Assembly (NCBI RefSeq): GCF_035084215.1
Contig: NC_090336.1
Location: 12,462,001-12,526,000, forward strand
DNA length: 64,000 bases
Reading direction: 5' to 3'
Source of the DNA: Heptranchias perlo
Lineage: Eukaryota
Shown: positions 1 to 64,000 of the stretch, one piece after another
How the letters are laid out: each line of letters opens with the position of its first letter
Numbering within the stretch: position 1 is the first letter of the stretch
Notes under the pieces: model-generated
Seen by the model: only the letters and a program-made list of their open reading frames with translations
What the model was told of the DNA's origin: nothing
Databases searched by the model: none
Translations under genes and position numbers: made by a program

Positions 1-199
1 TCCTGTGCTGTAAGATTCTATTCTATAATTCTAACAGTTGTGTTAGCAGAATTACTGGTCCTATCTCCTCTTCTCATGCACAAAGTTATGCCCCTTCACT
101 CTATGGTGTGGGAAGAATGTTGAGGCAAAAGAGAGGGTAGAGCATAGTTCACAAGGATGCTGCATATTATGGTGAAATACAAATACAAACAAAGACTTG

Positions 200-600
200 A
201 AAAATTGGGCTGTTTTTGTTAGGAAAGTAAAGGGGTGATTTTAATAGATGTGTTTAAAGTGATGAGAAGTTGGGACAGAGAAGATAGGAACAGACTGTTT
301 CCAGTGGTTGAGGGGTCTAGAGCAAGGGGATATAAGATTAAACCCAAGAAATTTAAGAGAGCAGGAGAAACTTTTTTACACCGAGAGTTGTCTGACTGTA
401 GAATGCACCACCACAGTTAATGATTGCAGCAGAGACTACACCAACATTTAGGAATAGGTTAGATAGGTGGTTGAAGGGAAAGGGAATAAAGGGATATGGG
501 AAAAGAGTGGGCGCATGGGACTAGGACTACTGCTTGTGTGGGGGATAAACACCAACTGGTTGGGCCGAACGGCCTGTTTCTGTGTTATAATTTCTAAATA
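200..600 (+). mobile_element. CR1 LINE 3' fragment
   Basis: LIDVFKVM...LFPVVEGSRARGYK ORF2 C-terminal motif and ggccgaacggcctgtttctgtg tail. Confidence 0.75.
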
Positions 601-2387
601 AAACTGTGTTCGACCACTACTGCAAGAGGCCCTAATGCAAGACACTGCTTGATTGGAACGAGGTCTCTCAACACATCATAACACTGGTTTACAGGAAGCC
701 AACTATCCTTCCTCTCATGAGGAACAGACTAGTCTGATCAACTGGCAAGCAGCTGGCAGCTTCAGACCTTTCTCTGTGATAAGTGTTGCCAATACATAGG
801 TTGAAAAGTCACACCTGCAACTTTAATATCAAGCTGCTGAAAAACGGGTCACCTGCGTCAGTGCCCCTTTCTCACTTTCGAAGGTCATATAAACTCGGAC
901 AAATGTAAGATGTAGAAATATCCTCTTGCTTTTGGTAAATACAACTTTTCATTCGGGTTGTGCGATGAAAACCAACAGCACATCTGTTTCTAAAGATTGA
1001 TCTGTGCCCACTCCACCTTCAAATTACGTCTGAGCTAATCCACATATTAAATGCCATTAGTCCAGGTACCGAGCATTTCCAAATCCTTTTGAATAAGGTC
1101 TGTCTGCGCTGCACACTTCACCATCCCACAGTTTTGCGTCACTAACATGTTTAAAAATTCTGCTTTCATTTCCCCTTATCTGGTTTGTCACAGATAGGCC
1201 AGGATCAGATCCCTATGGAAAGCACTAATCACTGTACCATGGCTCAATACTTATACAAAATTAGGTTATTTCTAATTATGGAACCAGTTTGAAATCCACT
1301 TCAGTGCTTCTGCCTTTTCCAGCTAAGAAACTAACTGATCTAGAAATAGATTCATAATGTGCAGATCTGCAGTCAAAGATGGTTGTTTTATCCCGCAGCA
1401 CAGATTAGAGCAACAAGTCACTTTGGTAAAATAATGTGACCAATTTTGCTCTTATTGGAGGAAGAGTTTCTCATAATCCCTATCTACAGTAGAGAATTTT
1501 AGTTACGTGAGCCCCCAGTTTGTCAGTCAGACTATTTCAACAGCTGTTAGAGGAAAGTTACCCATAATCTTTCCCAAATCCCTGGTAGTAAACTAAGCCA
1601 CTGTGTATGCTTTGGCTGCTCACCGGAAGAAACGCTGGGTGGCTAGACAACGGAACTGTAAAAAAGGTGCACAGTACCTTCTAAACCACCCGTAGAAACT
1701 CCGAGGATCTTGCACACAGATCAAGCTGTTGAAGTCTGCATCAACAGATCCTTCAATCAGAGCCAAACCATTAACTATCCAGCCACTCTAAAAAAAAAAA
1801 TAAGTGGTGCCCTTGTCATCAGAAAGAGACTGGAGCCCGAATCACTGCCCGCGTCCAATGTGTCACAGCCTTACAACTGACACCAGCCGGACTCTTTAGC
1901 TCTTTGCACCAACGCGTATGATGCTCATCGAGAATGCCTGACCACTTTTACAATGTGCAAGGTGCTGAGACTCACCAATACTGCCCTTGTATCTGGAGAT
2001 CCTCAATTGCAGTGCTCTTGGTCAATATAGGGGTGATCAGAACTGATCTAACGCCCTGTACAGAAGAGTAGGACTGTGATTTCCCACCCACCCCACCCGA
2101 CGGTTTTTTGATCTCACCCAGACATTTTGTGCATGTTCCCTCTGACCAGAAGGGAAGGGGAAAAAAAGGGCGGCACCCCAGGCCACTTTCATACACCTCA
2201 ACACCTGGATCTAGAGTGGGTTGAGGACTGGAGCATGTAAAAGATCGGGGGGGGGGGGGGGGCGGGGGATAAAACAAAACACTAACTTTTGACACCCTTT
2301 TATGGAGGGACCAGGCACACACACAATACGCTAAAGTACTTCTAGTAATTACCAAGTGCAATGTGATTTGTACAGCGGCCCACTCAC

Positions 2388-2465
2388 CAGCATTGTATCT
2401 ATCCAGTACTTCCTTTACCAGGTACATGTTGGCCGACCTGCGGAATATCCCTTCTTTGTTCAGAC
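2388..2465 (-). CDS. ARHGAP1: ARHGAP1 coding exon 9 (RhoGAP arginine finger); gene continues beyond the window's left edge
   Basis: 78 nt: GLNKEGIFRRSANMYLVKEVLDRYNAG, containing the EGIFRRSA catalytic motif; acceptor ctcag, donor gtgagt. No further RhoGAP exon recognised in 1-2387. Confidence 0.95.
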
Positions 2466-3716
2466 CTGAGGGCGGGCAGACAGCATGTCATCAAGTAGCA
2501 CCGACAGAACAAACATTTTAACCCTTTCAGGGCTGGCTTTCCAGCGGACAATGATGCTGGTGATTCACCTTTATCCTGGGCCACCCAATAAACAACCTAG
2601 CCAGCAGTTTAATAGAATCTGCTATATTGCATTTAGTATTGTGGGAAAATTTTAAGGGGATTTTTTTTTTTTTGAATTATGGAATAAATGTTCTTAAGGC
2701 TACAATTAGGATTCAATGACTCTGTATAGACATAACATTAACATGAATTAGAATTCGAGTCCCTCAGCAGTTTAACTGGTTAAAGCAGGGAATAGCTGTG
2801 CGATGCGAACCAGCCGGTCACAGGTTCAATCACCACTGCCCTCAGTTGGCTAATCCAAGCCCAAAGTATAACTGGCTTCAGTTCCCCTGGGTTAGGAAGA
2901 GAGGGAAAAAAAAAAAAAATCAGTCAGGATGCCCATTTCCGATTGCCATCCAGCGATTCCGACTGGACAGGTAGGTGAGTGGACACCACGTGAGGGCTGG
3001 ATCAGGACTATTGAATCGCCCGCTGTCTAGGCTTATGCCACGGCAGAAGGCTCGCTCAGGTGAGGTAATAAAAAGGCGTCTAGCGCCCATGGAACTACAC
3101 CCCAGCAAGGAGTTAACCTTCACGAGAGGGGGGGGGGGGGCAGGGAGAAATCTGCCAGTGAAAGTTGGAGGAGGAAGAAACAGGATGAACACAAGTTACA
3201 GCCAGCTCTAAAGGGAACCCAGAGGTTCCGAAAAGTTAAATCAGAATTTGAGTGCGTATGTGCATTTTTGAGGCTATGAAATTGCTCGAATATCTTCCTT
3301 TGCCATGAACCATCGAGTGCCGAGATGGTAGCTGAGGCTTAACGGGTTCCATCCAGTGAGTAGGTGAGCCGCACAGACCAGGAAGGTGCCAGGTTCAATT
3401 ACTGATTGCGCTGAGCTGGCTGCTCTCAACTGGCCCCAATTGCTGGAGGAATGTGTCTGTGGGGAGGGCTGGATCGGGCTCAGCTGCAACAGCCCACCCT
3501 CCCATGGTCAAATAGCCTGTTGCCACTCACTGCCACACAAATAGCAGCAACTTGGGCCAGGTAATAGAGGGCGCCCAGCAGCTGTAGAACTGTATCCCAA
3601 TAAGGAGTCAATGCCTTCAAAAGAGGGGAAAGGAGAAAATTAACAGGAAAAAAATGGATGGAAATATGGATTCAGTCCAGAGTTGGTTCCCTCCGGTTTC
3701 AGTGCGTTTCACTCAC

Positions 3717-3793
3717 CGTACTTCTTGATGTAAGCGACTGACTGTTCCAGTACCAGTGGGATTGTCTTGTTATCGGGGTGCTTTTCTCTGAGC
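3717..3793 (-). CDS. ARHGAP1: ARHGAP1 coding exon 8 (start of RhoGAP domain)
   Basis: 77 nt: LREKHPDNKTIPLVLEQSVAYIKKY; acceptor cttcag, donor gtgagt. Confidence 0.93.
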
Positions 3794-4427
3794 CTGAAGC
3801 AAACAAAAGGTTGAAGTCAAACATCATTAAATATGGGAATTAGACTCCTACACAATGGAGGTACTGGATACTGCACACAGAGAGAGCTGAGAAGAGAGAG
3901 GTGCCTCTGTAGTTGGCAAACACTCAGGCTGAAATGCACTGCCTCGTCTACGGAGGAATGTTAATGTTCTCCTTAAGCAGGGAGTCCACACTGTACACAT
4001 AAAACAACTCTTCTCATGGCCTCCCCAAGACACCTCAGCTGTGGAACTCATGGTTTAGGCAATTCTGAGAAAGAAACCGGGTCTCGTGTATGTTGAGTAA
4101 GTTGGGGGGGGGGGGGGGGGGGGAGGTCAAATGAATCAATCAGGTCCTAATCTCTATCCAGCAATGCTGCTGGACACTGCATGCATCAAACAAAAAACAG
4201 GATTGGGCCTGTTGCCAACACACACTGAGTTAACCCATGGAGAATGGGGACCTGGGCCAGGTACCTGGGGGGCTGCTGCCATCCGTGGAACCTTAACTCA
4301 GGAAGGAGTCAATGCCTCCAGAAGAGGACGGGAGAAATGGGGGCGGGGGGGGGGGGGGGGGAACTAGATAGAAGAAACATCGCTTACCATCAGGGAACCA
4401 ACACCAATAATCTTGGGAATTACTTAC

Positions 4428-4520
4428 ATTTGAAGGCTGATTCCAAACTGTTGGTGAGGCAGCTGCTTTTTGGGTACCAATGGTGTGGGTTTCTGTGCCG
4501 CCTGGAGACTGTCATCAAAC
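4428..4520 (-). CDS. ARHGAP1: ARHGAP1 coding exon 7 (Pro-rich linker)
   Basis: 93 nt: FDDSLQAAQKPTPLVPKKQLPHQQFGISLQ (cf. human PLPNQQFGVSLQ); acceptor cttttag, donor gtaagt. Confidence 0.93.
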
Positions 4521-5350
4521 CTAAAAGTAAAGATCAACAACAGAAGAGGGATAAGGGCCACTCGGTCACCAGACAGAGCTCTTGCCATAAAGCAATGATG
4601 AAATCACAGCATTAATTCTAACAAGCAGAAGACTTGAGTTTGTATGTTTTCGGGATGTTCTTGGCATGTCCCAAAAGAAGGAAGGTAAAAGGTACAGTCA
4701 TCTGGTAAATAACCAGGCCGTTCGCTCTTAGTTCCCAGGAGCCAGTTACAAAACAACGCTGGTATCGGGCTGGGAACAAGTCACTGTTCACCCACTTAGG
4801 TCAGGCAATGGGGCTGAGATCGGAAATGTGGAGGGAGGCAGAAGGGAAAGGACAAAAAAAGTATTTCTTTGTTCCAAATTTCACAATGAAAGGTGAAGGG
4901 TGGGAGTTTACGTGGTGTTTGTCGTGATTCAGCAAGGTTTAGACTGGGGTGGGGGGGGGGGGGGGGAGGGGGTTACACCTCGAATGGGAGACAAAATACG
5001 AGGCTGATAGATACAACCCTAATCCCATCCAGTCTTTTAGTCCACAGCATCAGTTTGGACAGAGTGGGCAGCACCTGCTTGTCTGTTCTTACTTAAATGG
5101 GTCTTCCCCAGCCCTGCCATCAGCACTCACCACATATTATATTTATACAACAGAAAACAAAGGTCACAACAAATAACAATGTTATTTTTGAGAACTTATC
5201 AAACAAGAATTTTTTAAAAATTAAACTCCCCCTAAAAGAAAACGACAAGATCGCTTCATTCTGCCAAACTGGGTCCAGCACAAATCTTACCATCACCTGA
5301 AAATGACCAACAGAACCTCTCACCCAAAGACATTATTTGTAAAGACCTAC

Positions 5351-5449
5351 TTTTTCACACATGATGGGATCACCATTCGCTCACACTTCAAGTACTGTTC
5401 AAGTTCACCCAAATGATTCACGTACAAGATTTTCCGGCCAAACTTCATG
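5351..5449 (-). CDS. ARHGAP1: ARHGAP1 coding exon 6
   Basis: 99 nt: SMKFGRKILYVNHLGELEQYLKCERMVIPSCVKK; acceptor ttctag, donor gtaggt. Confidence 0.94.
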
Positions 5450-6098
5450 CTAGAATTAGGGGTGGGATGGAGAAAAATAAAATGGAAACAGAAGACGCAC
5501 AAGTGAGATGGCTGCATTGTTTTCCAAATCTCTCCACACACAGGTTACATATTAGTTACCAATTTGACTCACCTTGTTGCAAGTGACTGCCTGTATTTTG
5601 TGAAATACGAGATGGGGGAGGAATCAGGGGTTCGGAGTGACTGCCTCAATGGCTCAGTGGGTAAATGCCCCACATAACATGGCTCCCAGCCATGCAGTCC
5701 AGGAAATTCAATCACTGTCCTTTGTTACCTTGCCCAGTGGCCTGTGCATGAGCGTGGGCGAGAGCGAACGCGTGGGGGAGAGCGAATGCGTGCGCATATG
5801 GAGGCAGGCTATTCAACCATGAAGTGGATAAGGAGGATCATTACAGCCAAGTTCAATCCTGATATTTACATTCATGCACTTTCCAGCAGTTATCACTGGA
5901 CAGCAATCAGGATTAGGAACTTGACTAATCTTCCCCTTTCTACCTATAGTGTCCCCACTGCTGCCTATGACAACATAGACCAGCTTTAGAGAAACCGTGG
6001 CAGGAAAGCAAGATATTAACAGCAATCTTCACAATGCAAGAAATTCATTTGTATATATCTTTTATTCAGAATGAACTGATCACTGGCTATGGACCTAC

Positions 6099-6185
6099 CT
6101 GATTATGGGTTTGAAGACAACGAGGAGCGCCTTGATGAACCTGGTAGGGTGGACGATGTACAGAGCCTTTATGTTCTTCTTGTAC
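6099..6185 (-). CDS. ARHGAP1: ARHGAP1 coding exon 5 (BCH domain)
   Basis: 87 nt: [28 protein letters not shown]; acceptor cacag, donor gtaggt. Confidence 0.96.
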
Positions 6186-7614
6186 CTGTGTGGAGGGAAA
6201 CAGACCAGGTTACCAAGCACAATTCACCAACTGCTCTTTTCAGGATACTGATTTTACAGAGAAAGACTCATAGCTTTAACAGTTCATCCCTCGAGACTAA
6301 AGCTGAACATGGGCAATCATGCTGGTCCTCACCGTGCTGGGGAGTGACAGATGAAAGATTCCGAAGATCCAACAGACTGCTAATGACAGGGCTAGAGTTT
6401 CCCTTACTGTTAATGATGGGGAACAGACATAGCTCTCCCAGAGGGAAGCTGAGTTAAATACTGTTCACTAGAGGAACCACTGCCTAGAATTCATTTGGAA
6501 CATGTCAGGCACCCTCAGTTTACACTTGGATACCCTGGTATTTAGTGAGCCAAACTAAATTCTGTTTAATATCTGCCACGTGTCCATGCATATAAGGCAA
6601 GTGTGTCGAACCATGACCCACAGGCCATGACCAGTCCACCAGCTCCTTTCACCTGGCTGTGATGCCCTTGTCAGTTCTTTTGAGCATAGCTGATTGAGAC
6701 TTCACCTCAGCTTCAGCCCTTTAAAACTTCCTGGGAAAGGACACTCCTGGATTGGTGCCTTCAGACCAGCTAGGAAGCAGCCTTTGTTGCACCAATCAGC
6801 TTATGCTAGTCCTCGAAAGCTGGGAAGTTTGGAGAGCTGAGGCTGAAGCTTCCAAGGTTTCAAACGTGACTGGGGAGGGCGGGGGGGGTGGTGAGGAGAG
6901 GTGTGGGTATGAGTTTGAGTGTATGCGGGAGGTCTTCTAATTTTGGGTATGGACGGGGTGGTCTCACACTCTTCAGGTAGGTGGGGTCACAGTCACATTT
7001 CTGAGTAATGATATGCAGACCATTCACTGGTTCTGAGACCCATCCCTGCTATAAAGCATCAGGATACACAAGGCAGTGGTTCCAAACAATCGAGACCTGG
7101 GGTAAAAACAACACCCAGCCATTTTTCACAGCTCCTGGTGTATATTTTTATTCAATCCCCACCCCCTCCCCCAACACTTCCTTCCTCTCCTGAAGATATT
7201 CAGTACCATTCCACAGACACACTCTGGTACCTCGCCCAAGTGACCATTGTTCACGTATGAGTCTTGACAATGAGCGTCAGACAACTACCGTGACCCTGAG
7301 AGACATCTCAACTGAGCTCAATCCACACCCACATTTTTCACAAGGGGTTACCTGATAGCTAGGAGCAGGACTCCTGACCAAATTTCCCCTCCCTAACCCA
7401 GAGACTGAGATCCATTACAGCATTCTACGGAGAATAGCTAAAGCAACACAGACTAAGAATTAAACCTTGGACTATCTGATCTGTTTGCCTCAGTCACACA
7501 GTCTTTAACAGCAGAGCATGCCAAGTCAATTTAAGACTCAGAATCTAGCATTGTTCAGTGCTATACAGTAATTTTAGGGCAGGGCAGAGGCAGAACTCCT
7601 ATAAAGTTTTAGAT

Positions 7615-7890
7615 AGGCTCAGTGGTATCACTCTTGATCGAGTCAAAAGGTCATGGGCTCAAGCCCCACTCTAGTGCTTAAGCACATAATCTGAGCCGAC
7701 ACTTCAGTGCAGTATTGAGGGAGTGCTGCACTGTCAGAAGTGCTGCCCTTCAAGGTGAGATGTTAAAATAAGGCACTGCCTGCTTGTTCAGGTGGATATA
7801 AAAGATCCCAAAGCACTTCTCGAAGAGGACTGGGTGTTCAGCACAATTGGCTGCCACGTTTACCCAGATAACAGTAACTCAATTAATTGA
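7615..7890 (+). mobile_element. Deu-domain SINE, internally deleted copy
   Basis: Same head and central domain as 24733-25140. Confidence 0.7.
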
Positions 7891-8316
7891 TAACCACCTG
7901 CTCTCATATTGAGGACATAAAGATGCTAAGATATCAGCAAACCGCTTCAGCTTTGTCCTCACATTGTTGCTAGATTGTGGTACTTCAGCCGACACACCAT
8001 ATCGTATGAAGTAACTGGGGCTTACAGGCAACACCAGGACATGGTGTTTTGATTACCATTTTCGTAGGCACTGTCTCCAATCCTACATTCTTGGATTTGG
8101 CTTGTATCATTTCCCCCCATCATGAGACATGTGTTCTCATAAGCACAACTGGAAGACATGTCTAATTAAATCCAAGTATTCGTGAACACTCAATGTATAC
8201 GTACTTCTGTGTTACATTATGATTTGCTGCTGCATTGTACTGTAGAGCAGAATAGGAGAACCAAGCTCTTTTGATTGAAATGTATAAAAGCCTATCTAAG
8301 GATCAGCCACACTTAC

Positions 8317-8448
8317 TTCCTGTCAAACTCCCTGTAGGCTTCTCGTAACCAATTGAACGAAGGTTTGTTCTGACTGGTGAGTCCGTAGTGAAAGTACACA
8401 ACCGAGTAGTCGCTCTCTACGTACTTGTCCAGCGTGTGCTTCAGGTAT
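8317..8448 (-). CDS. ARHGAP1: ARHGAP1 coding exon 4 (BCH domain)
   Basis: 132 nt: [44 protein letters not shown]; acceptor caccag, donor gtaagt. Confidence 0.96.
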
Positions 8449-8689
8449 CTGGTGATGGGGACAAAGAAACAAACTCAGGACTGCTCAAAGCCCGGTGATT
8501 AATTAACACGCATTAACTACGCAATTCAACTGAAGATTCAGATGGAAACAAAATACAATGGGTCAGACACTGGCTGTTCATCTCCAGCCTCTTGATTGAA
8601 ATACAGCCCAGATTGCTGGATGAAAGTCTCATCATCTGCTGGCTGTAAGGGTCCTACATGAAATGATTTTGGGCTGTTTCAAGTAGCAT

Positions 8690-9658
8690 GGTTCTAAATT
8701 TTCCAAAATTCTCTGGACTCGGCAAAGGTCCCGGCAGATTGGAAAACTGCTAATGTAACACCCTTATTTAAAAAGGGTAGTAGGCAGAAGGCTGGAAATT
8801 ATAGACCAGTTGGCCGAACATCTGTGGTGGGTAAAATTTTGGAGTCTATTATTAAGGAGACAGTAGCGGAACATTTGGATAAACATAATTTAATAGGACA
8901 AAGTCAGCATGGCTTTACGAAGGGGAAGTCATGTCTGACAAATTTGCTTGAGTTCTTTGAGGACATAACGTACAGGGTGGATAAAGGGGAACCAGTGGAC
9001 GTAGTGTATTTAGACTTCCAGAAGGCATTCGACAAGGTGCCACATAAAAGATTATTGCTTGCTCTCTGATTTTTCCTGCCAAAGTTCATAACCTCACATT
9101 TTCCAATATTGTATTGCATCTGCCAAATCTCCACCCACTCACCCAGCCTGTCTATATTTGCTCTCTAGGCAGTACAAAGAAGGTTCACTCGGGGATGAGG
9201 GGGCGGACATATGAGGAGAGGTTGAGCAGATTGGGACTCTACTCATTGGAGTTCAGAAGAATGAGAGGCGATCTTATTGAAACATATAAGATTGTGAAGG
9301 GGCTTGATCGGGTGGATGCGGTAAGGATGTTCCCAAGGATGGGTGAAACTAGAACTAGGAGGCATAATCTTAGAATAAGGGGCTGCTCTTTCAAAACTGA
9401 GATGAGGAGAAACTTCTTCACTCAGAGGGTGGTAGGTCTGTGGAATTTGCTGCCCCAGGAAGCTGTGGAAGCTACATCATTAAATAAATTTAAAACAGAA
9501 ATAGACAGTTTCCTAGAAGTAAAGGGAATTAGGGCAGGAAATTGGACATGAATTTAGATTTGAGGTTAGGATCAGATCAGCCATGATCTTATTAAATGGC
9601 GGAGCAGGCTCGAGGGGCCGATTGGCCTACTCCTGCTCCTATTTCTTATGTTCTTATG
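8690..9658 (+). mobile_element. 5'-truncated CR1 LINE with an internally inverted segment
   Basis: RT motifs QHGFTKGKSCLTNLLEFFE and YLDFQKAFDKVPH; minus-strand WQMQYNIGKCEVM piece at ~9058-9158; RGDLIETYKI C-terminus and ttcttatg tail. Confidence 0.9.
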
Positions 9659-10084
9659 TACTGCCTCTAATTCTTAATTAGCACCAAACTGGCAACCCGA
9701 GAGAGGCCACAGGATGGCTGGTGTGGGAAGTAGCAAGAAGCTCCCTGCTATACCAGCGGAACAACTTTTCTAAAGTTAGGACTGAGGCACATTGTTGGGT
9801 CAGAGTAGAGAGCATCTAACTGTTATAACTGACCCAGAGAGTGCTTAATGTTGACAATGGACACCCAAAATGGAGTCTTCTATTCCCCCAGTATTATTAC
9901 CATTCAGATAAGAAGAAAGTACGGCAAGAGGCAACAATATTCAAGAGCAGATTGCGGACATCTGAATTCAAACCTGCGACTCGCGCTTCTTCTTAAATAA
10001 TGGAGATGAAGGTGGTGACGATGAGGCGATGATAACGAGGCAGACTCACAGGACCAAGCAGTCTATGACACACTTGGATTAACC

Positions 10085-10398
10085 CTCACAGCATCCGGGA
10101 TCCCTGTGCTCCTCCAATTCTGGCCTCTTGTGCATCCCCGATTTCCTTCGCTCCACCATTGGCGGCCGTGCCTTCAGCTGCCTTGGCCCTCAGCTCTGGA
10201 ATTCCCTCCCCAAAACCTCTCCACCTCTCTCTCTCCTCTTAAGTTACTCCTTAAAACCTACCTCTTTGACAAAGCTTTTGGCCACCTGTCCTAATATCTC
10301 TATGTGGCTCAGTGTCAATTTTTGTCTGATTACGCTCCTGTGAAGCGACTTGGAACGTTTTACTACATTAAAGGCGCTATATAAATGCAAGTTGTTGT
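10085..10398 (+). mobile_element. L2-clade LINE 3' fragment
   Basis: STIGGRAFSCLGPQLWNSLP ORF2 end; tail aaaggcgctatataaatgcaagttgttg. Confidence 0.8.
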
Positions 10399-11774
10399 CA
10401 AACAATGCACACGGAAAGTGGTGCTTACCTTTGTGAATGAAAGATGGTGAGTGCAGAAGCGCACACACCCGCACCACCACCGCCCGCCCCTACCCCCCCA
10501 CTGAAACATTTTGGGGATTCTGACTCATCCTGTATCAACTACCTGCCGGGATTTTATTCACTCCAGAGAGAATTCTCAAATGAAATCCAACCCCCCACCC
10601 AAAAATAATCAGATGACCAGCAAGGAATCAGGGGCCCCAACTGGGAGGAAACTAGCCATTCACTCTGGTTCAACTCAGTGTCTCAAACTCCGTCACTGAT
10701 TCTCTGAAGCAGTGGATCACTGGGCAGGACGGCACAAACATATCAAATCCACCACTTACCCACAAGTTTCATTTTGTGATGGTGTCAATTTTGTAAAGCT
10801 GCCGACTCTTCTGTCCCCACTGCCTCACAGACTTTCTCCTCTGCTGACTGATGACGCGGTACAGTTCCACAGGCACTAGTCACCCTCACTCAAGCAGCCA
10901 TATTCCATGGGTGAACCCAAGGCTGGTGAGCTGTTCGTCCATGGGAGCATCACAGCCCAAACTACCCAATGTCCATACACACGCACACACTTGAGTGGAC
11001 AGCAGTGAGCAGCAGGAACCCTGTCGAGATTTTTCACCTTCCAGGGGCACCAAAGCCAATGACTACTCCTCCAGCTACATTTGTTAACGTAACTGATCTT
11101 GTGCTAGTTTTATGTTAAATTATTGGGTGGTTGCAGTTGAGGCCCATTTTGAAGCTTCTTCAACAGTGAGTTTCATTAAGGTTGAAACTGACCTCTGAAA
11201 AATTCTACTTGCCTTTCCATTAATTCTCCATCTTAATCCAACCCAATCTCTCTCAAAAGGCCCGGTCAGTGACCTGCACTAATTCAACTTTACAAGACTG
11301 CGTTGTTCTGCCTGGATGAAGAACGCTGTACCTCTGTTAGGTGCTGCTGCCCGACAGACCAGCCCAGCTCTGGCCTCAGTGTATGTGTACATAGTGTGTA
11401 CAGAGCCACCCATAGGTGAAGGGGTGTGTGTGTGTGTACACGCAAGGTGGATTAGCTCACTATTCATCCAAGAACAGTCTCCATTTTCTAACGGTCATAT
11501 CGCCATATCATTTGCACGTTGAGATTGGAGAAATGGTCAAGTGGAAGATACAGTAACAAGCAAACCCTGCACTGTCTCCACCCTCAGATCCTAATTTTGA
11601 TACTTGGCTGTCAAACTGCACCCATATCCTCCAACAAATTAGGGAGTGGTAGGGGTGGAGGGGGGAGGGAGAGAGGAAGAGGCCACAACGCATTCTGAAG
11701 GATCACTCAATCTGCCCCTTAGGAAGTGGAGTTTTACGAGAGTAACTAACACCGCATGTCTTTTGGAGACTCAC

Positions 11775-11862
11775 TGAAGCAGTTTTGTGTGGTCCAACTG
11801 GTGACTGGGAGGCATCCGACAGGCATTAAACACGATCACCTTCCTGCCAAAGTTATCATCCC
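11775..11862 (-). CDS. ARHGAP1: ARHGAP1 coding exon 3 (BCH/CRAL-TRIO domain)
   Basis: 88 nt: [29 protein letters not shown]; acceptor cctacag, donor gtgagt. Confidence 0.96.
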
Positions 11863-13781
11863 CTGTAGGAACAGATGTGAGGGGTCAGTTCGTGTAAAGC
11901 AATCTAGGGCTCTCCTCAGTAAACCAATCAGAGCTGAGGCACCAGGCCCTCCCACAGGAAACAGGATCTTCAGAAATCACACATAAAAGCAGAAAATGCA
12001 GGAAATAAGCAGCTCTATAATCGGTAGCTTTCCATTTTATCTCACATTTAAAAATCATCATGACTCAGTTAATCGACAACGGTCTCAAAAGCAAAAAACA
12101 TGCTTATTTGGGCACAGCCGACTCTCAACAAACCCCTCCACGCCCCAGTATCCTGACTACACCCATGTGTTGTGATCCCCTCCTAACCCAGATATCCCAT
12201 GGCCACTCCAGCACTGACGCTGCTACTCCACCTTCCATACCTTATGAGGTATTAACACAGAGCTCACTGCAGCCAACGGCACTGGCTTGCTTGAAGGAAA
12301 CACCGCACAGGAACAACTTAAAATTATTGAGTGGGAAGGAAAAAAACCCATCTCTAGATGGTTTTAGCAAATATGCGGAACTCGCTACCAAAAGGAGTAG
12401 TTGAGGTGAATAGCATAGGTGCATTTAAGGGGAAGCAAGATAAACACATGAGGGAGAAAGGAATAGACGGTTATACTGATAAAGTGAGCTAAAGTAGGAT
12501 GGGAGGAGGTTCGTGTGGAGCATCAACACTGGTATAGACCGGTTGGGCTGAATGGCCTGGTTCTGTGCTGTACATTCTATGTAATTTTACTTAAATAGTT
12601 GAAAATGTTTTTTATTTCCCCCCTACAATCTGAAGGGGAAGCTCCAATCCAAAACAAGTTCAGGATGCGGGAGGCTGACATGTTACAAACATTCAACAAA
12701 TTACCGATCAGTTCCACAACACTTCCTCAATGAAAGAAGCAATGTTCCCAGACCTTTGAAAAATGCAAAGCCTTTTGAATCCAGTGGCTCTCGTGGTGCA
12801 GTGGAGCGCTGTGAAGCTCAGAAGGAGAACAGCCCTCCCGCAGACCCAACGCACTGAACCATGCAGGTCAATGGCTCAGCCTACACTTCATCACATGGTG
12901 AAAAGTGGGGTGCGTCTCAATGAGAAGACAATGTGCACGCCACATCGGGCACACAGAAACTCTGCTCGTGTAGATTTCTCAACAACTTGGTAGAGGGAGC
13001 CTTTAGCCTAGTGGTAGCATTCCCTTCTCTGAGTCAGAAGGTGCAGGGTTCAAACCCCACTCCAGATAGTCCCGACAAGTGGAGACTCTACAAATTCCAG
13101 CTCTGAATTCTGGGTGACAACCAGCGGGGATACGGTCATCTGGCGGGTGTGGGTGTCCCACCCTCCCTCATCATATGGGTTGTTGCAGTCCCTAAAACCC
13201 TCCCGCCCATATAGGACTAACCGCCGATATAAAGATGGTCGAGGAAGTAGCTTTCACGTCTGTTAATCAGTCTCCGAATCCTTCCACTTTTCTCCCAGGG
13301 GAAGAGCACGAAGACATGGAAACAACAACTACAGCTTGGTTAGGAGACTCAAACACGGTGATGGGTTTCTGCCCGCGTCAGACACCCGGCTAAACAAATC
13401 AATATTTGGAGGGTGGTGACGGGCTCCCTTGGATTAGCTGCAAGAATCAGGATTTTCACATCCCAACTCCCGTGTGCACTCGGGGACAGAATGGAACACT
13501 AGCACAGAAAGAGATCCTGATCTCTTAGAGAGAAGACACAGATCATTTTAAAAATATCTTTTTCACAGTTCATGCTGCAATCGGTAGAGGCACTCACAGA
13601 AAACAATAATACTTCATTTTAATACCACGGACCCGACAGGCACAAAGAGTTACATCAAAATGGGAGTATTCCTCCTCCTTGCCCCCTTCCTCCCAGGGAT
13701 AAGGACGTACACCTATATTTCTATTCTGAGCATCAACAAGTTGATAGTATTTACAGTTTAGAACTATTTTATGGAACCCAC

Positions 13782-13880
13782 CTGCCACCTCCACAATTTG
13801 GCATCTTGCAATGTCGTAGTACGGGTCATCCCACTTCAGATTAGAGGGAGGATCAACAATTTCAGGTGTGCAGTCTTTAT
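13782..13880 (-). CDS. ARHGAP1: ARHGAP1 coding exon 2
   Basis: 99 nt, AG/GT bounded, phase 1-1: DKDCTPEIVDPPSNLKWDDPYYDIARCQIVEVAG (conserved LKWDDPYYDIAR). Confidence 0.95.
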
Positions 13881-13912
13881 CTAGTTGAAATTAAGAGAAC
13901 AATATTTAAGGA

Positions 13913-15860
13913 TATAAGAAATAGGAGCAGGAGTAGGCCATACGGATCCTCGAGCTTGTTCTGCCTTTCAATAAGATCATGGCTGATCTTCGACTTCAAC
14001 TCCACTTTCCCGCTCAATCCCTATATCCCTTGATTCCCTTAGAGTCCAAAAATCTATTGATCTCAATCTTAAATGTACTCTCTGACTGAGCATCCACAGC
14101 CCTCTGGGGTAGAGAATTCCAAAGATTCACAACCCTCTGAGTGAAGAAATTTCTCCTCATCTCGGTCCTAAACGGCCAACCCCTTATCCTGAGGCTATGA
14201 CCCCTGGTTCTAGACTCTCCAGCCAGGGGAAACAGCCTCTCAGTATCTATCCTGTCAATCCCTCTAAGAATTTAATATGTTTCAATGAGATCATCTCTCA
14301 TTCTTCTAAACTCCAGAGAACATAGGCCCATTTTTCTCAACCCTCTCATTCCAGGAATCATTCTAGTGAATGTTCATTGCACCACCTCTAAGACAAGTAT
14401 ATCCTCCTTAGGTGTGGTCTCACCAGAGCCCTATATAATTGCAACAAGGCCTTATACTCCAACCCCCTTGCAATAAAGGTTAACATATCATTTGCCTTCC
14501 TAATTGCTTGCTGAACCTGCATGTTAACTTTCTGTGATTCATGTACAAGGACATGCAAATCCCTCTGAATACCAACATTTCTTAGTCTCTCACCTTTTAA
14601 AAAATATTCTGCTTTTCTATTCTTCCTAACAAAGTGAATAACCCCACATTATACTCCATCTGCCACCTTCTCGCCCAGTCACTGAACTTGTCTATATCCC
14701 TTTGCAGCCTCTTTGTGTCCTCCTCATAGCTTACTTTCCCACCTAGCTTTGTATCGTCAACAAACCTGGATACATTACACTCGGTCCCTTCATTTAAGTC
14801 ATTGACATATATTGTAAACGGCTGAGGCCCAAGCACTGATCCTTGCAGCACCCCACTAGTTACAACCTGCCAACCCAAAAATGACCCTTTTATTCCTACT
14901 CTCTGTTTTCTGTCTGTTAGCCAATCCTCAATCCACGCTAATATATTACCCCCAATCTTGTGTAACAAACTTATGCGGCACCTTATCGAATGCCTTTTGA
15001 AAATACAAATATACTACATCCACCAGTTCCCCCTTATCTACCCTGCTACTTACACCCTCAGAAAACTCAGATTTGTCAAACACGATTTCCCTTTCATAAA
15101 ACTGTGTTGACTCTGCCTACTCATATTATGATTTCCTAATATCTGTTACTACGTCCTTAATAATAGATTCTTCTAGCATTTTCCCTACTACTGATGTCAG
15201 GTTAACTGGCCTATAGTTCCCTGTTTACTCTCTCCTTTCTTGAATAGTGGGGTCACATTTGCTACCCACCAATCTACATGGTCCCTTCTAGAATCTAGAG
15301 AATTCTGGAAGATCAAAACCAATGCATCCACTATCTCTGCAGCCACCTATTTTAAAACCTTAGAATGTAGGCCATCAGGTCCAGGGGATTTATCAGCTTT
15401 TAGTCCCATTAGTTTCTCCATTACTTTTTCTTTACTAATCTTAATTACTTTAAGTTCCTCCCTCTCATTAGGCCCTTGGTTCCCCACTATTTCTGGTATG
15501 TTTTTTGTGACATCTACTGTGAAGACAGATATAAAATATTTGTTTTAACGTCTCTGCCATTCCTTATTCCCCATTATAATTTCTCCTGTCTCAGCCTCTA
15601 AGGGACCCACGTTTACTTTTGCTAATCTCTTCCTTTTTACATACTTGTAGAACCTCTTACAATCTGTTTTTATATTTTGTGCTATTTTACTCTCATTCAA
15701 TTTTCTCCCTCTTTCAATTTCTTGACCATCCTTTGCTGATTTCTAAAACCCTCTCAATCCTCAGGCTTACTACTCTTCTTGGCAACATTGTAAGCCTATT
15801 CTTTTAATCTAATACTATCTTTAACTTCTCTAGTTAGCCACGGTTGGATCACTCTTCCCG
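13913..15860 (-). mobile_element. Decayed CR1 LINE ORF2 and tail
   Basis: WLTDRKQRVGIKG...GVLQGSVLGP...FVDDTKLGG RT motifs on the minus strand; tail at 13913-13990. Confidence 0.9.
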
Positions 15861-18800
15861 TGCTGATACATGCTAATTAGCTTAGTCAGCTTAATTTTCT
15901 ACCCCACTTAAATATATATTTGCTTTCGACGCATTAGAGGAAGTGCTGCTGTTATAAGGTCAGGAACTTTATACCGAGCTAAGTGTAGGTAGGTGCTGGA
16001 TAAGTAAAAGCAGGATGAGTTCATACAGATGGCAATTAAGCTGCAAACATCTGTATTGGGTGTTCCTGTACAGTTCCTTGGGGGTTTATTTTAATATCCT
16101 TTTCTTTGCAAGTTGAATTTGACGGACAGGAAATGTGTGCCAGATGTACTGTTTTTATAATATAGAAACGATACATTCGAGATATTTTCTACTCTTCGCA
16201 TGTCATACCTTGATGTTACACACTTGCATATGAAAATTTCATATTCCTAAAACAGCAGCATATCAGGAGAAAATTACCTATTAAAAATGGAGAAACTGAA
16301 GCAAATCACAAAATATTTCTTAAAAATTCTAAGCTATTTTATGCAAGAACAGAAATTTCTAATTTTGAAAATACGGTAACAATGAAGTCATAATAAAATA
16401 CACATTTTACAGAATGATTGAACTTACCTTTAAACCAACCTGTGTCTTTAAATACCTTCATCGGTGTTTTTATTCGGAGGCCTCAAAAAGGTTGAGTTGA
16501 AATTCATATTCTTTCCAGAGCTATTAGTCTGTCAGCTCAAAAAAGATAATAACTGCACCTGGGCCTGCAATTCCAGAGCATGTGCAGTACAGACAACCTC
16601 CCACCCAGCCTGCCTCAGTATGATTCTCCGTGCAACAGCTCTAGACTTTCCTCAGCCTATGACAGTATTGTCATTATTTGGTTTTCCCAAATGATCTCAA
16701 AATAAATTGGAACATGAACTTTATAACCTTTGAGGTATAGTTTGACAGGAATGCTATTTGCAATTACTTATTTCAAAAAACTGTAGGTGAGGCAGAGATA
16801 GACACACAGACGGATGATAACAACACCTGCCTTTTTGTTTATGCTGAGATTTTGGAAACAACCAACGTTCAAACATTTATGAATCACAGATCCGTAAATA
16901 CATTTTTGTGCAAGTTTCTTAAAGGAAAAATTTACAGGGCTATGGGGAAAGAGCAGGGGAGTGAGACTAATTGATTAGCTCTTTCAAAGAGCCAGCACAG
17001 TCACGATGGGCCAAATGGCCTCCTTCTGTGCCGTACAATTCGATGAATGGTTATTTCCAAATTCTCCTTATAAACCAAAAATAGGCAGGTGCAGTGATCA
17101 TGGCTGCAGTGGGTAAGCAAAACACTAATTATTTTCAAGGAATGAAAAACATTTGCTGTAGTCACTGGGCAGAACTCTTACAAATTCTTTCATCGCCGAT
17201 GTGCACTCCTCCCCCATTTTCACATCGCTGCAAGACCCCCCTCCTTGCAACAGCTTACCCACTGACTCATCATGAGCAATATCATGGAGATCTGCTAGTG
17301 TCTTAAATACAAACAGAATACTGAGAATCAAACCTCAGTAATTCAAACCTGTGCCTGTTAGAAGATTGTTTTCCGACTGAAGATTGATCATATCGAGGCT
17401 TGAAAGTTCATCAGAAATAAGAGGTTAGTAACTGAGTGTTAAATGGAGGTTGGAAGACATCTCAAGCTTTAGAAAGTTAGTACGGTTTAGCTGTAATTAG
17501 TCACATCACTTACTGCAGTCTCCTGGAGCTTGCTAGATTGCCTTCAGGGGTCAGGGAAAAATTTCTCAGTCTTTTCCTAAACTGAAGTTTTTTTTGTTCC
17601 TCTTTTCTTTCTGCCTCTCCCCGGAGATTGCATTGCTTGGGAGTGGAGGGGGTGGGGGGGGTTGACATTGCATGTAGGCTGCACTGTGTCTGGATGACAC
17701 ATGGTAGATGTTCCATTTGGTCATTTCCTGTCCTTTATGTCCAGATAGAGCGCAAATATCAGGGCAGCAAGTTCTTAAAATAACTCTAACCTTTTTACTC
17801 CTCCAGGTAATGACTCTTGCTGGGGTGCGATTCCTTGAGTGCTGCAGCCTCCAGTACTATGCCATAGTAGCTACTCTTCGTGTCTTAAGCCCAGACAGTA
17901 GGTGTTGACAGGCTACTGACCATGGAGGGCAGCTGAACCCAATCCTATTCTCATCCGGCACACAAGTATGGGCGTTCGCCAGGAGACATCACTGGACAGT
18001 GAGCAAGACGAGGAACCCTGACTAATAATCTCCCCTCCTTGCTCCCGGATTCTCAGACCGATTGTATTACTACAACTACTGCCTGTCTGAAATCAGTTAA
18101 CTTGAACCTGGGGACTTTATTTCGACCTGCATGGCTCCTGAGCTGTGCCCTTAACCCACCAAGGAAACAAGCGCAGCTCCAGTTTTATCGTTATTTTAAA
18201 TAAACCTCAGTTGGAGTCCCACACAATACCGTGACTTACTTTGCCCAGGAAGGCTGAAATGGATGGTCTTGCGTGCCTTCATGGTCGCGATCAAAATCAC
18301 TTCTGGCTTGGTTGCTCAAAACAGCTGATCTTCAGAGGCCTTAATATTGTTTTATTTACAAACCTAAAATCTTAATTCTCTTATTGAGCTCTCACAAGCC
18401 CCTCTTAAAATGAGCTGAAATGACTATTCTTACCTGGTTCCTTCTTCCCCGAGAAGCTGCGTTTGCGCAAAAAGGTGCAAAATATACAGTCAAATAGCAT
18501 TCTACTGCTGGGGGGTGGTACCTTAGGGACTCAAGTCACTATAGGATTGGTCACCAAGACTGACCGACAGCCTGAGGAGCCAATCGGGGATGGATACACG
18601 CTGGTGATGTCACAAAAGGCAAAATCTGCCTGTGCTTCTCAATTCTGGCCCAAAAGTGTAAAGTTGGGAGTGAGAAATACTTTAAACAGGTTAGAATTGG
18701 AGATAAAAGACAGCCTTCCATCACCATTAGAAAAGTAAGGTAATTGAGGACAGAATTAAAGGCTAAATTAAAATTAAGATTTAACATGCCTTTGGATCAT

Positions 18801-20971
18801 ACAATTTAGGTAAATACCATAGGTTAAATGAGTAAAAATGTTGAACCGATCCAAAGGAATCCACATTAGGGAGCATACCTACTGTAAGGTCCTTAATAAG
18901 GGGTCTTGGGTGTTGATTTATTAAAATCTGGGGTTAAACGCAGGTTAAATTGCACAAAATTCTTTGAAGACTGTTTAGAAATTGCAAATTATTGCCTAGA
19001 AACTCGCATATTTAATAGGACATTTGATAAGTGCTCTTTCTGACTGTTGAAAATTTTCATATACTGCCCTTCATCTCTCCTTATTATAACCTGTGCATTT
19101 CCTATCATTTTTCTTTTGATTTAATTTGACCTACTTTATGATCAACTAGCATGCCAACACTCATTGGCACCCATCAATCCATACCCAGCAGGAGCTGCAC
19201 CTTCGGGAGAGAAAGTCGGGATGGGGGAGGGCTGGCTGACTGGGGAGAGCAAGGATATTTTACAGTGGAAGTTCCTTCCCTCTCCCCTCCACTGTATTGT
19301 TGTTCTTTAAGCAACAACTTGGCTTTTATAAGTTGCTCTGAACCCGTGCAGCTTTCTCAGGTCAATGTTCCTGTGTACACGTAGATGGCCAGGCCATTGT
19401 AACCCAGGCTTAACATAAAGCTGGATTGTAGTTTGGAAGCTAGGCATGGGGACAGTGAGATTGTGGTCCATGTGGGGGCACTGGATCTTGGCAAAGGTTG
19501 ATGTTAGATTGTGGGTCTGGGAAGGCTGGGTATGGGGACGATGGGCTTCGGAAAAGTGAGGTTAGGGCAATGGAGTTGGGACTGTATGCAGCGGACATAG
19601 GTGTGGGGAGGAATGTTCAGCTGGAGGCTGTAGGGTTGTGTGGTGGGGGGAGTTGCAGGTTGAAGTGTAGAGATCAGAATGTGGGAACAGCAGGACCAAG
19701 GCTGGGGTCTGTGTAACTAGGAAGTACCTTATCGAATTTAGCATTGTGATTCCTCACAGGGTTGAGTACTTTTGGAGTGAGACCTGGTTCAGTGGGTTAT
19801 ATCCTCCAAGCTTCAAAGCCAATATCTTGCATTACTGAGTTGCCCAGAGGTGAGGGAGAGTGTGCGTCAGCGATTAATACAAGAGATAGCGGGTCTCCCC
19901 CTATGTTTGCTTTTATAATGTGGAATCCACTCTTCCCCCAAAAAGGTTGAAAGTGGCTCCTTGCCATCCGTGGAATTTGAGGCTCCAGCAGCATCTACGT
20001 TTCCTGCAGAAAGGGTCATCATCCTCCGCCCAACTCCCAAGTTCCAGAAGAACAAGACCCTCCTATTTTCTATCTATTGCCCACAACCTCAACAGGATCT
20101 CTCCATTTCCACACCCCTTCAACAAGGTGTCTCTCACTCCATCCCTCCAAACAAGATTTCGCTCTCTGATGCCTTTGCCCCACCCCCAAACCAGACCTCT
20201 CTCATTCTTTCTTCTCCCCCTTTGACCTAGGTCTCTCTCCTTTCTGAAACCTGTCATAAACTGGATAGCCCAGTGGTGAAGGATAAAATACTAGAGCCTG
20301 ATCTTCAGTTGCTTCCAAGCCTTTATTCACAGATCCACATTACACACACACCACATCCTAGATCAGCTTTCTTATAAATGGATGCAAGAGTCCCCAACTG
20401 ATACGCACCACCTGAATATAATTAACACTAATTGATATAAATCACATGGATACAATTAACAAAACCGTCCTCACAACAGAATCGTTTTCCCTCTCCTCTC
20501 TTCCCGAGGCAGAATGAGGGCATGGTTGTGGAGTGGGTACCCACCCTCATTCTTTTGAGGAGTGGGGGTAAATGGTAAGCAGAGCATCCCACGTGCCATG
20601 GCCAAGAGAAGGGCCCAAGTGGCTGCTGGGTTCAAAAGGAAGGCCATGATGTGAGAGCAATTCAGCAGTAGGCAGTGTTTTGGGGGAGAAAGTAAAAAAG
20701 GTGGCCATTACTACGCTGTGCTCTTCTGTAACACTGCACATTCCAGGGGTGACTTCAATGGATAAGAATATTGGGCGCGATGCAAAATGGACTGCCGATT
20801 CACCATCAGCCAATTTTACACTACCACCATTGACCAATTCCAGCTTCTCCATCTCCTTTAAGGATAAGATTTAAGGATAGCTCTGGCAATTATGTGGTAG
20901 TTAGAGCTCAGCACTCAGCTTCTACACTGACTCTGCTCCTTAGCAGAAACCTCATCACAGTCGACACTTAC

Positions 20972-21113
20972 CTGACGTTGTTAAGTCATCATCCCTTTCC
21001 ACAGGCCAGGTCTTTTCATCCAGTGGAGAGAGTTTGAGTTGGCCAAGAGCGTTAGAAGTATCATCTGACACCAGATCATCTTGCAAATCCACCAATAGGT
21101 CGGTTGCTGCCAT
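20972..21113 (-). CDS. ARHGAP1: ARHGAP1 first coding exon (whole exon 20972-21127)
   Basis: Encodes MAATDLLVDLQDDLVSDDTSNALGQLKLSPLDEKTWP..., matching the ARHGAP1 N-terminus (human ...ELQDDLTLDDTSEALNQLKLASIDEKNWP). Acceptor tttgtttag, donor gtaagt, ends phase 1. Confidence 0.92.
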
Positions 21114-21984
21114 AGCTGATATTTCACCTAAACAAATTGTAAACAAGATTTACAAAAACGATCTGTTCCAAGTAGACCAGTTCTGACAAAAGTGGAGTTC
21201 TTGTCCTGCATCAAGTAGTTTCTGTGCTTTAGGGAAACCAGTTTCCCAATAACTAGGGTTAAGATAGAAACTGCCTTCCCTTGTCTGGAGGTTAGAGACA
21301 AATTGACAAGGGACCCAGGTCAGGTGGTTTGATCTATAAATTAATCAAGATTCAGAGGCTTTGTTCTGGGTGTTAATCAAAATACACAAATCAAAGAATT
21401 GATAGATATGTAAAAACTAGACAAGGTGGGAACATCCACTTAGCACAGTAAGCTCCATTATGACTTTGGACTTTGTTTGATTGACAGCTCTTTCCCCGGT
21501 GACCTGTGAACTGTTATAACTACTGGCGATTTCTCTTATGTCTTTAGGTCAGTTGCGAATGGCTCATGTGGACGCCATGAGGCGGAGATATAAATTGCAT
21601 TCGCTCATCATCATCACATCTGGAAGTCTACAAAGGACTGTTGCACCCAAAAATCTTGCAAATTATTGGGACTAAGAAACACATTCCAGAGGATATGTTG
21701 ATCTCTGAGGACTGATTCTTTCGTTATCATATTGTATGTAGCAGTTTCTTGGTTTGCCTGTCTGCTTCTCTGTAATATCTTACTTGTTAAATAAATCTAT
21801 TAGTCTTAACATGAACACAATGCTCTGACAGTGTGATATTTACCACCATTGTACCACTAGAGTTAATTATTCCCACTCTGCAAATATAAAAGCACAGGCT
21901 TCAGTTCATAGGATACTCAGCCTGCTTATGCAAACTGATCCTACCTGACGTTGGGAGAAAACCCAAACTTTAAGTCCAGTTGCT

Positions 21985-22385
21985 GGGCCGCTCCAGATGG
22001 TTCAGTGAGTAACTGCAGTGTGGTACTGAGCCACATGGACAAGGAGGTAGGCCCTCCAGTTCAATCTCAGTTTGTGTGACTTAGCTGATCTTAACCAGGC
22101 AGAGATGGGGGTGCTATAACTGGCCTCAGAGTCCTTGGTTGAGGGAGGGAGGGAAAATCAGCCCGAGTTCCCATTCTTGATCACCATCAAGCGCCCCTCT
22201 GCTGGAAAGTGCACGAGTAGGCATGGGAACAGACTCAGCTGTGCTGCCCTTCTCCATTCCCACACTCTGCCAACATTTACTTTCCAGACGCGTACATTAT
22301 TGATTATTTGGATGAGGTACCGGAAGGCTGCCAGCATACATTGAATCACATCCCAGCGAGAGCACCTTCAGGAGAGAGGAAAGTG
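21985..22385 (+). mobile_element. Old unclassified tRNA-headed SINE-like family (best copy)
   Basis: Related degenerate copies at ~2770-3130(+), 3335-3640(+), 4200-4330(+), 7190-7500(-), 10810-11060(-), 17790-18160(-), 23570-23870(-), 44760-45030(+) and 62520-62650(+) share motifs such as agctgatctc, ggaaaatcagcc and ccttcaggagagg. Confidence 0.6.
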
Positions 22386-22444
22386 GCCAATTCAAGCCTT
22401 GGATGAAGGAAGTGGTAACGTTCAATCCTCCGAATAATAAAAGC

Positions 22445-23180
22445 ACTGGCAATATAAACTAAAGGGCACAACTCTAAAAGGAACAGAGAGATCTGGGGGG
22501 GGGTATATGTGCACAAATCATTGATGATGGCATGGCAGGTTGAGAAAGCGGTTAAAAAGCATACAGGATCCTGGGCTTTATAAATAGAGGCGTAGAGTAC
22601 AAAAGTATGGAAGTTATGATAAACCTTTATAAAACACTGGTTCGGCCACAACTGGAGTATTGTGTCCAGATCTGGGCATCGCACTTTAGGAAGGATGTAA
22701 AGGCCTTATAGAGAGGGTGCAGAAGAGATTTATTAGAATGATTCCAGGGATGAGAGACTTTAGTAGATAGACTGGAGAAGTTGGGATTGTTTTCCTTGGA
22801 ACAGAGAAGGTTGAGAGATTTGATAGAGGTGTTCAAAATCATGAAGGGTCTAGACAGAGTAGATAGAGAGAAACTGTTCCCATTGGCTGAAGGGTCAAGA
22901 ACCAGAGGTCATAGATTTAAGATGACTGGCAAAAGAACCAAAGGTGACATGAGGACAAACTTTTTTACACAGCGAGTGGTTAGGATCTGGAATGCACTGC
23001 CCAAGGGGGTGGTGGAGGCAGATTCAATCGTGGCCTGCAAAAGGGAACTGGATAAGTACTTGAAAGGAAAAAATTTGCAGGGCTACGGGGATAGGGCGGG
23101 GGAGTGGGACTAGCTGGATTGCTCTTGCATAGAGCCGGCATGGACTCCATCCGTGTTGTAACCTTTCTAAGATTCAATGA
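22445..23180 (+). mobile_element. CR1 LINE 3' fragment
   Basis: GLFSLEQRRLRDLIEVFKIMKGLDRV...FFTQRVVRIWNALP. Confidence 0.88.
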
Positions 23181-24732
23181 ACTGTGAATGTTATTTGGTT
23201 TTCAGGCCCCAATGAGTGGACCTTTCACTGAGATTAAACACCCACATTTGTGCAGCTTCCAAAACAAGAAGTTTATTACGATGGTAACTTTTTGTTAAAT
23301 GCAGCCTGCAGCAGAATATTCCTTTAACTGAAATTCTGCAAGCCATCTTTTGCACACAGGGTTAAGAATGAACATCAGAATCGTGAGTGTGTCTGAGAGG
23401 GGGATCCGGCTTGAACACAAACAGACACTGAGAAACAGTGTGGATACAGGAAGCAGTAAAGTCAATCACGGATAGGCACCGGAGATACACATTCTTACGC
23501 ACATTGTCTAGAGTTATTTGATTTCTAGACAAACGCCTTCATGATCCACTGTACATTATGTTGCTTGCCCTGAAGGTGCTGTCTCCCTTACTGAAGCAGC
23601 ATCACAACCATTCGCGTGTGAAACATTATTCATACTTAAGATTTGACAGTGAGCTGTTCAACTGTGGACACCACAGCCATGCCCAGTGTCCACAAACCCA
23701 TTCTTCCATTAGGGGCCACTGGATAGTGAATGACTGTAGAGGCCCTGACCAATTTTCCCTTCCCTAACTCAGCACAATGTGGCTATTTGTAACACCCCGG
23801 CTGAGATCAGCTCACACAGCAAAGAACCTGGGACTTTCCTGCCTTTAAGGCTCTAACACAGTGACTTCATCTCCAAAGGAGCCCCGCTTCAACATTCCTA
23901 CCATTGCTGTTCTGGGGACGTAGACAACATTTTTTGTAAAACAGACAACTTGTCGGAAAAATTACCAGGGATTCAGGAGTATGCGAACTTTGTGCAGACA
24001 CCAATGATTGTTTGGGTCCAAGCTACATTTTAGGCCTGTGCAAAGCCAAAGGTTGCTTTGCAGCTTCAACGTGACAGGGCCTCGGTGCTGATCTCACCTC
24101 GAATGCATGGTTGCCAACCGCTAGATTTTTGAGTGAGCAGCCAGACATTCTGGCCCCTGCCCACACTACCCGCGAGGTGCTGAAACCGTTCACTAATTTC
24201 GGAACTGTTAAAGTCGCCACTCAACACTCTAGGCAAATCGGCCAGAGCCAGGTATGCTATTTTTTGGAGCACAGGGAACGTGGTAGACAGTTATGTGAGT
24301 GAAACCAGTGAATCAAAACTAGTGATAGCACCTGTTCATCAACGGGAAGCTGTAGAAAGGGGGAAATCACAGCCTATATATGTACATACCAAGACACAGG
24401 AAAATGACTGATGTTCCAGTGTACTGCATGTATTCTGATCTGATCCTCGTGTGCGTATGAGGAGGGAAGGAACATGGGTTAAAGACAGGAATTCCAAAGG
24501 TGGAGTTTGAGGTCAACTTAAAAGCGTCCAACAGCTGAAATCAGGGAACATTCCCAAAGAGTTGCTCTAGCCAAAGGCAAAGGAGAAGAAGAAGAAGAAG
24601 AAGAAAAGGTCAAGATGTGACCATCTAACTAGGAAGCATAAAGCTGATATAGGTTATAAGGTACTTATTCAACATAAATTTTTACCTGCAGCTTGGCCTT
24701 TAAACAGTGAAAACTAGAATTTCATTCTCAGC

Positions 24733-25140
24733 TGAGGCTCAGTGGTAGCACTCTCGCCTCTGAGTCAGAAGGTTGTGGATTCAAGCCCCACTCCAGAGAC
24801 TTGAGCACAAAATCCAGGCTGACACTCCACTGCAGTACTGAGGGATTGCTGCACTGTTGGATGAGATGTTAAACCGAGGCCCTGTCTGCCCCCTCAGGTG
24901 GACGTAAAAGATCCCATGGTACTATTTCGAAGACGAGCAGGGGAGTTTTTCCCCCCCCCCCGTGTCCTGGCCAATATTTATCCCTCAACCAACCACAAAC
25001 AGATTATCTGATGATTGCCGTTTGTGGGACCTTGTTGTGCGCAAATTGGCTGCAAAGTTTCCCTACATTACATCAGTGACGATACTTAATTGGTTGTAAA
25101 GTGCTTTGGGCATTTTGAGGTTACGAAAGGCGCTATAATC
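24733..25140 (+). mobile_element. Deu-domain SINE (SacSINE1/AmnSINE-like)
   Basis: tRNA-like head ggctcagtggtagcactctcgcctctgagtcagaagg, central gatgttaaaccgagg...aaaagatcccatgg, L2-like tail aaaggcgctata. Confidence 0.8.
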
Positions 25141-26754
25141 TGATTGCGATTAAACATTGTGTTATGCAAGCATTCTCTGATCGGCACCAGGGGAAAAGTA
25201 CAAACAAAAAGCCCAATTTTCAACGATGACAAAAGGTGAAAAATCTTGTCAAGCATTTTATTTGGAAAGGGTCTATTGTATTCCTCGGAAAAGATTACCT
25301 TGGTATATTTTTTGACAAGTCGCAGCCAGGAGGCTGGGATTATCTAGACCATAAACTGCTCTATAGGAGTCAACAATTCCGGAGTGGGTGTCTGGAACAG
25401 ACTGCCCTCTAAATTTAGTACAGGTGCGAGTAAGAACTATAACAGAATACTGATTTAGCAAAATATAGTTCAACTGATTTATTACATACATGCTATTAAA
25501 CCCATTGAAGGTATCCAGTCATTAGCCAAAATATAGTATACTGCTGATTAAATTATTACTGTAATAAGACACTTTGGAATTATACATTTGTCACTTAAGA
25601 TATCAACATTTCACTTAAGTATCTTTGGACACAGAACAAAAGGAGCATTTAAAACAAAATAGAGGTTAACGTAAAATTCCCCAAAAAAGGAGATAACCAT
25701 GAGAACGTAGCACAGCCTGTGAATCAGAAGTTTTATTAATCACTCTCTGACCAAGATGGTCACGTAGTGGCAAATTATGTTCACTCAGCTAAAGATTGCT
25801 GAGTTGACTTAAACTGACGGTTAGGACATGGTTCTTTTACATTATTTGTTGTCAAATGAGCTCACCTAGACTTCAATGCATTAAAAAGGGGGGGGGGGGG
25901 GGAAGAAGAAAAGGAGAACAACTAGCACGGGACAAAAATCCTCCAGAATAAAGTGCTTTTGGCTTCAATGCTGAATCATTGGTGCATTTTCCAGCACCTT
26001 GAAGTGCACAAAGTGTGAAAAATCTAAATTTTACATCAACACAGTTCACTTCACCATTCAACAATTTCTACATTGATCTCTTGAAAAATGTCACTTTTTC
26101 AGTAATTTATTTTATCCTTATAATACAACTGATGGTATGGTATCACTGTAGCTTAAGTTATGACAAGTTAATGTCCCACTACATTCCTGTGTAACTACTT
26201 TGCATATGTCATACACAAGGGCATTGGGCTTCAGTTTTCTGATTGTAGAGGGTGATCCCAAAACACTGATAAAATATCCTGAAATCCAATGTAATAAAAA
26301 GGATTTTAACTTATTCAATCATCTTGAAGCAGTGGTCTTGGTCACGGGCCTTTATTCAGGGCTGATTTTATTTTAGTTCCACGTTTGTTTGGTTTTTTTT
26401 GAGTTGTCAGCTTTTCCGGGGCTGCATCATTTTTTTTTGATGCTAGTCATCAGCTTTTCCTCGATTTGTCGGTTTTCATGGGTGCCAAGACCACAGCAGA
26501 TCTCGGGTATATCGCCCACAAAAATATAGGAAGTTGGGAGGGGGAAAACAGAGGAAATGTTGACTCCAGACCATTTGATGCAGGAAACTAATACAGACGA
26601 GAGCTCAATATTATCAGTTAGACTAATAGTCTGTAAAAACAGGCTACATTGTCCAGCCCAGCTAAAACAAGGCTGATCAGATAGGAATCTTATTTTATGT
26701 TACATACATGTTTCTCATATACTGTCATGCAACATAGTATCATATACTGTCATG

Positions 26755-27115
26755 CAACATAGTAAACATCCCAAGGCGCTTCTCAGGAGCGTAATCAGAC
26801 AAAATTTGACACCGAGCCATAGAAGGAGATATTAGGACAGATAACCAAAAAGCTTGGTCAAAGAGATAGGTTTTAAGGAGCGTCTTAAAGAAGGAGAGAG
26901 AGGTAGAGAGGTGGAGAGGATTAAGGAAGGGAATTCCAGAGCTTAGGGCCGAGGCAGCTGAAGACACGGCCGCCAATGGTGGGGCGAAGGAAATCGGGGT
27001 TGCGCAAGAGGCCAGAATTGGAGGAACGCGGAGATCTCGGAGGGTTGGAGGAGGTTACAGAGATAGGGAGGGGTGAGGCCCTGGAGGGGTTTGAAACAAG
27101 GATGAGAAGGGGGAG
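26755..27115 (-). mobile_element. L2-clade LINE 3' fragment
   Basis: PTIGGRVFSCLGPKLWNSLP on the minus strand. Confidence 0.8.
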
Positions 27116-27292
27116 GGGTGCAGGAGGTTGGGGGGGGGGGGAAAGAGGGGGGGGGGGGAAAGAGGGGGGGGGGCGGGATGAGCGCCACAGTGCAGCCTCT
27201 GTAAACAGCGATGCGGGTGGGGCAAAGCCTCCCCTCTCTCTCTCAATCCCCAACTCACGGGCCCTGATCCCGATATGGCCGCTGCCGTCACT

Positions 27293-27469
27293 CCCCCCCG
27301 CGCGCCCCCGACCCCCCCGCGCGCCCCCGGACCCCCCCCCCGCGCGTCCCCGCGCGCCCCCGGACCCCCCGCGCGCCCCCGGACCCCCGCGCGCCCCCGG
27401 ACCCCCCCGCGCGCCCCCGGACCCCCCGCGCGCCCCCGGACTCCCCCCCCCGCGCGCCCCCGGACTCCC
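27293..27469. repeat. GC-rich minisatellite (~19-22 bp, CCCCCGCGCGCCCCCGGA-type) running into the gap
   Basis: Tandem units directly visible. Confidence 0.9.
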
Positions 27470-27664
27470 NNNNNNNNNNNNNNNNNNNNNNNNNNNNNNN
27501 NNNNNNNNNNNNNNNNNNNNNNNNNNNNNNNNNNNNNNNNNNNNNNNNNNNNNNNNNNNNNNNNNNNNNNNNNNNNNNNNNNNNNNNNNNNNNNNNNNNN
27601 NNNNNNNNNNNNNNNNNNNNNNNNNNNNNNNNNNNNNNNNNNNNNNNNNNNNNNNNNNNNNNNN
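27470..27664. other. Assembly gap (N run)
   Basis: Run of n characters. Confidence 1.
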
Positions 27665-28119
27665 TCTCACCTTCTCCCACTCTCGCTGTTTTGATAATTT
27701 CACTGTCAACCGGAACTGACAGAAAATATCAGCTAGTCACATCCGGCTCCGGAACCGGAACTCTATTCCACCCCATCGCAACAGTCCGTCTGTCATTACT
27801 GTCCCGCACCGCCTACAAACCCTATTCCGGTCCGTCCGCTATTACTGTCGGTCCTGAAAGCAGGGACCGGAGCATTGAAGCTGTCAATTAAACATGACAG
27901 ACTATCGATTAGATTTGCTACCAATAAATAAAACAATTCCTCCTGTTACCACATAATTCATTACCAAACCATTTTTTTGCATATCGATGATAATATTAAT
28001 ATGTTCAATGTATTATTTTTCCTTCATTAAAGCAAAATAATCACATCATAGATCTGAGGTGACAGCCAATGGATCAGGGTCTATTTTTAACGTGAATTCG
28101 GATAAAGGGACAGTGGCAG

Positions 28120-29000
28120 TGTGGATATAAAACTGGCTCAGGGACAGAAAGCAGAGAGTAATGGTGAACGGTTGTTTTTCAGACCAGAGGGAAGTAGACA
28201 GTGGTGTTCCCAGGGGTCAGTATTAGGACACTGCTCTTTTTGATTATATATAATGACCTGGACTTGGGTATAGAGGGTATAATTTTCAAACTTTACAGAT
28301 GACACAAAACTCGGAAATGTAGTAAACAGTGAGGAGGATAGTAACAGACTTCAGGAGGACACAGACAGACTGGTGAAACGGGCAGACACATGGCAGATGA
28401 AATTTAACGCAGAGAAGTGTGAAGTGATACATTTGGTAGGAGACTGAGGAGAGGCAATATAAACTAAATGGTACAATTCTGGGCCCCACATTTTAGGAAG
28501 GATGTCAAGGCCTTAGAGAGGGTGCAGAAGAGATTTACTAGAATGGTGCCAGGGATGAGGGACTTCAGTTATGTGGAGAGACTGGAGAAGCTGGGGTTGT
28601 TCTCCTTGGGGTAGTGAAGGTTAAGAGGAGATTTGATAAAGTTGTTCAAAATCATGGATGGTTTTGATAGAGTAAATAAGGAGAAACTGTTTCCAGTGGC
28701 AGAATGGTTGGTAACTAAAGGATACAGATTTAAGATGATTAGCAAAAGAGCCAGAAGCAACATGAGGAAACATTCTTTTAAACGCAGGACAGTTGAAATG
28801 AGTTGTAATGTCTGAGAGGTTGGTGGAAGCAGATTCAATAATAACTTTCAAAAGGGAATTGGATAAATACTTGAAGGAAAAAAAAAATTTGCAGGGCTAT
28901 GGGGAAAGAGCAGGGGAATGGGACTAATTGGACAGCTCTTTCAAAGAGCCGACACAGGCACGATGGGCCGAATGGCCTCCTGTGCTGTATCATACTTTGA
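28120..29000 (+). mobile_element. CR1 LINE 3' fragment with internal deletion
   Basis: Degenerate VPQGSVLG/DDTKLG/WQMKFNAEKC motifs, ORF2 C-terminus and ggccgaatggcctcc tail. Confidence 0.88.
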
Positions 29001-29137
29001 TGAAAGGGATCACACCAACATTATTCATATTTGAAAATTAATTTCTTTATTTTATTTATAAACTGCAAAGATGAGTGGTATAAAATCAATAACTGAATAA
29101 TACACCACATGACGCAGGCCTGCAACCACTCGCTGCC

Positions 29138-29405
29138 TTTGGAACGATGGGTTACCTCTTTGACAATGTCTTTGGAACGGTGAATTACCTCTTTGACAAT
29201 GTCTTTGGAACGATGGGTTACCTCTTTGACAATGTCTTTGGAACGGTGAGTTACCTCTTTGACAATGTCTTTGGAACGATGGGTTACCTCTTTGACAATG
29301 TCTTTGGAACGGTGAGTTACCTCTTTGACAATGTCTTTGGAACGATGGGTTACCTCTTTGACAATGTCTTTGGAACGATGAGGTACCTCTTTGACAATGT
29401 CTTTG
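29138..29405. repeat. 30-bp minisatellite CTTTGGAACG(AT/GT)G(G/A)GTTACCTCTTTGACAATGT, ~9 units
   Basis: Tandem units directly visible. Confidence 0.97.
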
Positions 29406-30040
29406 CGGGATGTTTAATTTTCCATGTACTCCATCATCCGTCAGTTCTTATATACTTTATCTTTTGCTATTGTTCTTGAATCACCACTGAATGATACAAA
29501 TTCACCGTCAAACACTGGCCCATTGATTATCTCAGTTCAGCTTCTGTTTGTATTGGAGCTAATTATCGTGTACATTCCCTTAGAATGAGATAGCTGAGAA
29601 TAAAAGGGTATTGCCAAACATTAAAGTTACTGGCAAAGCTTTCTGGCTTTGTTTAAATACGTGGCATATTGATATGGTTTGTGAAGTGAAGGCATTGTTG
29701 AATCACAGATAATTCTACGGCATAAATGAAATGGAGATGCCAGATGTCTCGTTCCAAAAGATATTGGCCTAGAAATTGGGCGCGAACCCAGTGGCAACCA
29801 TAAAACTGATAAGCAAGAGGGCCTCGCAAAATTGTTCCTCTTGCGGCATCAGGACGTGGCTGGCATTCTGGGGACACTAGTTGCGGCCCAAGAAGCAGTG
29901 CGGCGTCACGAAGCAAGTGAAGATCAATTGGCGGGGATGCCAGCACCGGACCTACCGTGAATCTGGGGGGGGGGGGGTGTGTGTGTGTGGGGGGGTGTGG
30001 GAGGTGGTCGGGAGGGGATCAGCGGTGGCCGGCCAGTGGC

Positions 30041-30132
30041 CTCACCTGAGGAAGGAGGAAGCCTCCGAAAGCTTGTGATTTTCAAATAAAATTGTTGGAC
30101 TATAACTTGGTGTTGTAAAATTGATTACAATT
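30041..30132 (+). mobile_element. Second Penelope-type terminal repeat fragment
   Basis: cacctgaggaaggaggaagcctccgaaagcttgtg...aataaaattgttggactataacttggtgttgtaaaa; other copies at 38858-38986(-) and 58264-58452. Confidence 0.75.
30042..30078 (+). ncRNA. Minimal hammerhead ribozyme motif (PLE-associated)
   Basis: TCAC-CTGAGGA-A-GGAGG(AAG)CCTCC-GAAA-GCTT-GTGA: stem I, core, stem II and palindromic AGCT stem III. Confidence 0.65.
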
Positions 30133-30139
30133 CCCATTT

Positions 30140-30485
30140 TTTCGATCAGCTAGTGCTGGTAATGGTTCTGCTGCTGCCATTTACAGCTACTCCTGATCAA
30201 TCTTTTGTTTCTTTACTTGTCCCATTACCACCTTCCCTGCCTTGCACCATCATCCCTTTTGTCATTTAATCACTCGTGCCCTCCACCCTATCACAGACCT
30301 TCCCTTTTGTTTTTTCCTCCCCCTCCCCCCACCTTTCCCTGACTCTGTACTTGCTTAAAAACTTTAACTCTTTAACATTTTCCAGTTCTGACGAAAGGTC
30401 TTCGACCTGAAACGTTAACTCTGTTTCTTTCTCCACAGAAGCTGCCTCACTTGCTGAGCTTTTCCAGCATTTTCTGTTTTTATTA
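30140..30485 (+). mobile_element. Penelope-like 3' fragment (same family as the 63.3-64 kb copy)
   Basis: Matches the reverse complement of ~63300-63640; intact hammerhead core at 30384-30420. Confidence 0.8.
30384..30420 (+). ncRNA. Minimal hammerhead ribozyme motif (PLE-associated)
   Basis: AGTT-CTGACGA-A-AGGTC(TTC)GACCT-GAAA-CGTT-AACT: stem I, core, stem II and palindromic ACGT stem III. Confidence 0.7.
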
Positions 30486-30598
30486 CCTTCATAGTCTCTT
30501 GATGACCTGGTGTGATCTTGTGGCCTGTGGCCCCTTTATCTCATCAATGGTTTTTGCACATCAAGCTTTTGGCTTGTAAAAACTTTACAAGCCAAAAG

Positions 30599-30696
30599 AA
30601 GGTGGCTCACCACTACCTTCTCAAGGGCAATTAGAGATGGGCAATAAATGCCGGCCTCGCCAGCGACGCCCACATCCCATGAACGAATAAAAAAAA
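30599..30696 (+). mobile_element. Extremely 5'-truncated tail of the same LINE family
   Basis: aaggtggctcaccactaccttctcaagggc...atgaacgaataaaaaaaa closely matches 34571-34667. Confidence 0.88.
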
Positions 30697-31844
30697 CATC
30701 AAAATCCTGTTACAGGACTTCTGGTAGTTTCTGTTTGCTGTTTTTAACTTGATTGTTCAAATGTACGTTGAAAAGCTATCTACCAGTTTCTGCCCCTCCA
30801 TTGTTCCCACTAGTCTCTGGTATTAACACATCTACGAAGAAAATGAGATCCTTTCCACATGTTATGTGGATTAGGGCCGAGTTGTCTGCCTTCATCGTCG
30901 CGGCTAAGTTCCAATGTTTTTACAAGCCAAAAGCTTGTTCTGCAGGTTTAAGGGACAAAGTTAACCCTTTCCCTGAATGTCGAACATTCCGAATTCACAA
31001 TATCAAAAGGGGTTTTAACTCTTGTCTTACAGTGTATTTAGTGTACAGACATTCGAGAATGACCAACTCCATGGTGCAAATAGGCTCTCAAATCTCACAA
31101 TGTGAGAAATAGTTGATCAGAAATTCCAGTATGTAACCTAATCTAGTTGAAGAGGATCAGATTAATCTTTTTCTAAGATATTTACGTTGGAAGGTCGGAT
31201 TGGGATTTACCACTCGTGTCTATGGTTTTATAAGATGCCTTCCCTAGAAAACCTTTGGACTGTCCCAAATGTCTCGTTCCAAAAGATATTGGCCTAGAAG
31301 TTGGGCGCGAACCCAGTGGCAACCATAAAACTGATAAGCAAGAGGGCCTCGCAAAATTGTTCCTCTTGCGGCATCAGGACGTGGCTGGCATTCTGGGGAC
31401 ACTAGTTGCAGCCCAAGGAGCAGTGCGGCGTCACGAAGCAAGTGAAGATCAATTGGCGGGGATACCAGCACCGGACCTACCGTGAATCGGGGGGGAGGGG
31501 GGGTGTGGGAGGTGGTCGGGAGGGGATCAGCGGTGGCCGGCCAGTGGCCAGTAGTTTTAATGTGGAGCTAGGAGGGGGCCTCCTTATCTATTTACCTTTT
31601 TTGGTGGCAGCCTCAATCGGTCCACTTAAAAAACCACTGGTTTGGCTGCCTGAGAAAACTGACCACAATATGCACAGCGCAGGGTCTGATCGATCACAAT
31701 CCAACATCAGATGGGGGCCTGAAACAGGCGTCATGCCCCCAATTTCCAGAGGCAATGATTCTCACACCTGTTTCAGGCGTGAGACCCATTCAGGCAGGCA
31801 CTGTGAACGATTACAATGCGCCCTAACTAATACGGCTGGCATGC

Positions 31845-34667
31845 CCAGTCGACCCTGCAAAGTCCTCCTCACCAACATCTGGGGACATAGCCATATTCAC
31901 AGAATCATACCTTTCAGCCAACGTCCTAGACTCTTCCATCACCATCCCTGGGTATGACCTGTCCCACCGGCAAGACAGACCCACCAGAGGTGGCAGTACA
32001 GTGATATACAGCCTGGAGGAGTGGCCCTGGGAGTCCTCAACATTGACTCTGGACCCCATGAATTCTCATGGCATCAGGTCAAACATGGGCAAGGAAACTT
32101 CCTGCTGATTACCACCTACCGCCCTCCCTCAGCTGATGAATCAGTCCTCCTCCATGTTGAACACCATTTGGAGGAAGCACTGAGGGTAGCAAGGGCACAG
32201 AATGTACTCTGGGTGTGGGACTTCAATGTCTATCACTAAGAGTGGCTCGGTAGCACCACTACTGACCGAGGCTGGCCGAGTCCTGAAGGACATAGCTGCC
32301 AGACTGGGCTTGTGGCAGGTGGTGAGCGAACTAACATGAGGGAAAAACTTACTTGACCTCGTCCTCACCAATCTACCTGTCTCAAATGCATCTGTCCATG
32401 ACAGTATTGGTAGGAGTGACCACCGCACAGTCCTCGTGGAGATGAAGTCCTGTCTTCGCACTGAGGACACCATCCAATGTGTTGTGTGGCACTATCACCG
32501 TGCTAAATGGGATAGATTCAGAACAGATCTAGCAGCTCAAAACTGGGCATCCATGAGGCGCTGTGGGCCATCAGCAGCAGCAGATTTGAATTCCAGCACA
32601 ATCTGTAACCTCATGGCCCGGCATATTCCTCACTATACCATTACCAACAAGCCAGGGGATCAACCCTGGTTCAATGAGGAGTGTAGAAGAGCATGCCAGG
32701 AGCAGCACCAGGCGTACCTAAAAATGAGGTGCCAACCTGGTGAAGCTACAACTTAGGACTACATGCATGCTAAACAGCGGAAGCAACATGCTATAGACAG
32801 AGCTAAGCGATTCCACAACCAACGGATCAGATCAAAGCTCTGCAGTCCTGCCACATCCAGTCGTGAATGGTGGTGGACAATTAAACAACTAACGGGAGGA
32901 GGAGGCTCTTTAAACATCCCCATCCACAATGATGGCGGGAGTCCAGCACGTGAGTGCAAAAGACAAGGCTGAAGCGTTTGCAACCATCTTCAGCCAGAAA
33001 TGCCGAGTGGATAATCCATCTCAGCCTCCTCCCCACTGTCACAGAAGCCAGTCTTCAGCCAATTCGATTCACTCCACGTGATATCAAGAAACGGCTGAGT
33101 GCACTGGATACAGCAAAGGCTGTGGGCCCCGACAACATCCCGGCTGTAGTCCTGAAGACATGTGCTCCAGAACTAGCTGTGCCTCTAGCCAAGCTGTTTC
33201 AGTACAGCTACAACACTTGCATCTACCCGACAATTTGGATAATTGCCCAGGTATGTCCTGTCCACAAAAGCAGGACAAATCCATCGGCCAATTACCGCCC
33301 CATCAGTCTACTCTCAATCATCAGCAAAGTGATGGAAGGTGTCGTCGACAGTGCTATCAAGCGGCACTTACTCACCAATAACCTGCTCACCGATGATCAG
33401 TTTGGGTTCCGCCAGGACCACTCGGCTCCCAACCTCATTACAGCCTTGGTCCAAACATGGACAAAAGAGCTGAATTCCAGAGGTGAGGTGAGAGTGACAG
33501 CCCTTGACATCAAGGCAGCATTTGACTGAGTGTGGCACCAAGGAGCCCGAGTAAAATTGAAGTCAATGGAATCAGGGGGAAAACTCTCCAGTGACTGGAG
33601 TCATACCTAGCACAAAGGAAGATGGTAGTGGTTGTTGGAGGCCAATCATCTCAGCCCCAGGACATTGCTGCAGGAGTTCCTCAGGGCAGTGTCCTAGGCC
33701 CAACCATCTTCAGCTGCTTCATCAATGGCCTTCCCTCCATCATAAGGTCAGAAATGGGGATGTTCGCTGATGATTGCACAATGTTCAGTTCCATCTGCAA
33801 CCCCTCAGATAATAAAGCAGTCCGAGCCCGCATGCAGCAAGACCTGGACAACATCCAGGCTTGGGCTCATAAGTGGCAAGTAACATTCGCGCCAGACAAG
33901 TGCCAGACAATGATCATCTCCAACAAGAGAGAGTCTAACCACCTCCCCTTGACATTCAACGGCATCACCATCGCCGAATCCCCCACCATCAACATCCTGG
34001 GGGGTCACCGTTGACCAGAATCTTAACTGAACCAGCCATATAAATACTGCGGCTACAAGAGCAGGTCAGAGGCTGGGTATTCTGCTGCGAGTGACTCACC
34101 TCCTGACTCCCCAAAGCCTTTCCACCATCTACAAGGCACAAGTCAGGAGTGTGATGGAATACTCTCCACTTGCCTGGATGAGTGCAGCTCCAACAACACT
34201 CAAGAAGCTCGATACCATCCAGGGCAAAGCAGCCCGCTTGATTGGCACCCCATCCACCACCCTAAACATTCACTCCCTTCACCACCGGCACACAGTGGCT
34301 GCAGTGTGTACCATCCACAGGATGCACTGCAGCAACTCGCCAAGGCTTCTTCGACAGCACCTCCCAAACCCGCGACCTCTACCACCTAGAAGGACAAGGG
34401 CAGCAGGCACATGGGAACAACACCACCTGCACGTTCCCCTCCAAGTCACACACCATCCCGACTTGGAAATATATCGCTGTTCCTTCATCGTCGCAGGGTC
34501 AAAATCCTGGAACTCCCTTCCTAACAGCACTGTGGGAGAACCTTCACCACATGGACTGCAGCGGTTCAAGAAGGCGGCTCACCACCACCTTCTCAAGGGC
34601 AATTAGGGATGGGCAATAAATGCTGGCCTCGCCAGTGGCGCCCACATCCCATGAACGAATAAAAAAA
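31845..34667 (+). mobile_element. Near-complete decayed CR1-clade LINE ORF2 (APE endonuclease + RT) with poly(A) tail
   Basis: YRPPS, DFNV, GPDNIPAVVLK, YRPISLLS, QFGFR, LDIKAAFD, GVPQGSVLGP and FADD motifs, with frameshifts and stops; tail ...cccatgaacgaataaaaaaa. Confidence 0.95.
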
Positions 34668-34954
34668 TGATGCATTAACTAGCAGTACTTTATTTAACAA
34701 AATCCACAATGCTACAACTAATACCATCACAAACGTAGGACATTGATGATTGCAGCAAAAGTATAGGGATAACAGAATCTAAATCATCATAAGCAGAATG
34801 GTAAATTTAAGGATATCACAATGTTGCAGCTGTGGCTGGGTTTTGCTTGGTTACAATTATGTTCAATGACCCAACATTACAGTATTAACGTAGTGACACT
34901 ACGTTTGCAGCCTGTATTCACATTTACAGTCTTATGGCTGTCACCTACACGTTT

Positions 34955-37485
34955 TTTTCATTCATCTCAGGATGTGAGCGTCGCTGGCAAGGCCGGTATT
35001 TATCGTTCAGCCCTCGTTGCCTTGGATACAACTGAGAGGCTTTGCTCGGCCACTTCGGAGGGCAGCTGACGGTCAACCACATCGGAATGTGGGACTGGAG
35101 TCACATGTAGGCCAGGCCAGGCGAGTATGGCAGGTTTCCTTCCCTAAAAGACATTAGTGACCCAAGTAGGTTTTTACAACAATCTGACAGTTTCATGGTC
35201 ACTTTTACTGATACCAGCTTTTTACTTCCAGATTTTTTAAAAAGTGAATTCAAATTCTCAAATTGCCATTGTGGGTTTTGAATTCACATTCTCCGGATTA
35301 TTGGTCCAGGCCTCTCCGCCTCTCTCCTCCTTTAAGACACTCCTTAAAACCTTAAAACTCTTTGGGCTCGATATTAGCACCCGCTATCGGGTGCGTTCCT
35401 GGCAGGGGGGGGGGGCTCTGAAAATCGGGGAATCCCGGAGCGGGTCGGGAGCCCAGCTCCAACCCGCCCACTTCCGGGTTCCCCACGGACGCGCTGACAT
35501 GCGCGCGCAGCCCCCGCATGTGGGACTCCCGCAGACAATTAAAGACAGCGGGGTGCCACTTAACAATATTTATTCTGCTATTTCAGGTCGTTAACAGACC
35601 TGATTAAGGGAATATTTCAGGAGGGGTGCGATTTTAGAAACAACTGGGACTGTTTCCCGTACTGGGGGAAACACTCCCAGTTCAAATGGACATGTTGCAG
35701 CTATAGCCTGTGGCAGCTGCAAAGGTCCATTTGACAGGTCGGGGGGGAGACCCTCACTCATTGCCGGAGGCCACTCTGTCACTTTGGACAAAGTTTGGCC
35801 TCCACCACCCTCCTCCTAACAATCAAATTCACCAACTTGCACACTTACCCCGGGGTCCAGACACATGTACCTACCTTGCGGACCCCCTCAGTTGTACATC
35901 TTCAGGATGGGGGCCGCCGTAGCTGCAGTCATGACCTCCTCGGAGGGCGAACAGCATCACCAGCCTCGCCAGCCACGCCGTCCACCTCTGACACGTGGAG
36001 CTCCACAACACAGTGCTGTGACACATCCACCTGCACAGCAGGAGGGAGGGCAACCGCAGAGAGAGATGCGTCGCAGAGGGCACTACCCTCGCCACAGGGT
36101 CCACAGACCGAGGCTCAGCTTCCTGGACCTCTCTGAGCAGCAGTGCACACGGAGGCTCAGAGTCACTCGACGTGTATCCGTGGACATCTGCAGCCTCCTT
36201 CATGCCGAGCTGCTCCCGGCTGGCCCGAGCACCATCTTCTTACCTGTCGCTGTCAAGATCACCACTGCCCTCAACAACTTCTCCTCCGCATCCTTCCAGG
36301 GGGCCACCGGGGACATCGCTGACGTCTCTCAGTCGTCTGCAAAAAAGAGCCCTGCAAATACACCTACACCCACTCTGCAGTGACACAATGGGTGGCATCA
36401 GTTGTGGGTCTTCATTGTGATCCTCAGGAAAGGGCATTATTGCACAAACCAGACAAGATTCACAAAGACATGGCAGTAGTGGTGCCAATATAATATGTAA
36501 TGTGAGTTGCTCAGAAATTAAATATAAGTAAAAACCATGACAAACCCTCAAACACCCTTGTGCATCCCCTTCATGCTCACAACACGTTTGCCTTACGCTG
36601 CCTACTGCACAAATGTGATGCATGCCCTGTGGTTGCAGCACAGGTAGTGGCAGGTTTAGTGAGGCTGACCGTGAAAGAGATGCATGAGAGGGTGAATACG
36701 AGATAGAGCCATGAGATTGTATGAGGATTGGGTTGAGTGGTAGTGGCGGGATGAGTACTGGCGAGGTGAGTAAGTGCAGGTAAGATGAGGATGAGCTTTG
36801 AGTGGGTGTGAGGGGTGATGTGACAGAGTAGTGTTGGCAATGCAGAAGGAGATGTGGGGTGGGGGCGGTGATGTGGCAGACAGAGTGTAGGAGAATGAGT
36901 AAGTGTACTCACTTTGGCTGACCTACTTAGGTGATTGCAGCACCTCCTGCACTGTATGCAGGTGGGCGATATGTTGGTGGTGCAGGTGACCTCCTCTGCC
37001 ACCTCGAGCCAGGCCTTCCTGGTGGCAGAGGCAGGCCGCTTCCTCCCGCCCGCCAGGGGGGAAGATCTCTGTCCTCCCCCTCCTCCTCACCCCATCCAAT
37101 GATACCTGGAGCGAGGCATCATTAACCTGGGAGAAGCCTTCCCCCTGGGCTGCTCCATGCTGTAATTTTTCTATTTGTTGCAGCATCTGTCAGTGGAGGA
37201 CTGCCCCTTTTAAATAGAGCTCCTCCAGCTGACAGACCTTACTGCGCATGCGCAGCCCGCCCGACAAGCAGGTCAGCAGCGGGGAACCCGGAACAACAGG
37301 TAAGTGGATCCAATTAGGCTGCGATCGCGCTCGGGGCAGACTGATTTCACCGGGCGTGTCCTTCTTTGGCTCAGTATCAATTTATGTCAGATTGCGCTCC
37401 TGTGAAGCACCTTGGGATGTTTTACTATGTTAAAAATGCTACATAATGCAAGTTGCTGTTGGATGACTAGTCCAGTAACGTATGA
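34955..37485 (-). mobile_element. Same tRNA-headed SINE (-), split: 34955-35315 plus head remnant 37461-37485
   Basis: Reverse complement of the 62.1 kb SINE; breaks at ...tccaggcctct (35315) and resumes ggatgactagtccagtaac (37461). Confidence 0.75.
35364..37355 (+). mobile_element. Decayed PIF/Harbinger DNA transposon: transposase N-terminal part (+) and Myb/SANT-like ORF (-)
   Basis: 35865-36383(+): RRRGHYPRHRVHRPRLSFLDLSEQQCTRRLRV...LPVAVKITTALNNFSSASFQGATGDIADVSQSS resembles HARBI-type transposase. The ~36910-37160(-) frameshifted AWLEVAEEV...TCIQCRR is Myb/SANT-like. Left end GGGCTCGATATT; no right TIR found. Confidence 0.85.
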
Positions 37486-38049
37486 TCATACAATTTGTCC
37501 TTTGTAGTAGACAGCTGTGGCATTGGCCAGTTCAGCCTTCCTCTGGGATGTTCGTGCTGCACCTTGAGGAATGGATGCAGTCACCCCTCGTGGTCATTGT
37601 CCTCCTCCTTCTGTTGTCTTTTTCCCTTGCATGTACTATAATTCGCTATTGCTGTTATGCAGCACTTTCTCCCTATGCTCAGAAACAATTAATTGTTGCG
37701 ATACACTTTACATATCATAGCTGACCCCCGCCCCCATCACCTGATGTCCGCACACTTGGGCTCGTGCACTGGAGCTATCGGCAATCCGCGCTGACAGCGT
37801 TTGCCAGGTCGATGCTGGCAAGAAATCAGAAGGCGTGGTAGACCTTCCCGTCACTCCGAGCTTGGCCCCAGGATGTGCCGCAGCAGAGCCTCTCGGTGCA
37901 CACGCTGGCCTTCTGCACAAGTCCTTGAGTGGCCCAGGCAGCCTCCGCACTGGCAATAAACAGACTGATCCATTTTCACTGATAATATAAAGTAGAAGCA
38001 CAGAGCGGGCATCGCAAAGAGAGTGGATCATGAACCAAATGGGAACTGG

Positions 38050-38857
38050 AGAATTTGGTGAGAGTGGGAATTAGGTGTAGAGGGGGAAGGAGGTGCTAAA
38101 TTTTTTTTAAAAGGCAAAAAATAAATAAAACGGACTAAAAAGTAATTATCTATAAATAAATATAGGCTAAGATATGAAAGAGCAGGTTGTGTGTCTGGAC
38201 TGTAGTATGTGGGAGTTTGTGGACAGCGAGAATGTCCCAAGCAAACACATCTACAGCAGATGTCTCCGCCTTAAATCTCTCCAGCTCAGAGTCATTGAGC
38301 TGGAGTGCAGGTTGGAGACACTCCAACAAATAAGGGAGGGGGAGGATCCAGTCGTTGTGGTCCATGTTGGGACCAACAACATAGGAAAGAGTAGGCAAGA
38401 GGTCCTGTTCAGAGAGTACCAGGAGCTAGGAGCTAAATTAAAAAAAAAAAGACCTCAAGGGTTATAATCTCTGGATTATTACCCGAGCCACGTGCAAATT
38501 GGCATAAGGATAAGCAAGTTAGGGATGTGAGCATGTGGTGTGGGAAACAGGGGTTCCATTTCATGGGACACTGGCACCAGTACTGGGACAGGAAGGAACT
38601 GTACCTTGGGACAGGCTCCACCTGAACCGGGCAGGGACAAACGCACGGAGTATAAGGAACAAATTGAATGAATTAGAGGGTATGACATGGTAACCATTAC
38701 TGAGAAATGGCTGCAAGATGGTCAGGATTGGGAACTGAATATACCAGGTTATAAGGTCTACAGGAATGATAGGGAAACTGGTAAAGAGGGAGGAGCAGCC
38801 TCAGTGATTAAGGATGAAATTACTTCAATGATAAGAGAAGACATAACAAGAGGTATA
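38050..38857 (+). mobile_element. CR1-type LINE 5' portion: ORF1 (CxxC/leucine zipper + SGNH-esterase-like) and start of the ORF2 endonuclease
   Basis: QVVCLDCSMWEF...LQLRVIELECRL; VVVHVGTNNIGK; ITEKWLQDGQDWELNIPGYKVYRNDR..GG. Frameshifted and deleted. Confidence 0.8.
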
Positions 38858-38986
38858 CATGATGTGGAGATGCCGGTGATGGACTGGGGTTGACAGTTGT
38901 AAACAATTTTACAACACCAAGTTATAGTCCAGCAATTTTATTTGAAATTCACAAGCTGTCGGAGGCTTCCTCCTTCCTCAGGTGAA
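38858..38986 (-). mobile_element. Second-family Penelope-type terminal fragment
   Basis: Reverse complement of the 30041 element plus catgatgtggagatgccggtgatggactgggg end; core GAAA changed to GACA. Confidence 0.75.
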
Positions 38987-38999
38987 GGGGGGAAAGGGG

Positions 39000-40357
39000 C
39001 AGAGGAAGAGAGGGGAAGGGACAGGGAGAAGAGGGGAAAGAAAGGGGAAGGGACAGGGAGAAGAGGGGAAAGAAAGGGGAAGGGACAGGGAGAAGAGGGG
39101 AAAGAAAGGGGAAGGGACAGGGAGAAGAGGGAAAAGAAAGGGGAAGGGACAGGGAGAAGAGGGGAAAGAAAGGGGAAGGGACAGGGAGAAGAGGGGAAAG
39201 AAAGGGGAAGGGACAGGGAGAAGAGGGGAAAGACAGGGGAAGGGACAGGGAGAAGAGGGGAAAGAAAGGGGAAGGGACAGGGAGAAGAGGGGAAAGACGG
39301 GGAAGGGACAGGGAGAAGAGGGGAAAGAAAGGGGAAGGGACAGGGAGAAGAGGGGAAAGAGAGGGGAAGGGACAGGGAGAAGAGGGGAAAGAAAGGGGAA
39401 GGGACAGGGAGAAGAGGGGAAAGACGGGGAAGGGACAGGGAGAAGAGGGGAAGGGACAGGGAGAAGAGGGGAAGGGACAGGGAGAAGAGGGGAAAGACGG
39501 GGAAGGGACAGGGAGAAGAGGGGAAAGACGGGGAAGGGACAGGGAGAAGAGGGGAAAGAAAGGGGAAGGGACAGGGAGAAGAGGGGAAAGAGAGGGGAAG
39601 GGACAGGGAGAAGAGGGGAAAGACGGGGAAGGGACAGGGAGAAGAGGGGAAAGACGGGGAAGGGACAGGGAGAAGAGGGGAAAGAGAGGGGAAGGGACAG
39701 GGAGAAGAGGGGAAAGAAAGGGGAAGGGACAGGGAGAAGAGGGGAAAGACGGGGAAGGGACAGGGAGAAGAGGGGAAAGAAAGGGGAAGGGACAGGGAGA
39801 AGAGGGGAAAGACGGGGAAGGGACAGGGAGAAGAGGGGAAAGAAAGGGGAAGGGACAGGGAGAAGAGGGGAAAGAAAGGGGAAGGGACAGGGAGAAGAGG
39901 GGAAAGAAAGGGGAAGGGACAGGGAGAAGAGGGGAAAGACGGGGAAGGGACAGGGAGAAGAGGGGAAAGACGGGGAAGGGACAGGGAGAAGAGGGGAAAG
40001 AAAGGGGAAGGGACAGGGAGAAGAGGGGAAAGAAAGGGGAAGGGACAGGGAGAAGAGGGGAAAGAAAGGGGAAGGGACAGGGAGAAGAGGGGAAAGAAAG
40101 GGGAAGGGACAGGGAGAAGAGGGGAAAGACGGGGAAGGGACAGGGAGAAGAGGGGAAAGACGGGGAAGGGACAGGGAGAAGAGGGGAAAGAAAGGGGAAG
40201 GGACAGGGAGAAGAGGGGAAAGACGGGGAAGGGACAGGGAGAAGAGGGGAAAGACGGGGAAGGGACAGGGAGAAGAGGGGAAAGAGAGGGGAAGGGACAG
40301 GGAGAAGAGGGGAAAGAGAGGGGAAGGGACAGGGAGAAGAGGGGAAAGAGAGGGGGA
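39000..40357. repeat. Almost purine-only minisatellite (GGGAAGGGACAGGGAGAAGAGGGGAAAGA(AA/C/GA)G, ~30-32 bp)
   Basis: Tandem units directly visible; essentially no T on the + strand. Confidence 0.98.
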
Positions 40358-40384
40358 AGACGGGGGTGGGGAGTTTGCCAGCTT

Positions 40385-40700
40385 GCTCGGTGTGACGAGC
40401 GCTGTCATTCCCCGCTGGCCCAGCGGGCGGTGCTGCGGCGGGAGGTCGGGGTCCGCGGGCCGCTCTCTGACTCTGACTCTCGGCCGACTTCGCCTTTGTG
40501 GAGATCAGTTCCCGGAAGTGATGGGTGAGGAGACCAAATCATGGTGTGAAAATTACCATTTCCAGCCCAGTGATCCCCGGAGCGGAGCGGGGGAGGAGGA
40601 GGAATCCTGGCCGTGGGCTCAGGTGTGTGATGAGGGCCGCGGCCATCGGTCTCACTGCAAACAGAGAGCCGGCGGGAGAGGGGAGAGGGGAGCGGGAACA
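40385..40700 (+). promoter_or_regulatory. TRAF6: Candidate TRAF6 CpG promoter and non-coding exon 1
   Basis: CpG-dense unique sequence with overlapping TTCCCGGAA (STAT/GAS-like, 40509-40517) and CCGGAAGTG (ETS/GABP, 40512-40520). Plausible donor CAG|GTGTGT at 40622/40623. Assignment to TRAF6 is inferred from position. Confidence 0.6.
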
Positions 40701-40719
40701 CCATCCCAGTCAGTGGAGA

Positions 40720-43700
40720 GGGTGAGGGAGGGAGGGAGTGAGTGTGAGGGAGGGAGGGAGTGAGTGTGAGGGAGGGTGAGGGAGGGAGTGAGTGTGAGGG
40801 AGGGGGACAGGGAGGGAGTGAGTGTGTGTGAGGGAGGGGGACAGGGAGGGAGTGAGTGTGAGTGAGGGAGGGAGAGTGTGAGGGAGGGAGGGAGTGAGTG
40901 TGAGGGAGGGGGACAGGGAGGGAGGGGGACAGGGAGGGAGGGGGACAGGGAGGGAGGGGGACAGGGAGGGAGGGGGACAGGGAGGGAGGGGGACAGGGAG
41001 GGAGGGGGACAGGGAGGGAGGGGGACAGGGAGGGAGTGTGTGTGGGGGAGGGAGTGTGTGTGGGGGAGGGGGGACAGGGAGTGAGTGAGTGTGTGTGAGG
41101 GAGGGGGGACAGGGAGTGAGTGAGTGTGTGTGAGGGAGGGGGGACAGGGAGTGAGTGAGTGTGTGTGAGGGAGGGGGGACAGGGAGTGAGTGAGTGTGTG
41201 TGAGGGAGGGGGGACAGGGAGTGAGTGAGTGTGTGTGAGGGAGGGGGGACAGGGAGTGAGTGAGTGTGTGTGAGGGAGGGGGGACAGGGAGTGAGTGAGT
41301 GTGTGTGAGGGAGGGGGGACAGGGAGTGAGTGAGTGTGTGTGAGGGAGGGGGGACAGGGAGTGAGTGAGTGAGTGTGTGTGAGGGAGGGGGGACAGGGAG
41401 TGAGTGAGTGAGTGTGTGTGAGGGAGGGGGGACAGGGAGTGAGTGAGTGAGTGTGTGTGAGGGAGGGGGGACAGGGAGTGAGTGAGTGTGTGTGAGGGAG
41501 GGGGGACAGGGAGTGAGTGAGTGTGTGTGAGGGAGGGGGGACAGGGAGTGAGTGAGTGTGTGTGAGGGAGGGGGGACAGGGAGTGAGTGAGTGAGTGTGT
41601 GTGAGGGAGGGGGGACAGGGAGTGAGTGAGTGAGTGTGTGTGAGGGAGGGGGGACAGGGAGTGAGTGAGTGAGTGTGTGTGAGGGAGGGGGGACAGGGAG
41701 TGAGTGAGTGAGTGTGTGTGAGGGAGGGGGGACAGGGAGTGAGTGAGTGAGTGTGTGTGAGGGAGGGGGGACAGGGAGTGAGTGAGTGAGTGTGTGTGAG
41801 GGAGGGGGGACAGGGAGTGAGTGAGTGTGTGTGAGGGAGGGGGGACAGGGAGTGAGTGAGTGTGTGTGAGGGAGGGGGGACAGGGAGTGAGTGAGTGTGT
41901 GTGAGGGAGGGGGGACAGGGAGTGAGTGAGTGTGTGTGAGGGAGGGGGGACAGGGAGTGAGTGAGTGAGTGTGTGAGGGAGGGGGGACAGGGAGTGAGTG
42001 AGTGAGTGTGTGTGAGGGAGGGGGGACAGGGAGTGAGTGAGTGAGTGTGTGTGAGGGAGGGGGGACAGGGAGTGAGTGAGTGAGTGTGTGTGAGGGAGGG
42101 GGGACAGGGAGTGAGTGAGTGAGTGTGTGTGAGGGAGGGGGGACAGGGAGTGAGTGAGTGAGTGTGTGTGAGGGAGGGGGGACAGGGAGTGAGTGAGTGA
42201 GTGTGTGTGAGGGAGGGGGGACAGGGAGTGAGTGAGTGAGTGTGTGTGAGGGAGGGGGGACAGGGAGTGAGTGTGTGTGTGTGTGAGGGAGGGGGGACAG
42301 GGAGTGAGTGAGTGTGTGTGTGTGAGGGAGGGGGGACAGGGAGTGAGTGAGTGTGTGTGAGGGAGGGGGGACAGGGAGTGAGTGAGTGTGTGTGAGGGAG
42401 GGGGGACAGGGAGTGAGTGAGTGTGTGTGAGGGAGGGGGGACAGGGAGTGAGTGAGTGTGTGTGAGGGAGGGGGGACAGGGAGTGAGTGAGTGTGTGTGA
42501 GGGAGGGGGGACAGGGAGTGAGTGAGTGTGTGTGAGGGAGGGGGGACAGGGAGTGAGTGAGTGTGTGTGAGGGAGGGGGGACAGGGAGTGAGTGAGTGTG
42601 TGTGAGGGAGGGGGGACAGGGAGTGAGTGAGTGTGTGTGAGGGAGGGGGGACAGGGAGTGAGTGAGTGAGTGTGAGGGAGGGGGGACAGGGAGTGAGTGA
42701 GTGTGTGTGAGGGAGGGGGGACAGGGAGTGAGTGAGTGTGTGTGAGGGAGGGGGGACAGGGAGTGAGTGAGTGTGTGTGAGGGAGGGGGGACAGGGAGTG
42801 AGTGAGTGTGTGTGAGGGAGGGGGGACAGGGAGTGAGTGAGTGTGTGTGAGGGAGGGGGACAGGGAGTGAGTGTGTGTGAGGGAGGGGGGACAGGGAGGG
42901 AGGGAGTGAGTGAGTGTGAGGGAGGGGGACAGGGAGTGAGTGTGTGAGAGAGGGTGAGGGAGGGAGTGTGTGTGAGGGAGGGGGGACAGGGAGTGAGTGA
43001 GTGTGAGAGAGGGAGGGGGACAGGGAGGGAGGGAGTGAGTGTGTGTGAGGGAGGGGGACAGGGAGTGAGTGTGTGTGAGGGAGGGAGGGAGTGAGTGTGT
43101 GTGAGGGAGGGGGACAGGGAGGGAGGGAGTGAGTGTGTGTGAGGGAGGGGGACAGGGAGGGAGGGAGTGAGTGTGTGTGAGGGAGGGGGACAGGGAGGGA
43201 GGGAGTGAGTGTGTGTGAGGGAGGGGGACAGGGAGGGAGGGAGTGAGTGTGTGTGAGGGAGGGGGACAGGGAGGGAGGGAGTGAGTGTGTGTGAGGGAGG
43301 GGGACAGGGAGGGAGGGAGTGAGTGTGTGTGAGGGAGGGGGACAGGGAGGGAGGGAGTGAGTGTGTGTGAGGGAGGGGGACAGGGAGGGAGGGAGTGAGT
43401 GTGTGTGAGGGAGGGGGACAGGGAGGGAGGGAGTGAGTGTGTGTGAGGGAGGGGGACAGGGAGGGAGGGAGTGAGTGTGTGTGAGGGAGGGGGACAGGGA
43501 GGGAGGGAGTGAGTGTGTGTGAGGGAGGGGGACAGGGAGGGAGGGAGTGAGTGTGTGTGAGGGAGGGGGACAGGGAGGGAGGGAGTGAGTGTGTGTGAGG
43601 GAGGGGGACAGGGAGGGAGGGAGTGAGTGTGTGTGAGGGAGGGGGACAGGGAGGGAGGGAGTGAGTGTGTGTGAGGGAGGGGGACAGGGAGGGAGGGAGT

Positions 43701-43885
43701 GAGTGTGTGTGAGGGAGGGGGACAGGGAGGGAGGGAGTGAGTGTGTGTGAGGGAGGGGGACAGGGAGGGGGACAGGGAGGGAGGGAGTGAGTGTGTGTGA
43801 GGGAGGGGGACAGGGAGGGAGGGAGTGAGTGTGTGTGAGGGAGGGGGACAGGGAGGGAGGGAGTGAGTGTGTGTGAGGGAGGTGA
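40720..43885. repeat. G-rich compound minisatellite (GGGACAGGGAGTGAGTGAGTGTGTGTGAGGGAGGG, ~35-39 bp variants)
   Basis: Tandem units directly visible, with block-wise variant switching. Confidence 0.98.
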
Positions 43886-43899
43886 CGGGGAGTGAGTGT

Positions 43900-44135
43900 C
43901 TTCACTGAGAGGGTGGTGAACCTGTGGAATTCTCTCCCACAGAAGGCTGTGGAGGCCAAGTCACTGAATATATTTAAGAAGGAGCTAGATAGATTTCTAC
44001 ACACAAAAGGCATCAAGGGGTATGGGGAGAGAGTGGGAATATGGTATTGAGATCGAGGATCAGCCATGATCATATTGAATGGCGGAGCAGGCTCGAAGGG
44101 CCGAATGGCCTGCTCCTGGTCCTATTTTCTATGTT
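43900..44135 (+). mobile_element. CR1 LINE 3' tail
   Basis: gagggtggtgaacctgtggaattc...ggccgaatggcctgctcc tail. Confidence 0.85.
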
Positions 44136-45079
44136 TCACAGGGTACCAGCGGTGCAGGAACATCATCCCAGTCAGTGGAGAAGGAGAGGGGGAGAGATTA
44201 GGGAGGGAGACTGCGAGGGAGGGAGTGCCAGTGCATGTGAGGGCGGGGGAAGAGGGAGCTTGGGAGCGGGGGAAGGAGGGTGTGAGCGGGAGGGGGTGCG
44301 TGAGAGAGGAGTGGAGTGCATGGGGGATAGGAGGCTGTTTCTTTTGCTTTGTTGTGATATCCTCTCAGCTGAAACAGTAAAACTGTGTGCAGGGCACCTT
44401 CAAAAGAGCCGTGTGGGTATGTGGTTTAAAGGATAAATGCTGAGAGAACGATGTGACCATTCAACTGTCAGGAAAGCAATGGTAAGGGATGTATGGTGCA
44501 GGACGTGAGATTAGACCAGTAGTCAGGGTTTCACTTGATTTATCCTTTTTGGGGAGAGAAACGAAGAGAAAGTTCCCTTGTGACTGCAGTGTCACTACAG
44601 TGTGGTCCATGTAGGGACCGGGTGTAATGTGATGAATGGGAATTTTTTTTCTGCGCTTGACTTAATGTAGGTGGAAAATGTTGCTGAAGTGGTCAGAGTT
44701 TCTGTAATGGCTTCCCCCACCCTAGGGCCCAGTGAGCAGCTGATCCAGATTTTCATCCCTTTTGGCTGTGCTGAATGAACTGGCCTTCACCGGAGAGTCA
44801 GGGGTGCTACAGTGGCCCCGAGGAGGGGAAAAGGTTAGTCGGGGAAGCCGCTCCTGATCACTCCCTGTCAATCTGCCGGAGGGCTCTCTCACCAACGGCT
44901 GCTGTGACTGAATACCCTGCCAAGACCGAGCTGGGGGTCAGCTCACCCATGAATAATGGCCACTTAGGCTGTGCCCTGAAGAGCGGCCAGTGTGTACGGA
45001 GCTGCACCTCCACAAGGGACGGAGGGAATAGATTTGCTTCTACAGGAGGTTGTATCTGTTTACTGTTTGTCTGACTGGT

Positions 45080-45960
45080 TAGAATAACGAACAGTGACGG
45101 ACAGGGAAAGACCTTCTGGTCCATCCAGCCTATCTGTTGTGCATCACGATATATGCACTCCCCACCTGAAGCCATGTGATCTCCTGGCAGAGGCAAGAAA
45201 ACAGATTTAAAAACCCAGGCCAATTAGAGTGAAAAAAATCTGGGAAATTCCTCTCTGACCCCCTTAGGCGATCGAGTCCAGGAGACCACTCTGGCCCTGA
45301 TTAATATTATACAGTATCTACCTTTTGTATGAGATGATCTCCGTCCCATTCAGAAACAGGTCCAGCTCTCGCTTGAAGGAATTCAGCGAGTCAGCGTCCA
45401 CCACACGAGTCGGCAGCCTGTTCCACAGGTCCACTGTTCTCTGGGAAAAGAACCACCTCCTGAGATCTAACCTAGTTCTGACCTTGTACAAATTGTGACC
45501 CCTGGTCGTCCCCTAACATTCAAAACAGAGATTGATAGATTTCTAGATATTAAAGGCATGAAGGGATATGGGGATAGTGCAGGAAAATGGCGTTGAGGTC
45601 GATCATCAGCCATGATCTTGTTGAATGGCGGAGCAGGCTCGAGGGGCCTACTCCTGATCCTATTTCTTGTGTTCTTATGTTGTTCTAACCTATTTAATTG
45701 GAATAAACTCAACTCCAACACAATCTTTTCCCTTCATCATCTTATAAACCCCAATCAAATCACCTCCTAAGTCTACGCTTCTCTAAAGTGTAGAGTCCCT
45801 GCTCTAAATTGTTCTCTTGATAACTAAGATGCTTCAAACTGGGAATTAATTTAGTGGCCCTTCTCTGCATCTTTTTCAAAAGCTTCAATTTCACTCACCA
45901 TGTGAGGAGACCAAAACTGGTCACAGTATTCTAACTGAGGCCTGATCAAGGTCCTATACA
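45080..45960 (-). mobile_element. Old CR1 fragment (-) with a younger CR1 tail (+, ~45515-45680) nested inside
   Basis: Reverse-strand CR1 C-terminal sequence interrupted by a plus-strand tail ending ttcttgtgttcttatg. Confidence 0.7.
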
Positions 45961-46074
45961 AGGAAAAATAGTATGTTTAAATAGTATTGATTGGCTTTGG
46001 GTGACTCCCTTAAGGGTGCTCGAAATGAGCCAATGCATATATTTTAACAACAACTTGCATTTATATAGCGCCTT

Positions 46075-46610
46075 TATGGTTTTGTTACCTCTAGACTCGA
46101 CTATTCCAATGCTCTCCTGGCCGGCCTCGCTCTGTAAACCTGAGCTCATCCAAAACTCTGCTGCCCGTATCCTAACTTGCACCAAGTCCCATTCTCCCAT
46201 CACCCCTGTGCTCGCTGACCTACATTGGCTCCCGGTCCAGCAATGCCACGATTTTAATATTCGTGGCCTCGCCCCTCCCTATCTCTGTAACCTCCTCCAG
46301 CCCTGCTACCCTCTGAGATCTCTGCATTCCTCCAATTCTGGCCCCTTACGCATCCCTGATTTCCTTTGCTCCACCATTGGCGGCCGTGCTGCTTAGGCCC
46401 AAAGGTCTGGAATTCCCTCCCTAAACCCCTCTACCCCTCTCTCCTCCTTTTAAGTCGCTCCTTAAAACTTACCTCTTTGACCAAGCTTTTGGTCACCTGT
46501 CTTAATATCTCCTTATGTGAGTCGGTGTCACATTTTGTCTGATTTATGTCCCTGTGAAGCGCCTTGGGATGTTTTACTATGTTAAAGGCGCTATAAGACA
46601 AGTTGTTGTT
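46075..46610 (+). mobile_element. L2-clade LINE 3' fragment
   Basis: LIQNSAARILT...ITPVLADLHWLPV...STIGGRA and the same tail. Confidence 0.85.
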
Positions 46611-47069
46611 TGTTTGGTATATTCTTGCGTATAAGCATTTTGTGTTACACTTATCTACAGCACTGCTGCTGGTGCCAGCCCTGTCTTCAGTGTGTAAGGT
46701 TAAATTAAAGAGAACGCTTCTGTCGCTGGTAGACCGATTTCAAGAGGTGGGGGGGGGGGGGGGTGGGTGGAAGGCAGAGGAACCAGGAACGCATAGGGCT
46801 GCTGTTGTTTTGAGTGCTCCGCCCGCCCGTACAGTTTTCACCTTGCTGAATTGTGCATTATCTGGTCAGCCACAAAGGAAAGCTGTGATTGCAGCTTTCA
46901 GACCACTGAGGTGCATGTAGTTGGTGTCGTGCAATTCTCCTTCTAAATGGGACACTTGCCACAATGCTGGCGGCCATGTCGGCAGCCCCCACACCTCTGG
47001 TACCCGAAGGGCTACTCCACAGTATAAAGCGTCCCATAAAATGCAGCTGACGGTGGCCTGTTGCACTCC

Positions 47070-47350
47070 TGCCTCTTGAGTCAGAAGGTTGTGGGAAGAA
47101 ACCACGTACCAGGACCTCGGCACGGAATCTAGGCTGACCCTTCGGTGCCGTGCCAAGGAATTGCCTCCCTTTTAGAGAAACCAAGACCCCATCTGCCTGG
47201 TTGAGCGGTTTAGGTGGATGTTAAAAGATTCCCCCAGTATTATTCAAAGAGCAGGGGAGTTCTGGCCAACAATCCTCCTTCAACCTTAAACCAGCGCCAC
47301 CAAAAACAGACTAACTGGTCATTCATCTCACTGTTGCTTGTGGGATCTTT
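47070..47350 (+). mobile_element. Degenerate Deu-domain SINE
   Basis: gagtcagaaggttgtgg...ggtggatgttaaaagattccc...gagcaggggagttc. Confidence 0.6.
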
Positions 47351-47980
47351 ACCCGTTGGAAGTTCCTTTTTAATGGTTCGCTGGTTAAGGCACTAAGTTG
47401 ACAAACCACATAGACCAGGAATGATCTAGGTTCGATCCTTCGTCTGTTGAGTCAGCCTACATAATCACTGCATCTCTAAGTGAAATATTGTAAGTGAAGC
47501 ATTTTTTGACATATTTCTGAACAATATGATGAGGACCTCAGCAGCTCCTGCCCTAGGGAGGGGGGCTGCAGCCAGGCGTTCGTGCTGCTGCTCGTTGTTG
47601 AGCTATCTGTGTGTTGATACTGCGTCTTTGCAACTAAATCTGTATCCAAGTGTGTATGCAACTTATGTAGTGGTGACAGAAAATATACTGATTTTACTGG
47701 CTGATGAAATCGCTCTTTCCCATCTGCAACTCGTCCCTCCTGCTCAAGGTATTCTGTTTGCTTTTGCTGGTCTTGCATGTGGTGGCCTTTGCACCCTGTT
47801 CTCCCTCCCAGTGTCTCTCTCTCAGTCATCTGCTTTGCATCACTTCATTTTTCCGATCCAACGTTTGGGGTGGGGGAGGGGGGAAACGAGTCTCACAACC
47901 AAGGTCTTTACTATTTTAAATTTTCCCCCTAATTCAGTTTGTAACTTGTTTACCGGTTGCAGCTTCCACACTGTATGGGT

Positions 47981-48164
47981 ACCCAGCTCCACGTGTATCA
48001 GTTCATGGTGTATATCCCTTACCCAGCTCCACGTGTATCAGTTCATGGTGTATATCCCTTACCCAGCTCCACGTGTATCAGTTCATGGTGTATATCCCTT
48101 ACCCAGCTCCACGTGTATCAGTTCATGGTGTATATCCCTTACCCAGCTCCATGTGTATCTGTTC
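47981..48164. repeat. 40-bp minisatellite ACCCAGCTCCACGTGTATCAGTTCATGGTGTATATCCCTT, ~4.6 units, continuing after the LINE at 52517-52563
   Basis: Tandem units at 47981, 48021, 48061, 48101 and 48141. Confidence 0.97.
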
Positions 48165-51100
48165 GTGGGTACGGTAGCATAGTGGTTATGTTACTGGACT
48201 AATAATCCAGAGGCCTGGACTAATAATCTGGAGTCATGAGTTCAAATCCCGACGGCAGGACAGACCCACCAGAGTGGCGGTACAGTGAGGAGGGAGTGGC
48301 CCAGGGAGTTCTCAACATTGATTCCGGACCCAATGAAATCTCATGGCATCAGGTCAAACGTGGACAAGGAAACCTCCTGCTGATTACCACCTACCGTCCT
48401 CCCTCAGCTGATGAATCAGTCCTCCTCCATGTTGAGCACCACTTGGAGGAAGCACTGAGGGGTAGCAAGGGCACCGAATGTACTCTGGGTGGGGGACTTC
48501 AATGTCTATCACCAAGAGTGGCTTGGTAGTACCACTACTGACCGAGCTGGCCGAGTCCTGAAGGACATAGCTGCCAGACTGGGCCTGTGGCAGGTGGTAA
48601 GTGAACCAACACGAGGGAAAAACCTACTTGACCTTGTCCTCACCAATCTACCTGTCGCAGATGCTTCTGTCCATGGCAGTATTGGTTGGAGTGACCACCG
48701 CACAGTCCTCGTGGAGATGAAGTCCAGTCTTCGCACTGAGGACACCATCCAACGTGTTGTGTGGCACTATCACCGTGCTAAATGGGATAGATTCAGAACA
48801 GATCTAGCAGCTCAAAACTGGGCATCCATGAGGCACTGTGGGCCATCAGCAGCAGCAGAATTGTATTCCAACACAATCTGTAACCTCATGACCCGGCATA
48901 TTCCTCACTCTACCATTACCAACAAGCCAGGGGATCAACCCTGGTTCAATGAGGAGTGTAGAAGAGCATGCCAGGAGCAACACCAGCAGTACCTAAAAAT
49001 GAGGTGCCAACCTGGTGAAGCTACAACTCAGGACTACATGCATGCTAAACAGCGGAAGCAACGTGTTGTAGACAGAGCTAAGTGATTCCACAACCAACGG
49101 ATCAGATCAAAGCTCTGCAGTCCTCCCACATCCAGTCGTGAATGGTGGTGGACAATTAAATAACTAACTGGAGGAGGAGGCTTTGCAAACATCCCCACCC
49201 TCAATGATGTCGGAGTCCAGCACGTGAGTGCAAAAGACAAGGCTGAAGCGTTTGCAACCATCTTCAGCCAGAAGTGCCGAGTAGATGATCCATCTCGGCC
49301 TCCTCCTGATATCCCCACCATCACAGAAGCCAGTCTTCAGCCAAATCGATGCACCCCACGTGATCTCAAGAAACAGCTGAGTGCACTGGATACAGCAAAG
49401 GCTATGGGCCCCGACAACATCCCGGGTGTAGTGCTGAAGACTTGTGCTCCAGAACTAGCTGCGCCTCTAGCCAAGCTGTTCCAGTACAGCTACAACACAG
49501 GCATCTACCCGACAATGTGGAAAATTGCCCAGGTATGTCCTATCCACAAAAAGCAGGACAAATCCAATCCGGCCAATTACCGGGCGATCAGTCTACTCTC
49601 AATCATCAGCAAAGTGACGGAAGATGTCGTCGACAGTGCTTTCAAGCGGCACTTACTCACCAATAACCTGCTCACCGATGCTCAGTTTGGGTTCCGCCAG
49701 GACCACTTGGCTCCAGACCTCATTACAGCCAAACATGGACAAAAGAGCTGAATTCCAGAGGTGAGGTGAGAGTGACTGCCCTTGACGTCAAGGCAGCATT
49801 TGACCGAGTGTGGCACCAAGGAGCCGTAGTAAAATTGAAGTCAATGGGAATCGGGGAAAACTCTCCAGTGGCTGGAGTCATACCTAGCACAAAGGAAGAT
49901 GGTAGTGGTTGTTGGAGGCCAATCATCACAGCCCCAGGGCATTGCTGCAGGAGTTCCTCAGGGCAGTGTCCTAGACCCCAACCATCTTCAGCTGCTTCAT
50001 CAATGACCTTCCTCCATCATGAGGTCAGAAATGGGGATATTCGCTGATGATTGCACAGTGTTCAGTTCCATTAGCAACCCCTCAGACAATGAAGCAGTCC
50101 GTGCCCGCGTGTGGCAAGACCTGGACAACATCCAGGCTTGGGTTGATAAGTGGCAAGTAACGTTCGTGCCAGGCAACGACCATCTCCAACAAGAGGGAGT
50201 CTAACCACCACCCCTTTACATTCAACGGCATCACCATCAACATCCTGGGGGTCACCATTGACCAGAAACTTAACTGGACCAGCCATATAAATACTGTGGC
50301 TTTTTTTAAATTTGTGGGCATTGCTGGCGAGGCTGGCATTTATTGCCCGTCCCTAATTGCCCTTGAGAAGGTGGTGGTGAGCTGCCGCCTTGAACCGCTG
50401 CAGTCCGTGTGGTGAAGGTTCTCCCACAATGCTGTTAGGAAGGGAGTTCCAGGATTTTGACGCAGCGACAATGAAGGAACGGCGATATATTTCCAAGTCG
50501 GGATGGTGTGTGACTTGGAGGGGAACGTGCAGGTGATATTGTTCCCATGTGCCTGCTGCTCTTGTCCTTCTCGGTGGCAGAGGTCACGGGTTTGGGAGGT
50601 GCTGTCGAAGAAGCCTTGGTGAGTTGCTGCAGTGCGTACTGTGGATGGTACACACTGCAGCCACTGTGCGCCGGTGGTGAAGGGAGTGAATGTTTAGGGT
50701 GGTGGATGGGGTGCCAATCAAGTGGGCTGCTTTGTCCTGGATGGTGTTGAGCTTCTTGAGTGTTGTTGGAGCTGCACTCATCCAAGCAAGTGGAGAGTAT
50801 TCCATCACACTCCTGACTTGTGCCTTGTAGATGGTGGAAAGGCTTTGGGGAGTCAGGAGGTGAGTCACTCGCTGCAGAATACCCAGCCTCTGACCTGCTC
50901 TTGTAGCCACAATATTTATATGGCTGGTCCAGTTAAGTTTCTGGTCAATGGTGACCCCCACGATATTGATGATGGGGGATTCAGCGATGGTAATGCCGTT
51001 GAATGTCAAGGGGAGGTGGTTAGACTCTCTCTTGTTGGAGATGGTCATTGCCTGGCACTTGTCTGGCGCGAATGTTACTTGCCACTTATGAGCCCAAGTC

Positions 51101-52516
51101 TGGATGTTGTCCAGGTCTTGCTGCATGCGGGCTCGGACTGCTTCATTATTTGAGGGTTTGCGAATGGAACTGAACACTATGCAATCATTAGCGAGCATCC
51201 CCATTTCTGACCTCATGATGGAGGGAAGGTCATTGATGAAGCAGCTGAAGATGGTTGGGCCTAGAACACTGCCCTGAGGGACTCCTGCAGCAATGCCCTG
51301 GGGCTGTGATGATTGGCCTCCAACAACCACTACCATCTTCCTTTGTGCTAGGTATGACTCCAGCCACTGGAGATTTTTCCCCCTGATTCCCATTGACTTC
51401 AATTTTACTAGGGCTCCTTGGTGCCACACTCGGTCAAATGCTGCCTTGATGTCAATGGCAGTCACTCTCACCTCACCTCTGGAATTCAGCTCTTTTGTCC
51501 GTGTTTGGACCAAGGCTGTAATGAGGTCTGGAGCCAAGTGGTCCTGGCGGAACCCAAACTGAGCATCGGTGAGCAGGTTATTGGTGAGTAAGTGCCGCTT
51601 GATAGCACTGACGACGACACCTTCCATCACTTTGCTGATGATTGAGAGTAGACTGATGGGCCGGTAATTGGCCGGATTGGATTTGTCCTGCTTTTTGTGG
51701 ACAGGACATACCTAGGCAATTTTCCACATTGTCGGGTGGATGCCAGTGTTGTAGCTGTACTGGAACAGCTTGGCTAGAGGCGCAGCTAGTTCTGGAGCAC
51801 AGGTCTTCAGCACTACAGCCGGGATGTTGTCGGGGCCCATAGCATTTGCTGTATCCAGTGCACTCAGCCGTTTCATGATATCATGTGGCTGCAAGGGCAG
51901 ATCAGAAGCTGGGTATTCTGCAGCGAGTGACTCACCTCCTGACTCCCCAAAGCCTTTCCACCATCTACAAGGCACAAGTCAGGAGTGTGATGGAATACTC
52001 TTCACCTGCCTGGATGAGTGCAGCTCCAACAACACTAGAAGCTCGACGCCATCCAGAACAAAGCAGCCCGCTTGATTGGTACCCCATCCACCATCCTAAA
52101 CAATCACTCCCTTCACCACCGGTGCACCGTGGCTGCAGTGTGTACCATCCACAGGATGCACTGCAGCAATTCGCCAAGGCTTCTTCGAATGCACCTCCCA
52201 AACCCGCGACCTTTATCACCTAGAAGGACAAGAGCAGCAGGCGCATGGGAACACCACCACCTGAACGTTCCCCTCCAAGTCACACACCATCCCGACTTGG
52301 AAATATATCGCCGTTCCTTCATCGTCGCTGGGTCAAAATCCTGGAACTCCCTTCCTAACAGCACTGTGGGAGAACCTTCACCACACGGACTGCAGCGGTT
52401 TAAGAAGGCGGCTCACCACCACCTTCTCAAGGTCAATTAGGGATGGGCAATAAATGCTGGCCCCGCCAGTGACGCCCGCATCCCATGAATGAACTTTAAA
52501 AAAAAAAAAAAAATAA
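48165..52516 (+). mobile_element. LINE of the same family with a tRNA-like head, flanked by a 31-bp TSD and interrupted by an inverted copy
   Basis: ATCCCTTACCCAGCTCCATGTGTATCTGTTC at 48134-48164 and 52517-52547; endonuclease/RT ORF fragments; poly(A) at ~52498-52513. Confidence 0.92.
50302..51883 (-). mobile_element. 5'-truncated same-family LINE inserted in reverse orientation (open 348-aa RT segment)
   Basis: ORF 50584-51630(-) with QFGFR/DIKAAFD/GVPQGSVLGP; T-run at 50301; TGTGGCT duplicated at 50295-50301 and 51884-51890. Confidence 0.92.
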
Positions 52517-53829
52517 ATCCCTTACCCAGCTCCATGTGTATCTGTTCATAGTGTATATCCCTTGGCTTTGTCCACGGTGAGATGTAGGATACTGTGTCAC
52601 TTCACATAGGTTGTAGTACAAGTGAAGAGGGATTAGAGGTGCCAAGCAGAGCTCTATGGGCATGGAAAGAATTCAGTGAGATATGGCCAGTCTGTGGAGT
52701 TAAGAGTTGATGTTGGTTCCTGAGACTTTTGAGCCATTCACCGTAGGGCAACAATTGTTTTTGAAATGATGTGATTCGTGTTAGTTGATCTCCCGTTGTG
52801 GTGTTTGTGGCAGGTCACAGCACGGACTGTGCCATACCCATATCTGTTGGACGTTATGTTCATAGATCTCTCTTGTCTCTGGTTCTCTGTCTTTCTCTTC
52901 TTTTGTTTCTCCCCTCCCTGTATCCCTTCCCCATCTTCCCAAGCCCTCTGTCATCACCTTCTCAAAACTCACCTTCTCAAAACTCCCCCCCCCCCCTCCC
53001 ACCACCCCCAACCCCGGGAGCCTTCTGCTTCTTCCCTTATTCCCTGGGACTGAATGAGCAAACTAGCGGTTAGCTTTTAAAAGTGTGTGTTTATGCTTAT
53101 ATTGTATAATTGCCAGTTTCCCATCTTAATGGTGAGAAACTAGCAAAGAGGAGTCAGCAGTCCTTGAGGGGAGGGGGATTGGGTGGGGTGGTAAGGGTGG
53201 TCAGGAAGTGGTGAAGCTGAGGCCTGCAGAAGCAGGCTGTGTGGGGGCAGGAAGAAGAGCCGCTGTGGCCCGAGGGGTGAGGGGGTCAGCGAGCAGTAGC
53301 TGAGGCCCAAGGCGGGAGGAGGGGTGAGAAGCAACGGTGGGAACCCCAAGGAAGCAGAGTGGCAGGGGAGGTGGGGTAAGTATGGCAGCTGAGGCCCAAG
53401 GTGGCAGCAAGGACAGGTAGGGGACTGTATCGGAGATCAGGCCAGGTTTATGACTCAGGTGACACACAGTGCCACTAAGCTCAGAGAGGACTGAAAGGCA
53501 ATTATAATTCTAAGTAAACATACTCTACAGCTTAAATTAACACATGACAAGAATAGCCTCACCTGACCTTCAAGTAAGTGCAGGGAGTGTGTGATATACG
53601 TAAAATATAACACAGATTACTAGCAGATCTCCTGTGGAATTTTTGTGTAGTCTGGAAGATGCAACACTGTTGTGCTGTTTAGCTTCTAATCTGATTTGTC
53701 CCTTTCCAGCTAGTTACTTGGGTTCTCCCTGTGGGGGTAATGTTCTAAATCAGTAAATCCAGTTAACTCAAGCTGCTCATGAACTGCTGAGGTCAAAAAG
53801 CACTTAATTTTTAAGGAAACTGACAGTCG

Positions 53830-54350
53830 CTGGTTAGGCCTCAGCTGGAAATCTGGACACACTTTAGGAAGGATGTGAAGGCCTTTGAGTGTGTGCAGAG
53901 GAGATTTTACCAGAATTATACCAGTTACGTGGAGAGACTGGTGAAGCTGAGATTGTTCTCAGAGCCGAGAAGGTTACGGGGAGATTTAATAGAGATGTTC
54001 AAAATTCTGGAGGGTTTTTGATAGAGTAAATGAGGAGAAACTATTTCCTCTGGCGGGAGGGTCAGTAACCAGAGGACACAGATTTAAGATAATCAGCAAA
54101 AGAACCAGAGGGGTGATAAGAAATTGTTTTACGCAGCGAGTTGTTATGATCTGGAATGCACTGCCTGAAAGGGTGGTGGAAGCAGATTCAATCGTAACTT
54201 TCAAAAGGGAATTGGATATGTACTTAAAAGGGCAAACTTTGCAGGGCTGTAGGGAAAGTGCAGGGGGAGTGGGACTAATTGGATAGTTCTTTCAAAGAGC
54301 CAACACAGGCATGATGAGCCGAATGGCCGCCTCCTGTGCTGCTTGATTCT
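53830..54350 (+). mobile_element. CR1 LINE 3' fragment
   Basis: Same C-terminal ORF2 and tail as the 22.4 kb and 28.1 kb copies. Confidence 0.85.
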
Positions 54351-54392
54351 ATAAAACTGCGGAAAATTTTAAAATTCTTGTTCATTTCACAG

Positions 54393-54569
54393 CCTCCAGG
54401 TCGGAAGCACTCGGCATGAAATGACTGGCTTTCTCTTTTTTTTAAAAGATTGTTTTGCACCTGCAACGAATTATGATGACCGGACTGTGACTTGTGGAGT
54501 GTGACACCGGCCAGATGTAGCGTTCTTATACTTGTATATGACAGCAGATCTCCAGTGGCATTGCTCACG
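54393..54569 (+). other. TRAF6: Candidate TRAF6 5'UTR exon
   Basis: Strong acceptor ttcttgttcatttcacag and strong donor ACG|gtaagt in unique sequence upstream of the coding exon. Confidence 0.55.
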
Positions 54570-55930
54570 GTAAGTCAGAGGATGTGCTACTTTAAAAGAT
54601 CAAGAGAATTATACTGTGTAAAGAACAATGTGTTATTCTGCTGTTGAGGTGCAGGTCTTGTGTCCCTTTAAGGTTGCAGACTGTAATTGCTTTGCATTTT
54701 TGAAATCAAGGCTGTGGCCACTAACAGGCCAGACTGGCATTCTCTTTTTTAACTGTGTTTGCTAAGATTAAGGTTTAAGCAATCACAGCTTAATTGCTAT
54801 TTGGTCAGAAAGCTTGGAATGTGCTCATTAGTTTCAGGCTTGTTATGCAGCTGTTACAAAGAATAAGTGTCTGTAATATATTCAGTTTTAGTATATTACA
54901 GAGAGACTTATTCTCTCTCCCTCTCTTCCTACTCTTTCCCCCTCCTACATACCCGCTCCCTGACTTTCATCCCTCTCTCCCGATACCCTCTTCCTTGCAC
55001 AACAGATGCCTGTGATGCTTCACATGCTCAAAATGTACTCCCTTCAAATGTTCTGCCAGAAAAACGTATAGTCAGAGCGTAGGCTTTTGAAACAGGCCTT
55101 GAAATTAAAATTTTAATGAAAGTATTAAAAGATGCGAAAGGCAATTCAGTTGGCAAATTAAATCACGTTATTGTGAAAATGTATTCTTTTGATTATTTTT
55201 TTTTTGTTTAAAAGCTTATTTTGGTTTAGAAATTTCAGTTACTGAGAAAAAAACGGGCATTTTTTTAATCAAAAAGCATTTTGAGCAATCTCGCTGGTTT
55301 GTCTTTACCATGTTTTTTTTTGTTGGTTCTTTCTGGTTCACAATAGATTGTTTTCATTAGTCCTTAGTAATTTTGCGGTGGCTATTTTTTTTTAGCTGCT
55401 TTCCATGTGTTTAGTTCATATTTATTCAGTTCTGATTTGCTGCTTTCACTTGAGCCGATCCATAACATGATGGCGAAAGGCTGATGTTACAGAAGTGTCA
55501 CGAACAGGGTGTGCACGCAGGTGCAAGACTTTTCATGTATTCCCAGCAGATTTTCTGCCACGTTGCTCCCAGAGAGTTGGAGCATATGCTGGTTTAGAAC
55601 AATAAAGTAGCCAAGCCACGTAACACCCAATCAGGGCCTCTGATTCATGGTGACTGGATAAGTCAAATTATGTTCTATCAAATCAACAGTGTGATGGGCA
55701 AGTGTTGCAGGAAGATTGTGCTATATGCAAGACTTCTGTGACGTTGTGCAGGGTGAGTCAGGGGACAAGCTATTTTCCAAAAATGAAAGGTCTTTCTGGC
55801 ACGTAATATCGAGGCTACTGATTTACAGTGATTTAAGTCAAGTGGTATTGTGGGATTTTTATTGGTGCTTTGGAGATTGAATTCCATAACGTTGTCCATT
55901 TTTCTGTGAAACCTGTACAAGTGGCATATA

Positions 55931-56203
55931 TTAGCTGGACTCCTTTAGCTGGACTCCTTTAGCTGGACTCCTTTAGCTGGACTCCTTTAGCTGGACTCCT
56001 TTAGCTGGACTCCTTTAGCTGGACTCCTTTAGCTGGACTCCTTTAGCTGGACTCCTTTAGCTGGACTCCTTTAGCTGGACTCCTTTAGCTGGACTCCTTT
56101 AGCTGGACTCCTTTAGCTGGACTCCTTTAGCTGGACTCCTTTAGCTGGACTCCTTTAGCTGGACTCCTTTAGCTGGACTCCTTTAGCTGGACTCCTTTAG
56201 CTG
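55931..56203. repeat. Perfect 14-bp tandem repeat TTAGCTGGACTCCT, ~19.5 units
   Basis: Directly visible. Confidence 0.98.
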
Positions 56204-56349
56204 TTACTCTTCCCATTGTTACAGCAACACCGTGTGCAATGTTTGTGAATTGGAGGTATGTACTTGTTACTTAGCGATACAGGGAAGGGGAGGGCCTGTG
56301 CATCAGTAGCAGGGGAGAGATGTTCCTGGAGTCTGGCAGCTCTGAGGAG

Positions 56350-56730
56350 TGTCGAAGAGCATGCCAGGAGCAGCTGAAAATGAAGTGCCAACCTGGTGCA
56401 GCTACTACACTGGCCTGCTAAACCGCAAAAACAGCATCCTATAGACAGCTAAATGATCCCACAACCAATAGCTCGGGTTAAAGCTCTGAAAACCTGCCAC
56501 GTCCCGTCGTGAATGATGGTGGATGAATAAGAAACTAACGGGGGGAGGAGGAGGCTCCATCAACATCCCCATCCTTAACGATGGCGGAGCCCAGCACGTG
56601 AGTGCAAAAGACAAGGCTGAAGCCTTTGTAGCCATCTGCAGCCAGCAGTGTCGAGCGGAAGATCCTTCTCGGCCACCTCCTGAGGTGCCCACCATCACGG
56701 ATGTCAGTCTTCAGCCCATTCGATTCTTGT
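56350..56730 (+). mobile_element. Older internal fragment of the same CR1-clade LINE family
   Basis: KKLTGGGGGSINIPILNDGGAQHVSAKDKAEAF...PTITDVSLQPIRF matches 32.9 kb and 49.2 kb. Confidence 0.85.
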
Positions 56731-58263
56731 AAAGTGCTAAAAAACATAAAACCTGACTGCGAAAGGGAAGAAGGAAGTTTTTAAAAGATTCATCAGACAC
56801 CAAGGAGAGACCAAACAGGCAGCACCAGCACAGCTGGAGGGCAGCATCTGAAAATTGTGAGTAATTGTTCTGACTTTACTGCTGTCTAAGCTCAGAGGCT
56901 GGAATGCTGGCTGCGCCCTGGGGCCATGGAGAATCTGTGGCTGTGTAATGCTGACATAGCTTTGGGGAATTGGAGCATCTGAAGCGCCATCTTATAGTAG
57001 AAGTGGACCTGCTGGTGTGATGGGGACCGTGACGGCTAACAGCTGGATCTTCCGCTCGACACTGCTGGCTTAACAATGGAACATCCAATTAAGTTATGAC
57101 GGAGAGCGATAGTTTCCAAGTGTGCACCTTTCAACATGACAAAAGACTACAGGAGATGTTCACCATTCTTTAAAATGCATGCAAAAACACATACTGATTT
57201 TAATGAGACGTTGCACATGGAGATTCAAAGATTGAGTGTAGTCCTCAGATGAAATGGGGTTAGAGGGCTGGGGATATTTGGATGAGGGTGTGTAGATGTA
57301 ATTCAGTCCCCGTTTTAAAGTCGTACATTTTCTCCTTATTTTTATAATTCCGTTATAAATTCCTTTGTCCAAATTTATAATGGAAACTGCTTATGTAAAC
57401 CTGTCATCAGTGGCCGGAGAATGTGATTATAGCCTGATCAGTTTATATAGGTAATTTCTATTACAAATATGCCATTTCAAGATTATTTTTTTTCTTAATG
57501 GAAAGGATTTTAGGATTGAGTTATTTGTAAGTTTTTTAAAAAAAAGTGAATTCCCACAGGCTGGAAGAATTCAAGATGTGTATTGAAGCCAGATGGGCCA
57601 GTTTGTGGAATGTTGCAGCTCACTGTCTGTTTCAAACTGATCAACAAGCGTCAGTTGTCTCATCCCAGACCCATTAGTCAGGATCGCCCCCAGTCACTTT
57701 GAGAAGAGCAGGAGATGTTTTCCTTAAACCCACACCTGAAGGGCGGAGGAGAGGTAGCTGGTTTTATTGATGGGCCTGTTTGCTAATTGCTAATGGGGAG
57801 AAAGTCAGCATCAATAGCTGCCCCCGGCTGGGAGCACAGAAAACGAAGGACAAAAGTATAGCTGGGCAGTCAGGTGTTAGAACAACAAACTGTGCGGTTG
57901 AGGCCTGAAGTCTAGAGCTGGGAGCAAAAGTGCAGGTGGTCAGTTTTTGCAGTTAGAAGTACTGAGAGAAACGTAGTGCCAAAAACAATTAAATCAGCCC
58001 ATGAAAGGGACAGGGCACGTGTTTATTATTCGTTCCCATTTTTTAGAGAAGAAAGATGGCGCTAAGTAAGTGGGATTTGCTTTTGACTGTTCTGTATGTT
58101 TACTTGCTTTCTGTGAAATAAAGCAGCTTAACGATTCCCATCTGACCTCGTGTCACCGACTATTTCAGTTCATCTCAAAGATTGGAGAAATGGCACGTGC
58201 GAAAGACACAATATCAGATCATAAGGGGTCTTACTGTTACACCCCTAACTAACTATCGTATAG

Positions 58264-58452
58264 CCATGATGTGGAGATGCCGGTGATGGACTGGGGTTGA
58301 CAATTGTAAACAATTTTACAACACCAAGTTATAGTCCAACAATTTTATTTTTAATTCCACAAGCTTTCGGAGGCTTCCTCCTTTGATGAAAGCTTGTGGA
58401 ATTAAAAATAAAATTGTTGGACTATAACTTGGTGTTGTAAAATTGTTTACAA
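58264..58452. mobile_element. Penelope-type fold-back insertion with TSD
   Basis: 65-bp perfect inverted arms at 58304-58368 and 58388-58452; AACTATCGTATAG duplicated at 58251-58263 and 58451-58463. Confidence 0.85.
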
Positions 58453-58727
58453 CTATCGTATAGTTAGATATTACTCCCTATAGGCGCACACTGGACCATA
58501 AGATGCTCAGACCACTTGAGAGTGACCAGCACCACTCTACCCCTAAACTTTAACATGGACGTAGGAATGTATAATGGAAAAAAGTTGGGAGGAAGTGTGT
58601 GCAGACAAAAGATTTTTTAATGTATTATAGATAATGTGTCTCTCAGTACCCGTTCATAAAAGTTTGTCCCACATTAACTGTATATAAAATAGTGTGCCTC
58701 ACATCAGCTATATTTTGTTTACAGCTA

Positions 58728-59090
58728 ATGTGGGCCACACATTTTATACACAGCCCCGGTACGCGGTGGATATGGGCCACGTTATTTTGTACACAGCCCC
58801 GGTACGCGGTGGATATGGGCCACGCATTTTATACACAGCCCCGGTACGCGGTGGATATGGGCCACGTTATTTTGTACACAGCCCCAGTACGCGGTGGATA
58901 TGGGCCACGTTATTTTGTACACAGCCCCGGTACGCGGTGGATGTGGGCCACGTTATTTTGTACACAGCCCCGGTACGCGGTGGATGTGGGCCACGTTATT
59001 TTGTACACAGCCCCGGTACGCGGTGGATGTGGGCCACGTTATTTTGTACACAGCCCCGGTACGCGGTGGATATGGGCCACGTTATTTTGT
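58728..59090. repeat. 43-bp CpG-rich minisatellite TACACAGCCCCGGTACGCGGTGGAT(A/G)TGGGCCACGTTATTTTG, ~8 units
   Basis: Directly visible. Confidence 0.97.
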
Positions 59091-59539
59091 ATTGTGCGTG
59101 TCCCCTATTCTCTCTGCTGGAGTGGTGAATAAAACACAGTGTCCCACGTTAGCTGTGTAATATAGGAGCCTACATTACAGTGAAGACTTGTCTTGTACTG
59201 TGGGCAGAAGTGATGCTTCAGAGATGAATTGAACTATAGACTAACGGAAAAGAGGTGGTGTTTTATTAAACCACATCCTAAAGTCCTGCTTGTTCTCAGA
59301 ACTGTTCTGTGAGCAAAAAAGGAAAAGTTTACGAAGATGCTGACAACTTTGCCCAAAATAAACCCCAAGAAGTGGCTCTTAGTCCAAGTTTGTATTTAAA
59401 GAGCTGTGCTGGGAGCTTTGTGTGATTGCGTCACGTGATGTGGTGTGCTGCATCTAGTTCTGTTCCTGATTGATCTGTAGTTAGCTGACGTGAACCTGGA
59501 TGGCTGCAGGGACGATACAGTAGGGGGGGGGGGGAAAGG

Positions 59540-59885
59540 CAGAGGGAGTACGGGGGTGGGGGGGGGGAGGAGTCAGAGGGAGTACTGGGGTGGGGGGCGA
59601 AGTCAGAGGGAGTACTGGGGTGGGGGGCGAAGTCAGAGGGAGTACTGGGGTGGGGGGCGGAGGCGGAGGGAGTACGGGGGTGGGGGGGGGCGGAGGCGGA
59701 GGGAGTACGGGGGTGGGGGGGGGGCGGAGGGAGTACGGGGGTGGGGGGGGGGCGGAGGGAGTACGGGGGTGGGGGGGGGGCGGAGGGAGTACGGGGGTGG
59801 GGGGGGGGCGGAGGGAGTACGGAGGCGCGGGGGCGCGGAGGCGGGGGGGCGCGGAGGCGGGGGGGCGCGGAGGCGGAGGCAGAGG
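59540..59885. repeat. G-rich minisatellite (GAGGGAGTAC(G/T)GGGGTGGGGGGG..CG)
   Basis: Directly visible. Confidence 0.93.
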
Positions 59886-61566
59886 CCTTACGGGGGCCTC
59901 CATGCACCTGGATTGTGGAGAGGAGAAAGGAATCAGCTGGGGTTCTCGCTCTGATTGCTAAACGATGATTCTGGGTGTGGCTCACTGATTCTGCACTCAG
60001 GCTGCTAACACTCACTTTGAAGGTCATGCGTGAAACATGACAACGTAGATCATGTCTCATAAGAACTTCAATGTGAGTTTGGGCAGTGGGGGGAGGAAGA
60101 GAGAGAGTATGGAAGCCATGATGGTGCCATTTGTTGGTTAACGAAACATGCTGATTCCCAATCACGTTTTCTAAACAACCAAAATGGGTTTAAATTTCTA
60201 ATGTGTTTTTTGCGGTACTTTGAAGAGTTGTGAAGGAATCTCTGGAGCACTTTCCTTTCCCTGATTTCACTTTAACTGTGTTTCCACTACATTACCACCA
60301 TTGAATCACTGTGAAGTGAGGGCATTCCCTTTTAAGGTGGCAGGAAGTGAGGCACCAGTATGAGAACTCGCCTGGTAGTTTATCTTTACATCTGGCCCTC
60401 TTCCACACGCTCCGGATATGTCCAGTCTGTGGTGGTGCTTATGTCAGAAGCAAAAGAACTGTGATTCATCTTAGGTGCCTACTTGCAGGCAAAGTTGAAG
60501 CTGTGGTTTGATATTTTTGACTGACCCAGCAGACATCCCTGTTGAATTGGCGACCTGGTACAATAGTTTCTAATATACTTGGGGAATTGGCAGGGAGCTG
60601 AGTAATGTAGTTTTTTAATGAGTGAATACAATCCTTTAGCAATCTGACCTCCACTTGTTATTTTTGTTGCTGGTCCTTAAGGAGGGAAGAGGTCTCGATT
60701 GTCCTGAGGAGTTATTGTCCAGTTCTACCCTGTTGTAATTATTAGAGTAACATGAATGTAAGTTTTCTTTAAATATGCATTATGATAATAGAGTTAGGAG
60801 ACATCAGATACTTCACAGTGCCTGAAGCTACATTGTTACAGGCAACTCTTTACATTTGGATTTCCATTCCAATTGTTTACATAGGCAGTTTCAATGTTAA
60901 ATGTTGACATAAAAGTGTGACCAAAAATTGTGACAGCAGTAAGTTGGACAGGAAATGCACACAAGATTTTTCATAATGTATATAAATCGAATATCTAGTA
61001 TGTATTCACATTTCAAAGATCTAAAAATATAAAAAGAAAGCTGACCACTTCCTCCTGTTTTTTCTGACTGTGGTAACCTAACCTTTCTCCAAGGGCAGTG
61101 GGGTACGGATTTACAAGCAGCGGTCAATGTATAGAAGCTTCCCCCAGTAATTAGCCCCTGGTTAACCACAGAGTACGCTAGTTACGACCAGTTCTCCATA
61201 GGGAGTATCTGAGCGGTACCGTTTAAAGGGGAAAGCCATGTTAAGTACAGCTCCATCTTAGCGGCTAAGCATTACAACCATGCTTCAGATCACCGACTAC
61301 TGGTGAGCAACACCACGGAAGGTCAGCTAGTGATATGCATGTAGAGCTGGAACTTGATTTAATGCCCTCTTGTAGTTCTGAGTGGATATTGGTTACTTGA
61401 GCAGTAGTTGGCGGTTACCCCGGAGTCTAACAGCGGTGTGCTTTTGGTAAACAGCTGTGGCCATTATATGCACCTGATGTTCTCTAATCTGCTTTTCCAT
61501 CACAGGATGATGAATCACTCTACACACTGAAGCCAGCACCGGCCACTTCTGGCAGTTACCAGGAGC

Positions 61567-61826
61567 ATGGTGGACTGCGACAGCAGCCGTGATTCCACGT
61601 TCCAGAGCTCGTGCTGCACTGTGAACAGTGGCACAAGGGATGATTGCAGCAACCATGGACAGTACTCCCAGACTGTGTTTGAGGAGATGCAGGGCTACGA
61701 TGTGGAGTTTGACCCACCACTGGAAAGCAAATACGAATGTCCAATCTGTCTGATGGCATTAAGGGAGGCCGTTCAGACTCCCTGTGGACACAGGTTCTGT
61801 AGAGGCTGCATTGTGAAATCCATTAG
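61567..61826 (+). CDS. TRAF6: TRAF6 first coding exon (RING finger); exon begins 61506, gene continues beyond the window's right edge
   Basis: [49 protein letters not shown] is nearly identical to the TRAF6 RING region. Acceptor cttttccatcacag, donor AG|gtcagt. Confidence 0.97.
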
Positions 61827-62086
61827 GTCAGTAGCTAATCTCATTTTTATTTTGTATTTATTTCTGTTGTCCAGTGCAGTGACCACCCCCGTCTCCCCTA
61901 TACGCAGGGTAAGTCAGATCTCCTGCTTGGACGTACCTGTGCCAGCATCCCAATGAATCGTTTTAGCCCCATTTGAGGAATGGGGAAGAGAGTTGTTGTT
62001 GTCTTTAAGCATTAACAAAAGGAAGTGATATAACGAGCTGCCCCGATAGCTTACTGGTTACACTTTTTTGATACGAACATCGTAGG

Positions 62087-62474
62087 GGTATGTACGGTAA
62101 TGCGGTATGGTAGTGTAGTGGTTATGCTACTGGGCTAGTAATCCAGAGAACATGAGTTCAAATCCTGCCATAGCAATTTGATAATTTTCAATTCAGTTTT
62201 TAAAAATAATCTGGAAGTAATAAGTTGGTATCCGCAAAAGTGACCATGAAGCTGTCAGGTTGCCGTAAAAATTCAACTGGTTCACTAATGTCCTTTAGTG
62301 AAGGAAACCTGCCGTCCTTACCCAGTCCTACACCAACATGGTTGACTTTATCTGCCCTCCGAAGGCGCCTAGCAAACCACTTAGTTGTATCAAACTGGTA
62401 CTCGAACTAGGAATGAGCAATAAATGCCGGCCTCGCCAACGATGCGCACATCCTGAGAATGAATTTTTAAAAAA
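62087..62474 (+). mobile_element. tRNA-headed SINE sharing its 3' tail with the CR1-clade LINE
   Basis: A-box-like tagtgtagtgg, B-box-like gagttcaaatcc, tail gcaataaatgccggcctcgccaacgatgcgcacatcc. Confidence 0.8.
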
Positions 62475-63299
62475 GTCTTGCACTCAATCCCTGGTCCTGG
62501 ATGGTACATCTGATCTCGGGGATTGGGAAAATCAGCCTGGCTTCATGCTCCTGATCACTGCTGGAAAGTGTGTGTAGACGATGGGTCGGATCAGGCTTGC
62601 CCATGATGCCTTACCTTGCCTCAGTTTCTAGGCTTGTGCAGGAAAGTGGCTCCTTGGTCAAGGTGCTTTGATTTTCGAGCTTGTACATACAGTAGCCATG
62701 CAACAGCTTGCAGGTACGTGAACAGACCACGAGCGTGTCCCAGGTGGTACTGAACAAGACAGAAGGTTGCTGAACAATACAACAACCTCTGGGGATAGAC
62801 TTGTTGGGCACCAAATATTCTCCTCTAGAGGGAACCTGCAGGTTCCAAACTATTCTTTAAATCACGACACCTTGCCAGTAAATTAGCAACAATCCGCAGT
62901 CTGCTCCTGACAATTCAAAGTTGTCTTTTGCGTTTTTAAAAAAACTCGCAATATCCAAACATTTGAAGTAAACAATGCAAATAACAGCAAAATGGGAATT
63001 AGAAATGAATTTAAATTAAGTGGACCAGACTGGATAAAAAAGAATTTATTGACAGTAATGTTGGTAGATGGTGATCTGCTGCTGGCTAAATTACTCACAG
63101 ATGAGGATTGGGTTGTCGCTCATCATTAAAGGGGAGGGTTTTTATTGTTGGTCACTGACATCTGCTGGAAGAATTTTTTCCAGAATTTTTGAAGGGACAG
63201 ACGTGCTTTCCCCCCCCCACCCCTGTATTCCAGCCAGTAGCAGCTAACCAGCCGACCCCAGAGTGACCAAAAAAAACTGCTAACTGCTTCCGTAAAGAG

Positions 63300-64000
63300 G
63301 GACAAAACCAGAAAATGCTGGAAACACTCAGTTGGTCAGGCAGCGTCTGTGGAGAGAGAAACAGAGTTAATGTTTCAGGTCGATGACCGTTCGTCAGAAT
63401 TGGCAGAAGTTAGAGGTTTAACAGTTTTTAAGCAAGAGGTGGGGAGAGGAGAGGAAAGATCAAAAGGGAAGGTTTGTGATAGGGCAGGAGTGATGAAATG
63501 ACAAAAGGGATGATGGTGCCGGGCAAAGGGGGAGGTAATGGGACAGAGTAAGAAATAAAAGATGGGTCTAAAGGAGCTGAAAATGCCACAGCAGAACCAT
63601 TACCAGCACCTGCTGTCCGAAAAAATGGGAGCAGTGGTTATGATCTGAAGTTATTGAAATCAGTGTTGAGTCCGGAAGGTTGTAAAGTGCCTAATTGAAA
63701 GATGAGGTGCTGTTCCTCGAGCTTCCGTTGAGCTTCATTGGAACAGTGTAAGAGGCCGAGGACAGAGAGGTCAGAGTGAGTGGATGGAGAATTAAAATGG
63801 CAAGTGACCGGAAGCTCAGGGTCACACTTGCGGACTGAGTGGAGGTGTTCAGTAAAGTGATCACCCAATCTGTGTTTGGTCTCCCCAATGTAGAGATCAT
63901 CACATCACGAGCAGCGAATACAGTAGACGAAATTGAAAGAAGTACAAGTAAATCACTGTTTCACCTCGAAGGACTGTTTGGGGCCCTGGGTGATGGGCAG
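63300..64000 (-). mobile_element. Penelope-like element 3' end (GIY-YIG endonuclease C-terminus + 3' region with hammerhead-like motif)
   Basis: GDHFTEHLHSVRKCDPELPVTCHFNS...EAQRKLEEQHLIFQLGTLQPSGLNTDF; CTGACGA...GAAA motif at 63365-63401(-). Confidence 0.88.

What the first reader, a model, noticed from the sequence alone, without database searches (positions are those of the whole stretch)
48134..52547. LINE that starts with a tRNA-derived Pol III head: SINE-LINE chimera or Pol III-headed autonomous element
A single 31-bp TSD (48134-48164 / 52517-52547) encloses a unit that begins with gggtacggtagcatagtggttatgttactggac...gagttcaaatccc (A/B-box-like). This is the same head as the SINE at 62087. 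It joins directly into the LINE endonuclease region at ~48250 via shared ccc..ggca microhomology (SINE cccacaatggcaa; LINE cccaccggcaagacagac). The SINE also shares this LINE's 3' tail. Either RT switched from LINE RNA to SINE RNA, or the full-length LINE natively carries the tRNA head and the SINE is its internal-deletion derivative. The second option would be an unusual autonomous element and a direct view of SINE genesis.
Basis: partly seen in the sequence, partly recalled or inferred. Interest (0 to 1): 0.7.

Follow-up and report, generated by a model that had tools for sequence, protein, structure and literature searches.

The report
tRNA-headed shark LINE shedding SINEs
This is a broken copy of an abundant shark-type jumping gene whose full-length copies begin with the tRNA-like promoter piece of short non-coding SINEs and appear to shed SINE-like short copies again and again, so it is likely a protein-coding element made by RNA polymerase III, an enzyme known for short non-coding RNA.

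Summary
The head is native to the LINE family, not a one-off graft. Of 67 copies picked by the endonuclease region alone, 39 run 5' to the same tRNA-like head. Full-length copies are 3.3 kb: head, Deu-like domain, one EN-RT frame, tail; no ORF1. Eleven of 39 have the frame intact. The window copy lacks about 535 nt between head and endonuclease, a junction found once genome-wide, and carries a nested antisense copy. Short head+Deu+tail copies are scattered among LINE copies on a tree, so they likely arise repeatedly by deletion. The family matches published elasmobranch Zenon, whose consensuses in five species start with this head, unremarked in the main text. Pol III transcription is inferred: A/B boxes, sharp 5' end, no TTTT in 25 of 34 copies versus 6-8 in a control CR1 ORF. 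No ATG serves the endonuclease; a tRNA-mimic start is possible. No RNA evidence. The 31-bp TSD lies in a minisatellite and is uncertain. This scan noted the family before, here and in other genomes.

The parts
47980..48164 (.). 40-bp minisatellite that received the insertion; its last unit (48134-48164) is the left copy of the 31-bp duplication
48167..48258 (+). tRNA-like head of the LINE family (A-box-like 48175-48185, B-box-like 48238-48249); positions 1-93 of full-length copy L080
   Evidence: (92.6% over 94 nt)
48247..48258 (+). Deletion junction with two-block microhomology; about 535 nt lost (AT-rich linker, Deu-like domain, basic N-terminal leader, first third of the endonuclease)
   Evidence: L080 1-93 then 617-2719; 1 match genome-wide with up to 2 mismatches
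48247..50301 (+). Outer LINE body, first part: rest of the APE endonuclease and most of RT, with frameshifts and stops
   Evidence: (PF14529)
50302..51883 (-). Nested 5'-truncated copy of the same family, antisense, with a 7-bp duplication (50295-50301 / 51884-51890); 375-aa RT frame at 50584-51711
   Evidence: (PF00078)
51884..52516 (+). Outer LINE 3' part: end of the ORF, tail shared with the SINE, short A tract
52517..52547 (.). Right copy of the 31-bp duplication (variant minisatellite unit)
62104..62476 (+). Old SINE-like copy: head + Deu-like domain + about 15 nt resembling the older LINE leader + tail
34952..35315 (-). Second old SINE-like copy of the same build
31840..34667 (+). 5'-truncated copy of the same LINE family, no head

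Best explanation
The locus is a dead, internally deleted copy of a 3.3-kb LINE (elasmobranch Zenon type) whose own 5' end is a tRNA-like head plus Deu-like SINE body followed by a single endonuclease-RT frame, and the family is likely transcribed from that head by RNA polymerase III. Shown: the family architecture, its abundance and youth, intact frames, the unique deletion in this copy, the nested insertion, the lack of TTTT on the coding strand, and the lack of an open ATG for the endonuclease in the youngest copies. Inferred: Pol III makes the full-length RNA because the coding strand has lost T-run terminators. The RNA would be uncapped and would need AUG-independent initiation, possibly at a hairpin with a 7-nt loop whose AGC can pair with an in-frame GCT codon 12 nt downstream (about 30%). 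The protein copies its own RNA from the 3' tail. RT jumps at microhomologies would give this copy's deletion and the short head+Deu+tail copies, which keep promoter and tail and so are ready-made SINEs. The head+Deu module was most likely captured from an older Deu-SINE before sharks and rays split.
For: Native head: 13 of 29 and 27 of 39 copies picked by endonuclease sequence reach the head (one copy in both sets); they stop at the same edge with unrelated flanks, and the rest are 5'-truncated along the same path. 3,718 exact matches to the Deu-to-ORF junction motif. 27 of the first 30 Deu-end loci continue into the ORF. 11 of 39 headed copies have a 968-991-codon frame, 97.5-98.8% identical to each other, with APE and RT domains. 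Contigs from runs of three coded organisms bridge the Deu end into the LINE leader. Seven published Zenon consensuses from four sharks and one ray start with head + Deu + leader (first 400 nt, compared by eye). Pol III: A-box-like motif in 32 of 39 and B-box-like in 36 of 39. No T4 run in 25 of 34 copies, against 15-23 A4 runs. In five intact ORFs T3 runs number 5-6 against 12-13.5 expected from synonymous-codon shuffles (P 0.001-0.004); five canonical CR1 ORF2 copies from the same genome have 32-41 T3 and 6-8 T4 runs, not depleted. Translation: first in-frame Met lies beyond the endonuclease match in 10 of 11 intact frames; leader length keeps frame in 57 of 62 copies; GCTA at +12 in 54 of 70 and in frame in 63 of 70. 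SINE shedding: 153 and 230 motif matches join Deu end to tail with many different junctions; 16 young ones need 14 changes on the tree, no more clustered than shuffles (146 of 500 as low), at least 7 forced by supported branches.
Against: No RNA, cap, Pol III occupancy or translation was observed. T4 absence alone is weak: P about 0.01 against base shuffles but 0.07-0.10 against synonymous-codon shuffles. The ORF is T-poor and prefers C-ending codons, which could have other causes; the CR1 control also has no T5 run; only one control family was usable. The young head is not called a tRNA by ARAGORN (0 of 7 loci) or Rfam and does not fold as a cloverleaf. A sharp 5' end also fits an internal Pol II promoter. 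An ATG in good context sits at the Deu end, in frame in 64 of 70 copies and open in 4 older ones, so AUG initiation with readthrough or reinitiation is possible. The loop-codon pairing is only 3-4 bp and shows no compensatory change. Tree bootstraps had not settled, and old copies are unresolved.
Confidence: 0.62

Rival explanations
1. The head and Deu domain are the LINE's native 5' UTR, but the RNA is made by Pol II (internal or read-through promoter) and capped. The A/B boxes are kept for another reason (TFIIIC binding, RNA structure), and T-run poverty reflects codon and base bias.
For: LINE 5' regions are described as Pol II promoters (PMC5786205 passage). T4 absence is not significant against synonymous shuffles. 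An in-frame ATG in good context exists at the Deu end. The first 362 nt fold strongly (z -3.66), with the A-box region inside a long helix, so structure could explain the conservation.
Against: T3 runs are depleted beyond codon usage, unlike the CR1 control. A- and B-box-like motifs are kept across sharks and a ray whose surrounding head sequence differs (by eye). 66 of 70 copies have a stop within nine codons of that ATG, and nine ATGs lie in the first 350 nt, which suits cap scanning poorly.
Confidence: 0.26
2. The headed LINE is the ancient form and Deu-SINEs in general (SacSINE1, LmeSINE1, AmnSINE1) descend from it by internal deletion, so the Deu domain began as a LINE leader.
For: Young deletions have exactly SINE anatomy. 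Old SINE-like copies, including 62104, carry the start of an older LINE leader (21 of 30 loci with that motif go on to the tail, 3 into the ORF). SacSINE1 and LmeSINE1 share head, Deu and tail (PMC5499810).
Against: Hagfish and coelacanth Zenon consensuses do not start with the head in the 400 nt shown. Deu-SINEs occur with other heads and other LINE tails from cnidarians to amniotes. Vertebrate Zenons are not one clade.
Confidence: 0.1
3. The window copy is a one-off chimera made when RT switched from an ordinary headless LINE RNA to a SINE RNA.
For: The exact junction is unique. L031 does look like such a chimera: a head 78% like L080 on a body 96% like it.
Against: The family itself has the head. 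The window head shares older-subfamily states with its body (4 of 4 diagnostic body sites) and differs from the window's SINE head.
Confidence: 0.02

Closest known systems
Elasmobranch Zenon LINEs (CarCar, HypSab, RhiTyp, ScyCan, SquAca Zenon; Stuart et al. 2026, PMC13343379; 'CR1-Zenon like LINE' in bioRxiv 10.1101/443036)
   Same: About 3.3 kb, single APE-RT ORF, no ORF1, A tail. The first 400 nt of the published consensuses show the same head, Deu-like domain and leader, closest in SquAca_Zenon-1 (by eye).
   Different: Probably the same family. What is not in the main text is any mention of tRNA, Pol III or Deu (0 occurrences each). The T-run avoidance, the missing ATG and the SINE-like deletions are not in the passages I read.
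SacSINE1 / LmeSINE1 Deu-SINEs and their tail partner (given as L2-2_CM in PMC5499810, CR1-4_DR-like in PMC3747384)
   Same: tRNA-like head + Deu domain + LINE-type tail; the window SINEs have this build.
   Different: The parts I read report only a shared 3' tail with the LINE; here the LINE also has the head and Deu domain. The labels 'Deu' and 'SacSINE1-like' rest on the papers' descriptions and on recall of the motif, not on an alignment to a curated consensus.
R2 SIDEs (PMC3414825, abstract read) and bipartite RTE/Vingi-derived SINE bodies (PMC5786205, passages read)
   Same: Non-autonomous elements made of a LINE's 5' and 3' ends by internal deletion; template jumps that put tRNA or snRNA at a LINE's 5' end.
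   Different: There the 5' end is a ribozyme or a Pol II UTR, and the tRNA joins are single events. Here the deletion product at once has a tRNA-type promoter because the autonomous parent carries it.
Dicistrovirus IGR IRES pseudoknot I (abstracts; PMC3894237 passages)
   Same: A hairpin loop that can pair with a downstream codon in frame with an AUG-less ORF.
   Different: Only a 3-4-bp candidate pairing; no PKII/PKIII equivalent was sought, no covariation, no assay. A resemblance in how it may work, not membership.

Membership tests
Zenon (CR1 group) LINE | Single ORF with APE endonuclease and RT, no ORF1 | tested here: met
   973-aa frame with PF03372/PF14529 and PF00078; only about 350 nt upstream, longest uORF 76 codons
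Zenon (CR1 group) LINE | Poly-A tail instead of a microsatellite tail | tested here: met
   short A tracts end the copies
Zenon (CR1 group) LINE | 5' sequence similar to published elasmobranch Zenon consensuses | tested here: met
   by-eye comparison of the first 400 nt; no identity computed
Zenon (CR1 group) LINE | RT falls in the Zenon clade on a tree | not testable with these tools
   supplement cells are cut at 400 characters; one search gave no named full-length Zenon protein
Deu-SINE (SacSINE1 type), for the short copies | tRNA-like head with A and B boxes | tested here: met
   ARAGORN tRNA-Thr at 62104-62175; alignment to the LINE head
Deu-SINE (SacSINE1 type), for the short copies | Central Deu domain | tested here: inconclusive
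   central part is 71-81% like the LINE 5' region; no curated Deu consensus was on hand, so the name is recalled
Deu-SINE (SacSINE1 type), for the short copies | Amplified as its own family from a SINE master | tested here: inconclusive
   young short copies are scattered among LINE heads; old ones form an unresolved star
Pol III type-2 transcription unit | Internal A and B boxes | tested here: met
   32 of 39 and 36 of 39 copies
Pol III type-2 transcription unit | No oligo-dT terminator inside the unit | tested here: met
   25 of 34 copies without T4; the rest private or inside foreign inserts; none in the three window copies
Pol III type-2 transcription unit | Pol III/TFIIIC occupancy; 5'-triphosphate RNA | not testable with these tools
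   only assembled contigs were available
IGR-IRES-like element | Anticodon-like loop paired to an in-frame codon before a non-AUG start | tested here: inconclusive
   the three loop-codon pairs hold in 61, 69 and 61 of 70 copies, codon in frame in 63 of 70; no compensatory change
IGR-IRES-like element | Ribosome-binding PKII/PKIII domain and factor-free initiation | not tested
   no pseudoknot search or assay was run

The most novel reading that the evidence does not exclude
An autonomous LINE of sharks and rays is a 3.3-kb protein-coding RNA polymerase III transcript. It is translated without cap or AUG from a tRNA-mimicking fold at the end of the Deu domain, and it keeps spinning off SINEs by internal deletion. 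That would give the long-unexplained Deu domain a job (ribosome recruitment) and show SINE birth directly.
Probability: 0.3. Interest if true: 0.93.

Novelty: new variant of a known kind. Interest (0 to 1): 0.74.

Why it matters
LINEs and SINEs are usually split by promoter and coding capacity: Pol II and coding versus Pol III and non-coding. A review calls the Pol III transcriptome universally short non-coding RNA (PMC10498592, abstract). Thousands of young copies of an element with a SINE front end and an intact EN-RT frame would break that divide. It makes three open questions testable with one construct: whether Pol III can make a translated mRNA in a vertebrate, what the deeply conserved Deu domain does (origin of SINE bodies is called enigmatic in PMC5786205), and how SINEs are born. 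The window copy itself is an ordinary dead insertion.

Tried and rejected
Empty site: contigs of four runs laid on the right flank did not cover it, so the TSD stays untested. Expression: no RNA holder listed; the runs are contigs with guessed type, so nothing is claimed on transcription. Tail T-runs as a built-in Pol III terminator: T3 or longer before the A tract in 9 of 76, 10 of 36 and 7 of 21 tails of rising divergence; the rise with age suggests later mutation, so not used. L2 control: 14 loci were too decayed or held other elements and were dropped. Rfam found nothing in the 5' region. Splicing as the cause of the short copies: by eye the junctions lack AG acceptors and vary; not pursued. 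A -1 frameshift from the 76-codon uORF: no canonical slippery heptamer seen by eye. Protein search gave five distant unnamed relatives (25-35%) and one partial match, no help on clade. The query was the endonuclease region on the minus strand, not the head as intended; the first analysis was void, and the set then served as a head-blind sample. The original Deu-SINE paper was not held. Literature searches listed no paper describing a tRNA-headed or Pol III-transcribed LINE; Repbase Reports and most subscription journals are not covered, and bioRxiv supplements are closed.
Full report
Observation. The described features are in the sequence. The 31-bp repeat at 48134-48164 and 52517-52547 is exact, but it is a unit of a 40-bp minisatellite. 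Both copies share two variants absent from the four upstream units. That fits a real duplication or an insertion between two variant units, and the empty site could not be found. In 23 of 34 full-length relatives no flanking duplication of 6 bp or more was found. The head begins at 48167. The unit also holds an antisense, 5'-truncated copy of the same family at 50302-51883 with a 7-bp duplication. Both are frameshifted, dead copies with endonuclease and RT matches.

Is the head native? A search of the own genome with the junction region scored 40 of 4,254 candidates; 38 matched only from the LINE side. Reading upstream of 29 such loci showed that many run on about 620 nt and end in the same head. 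A second set of 40 loci was chosen by endonuclease sequence only; 39 could be anchored. In one search, 13 of 29 and 27 of 39 reach the first 20 nt of the head (one locus in both sets: 39 of 67). Flanks beyond the head are unrelated, and shorter copies are truncated along the same path. An exact 26-nt motif spanning the Deu-like end and the LINE leader occurs 3,718 times; the Deu-end motif occurs 8,934 times, and 27 of its first 30 loci continue into the ORF. The window's own junction occurs once, with up to two mismatches allowed. So the family has the head, and this copy lost about 535 nt between positions 93 and about 629 of a full copy, at a two-block microhomology. Its head and body both carry states of a slightly older subfamily (4 of 4 diagnostic body sites), as expected for a jump within one RNA or onto a sister RNA.

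Anatomy of the family. I fetched 39 headed copies whole; 34 had the tail in range, mostly 3.29-3.33 kb. Order: head (about 95 nt), AT-rich linker, Deu-like domain to about nt 345, then one frame. Eleven copies have an unbroken stop-to-stop frame of 968-991 codons and are 97.5-98.8% identical. Pfam finds APE endonuclease at residues 43-243 and RT at 528-776. There is no room for an ORF1. These 39 were selected for having the head and for high similarity, so they are biased to young copies.

Evidence on the polymerase. A-box-like and B-box-like motifs are present in 32 and 36 of 39 copies. The coding strand has no T4 run in 25 of 34 copies, against 15-23 A4 runs; expected are about 4.2 (base shuffle, P about 0.01) or about 2 (synonymous-codon shuffle, P 0.07-0.10). 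T3 runs in five intact ORFs are 5-6 against 12-13.5 expected from synonymous shuffles (P 0.001-0.004). Five young canonical CR1 ORF2 copies from the same genome, picked for long frames, have 32-41 T3 and 6-8 T4 runs with no depletion, though no T5 run either. Oligo-dT ends Pol III transcription (PMC10498592 passage). Against: ARAGORN and Rfam do not call the young head a tRNA, it does not fold as a cloverleaf, only one control family was usable, and no RNA was seen. I put Pol III at about 65%.

Translation. In 10 of 11 intact frames the first Met lies past the endonuclease match. The leader between the Deu end and the endonuclease varies in length but keeps frame in 57 of 62 copies; part of this may come from repeat spacing. 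An ATG in good context at the Deu end is in frame in 64 of 70 copies but is followed by a stop within nine codons in 66 of 70; four older copies are open. The first 362 nt fold better than shuffles (z -3.66) and end in a hairpin with a 7-nt loop. Prompted by earlier scan notes, I tested whether the loop's central AGC can pair with a GCT codon 12 nt downstream: the three pairs hold in 61, 69 and 61 of 70 copies, and the codon is in frame in 63 of 70 (the copies were selected partly by this region). By eye the codon stays in frame in the CarCar, HypSab, RhiTyp and ScyCan consensuses and is off by one in SquAca_Zenon-1; in RhiTyp the upstream ATG is out of frame while the codon is not. This resembles pseudoknot I of dicistrovirus IGR IRESs, but it is 3-4 bp without covariation: about 30%.

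SINE genesis. Three of the 30 Deu-end loci are head+Deu+tail elements of about 450 nt or less, each with its own junction. Motif searches find 153 and 230 such joins with many different junctions. I fetched 20 loci of each; 16 and 11 with a near-complete head went into a tree with 55 LINE heads and the two window SINEs. The 16 young ones need 14 changes, are no more clustered than shuffles (146 of 500) and are forced into at least 7 places by supported branches; bootstraps had not settled. They therefore most likely arise again and again from LINE RNA. The window SINE at 62104 is older (71% to L080 over the first 263 nt) and carries about 15 nt like the leader of an older LINE subfamily. That motif occurs 367 times; of 30 loci, 21 go to the tail, 3 into the ORF and 6 neither. 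Whether the old SINEs also amplified on their own is not resolved.

Comparison with what is known. Earlier scan notes pointed to Stuart et al. 2026 (PMC13343379; I read the abstract, passages and supplement rows). It describes Zenon elements in five elasmobranchs, without ORF1 and with a poly-A tail; the main text has no occurrence of tRNA, polymerase III, Pol III or Deu. Its seven elasmobranch consensuses all begin with a tRNA-like head, the Deu-like domain and the same leader; the two hagfish and one coelacanth consensuses do not in the 400 nt shown (compared by eye). Contigs from runs of coded organisms B, C and E also bridge the Deu end into the leader. SacSINE1 is described with a tail shared with L2-2_CM (PMC5499810, parts 2 and 3 of 6 read) or CR1-4_DR-like LINEs (PMC3747384 table). 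PMC5786205 (passages; abstract start) does not derive Deu from a LINE. PMC4824008 and PMC11481361 (passages) show Deu-SINEs with varied heads and tails, CR1-Zenon among the partners in bivalves. PMC5753468 and bioRxiv 10.1101/443036 (passages) add nothing on the head. One review says in passing that non-LTR 5' regions hold an atypical Pol II '(or pol III)' promoter (PMC3894237). Nine searches listed no paper on a tRNA-headed LINE; Repbase Reports are not covered. The wide spread of Deu-SINEs and the headless hagfish and coelacanth Zenons favour capture of the SINE front end by the elasmobranch LINE.

Verdict. The sequence family is known; its SINE-type front end, T-run avoidance, AUG-less frame and recurrent SINE-like deletions appear undescribed in the papers I could search. 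Architecture: shown. Pol III transcription: likely. tRNA-mimic initiation: possible. New variant of a known kind, interest 0.74. The scan has recorded this family many times in this and other genomes; those notes were used as leads only.

Noticed in passing
L031 (G000:C1151, about 188300-188500, minus strand): A second head-to-endonuclease join with another junction (L080 105 to 665); the head is 78% and the body 96% like L080, so this one looks like a true switch from a young LINE RNA to an older head-bearing RNA.
   Followed up: partly
window 29740-29977 and 31265-31502: A 238-bp direct repeat (97%) about 1.5 kb apart, enclosing other repeat fragments and a 100-nt tail of this LINE at 30596-30696.
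   Followed up: no
window 8698-9548 (+), 14600-15457 (-), 22754-23110 (+), 28181-28429 (+): Fragments of canonical CR1-type LINEs; the family is young and very abundant in G000 (330,954 first-look candidates).
   Followed up: partly
window 45935-46393 (+): Decayed L2-like 3' fragment; the label is recalled from the protein motif.
   Followed up: partly
window 56343-56726 (+): Older, diverged piece of the headed LINE's ORF (78% to L080).
   Followed up: no
window 38950-44000, 55860-56270, 58700-59130, 59500-59870: Several long minisatellite arrays with periods of 14-43 bp.
   Followed up: no
several junctions listed: The A4 run just before the deletion junction is expanded to 6-11 A in some short copies, suggesting RT slippage after the template jump.
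   Followed up: no
L104:224-585: The head pairs over a long helix with the AT-rich linker and start of the Deu-like domain in the predicted fold; covariation not tested.
   Followed up: partly
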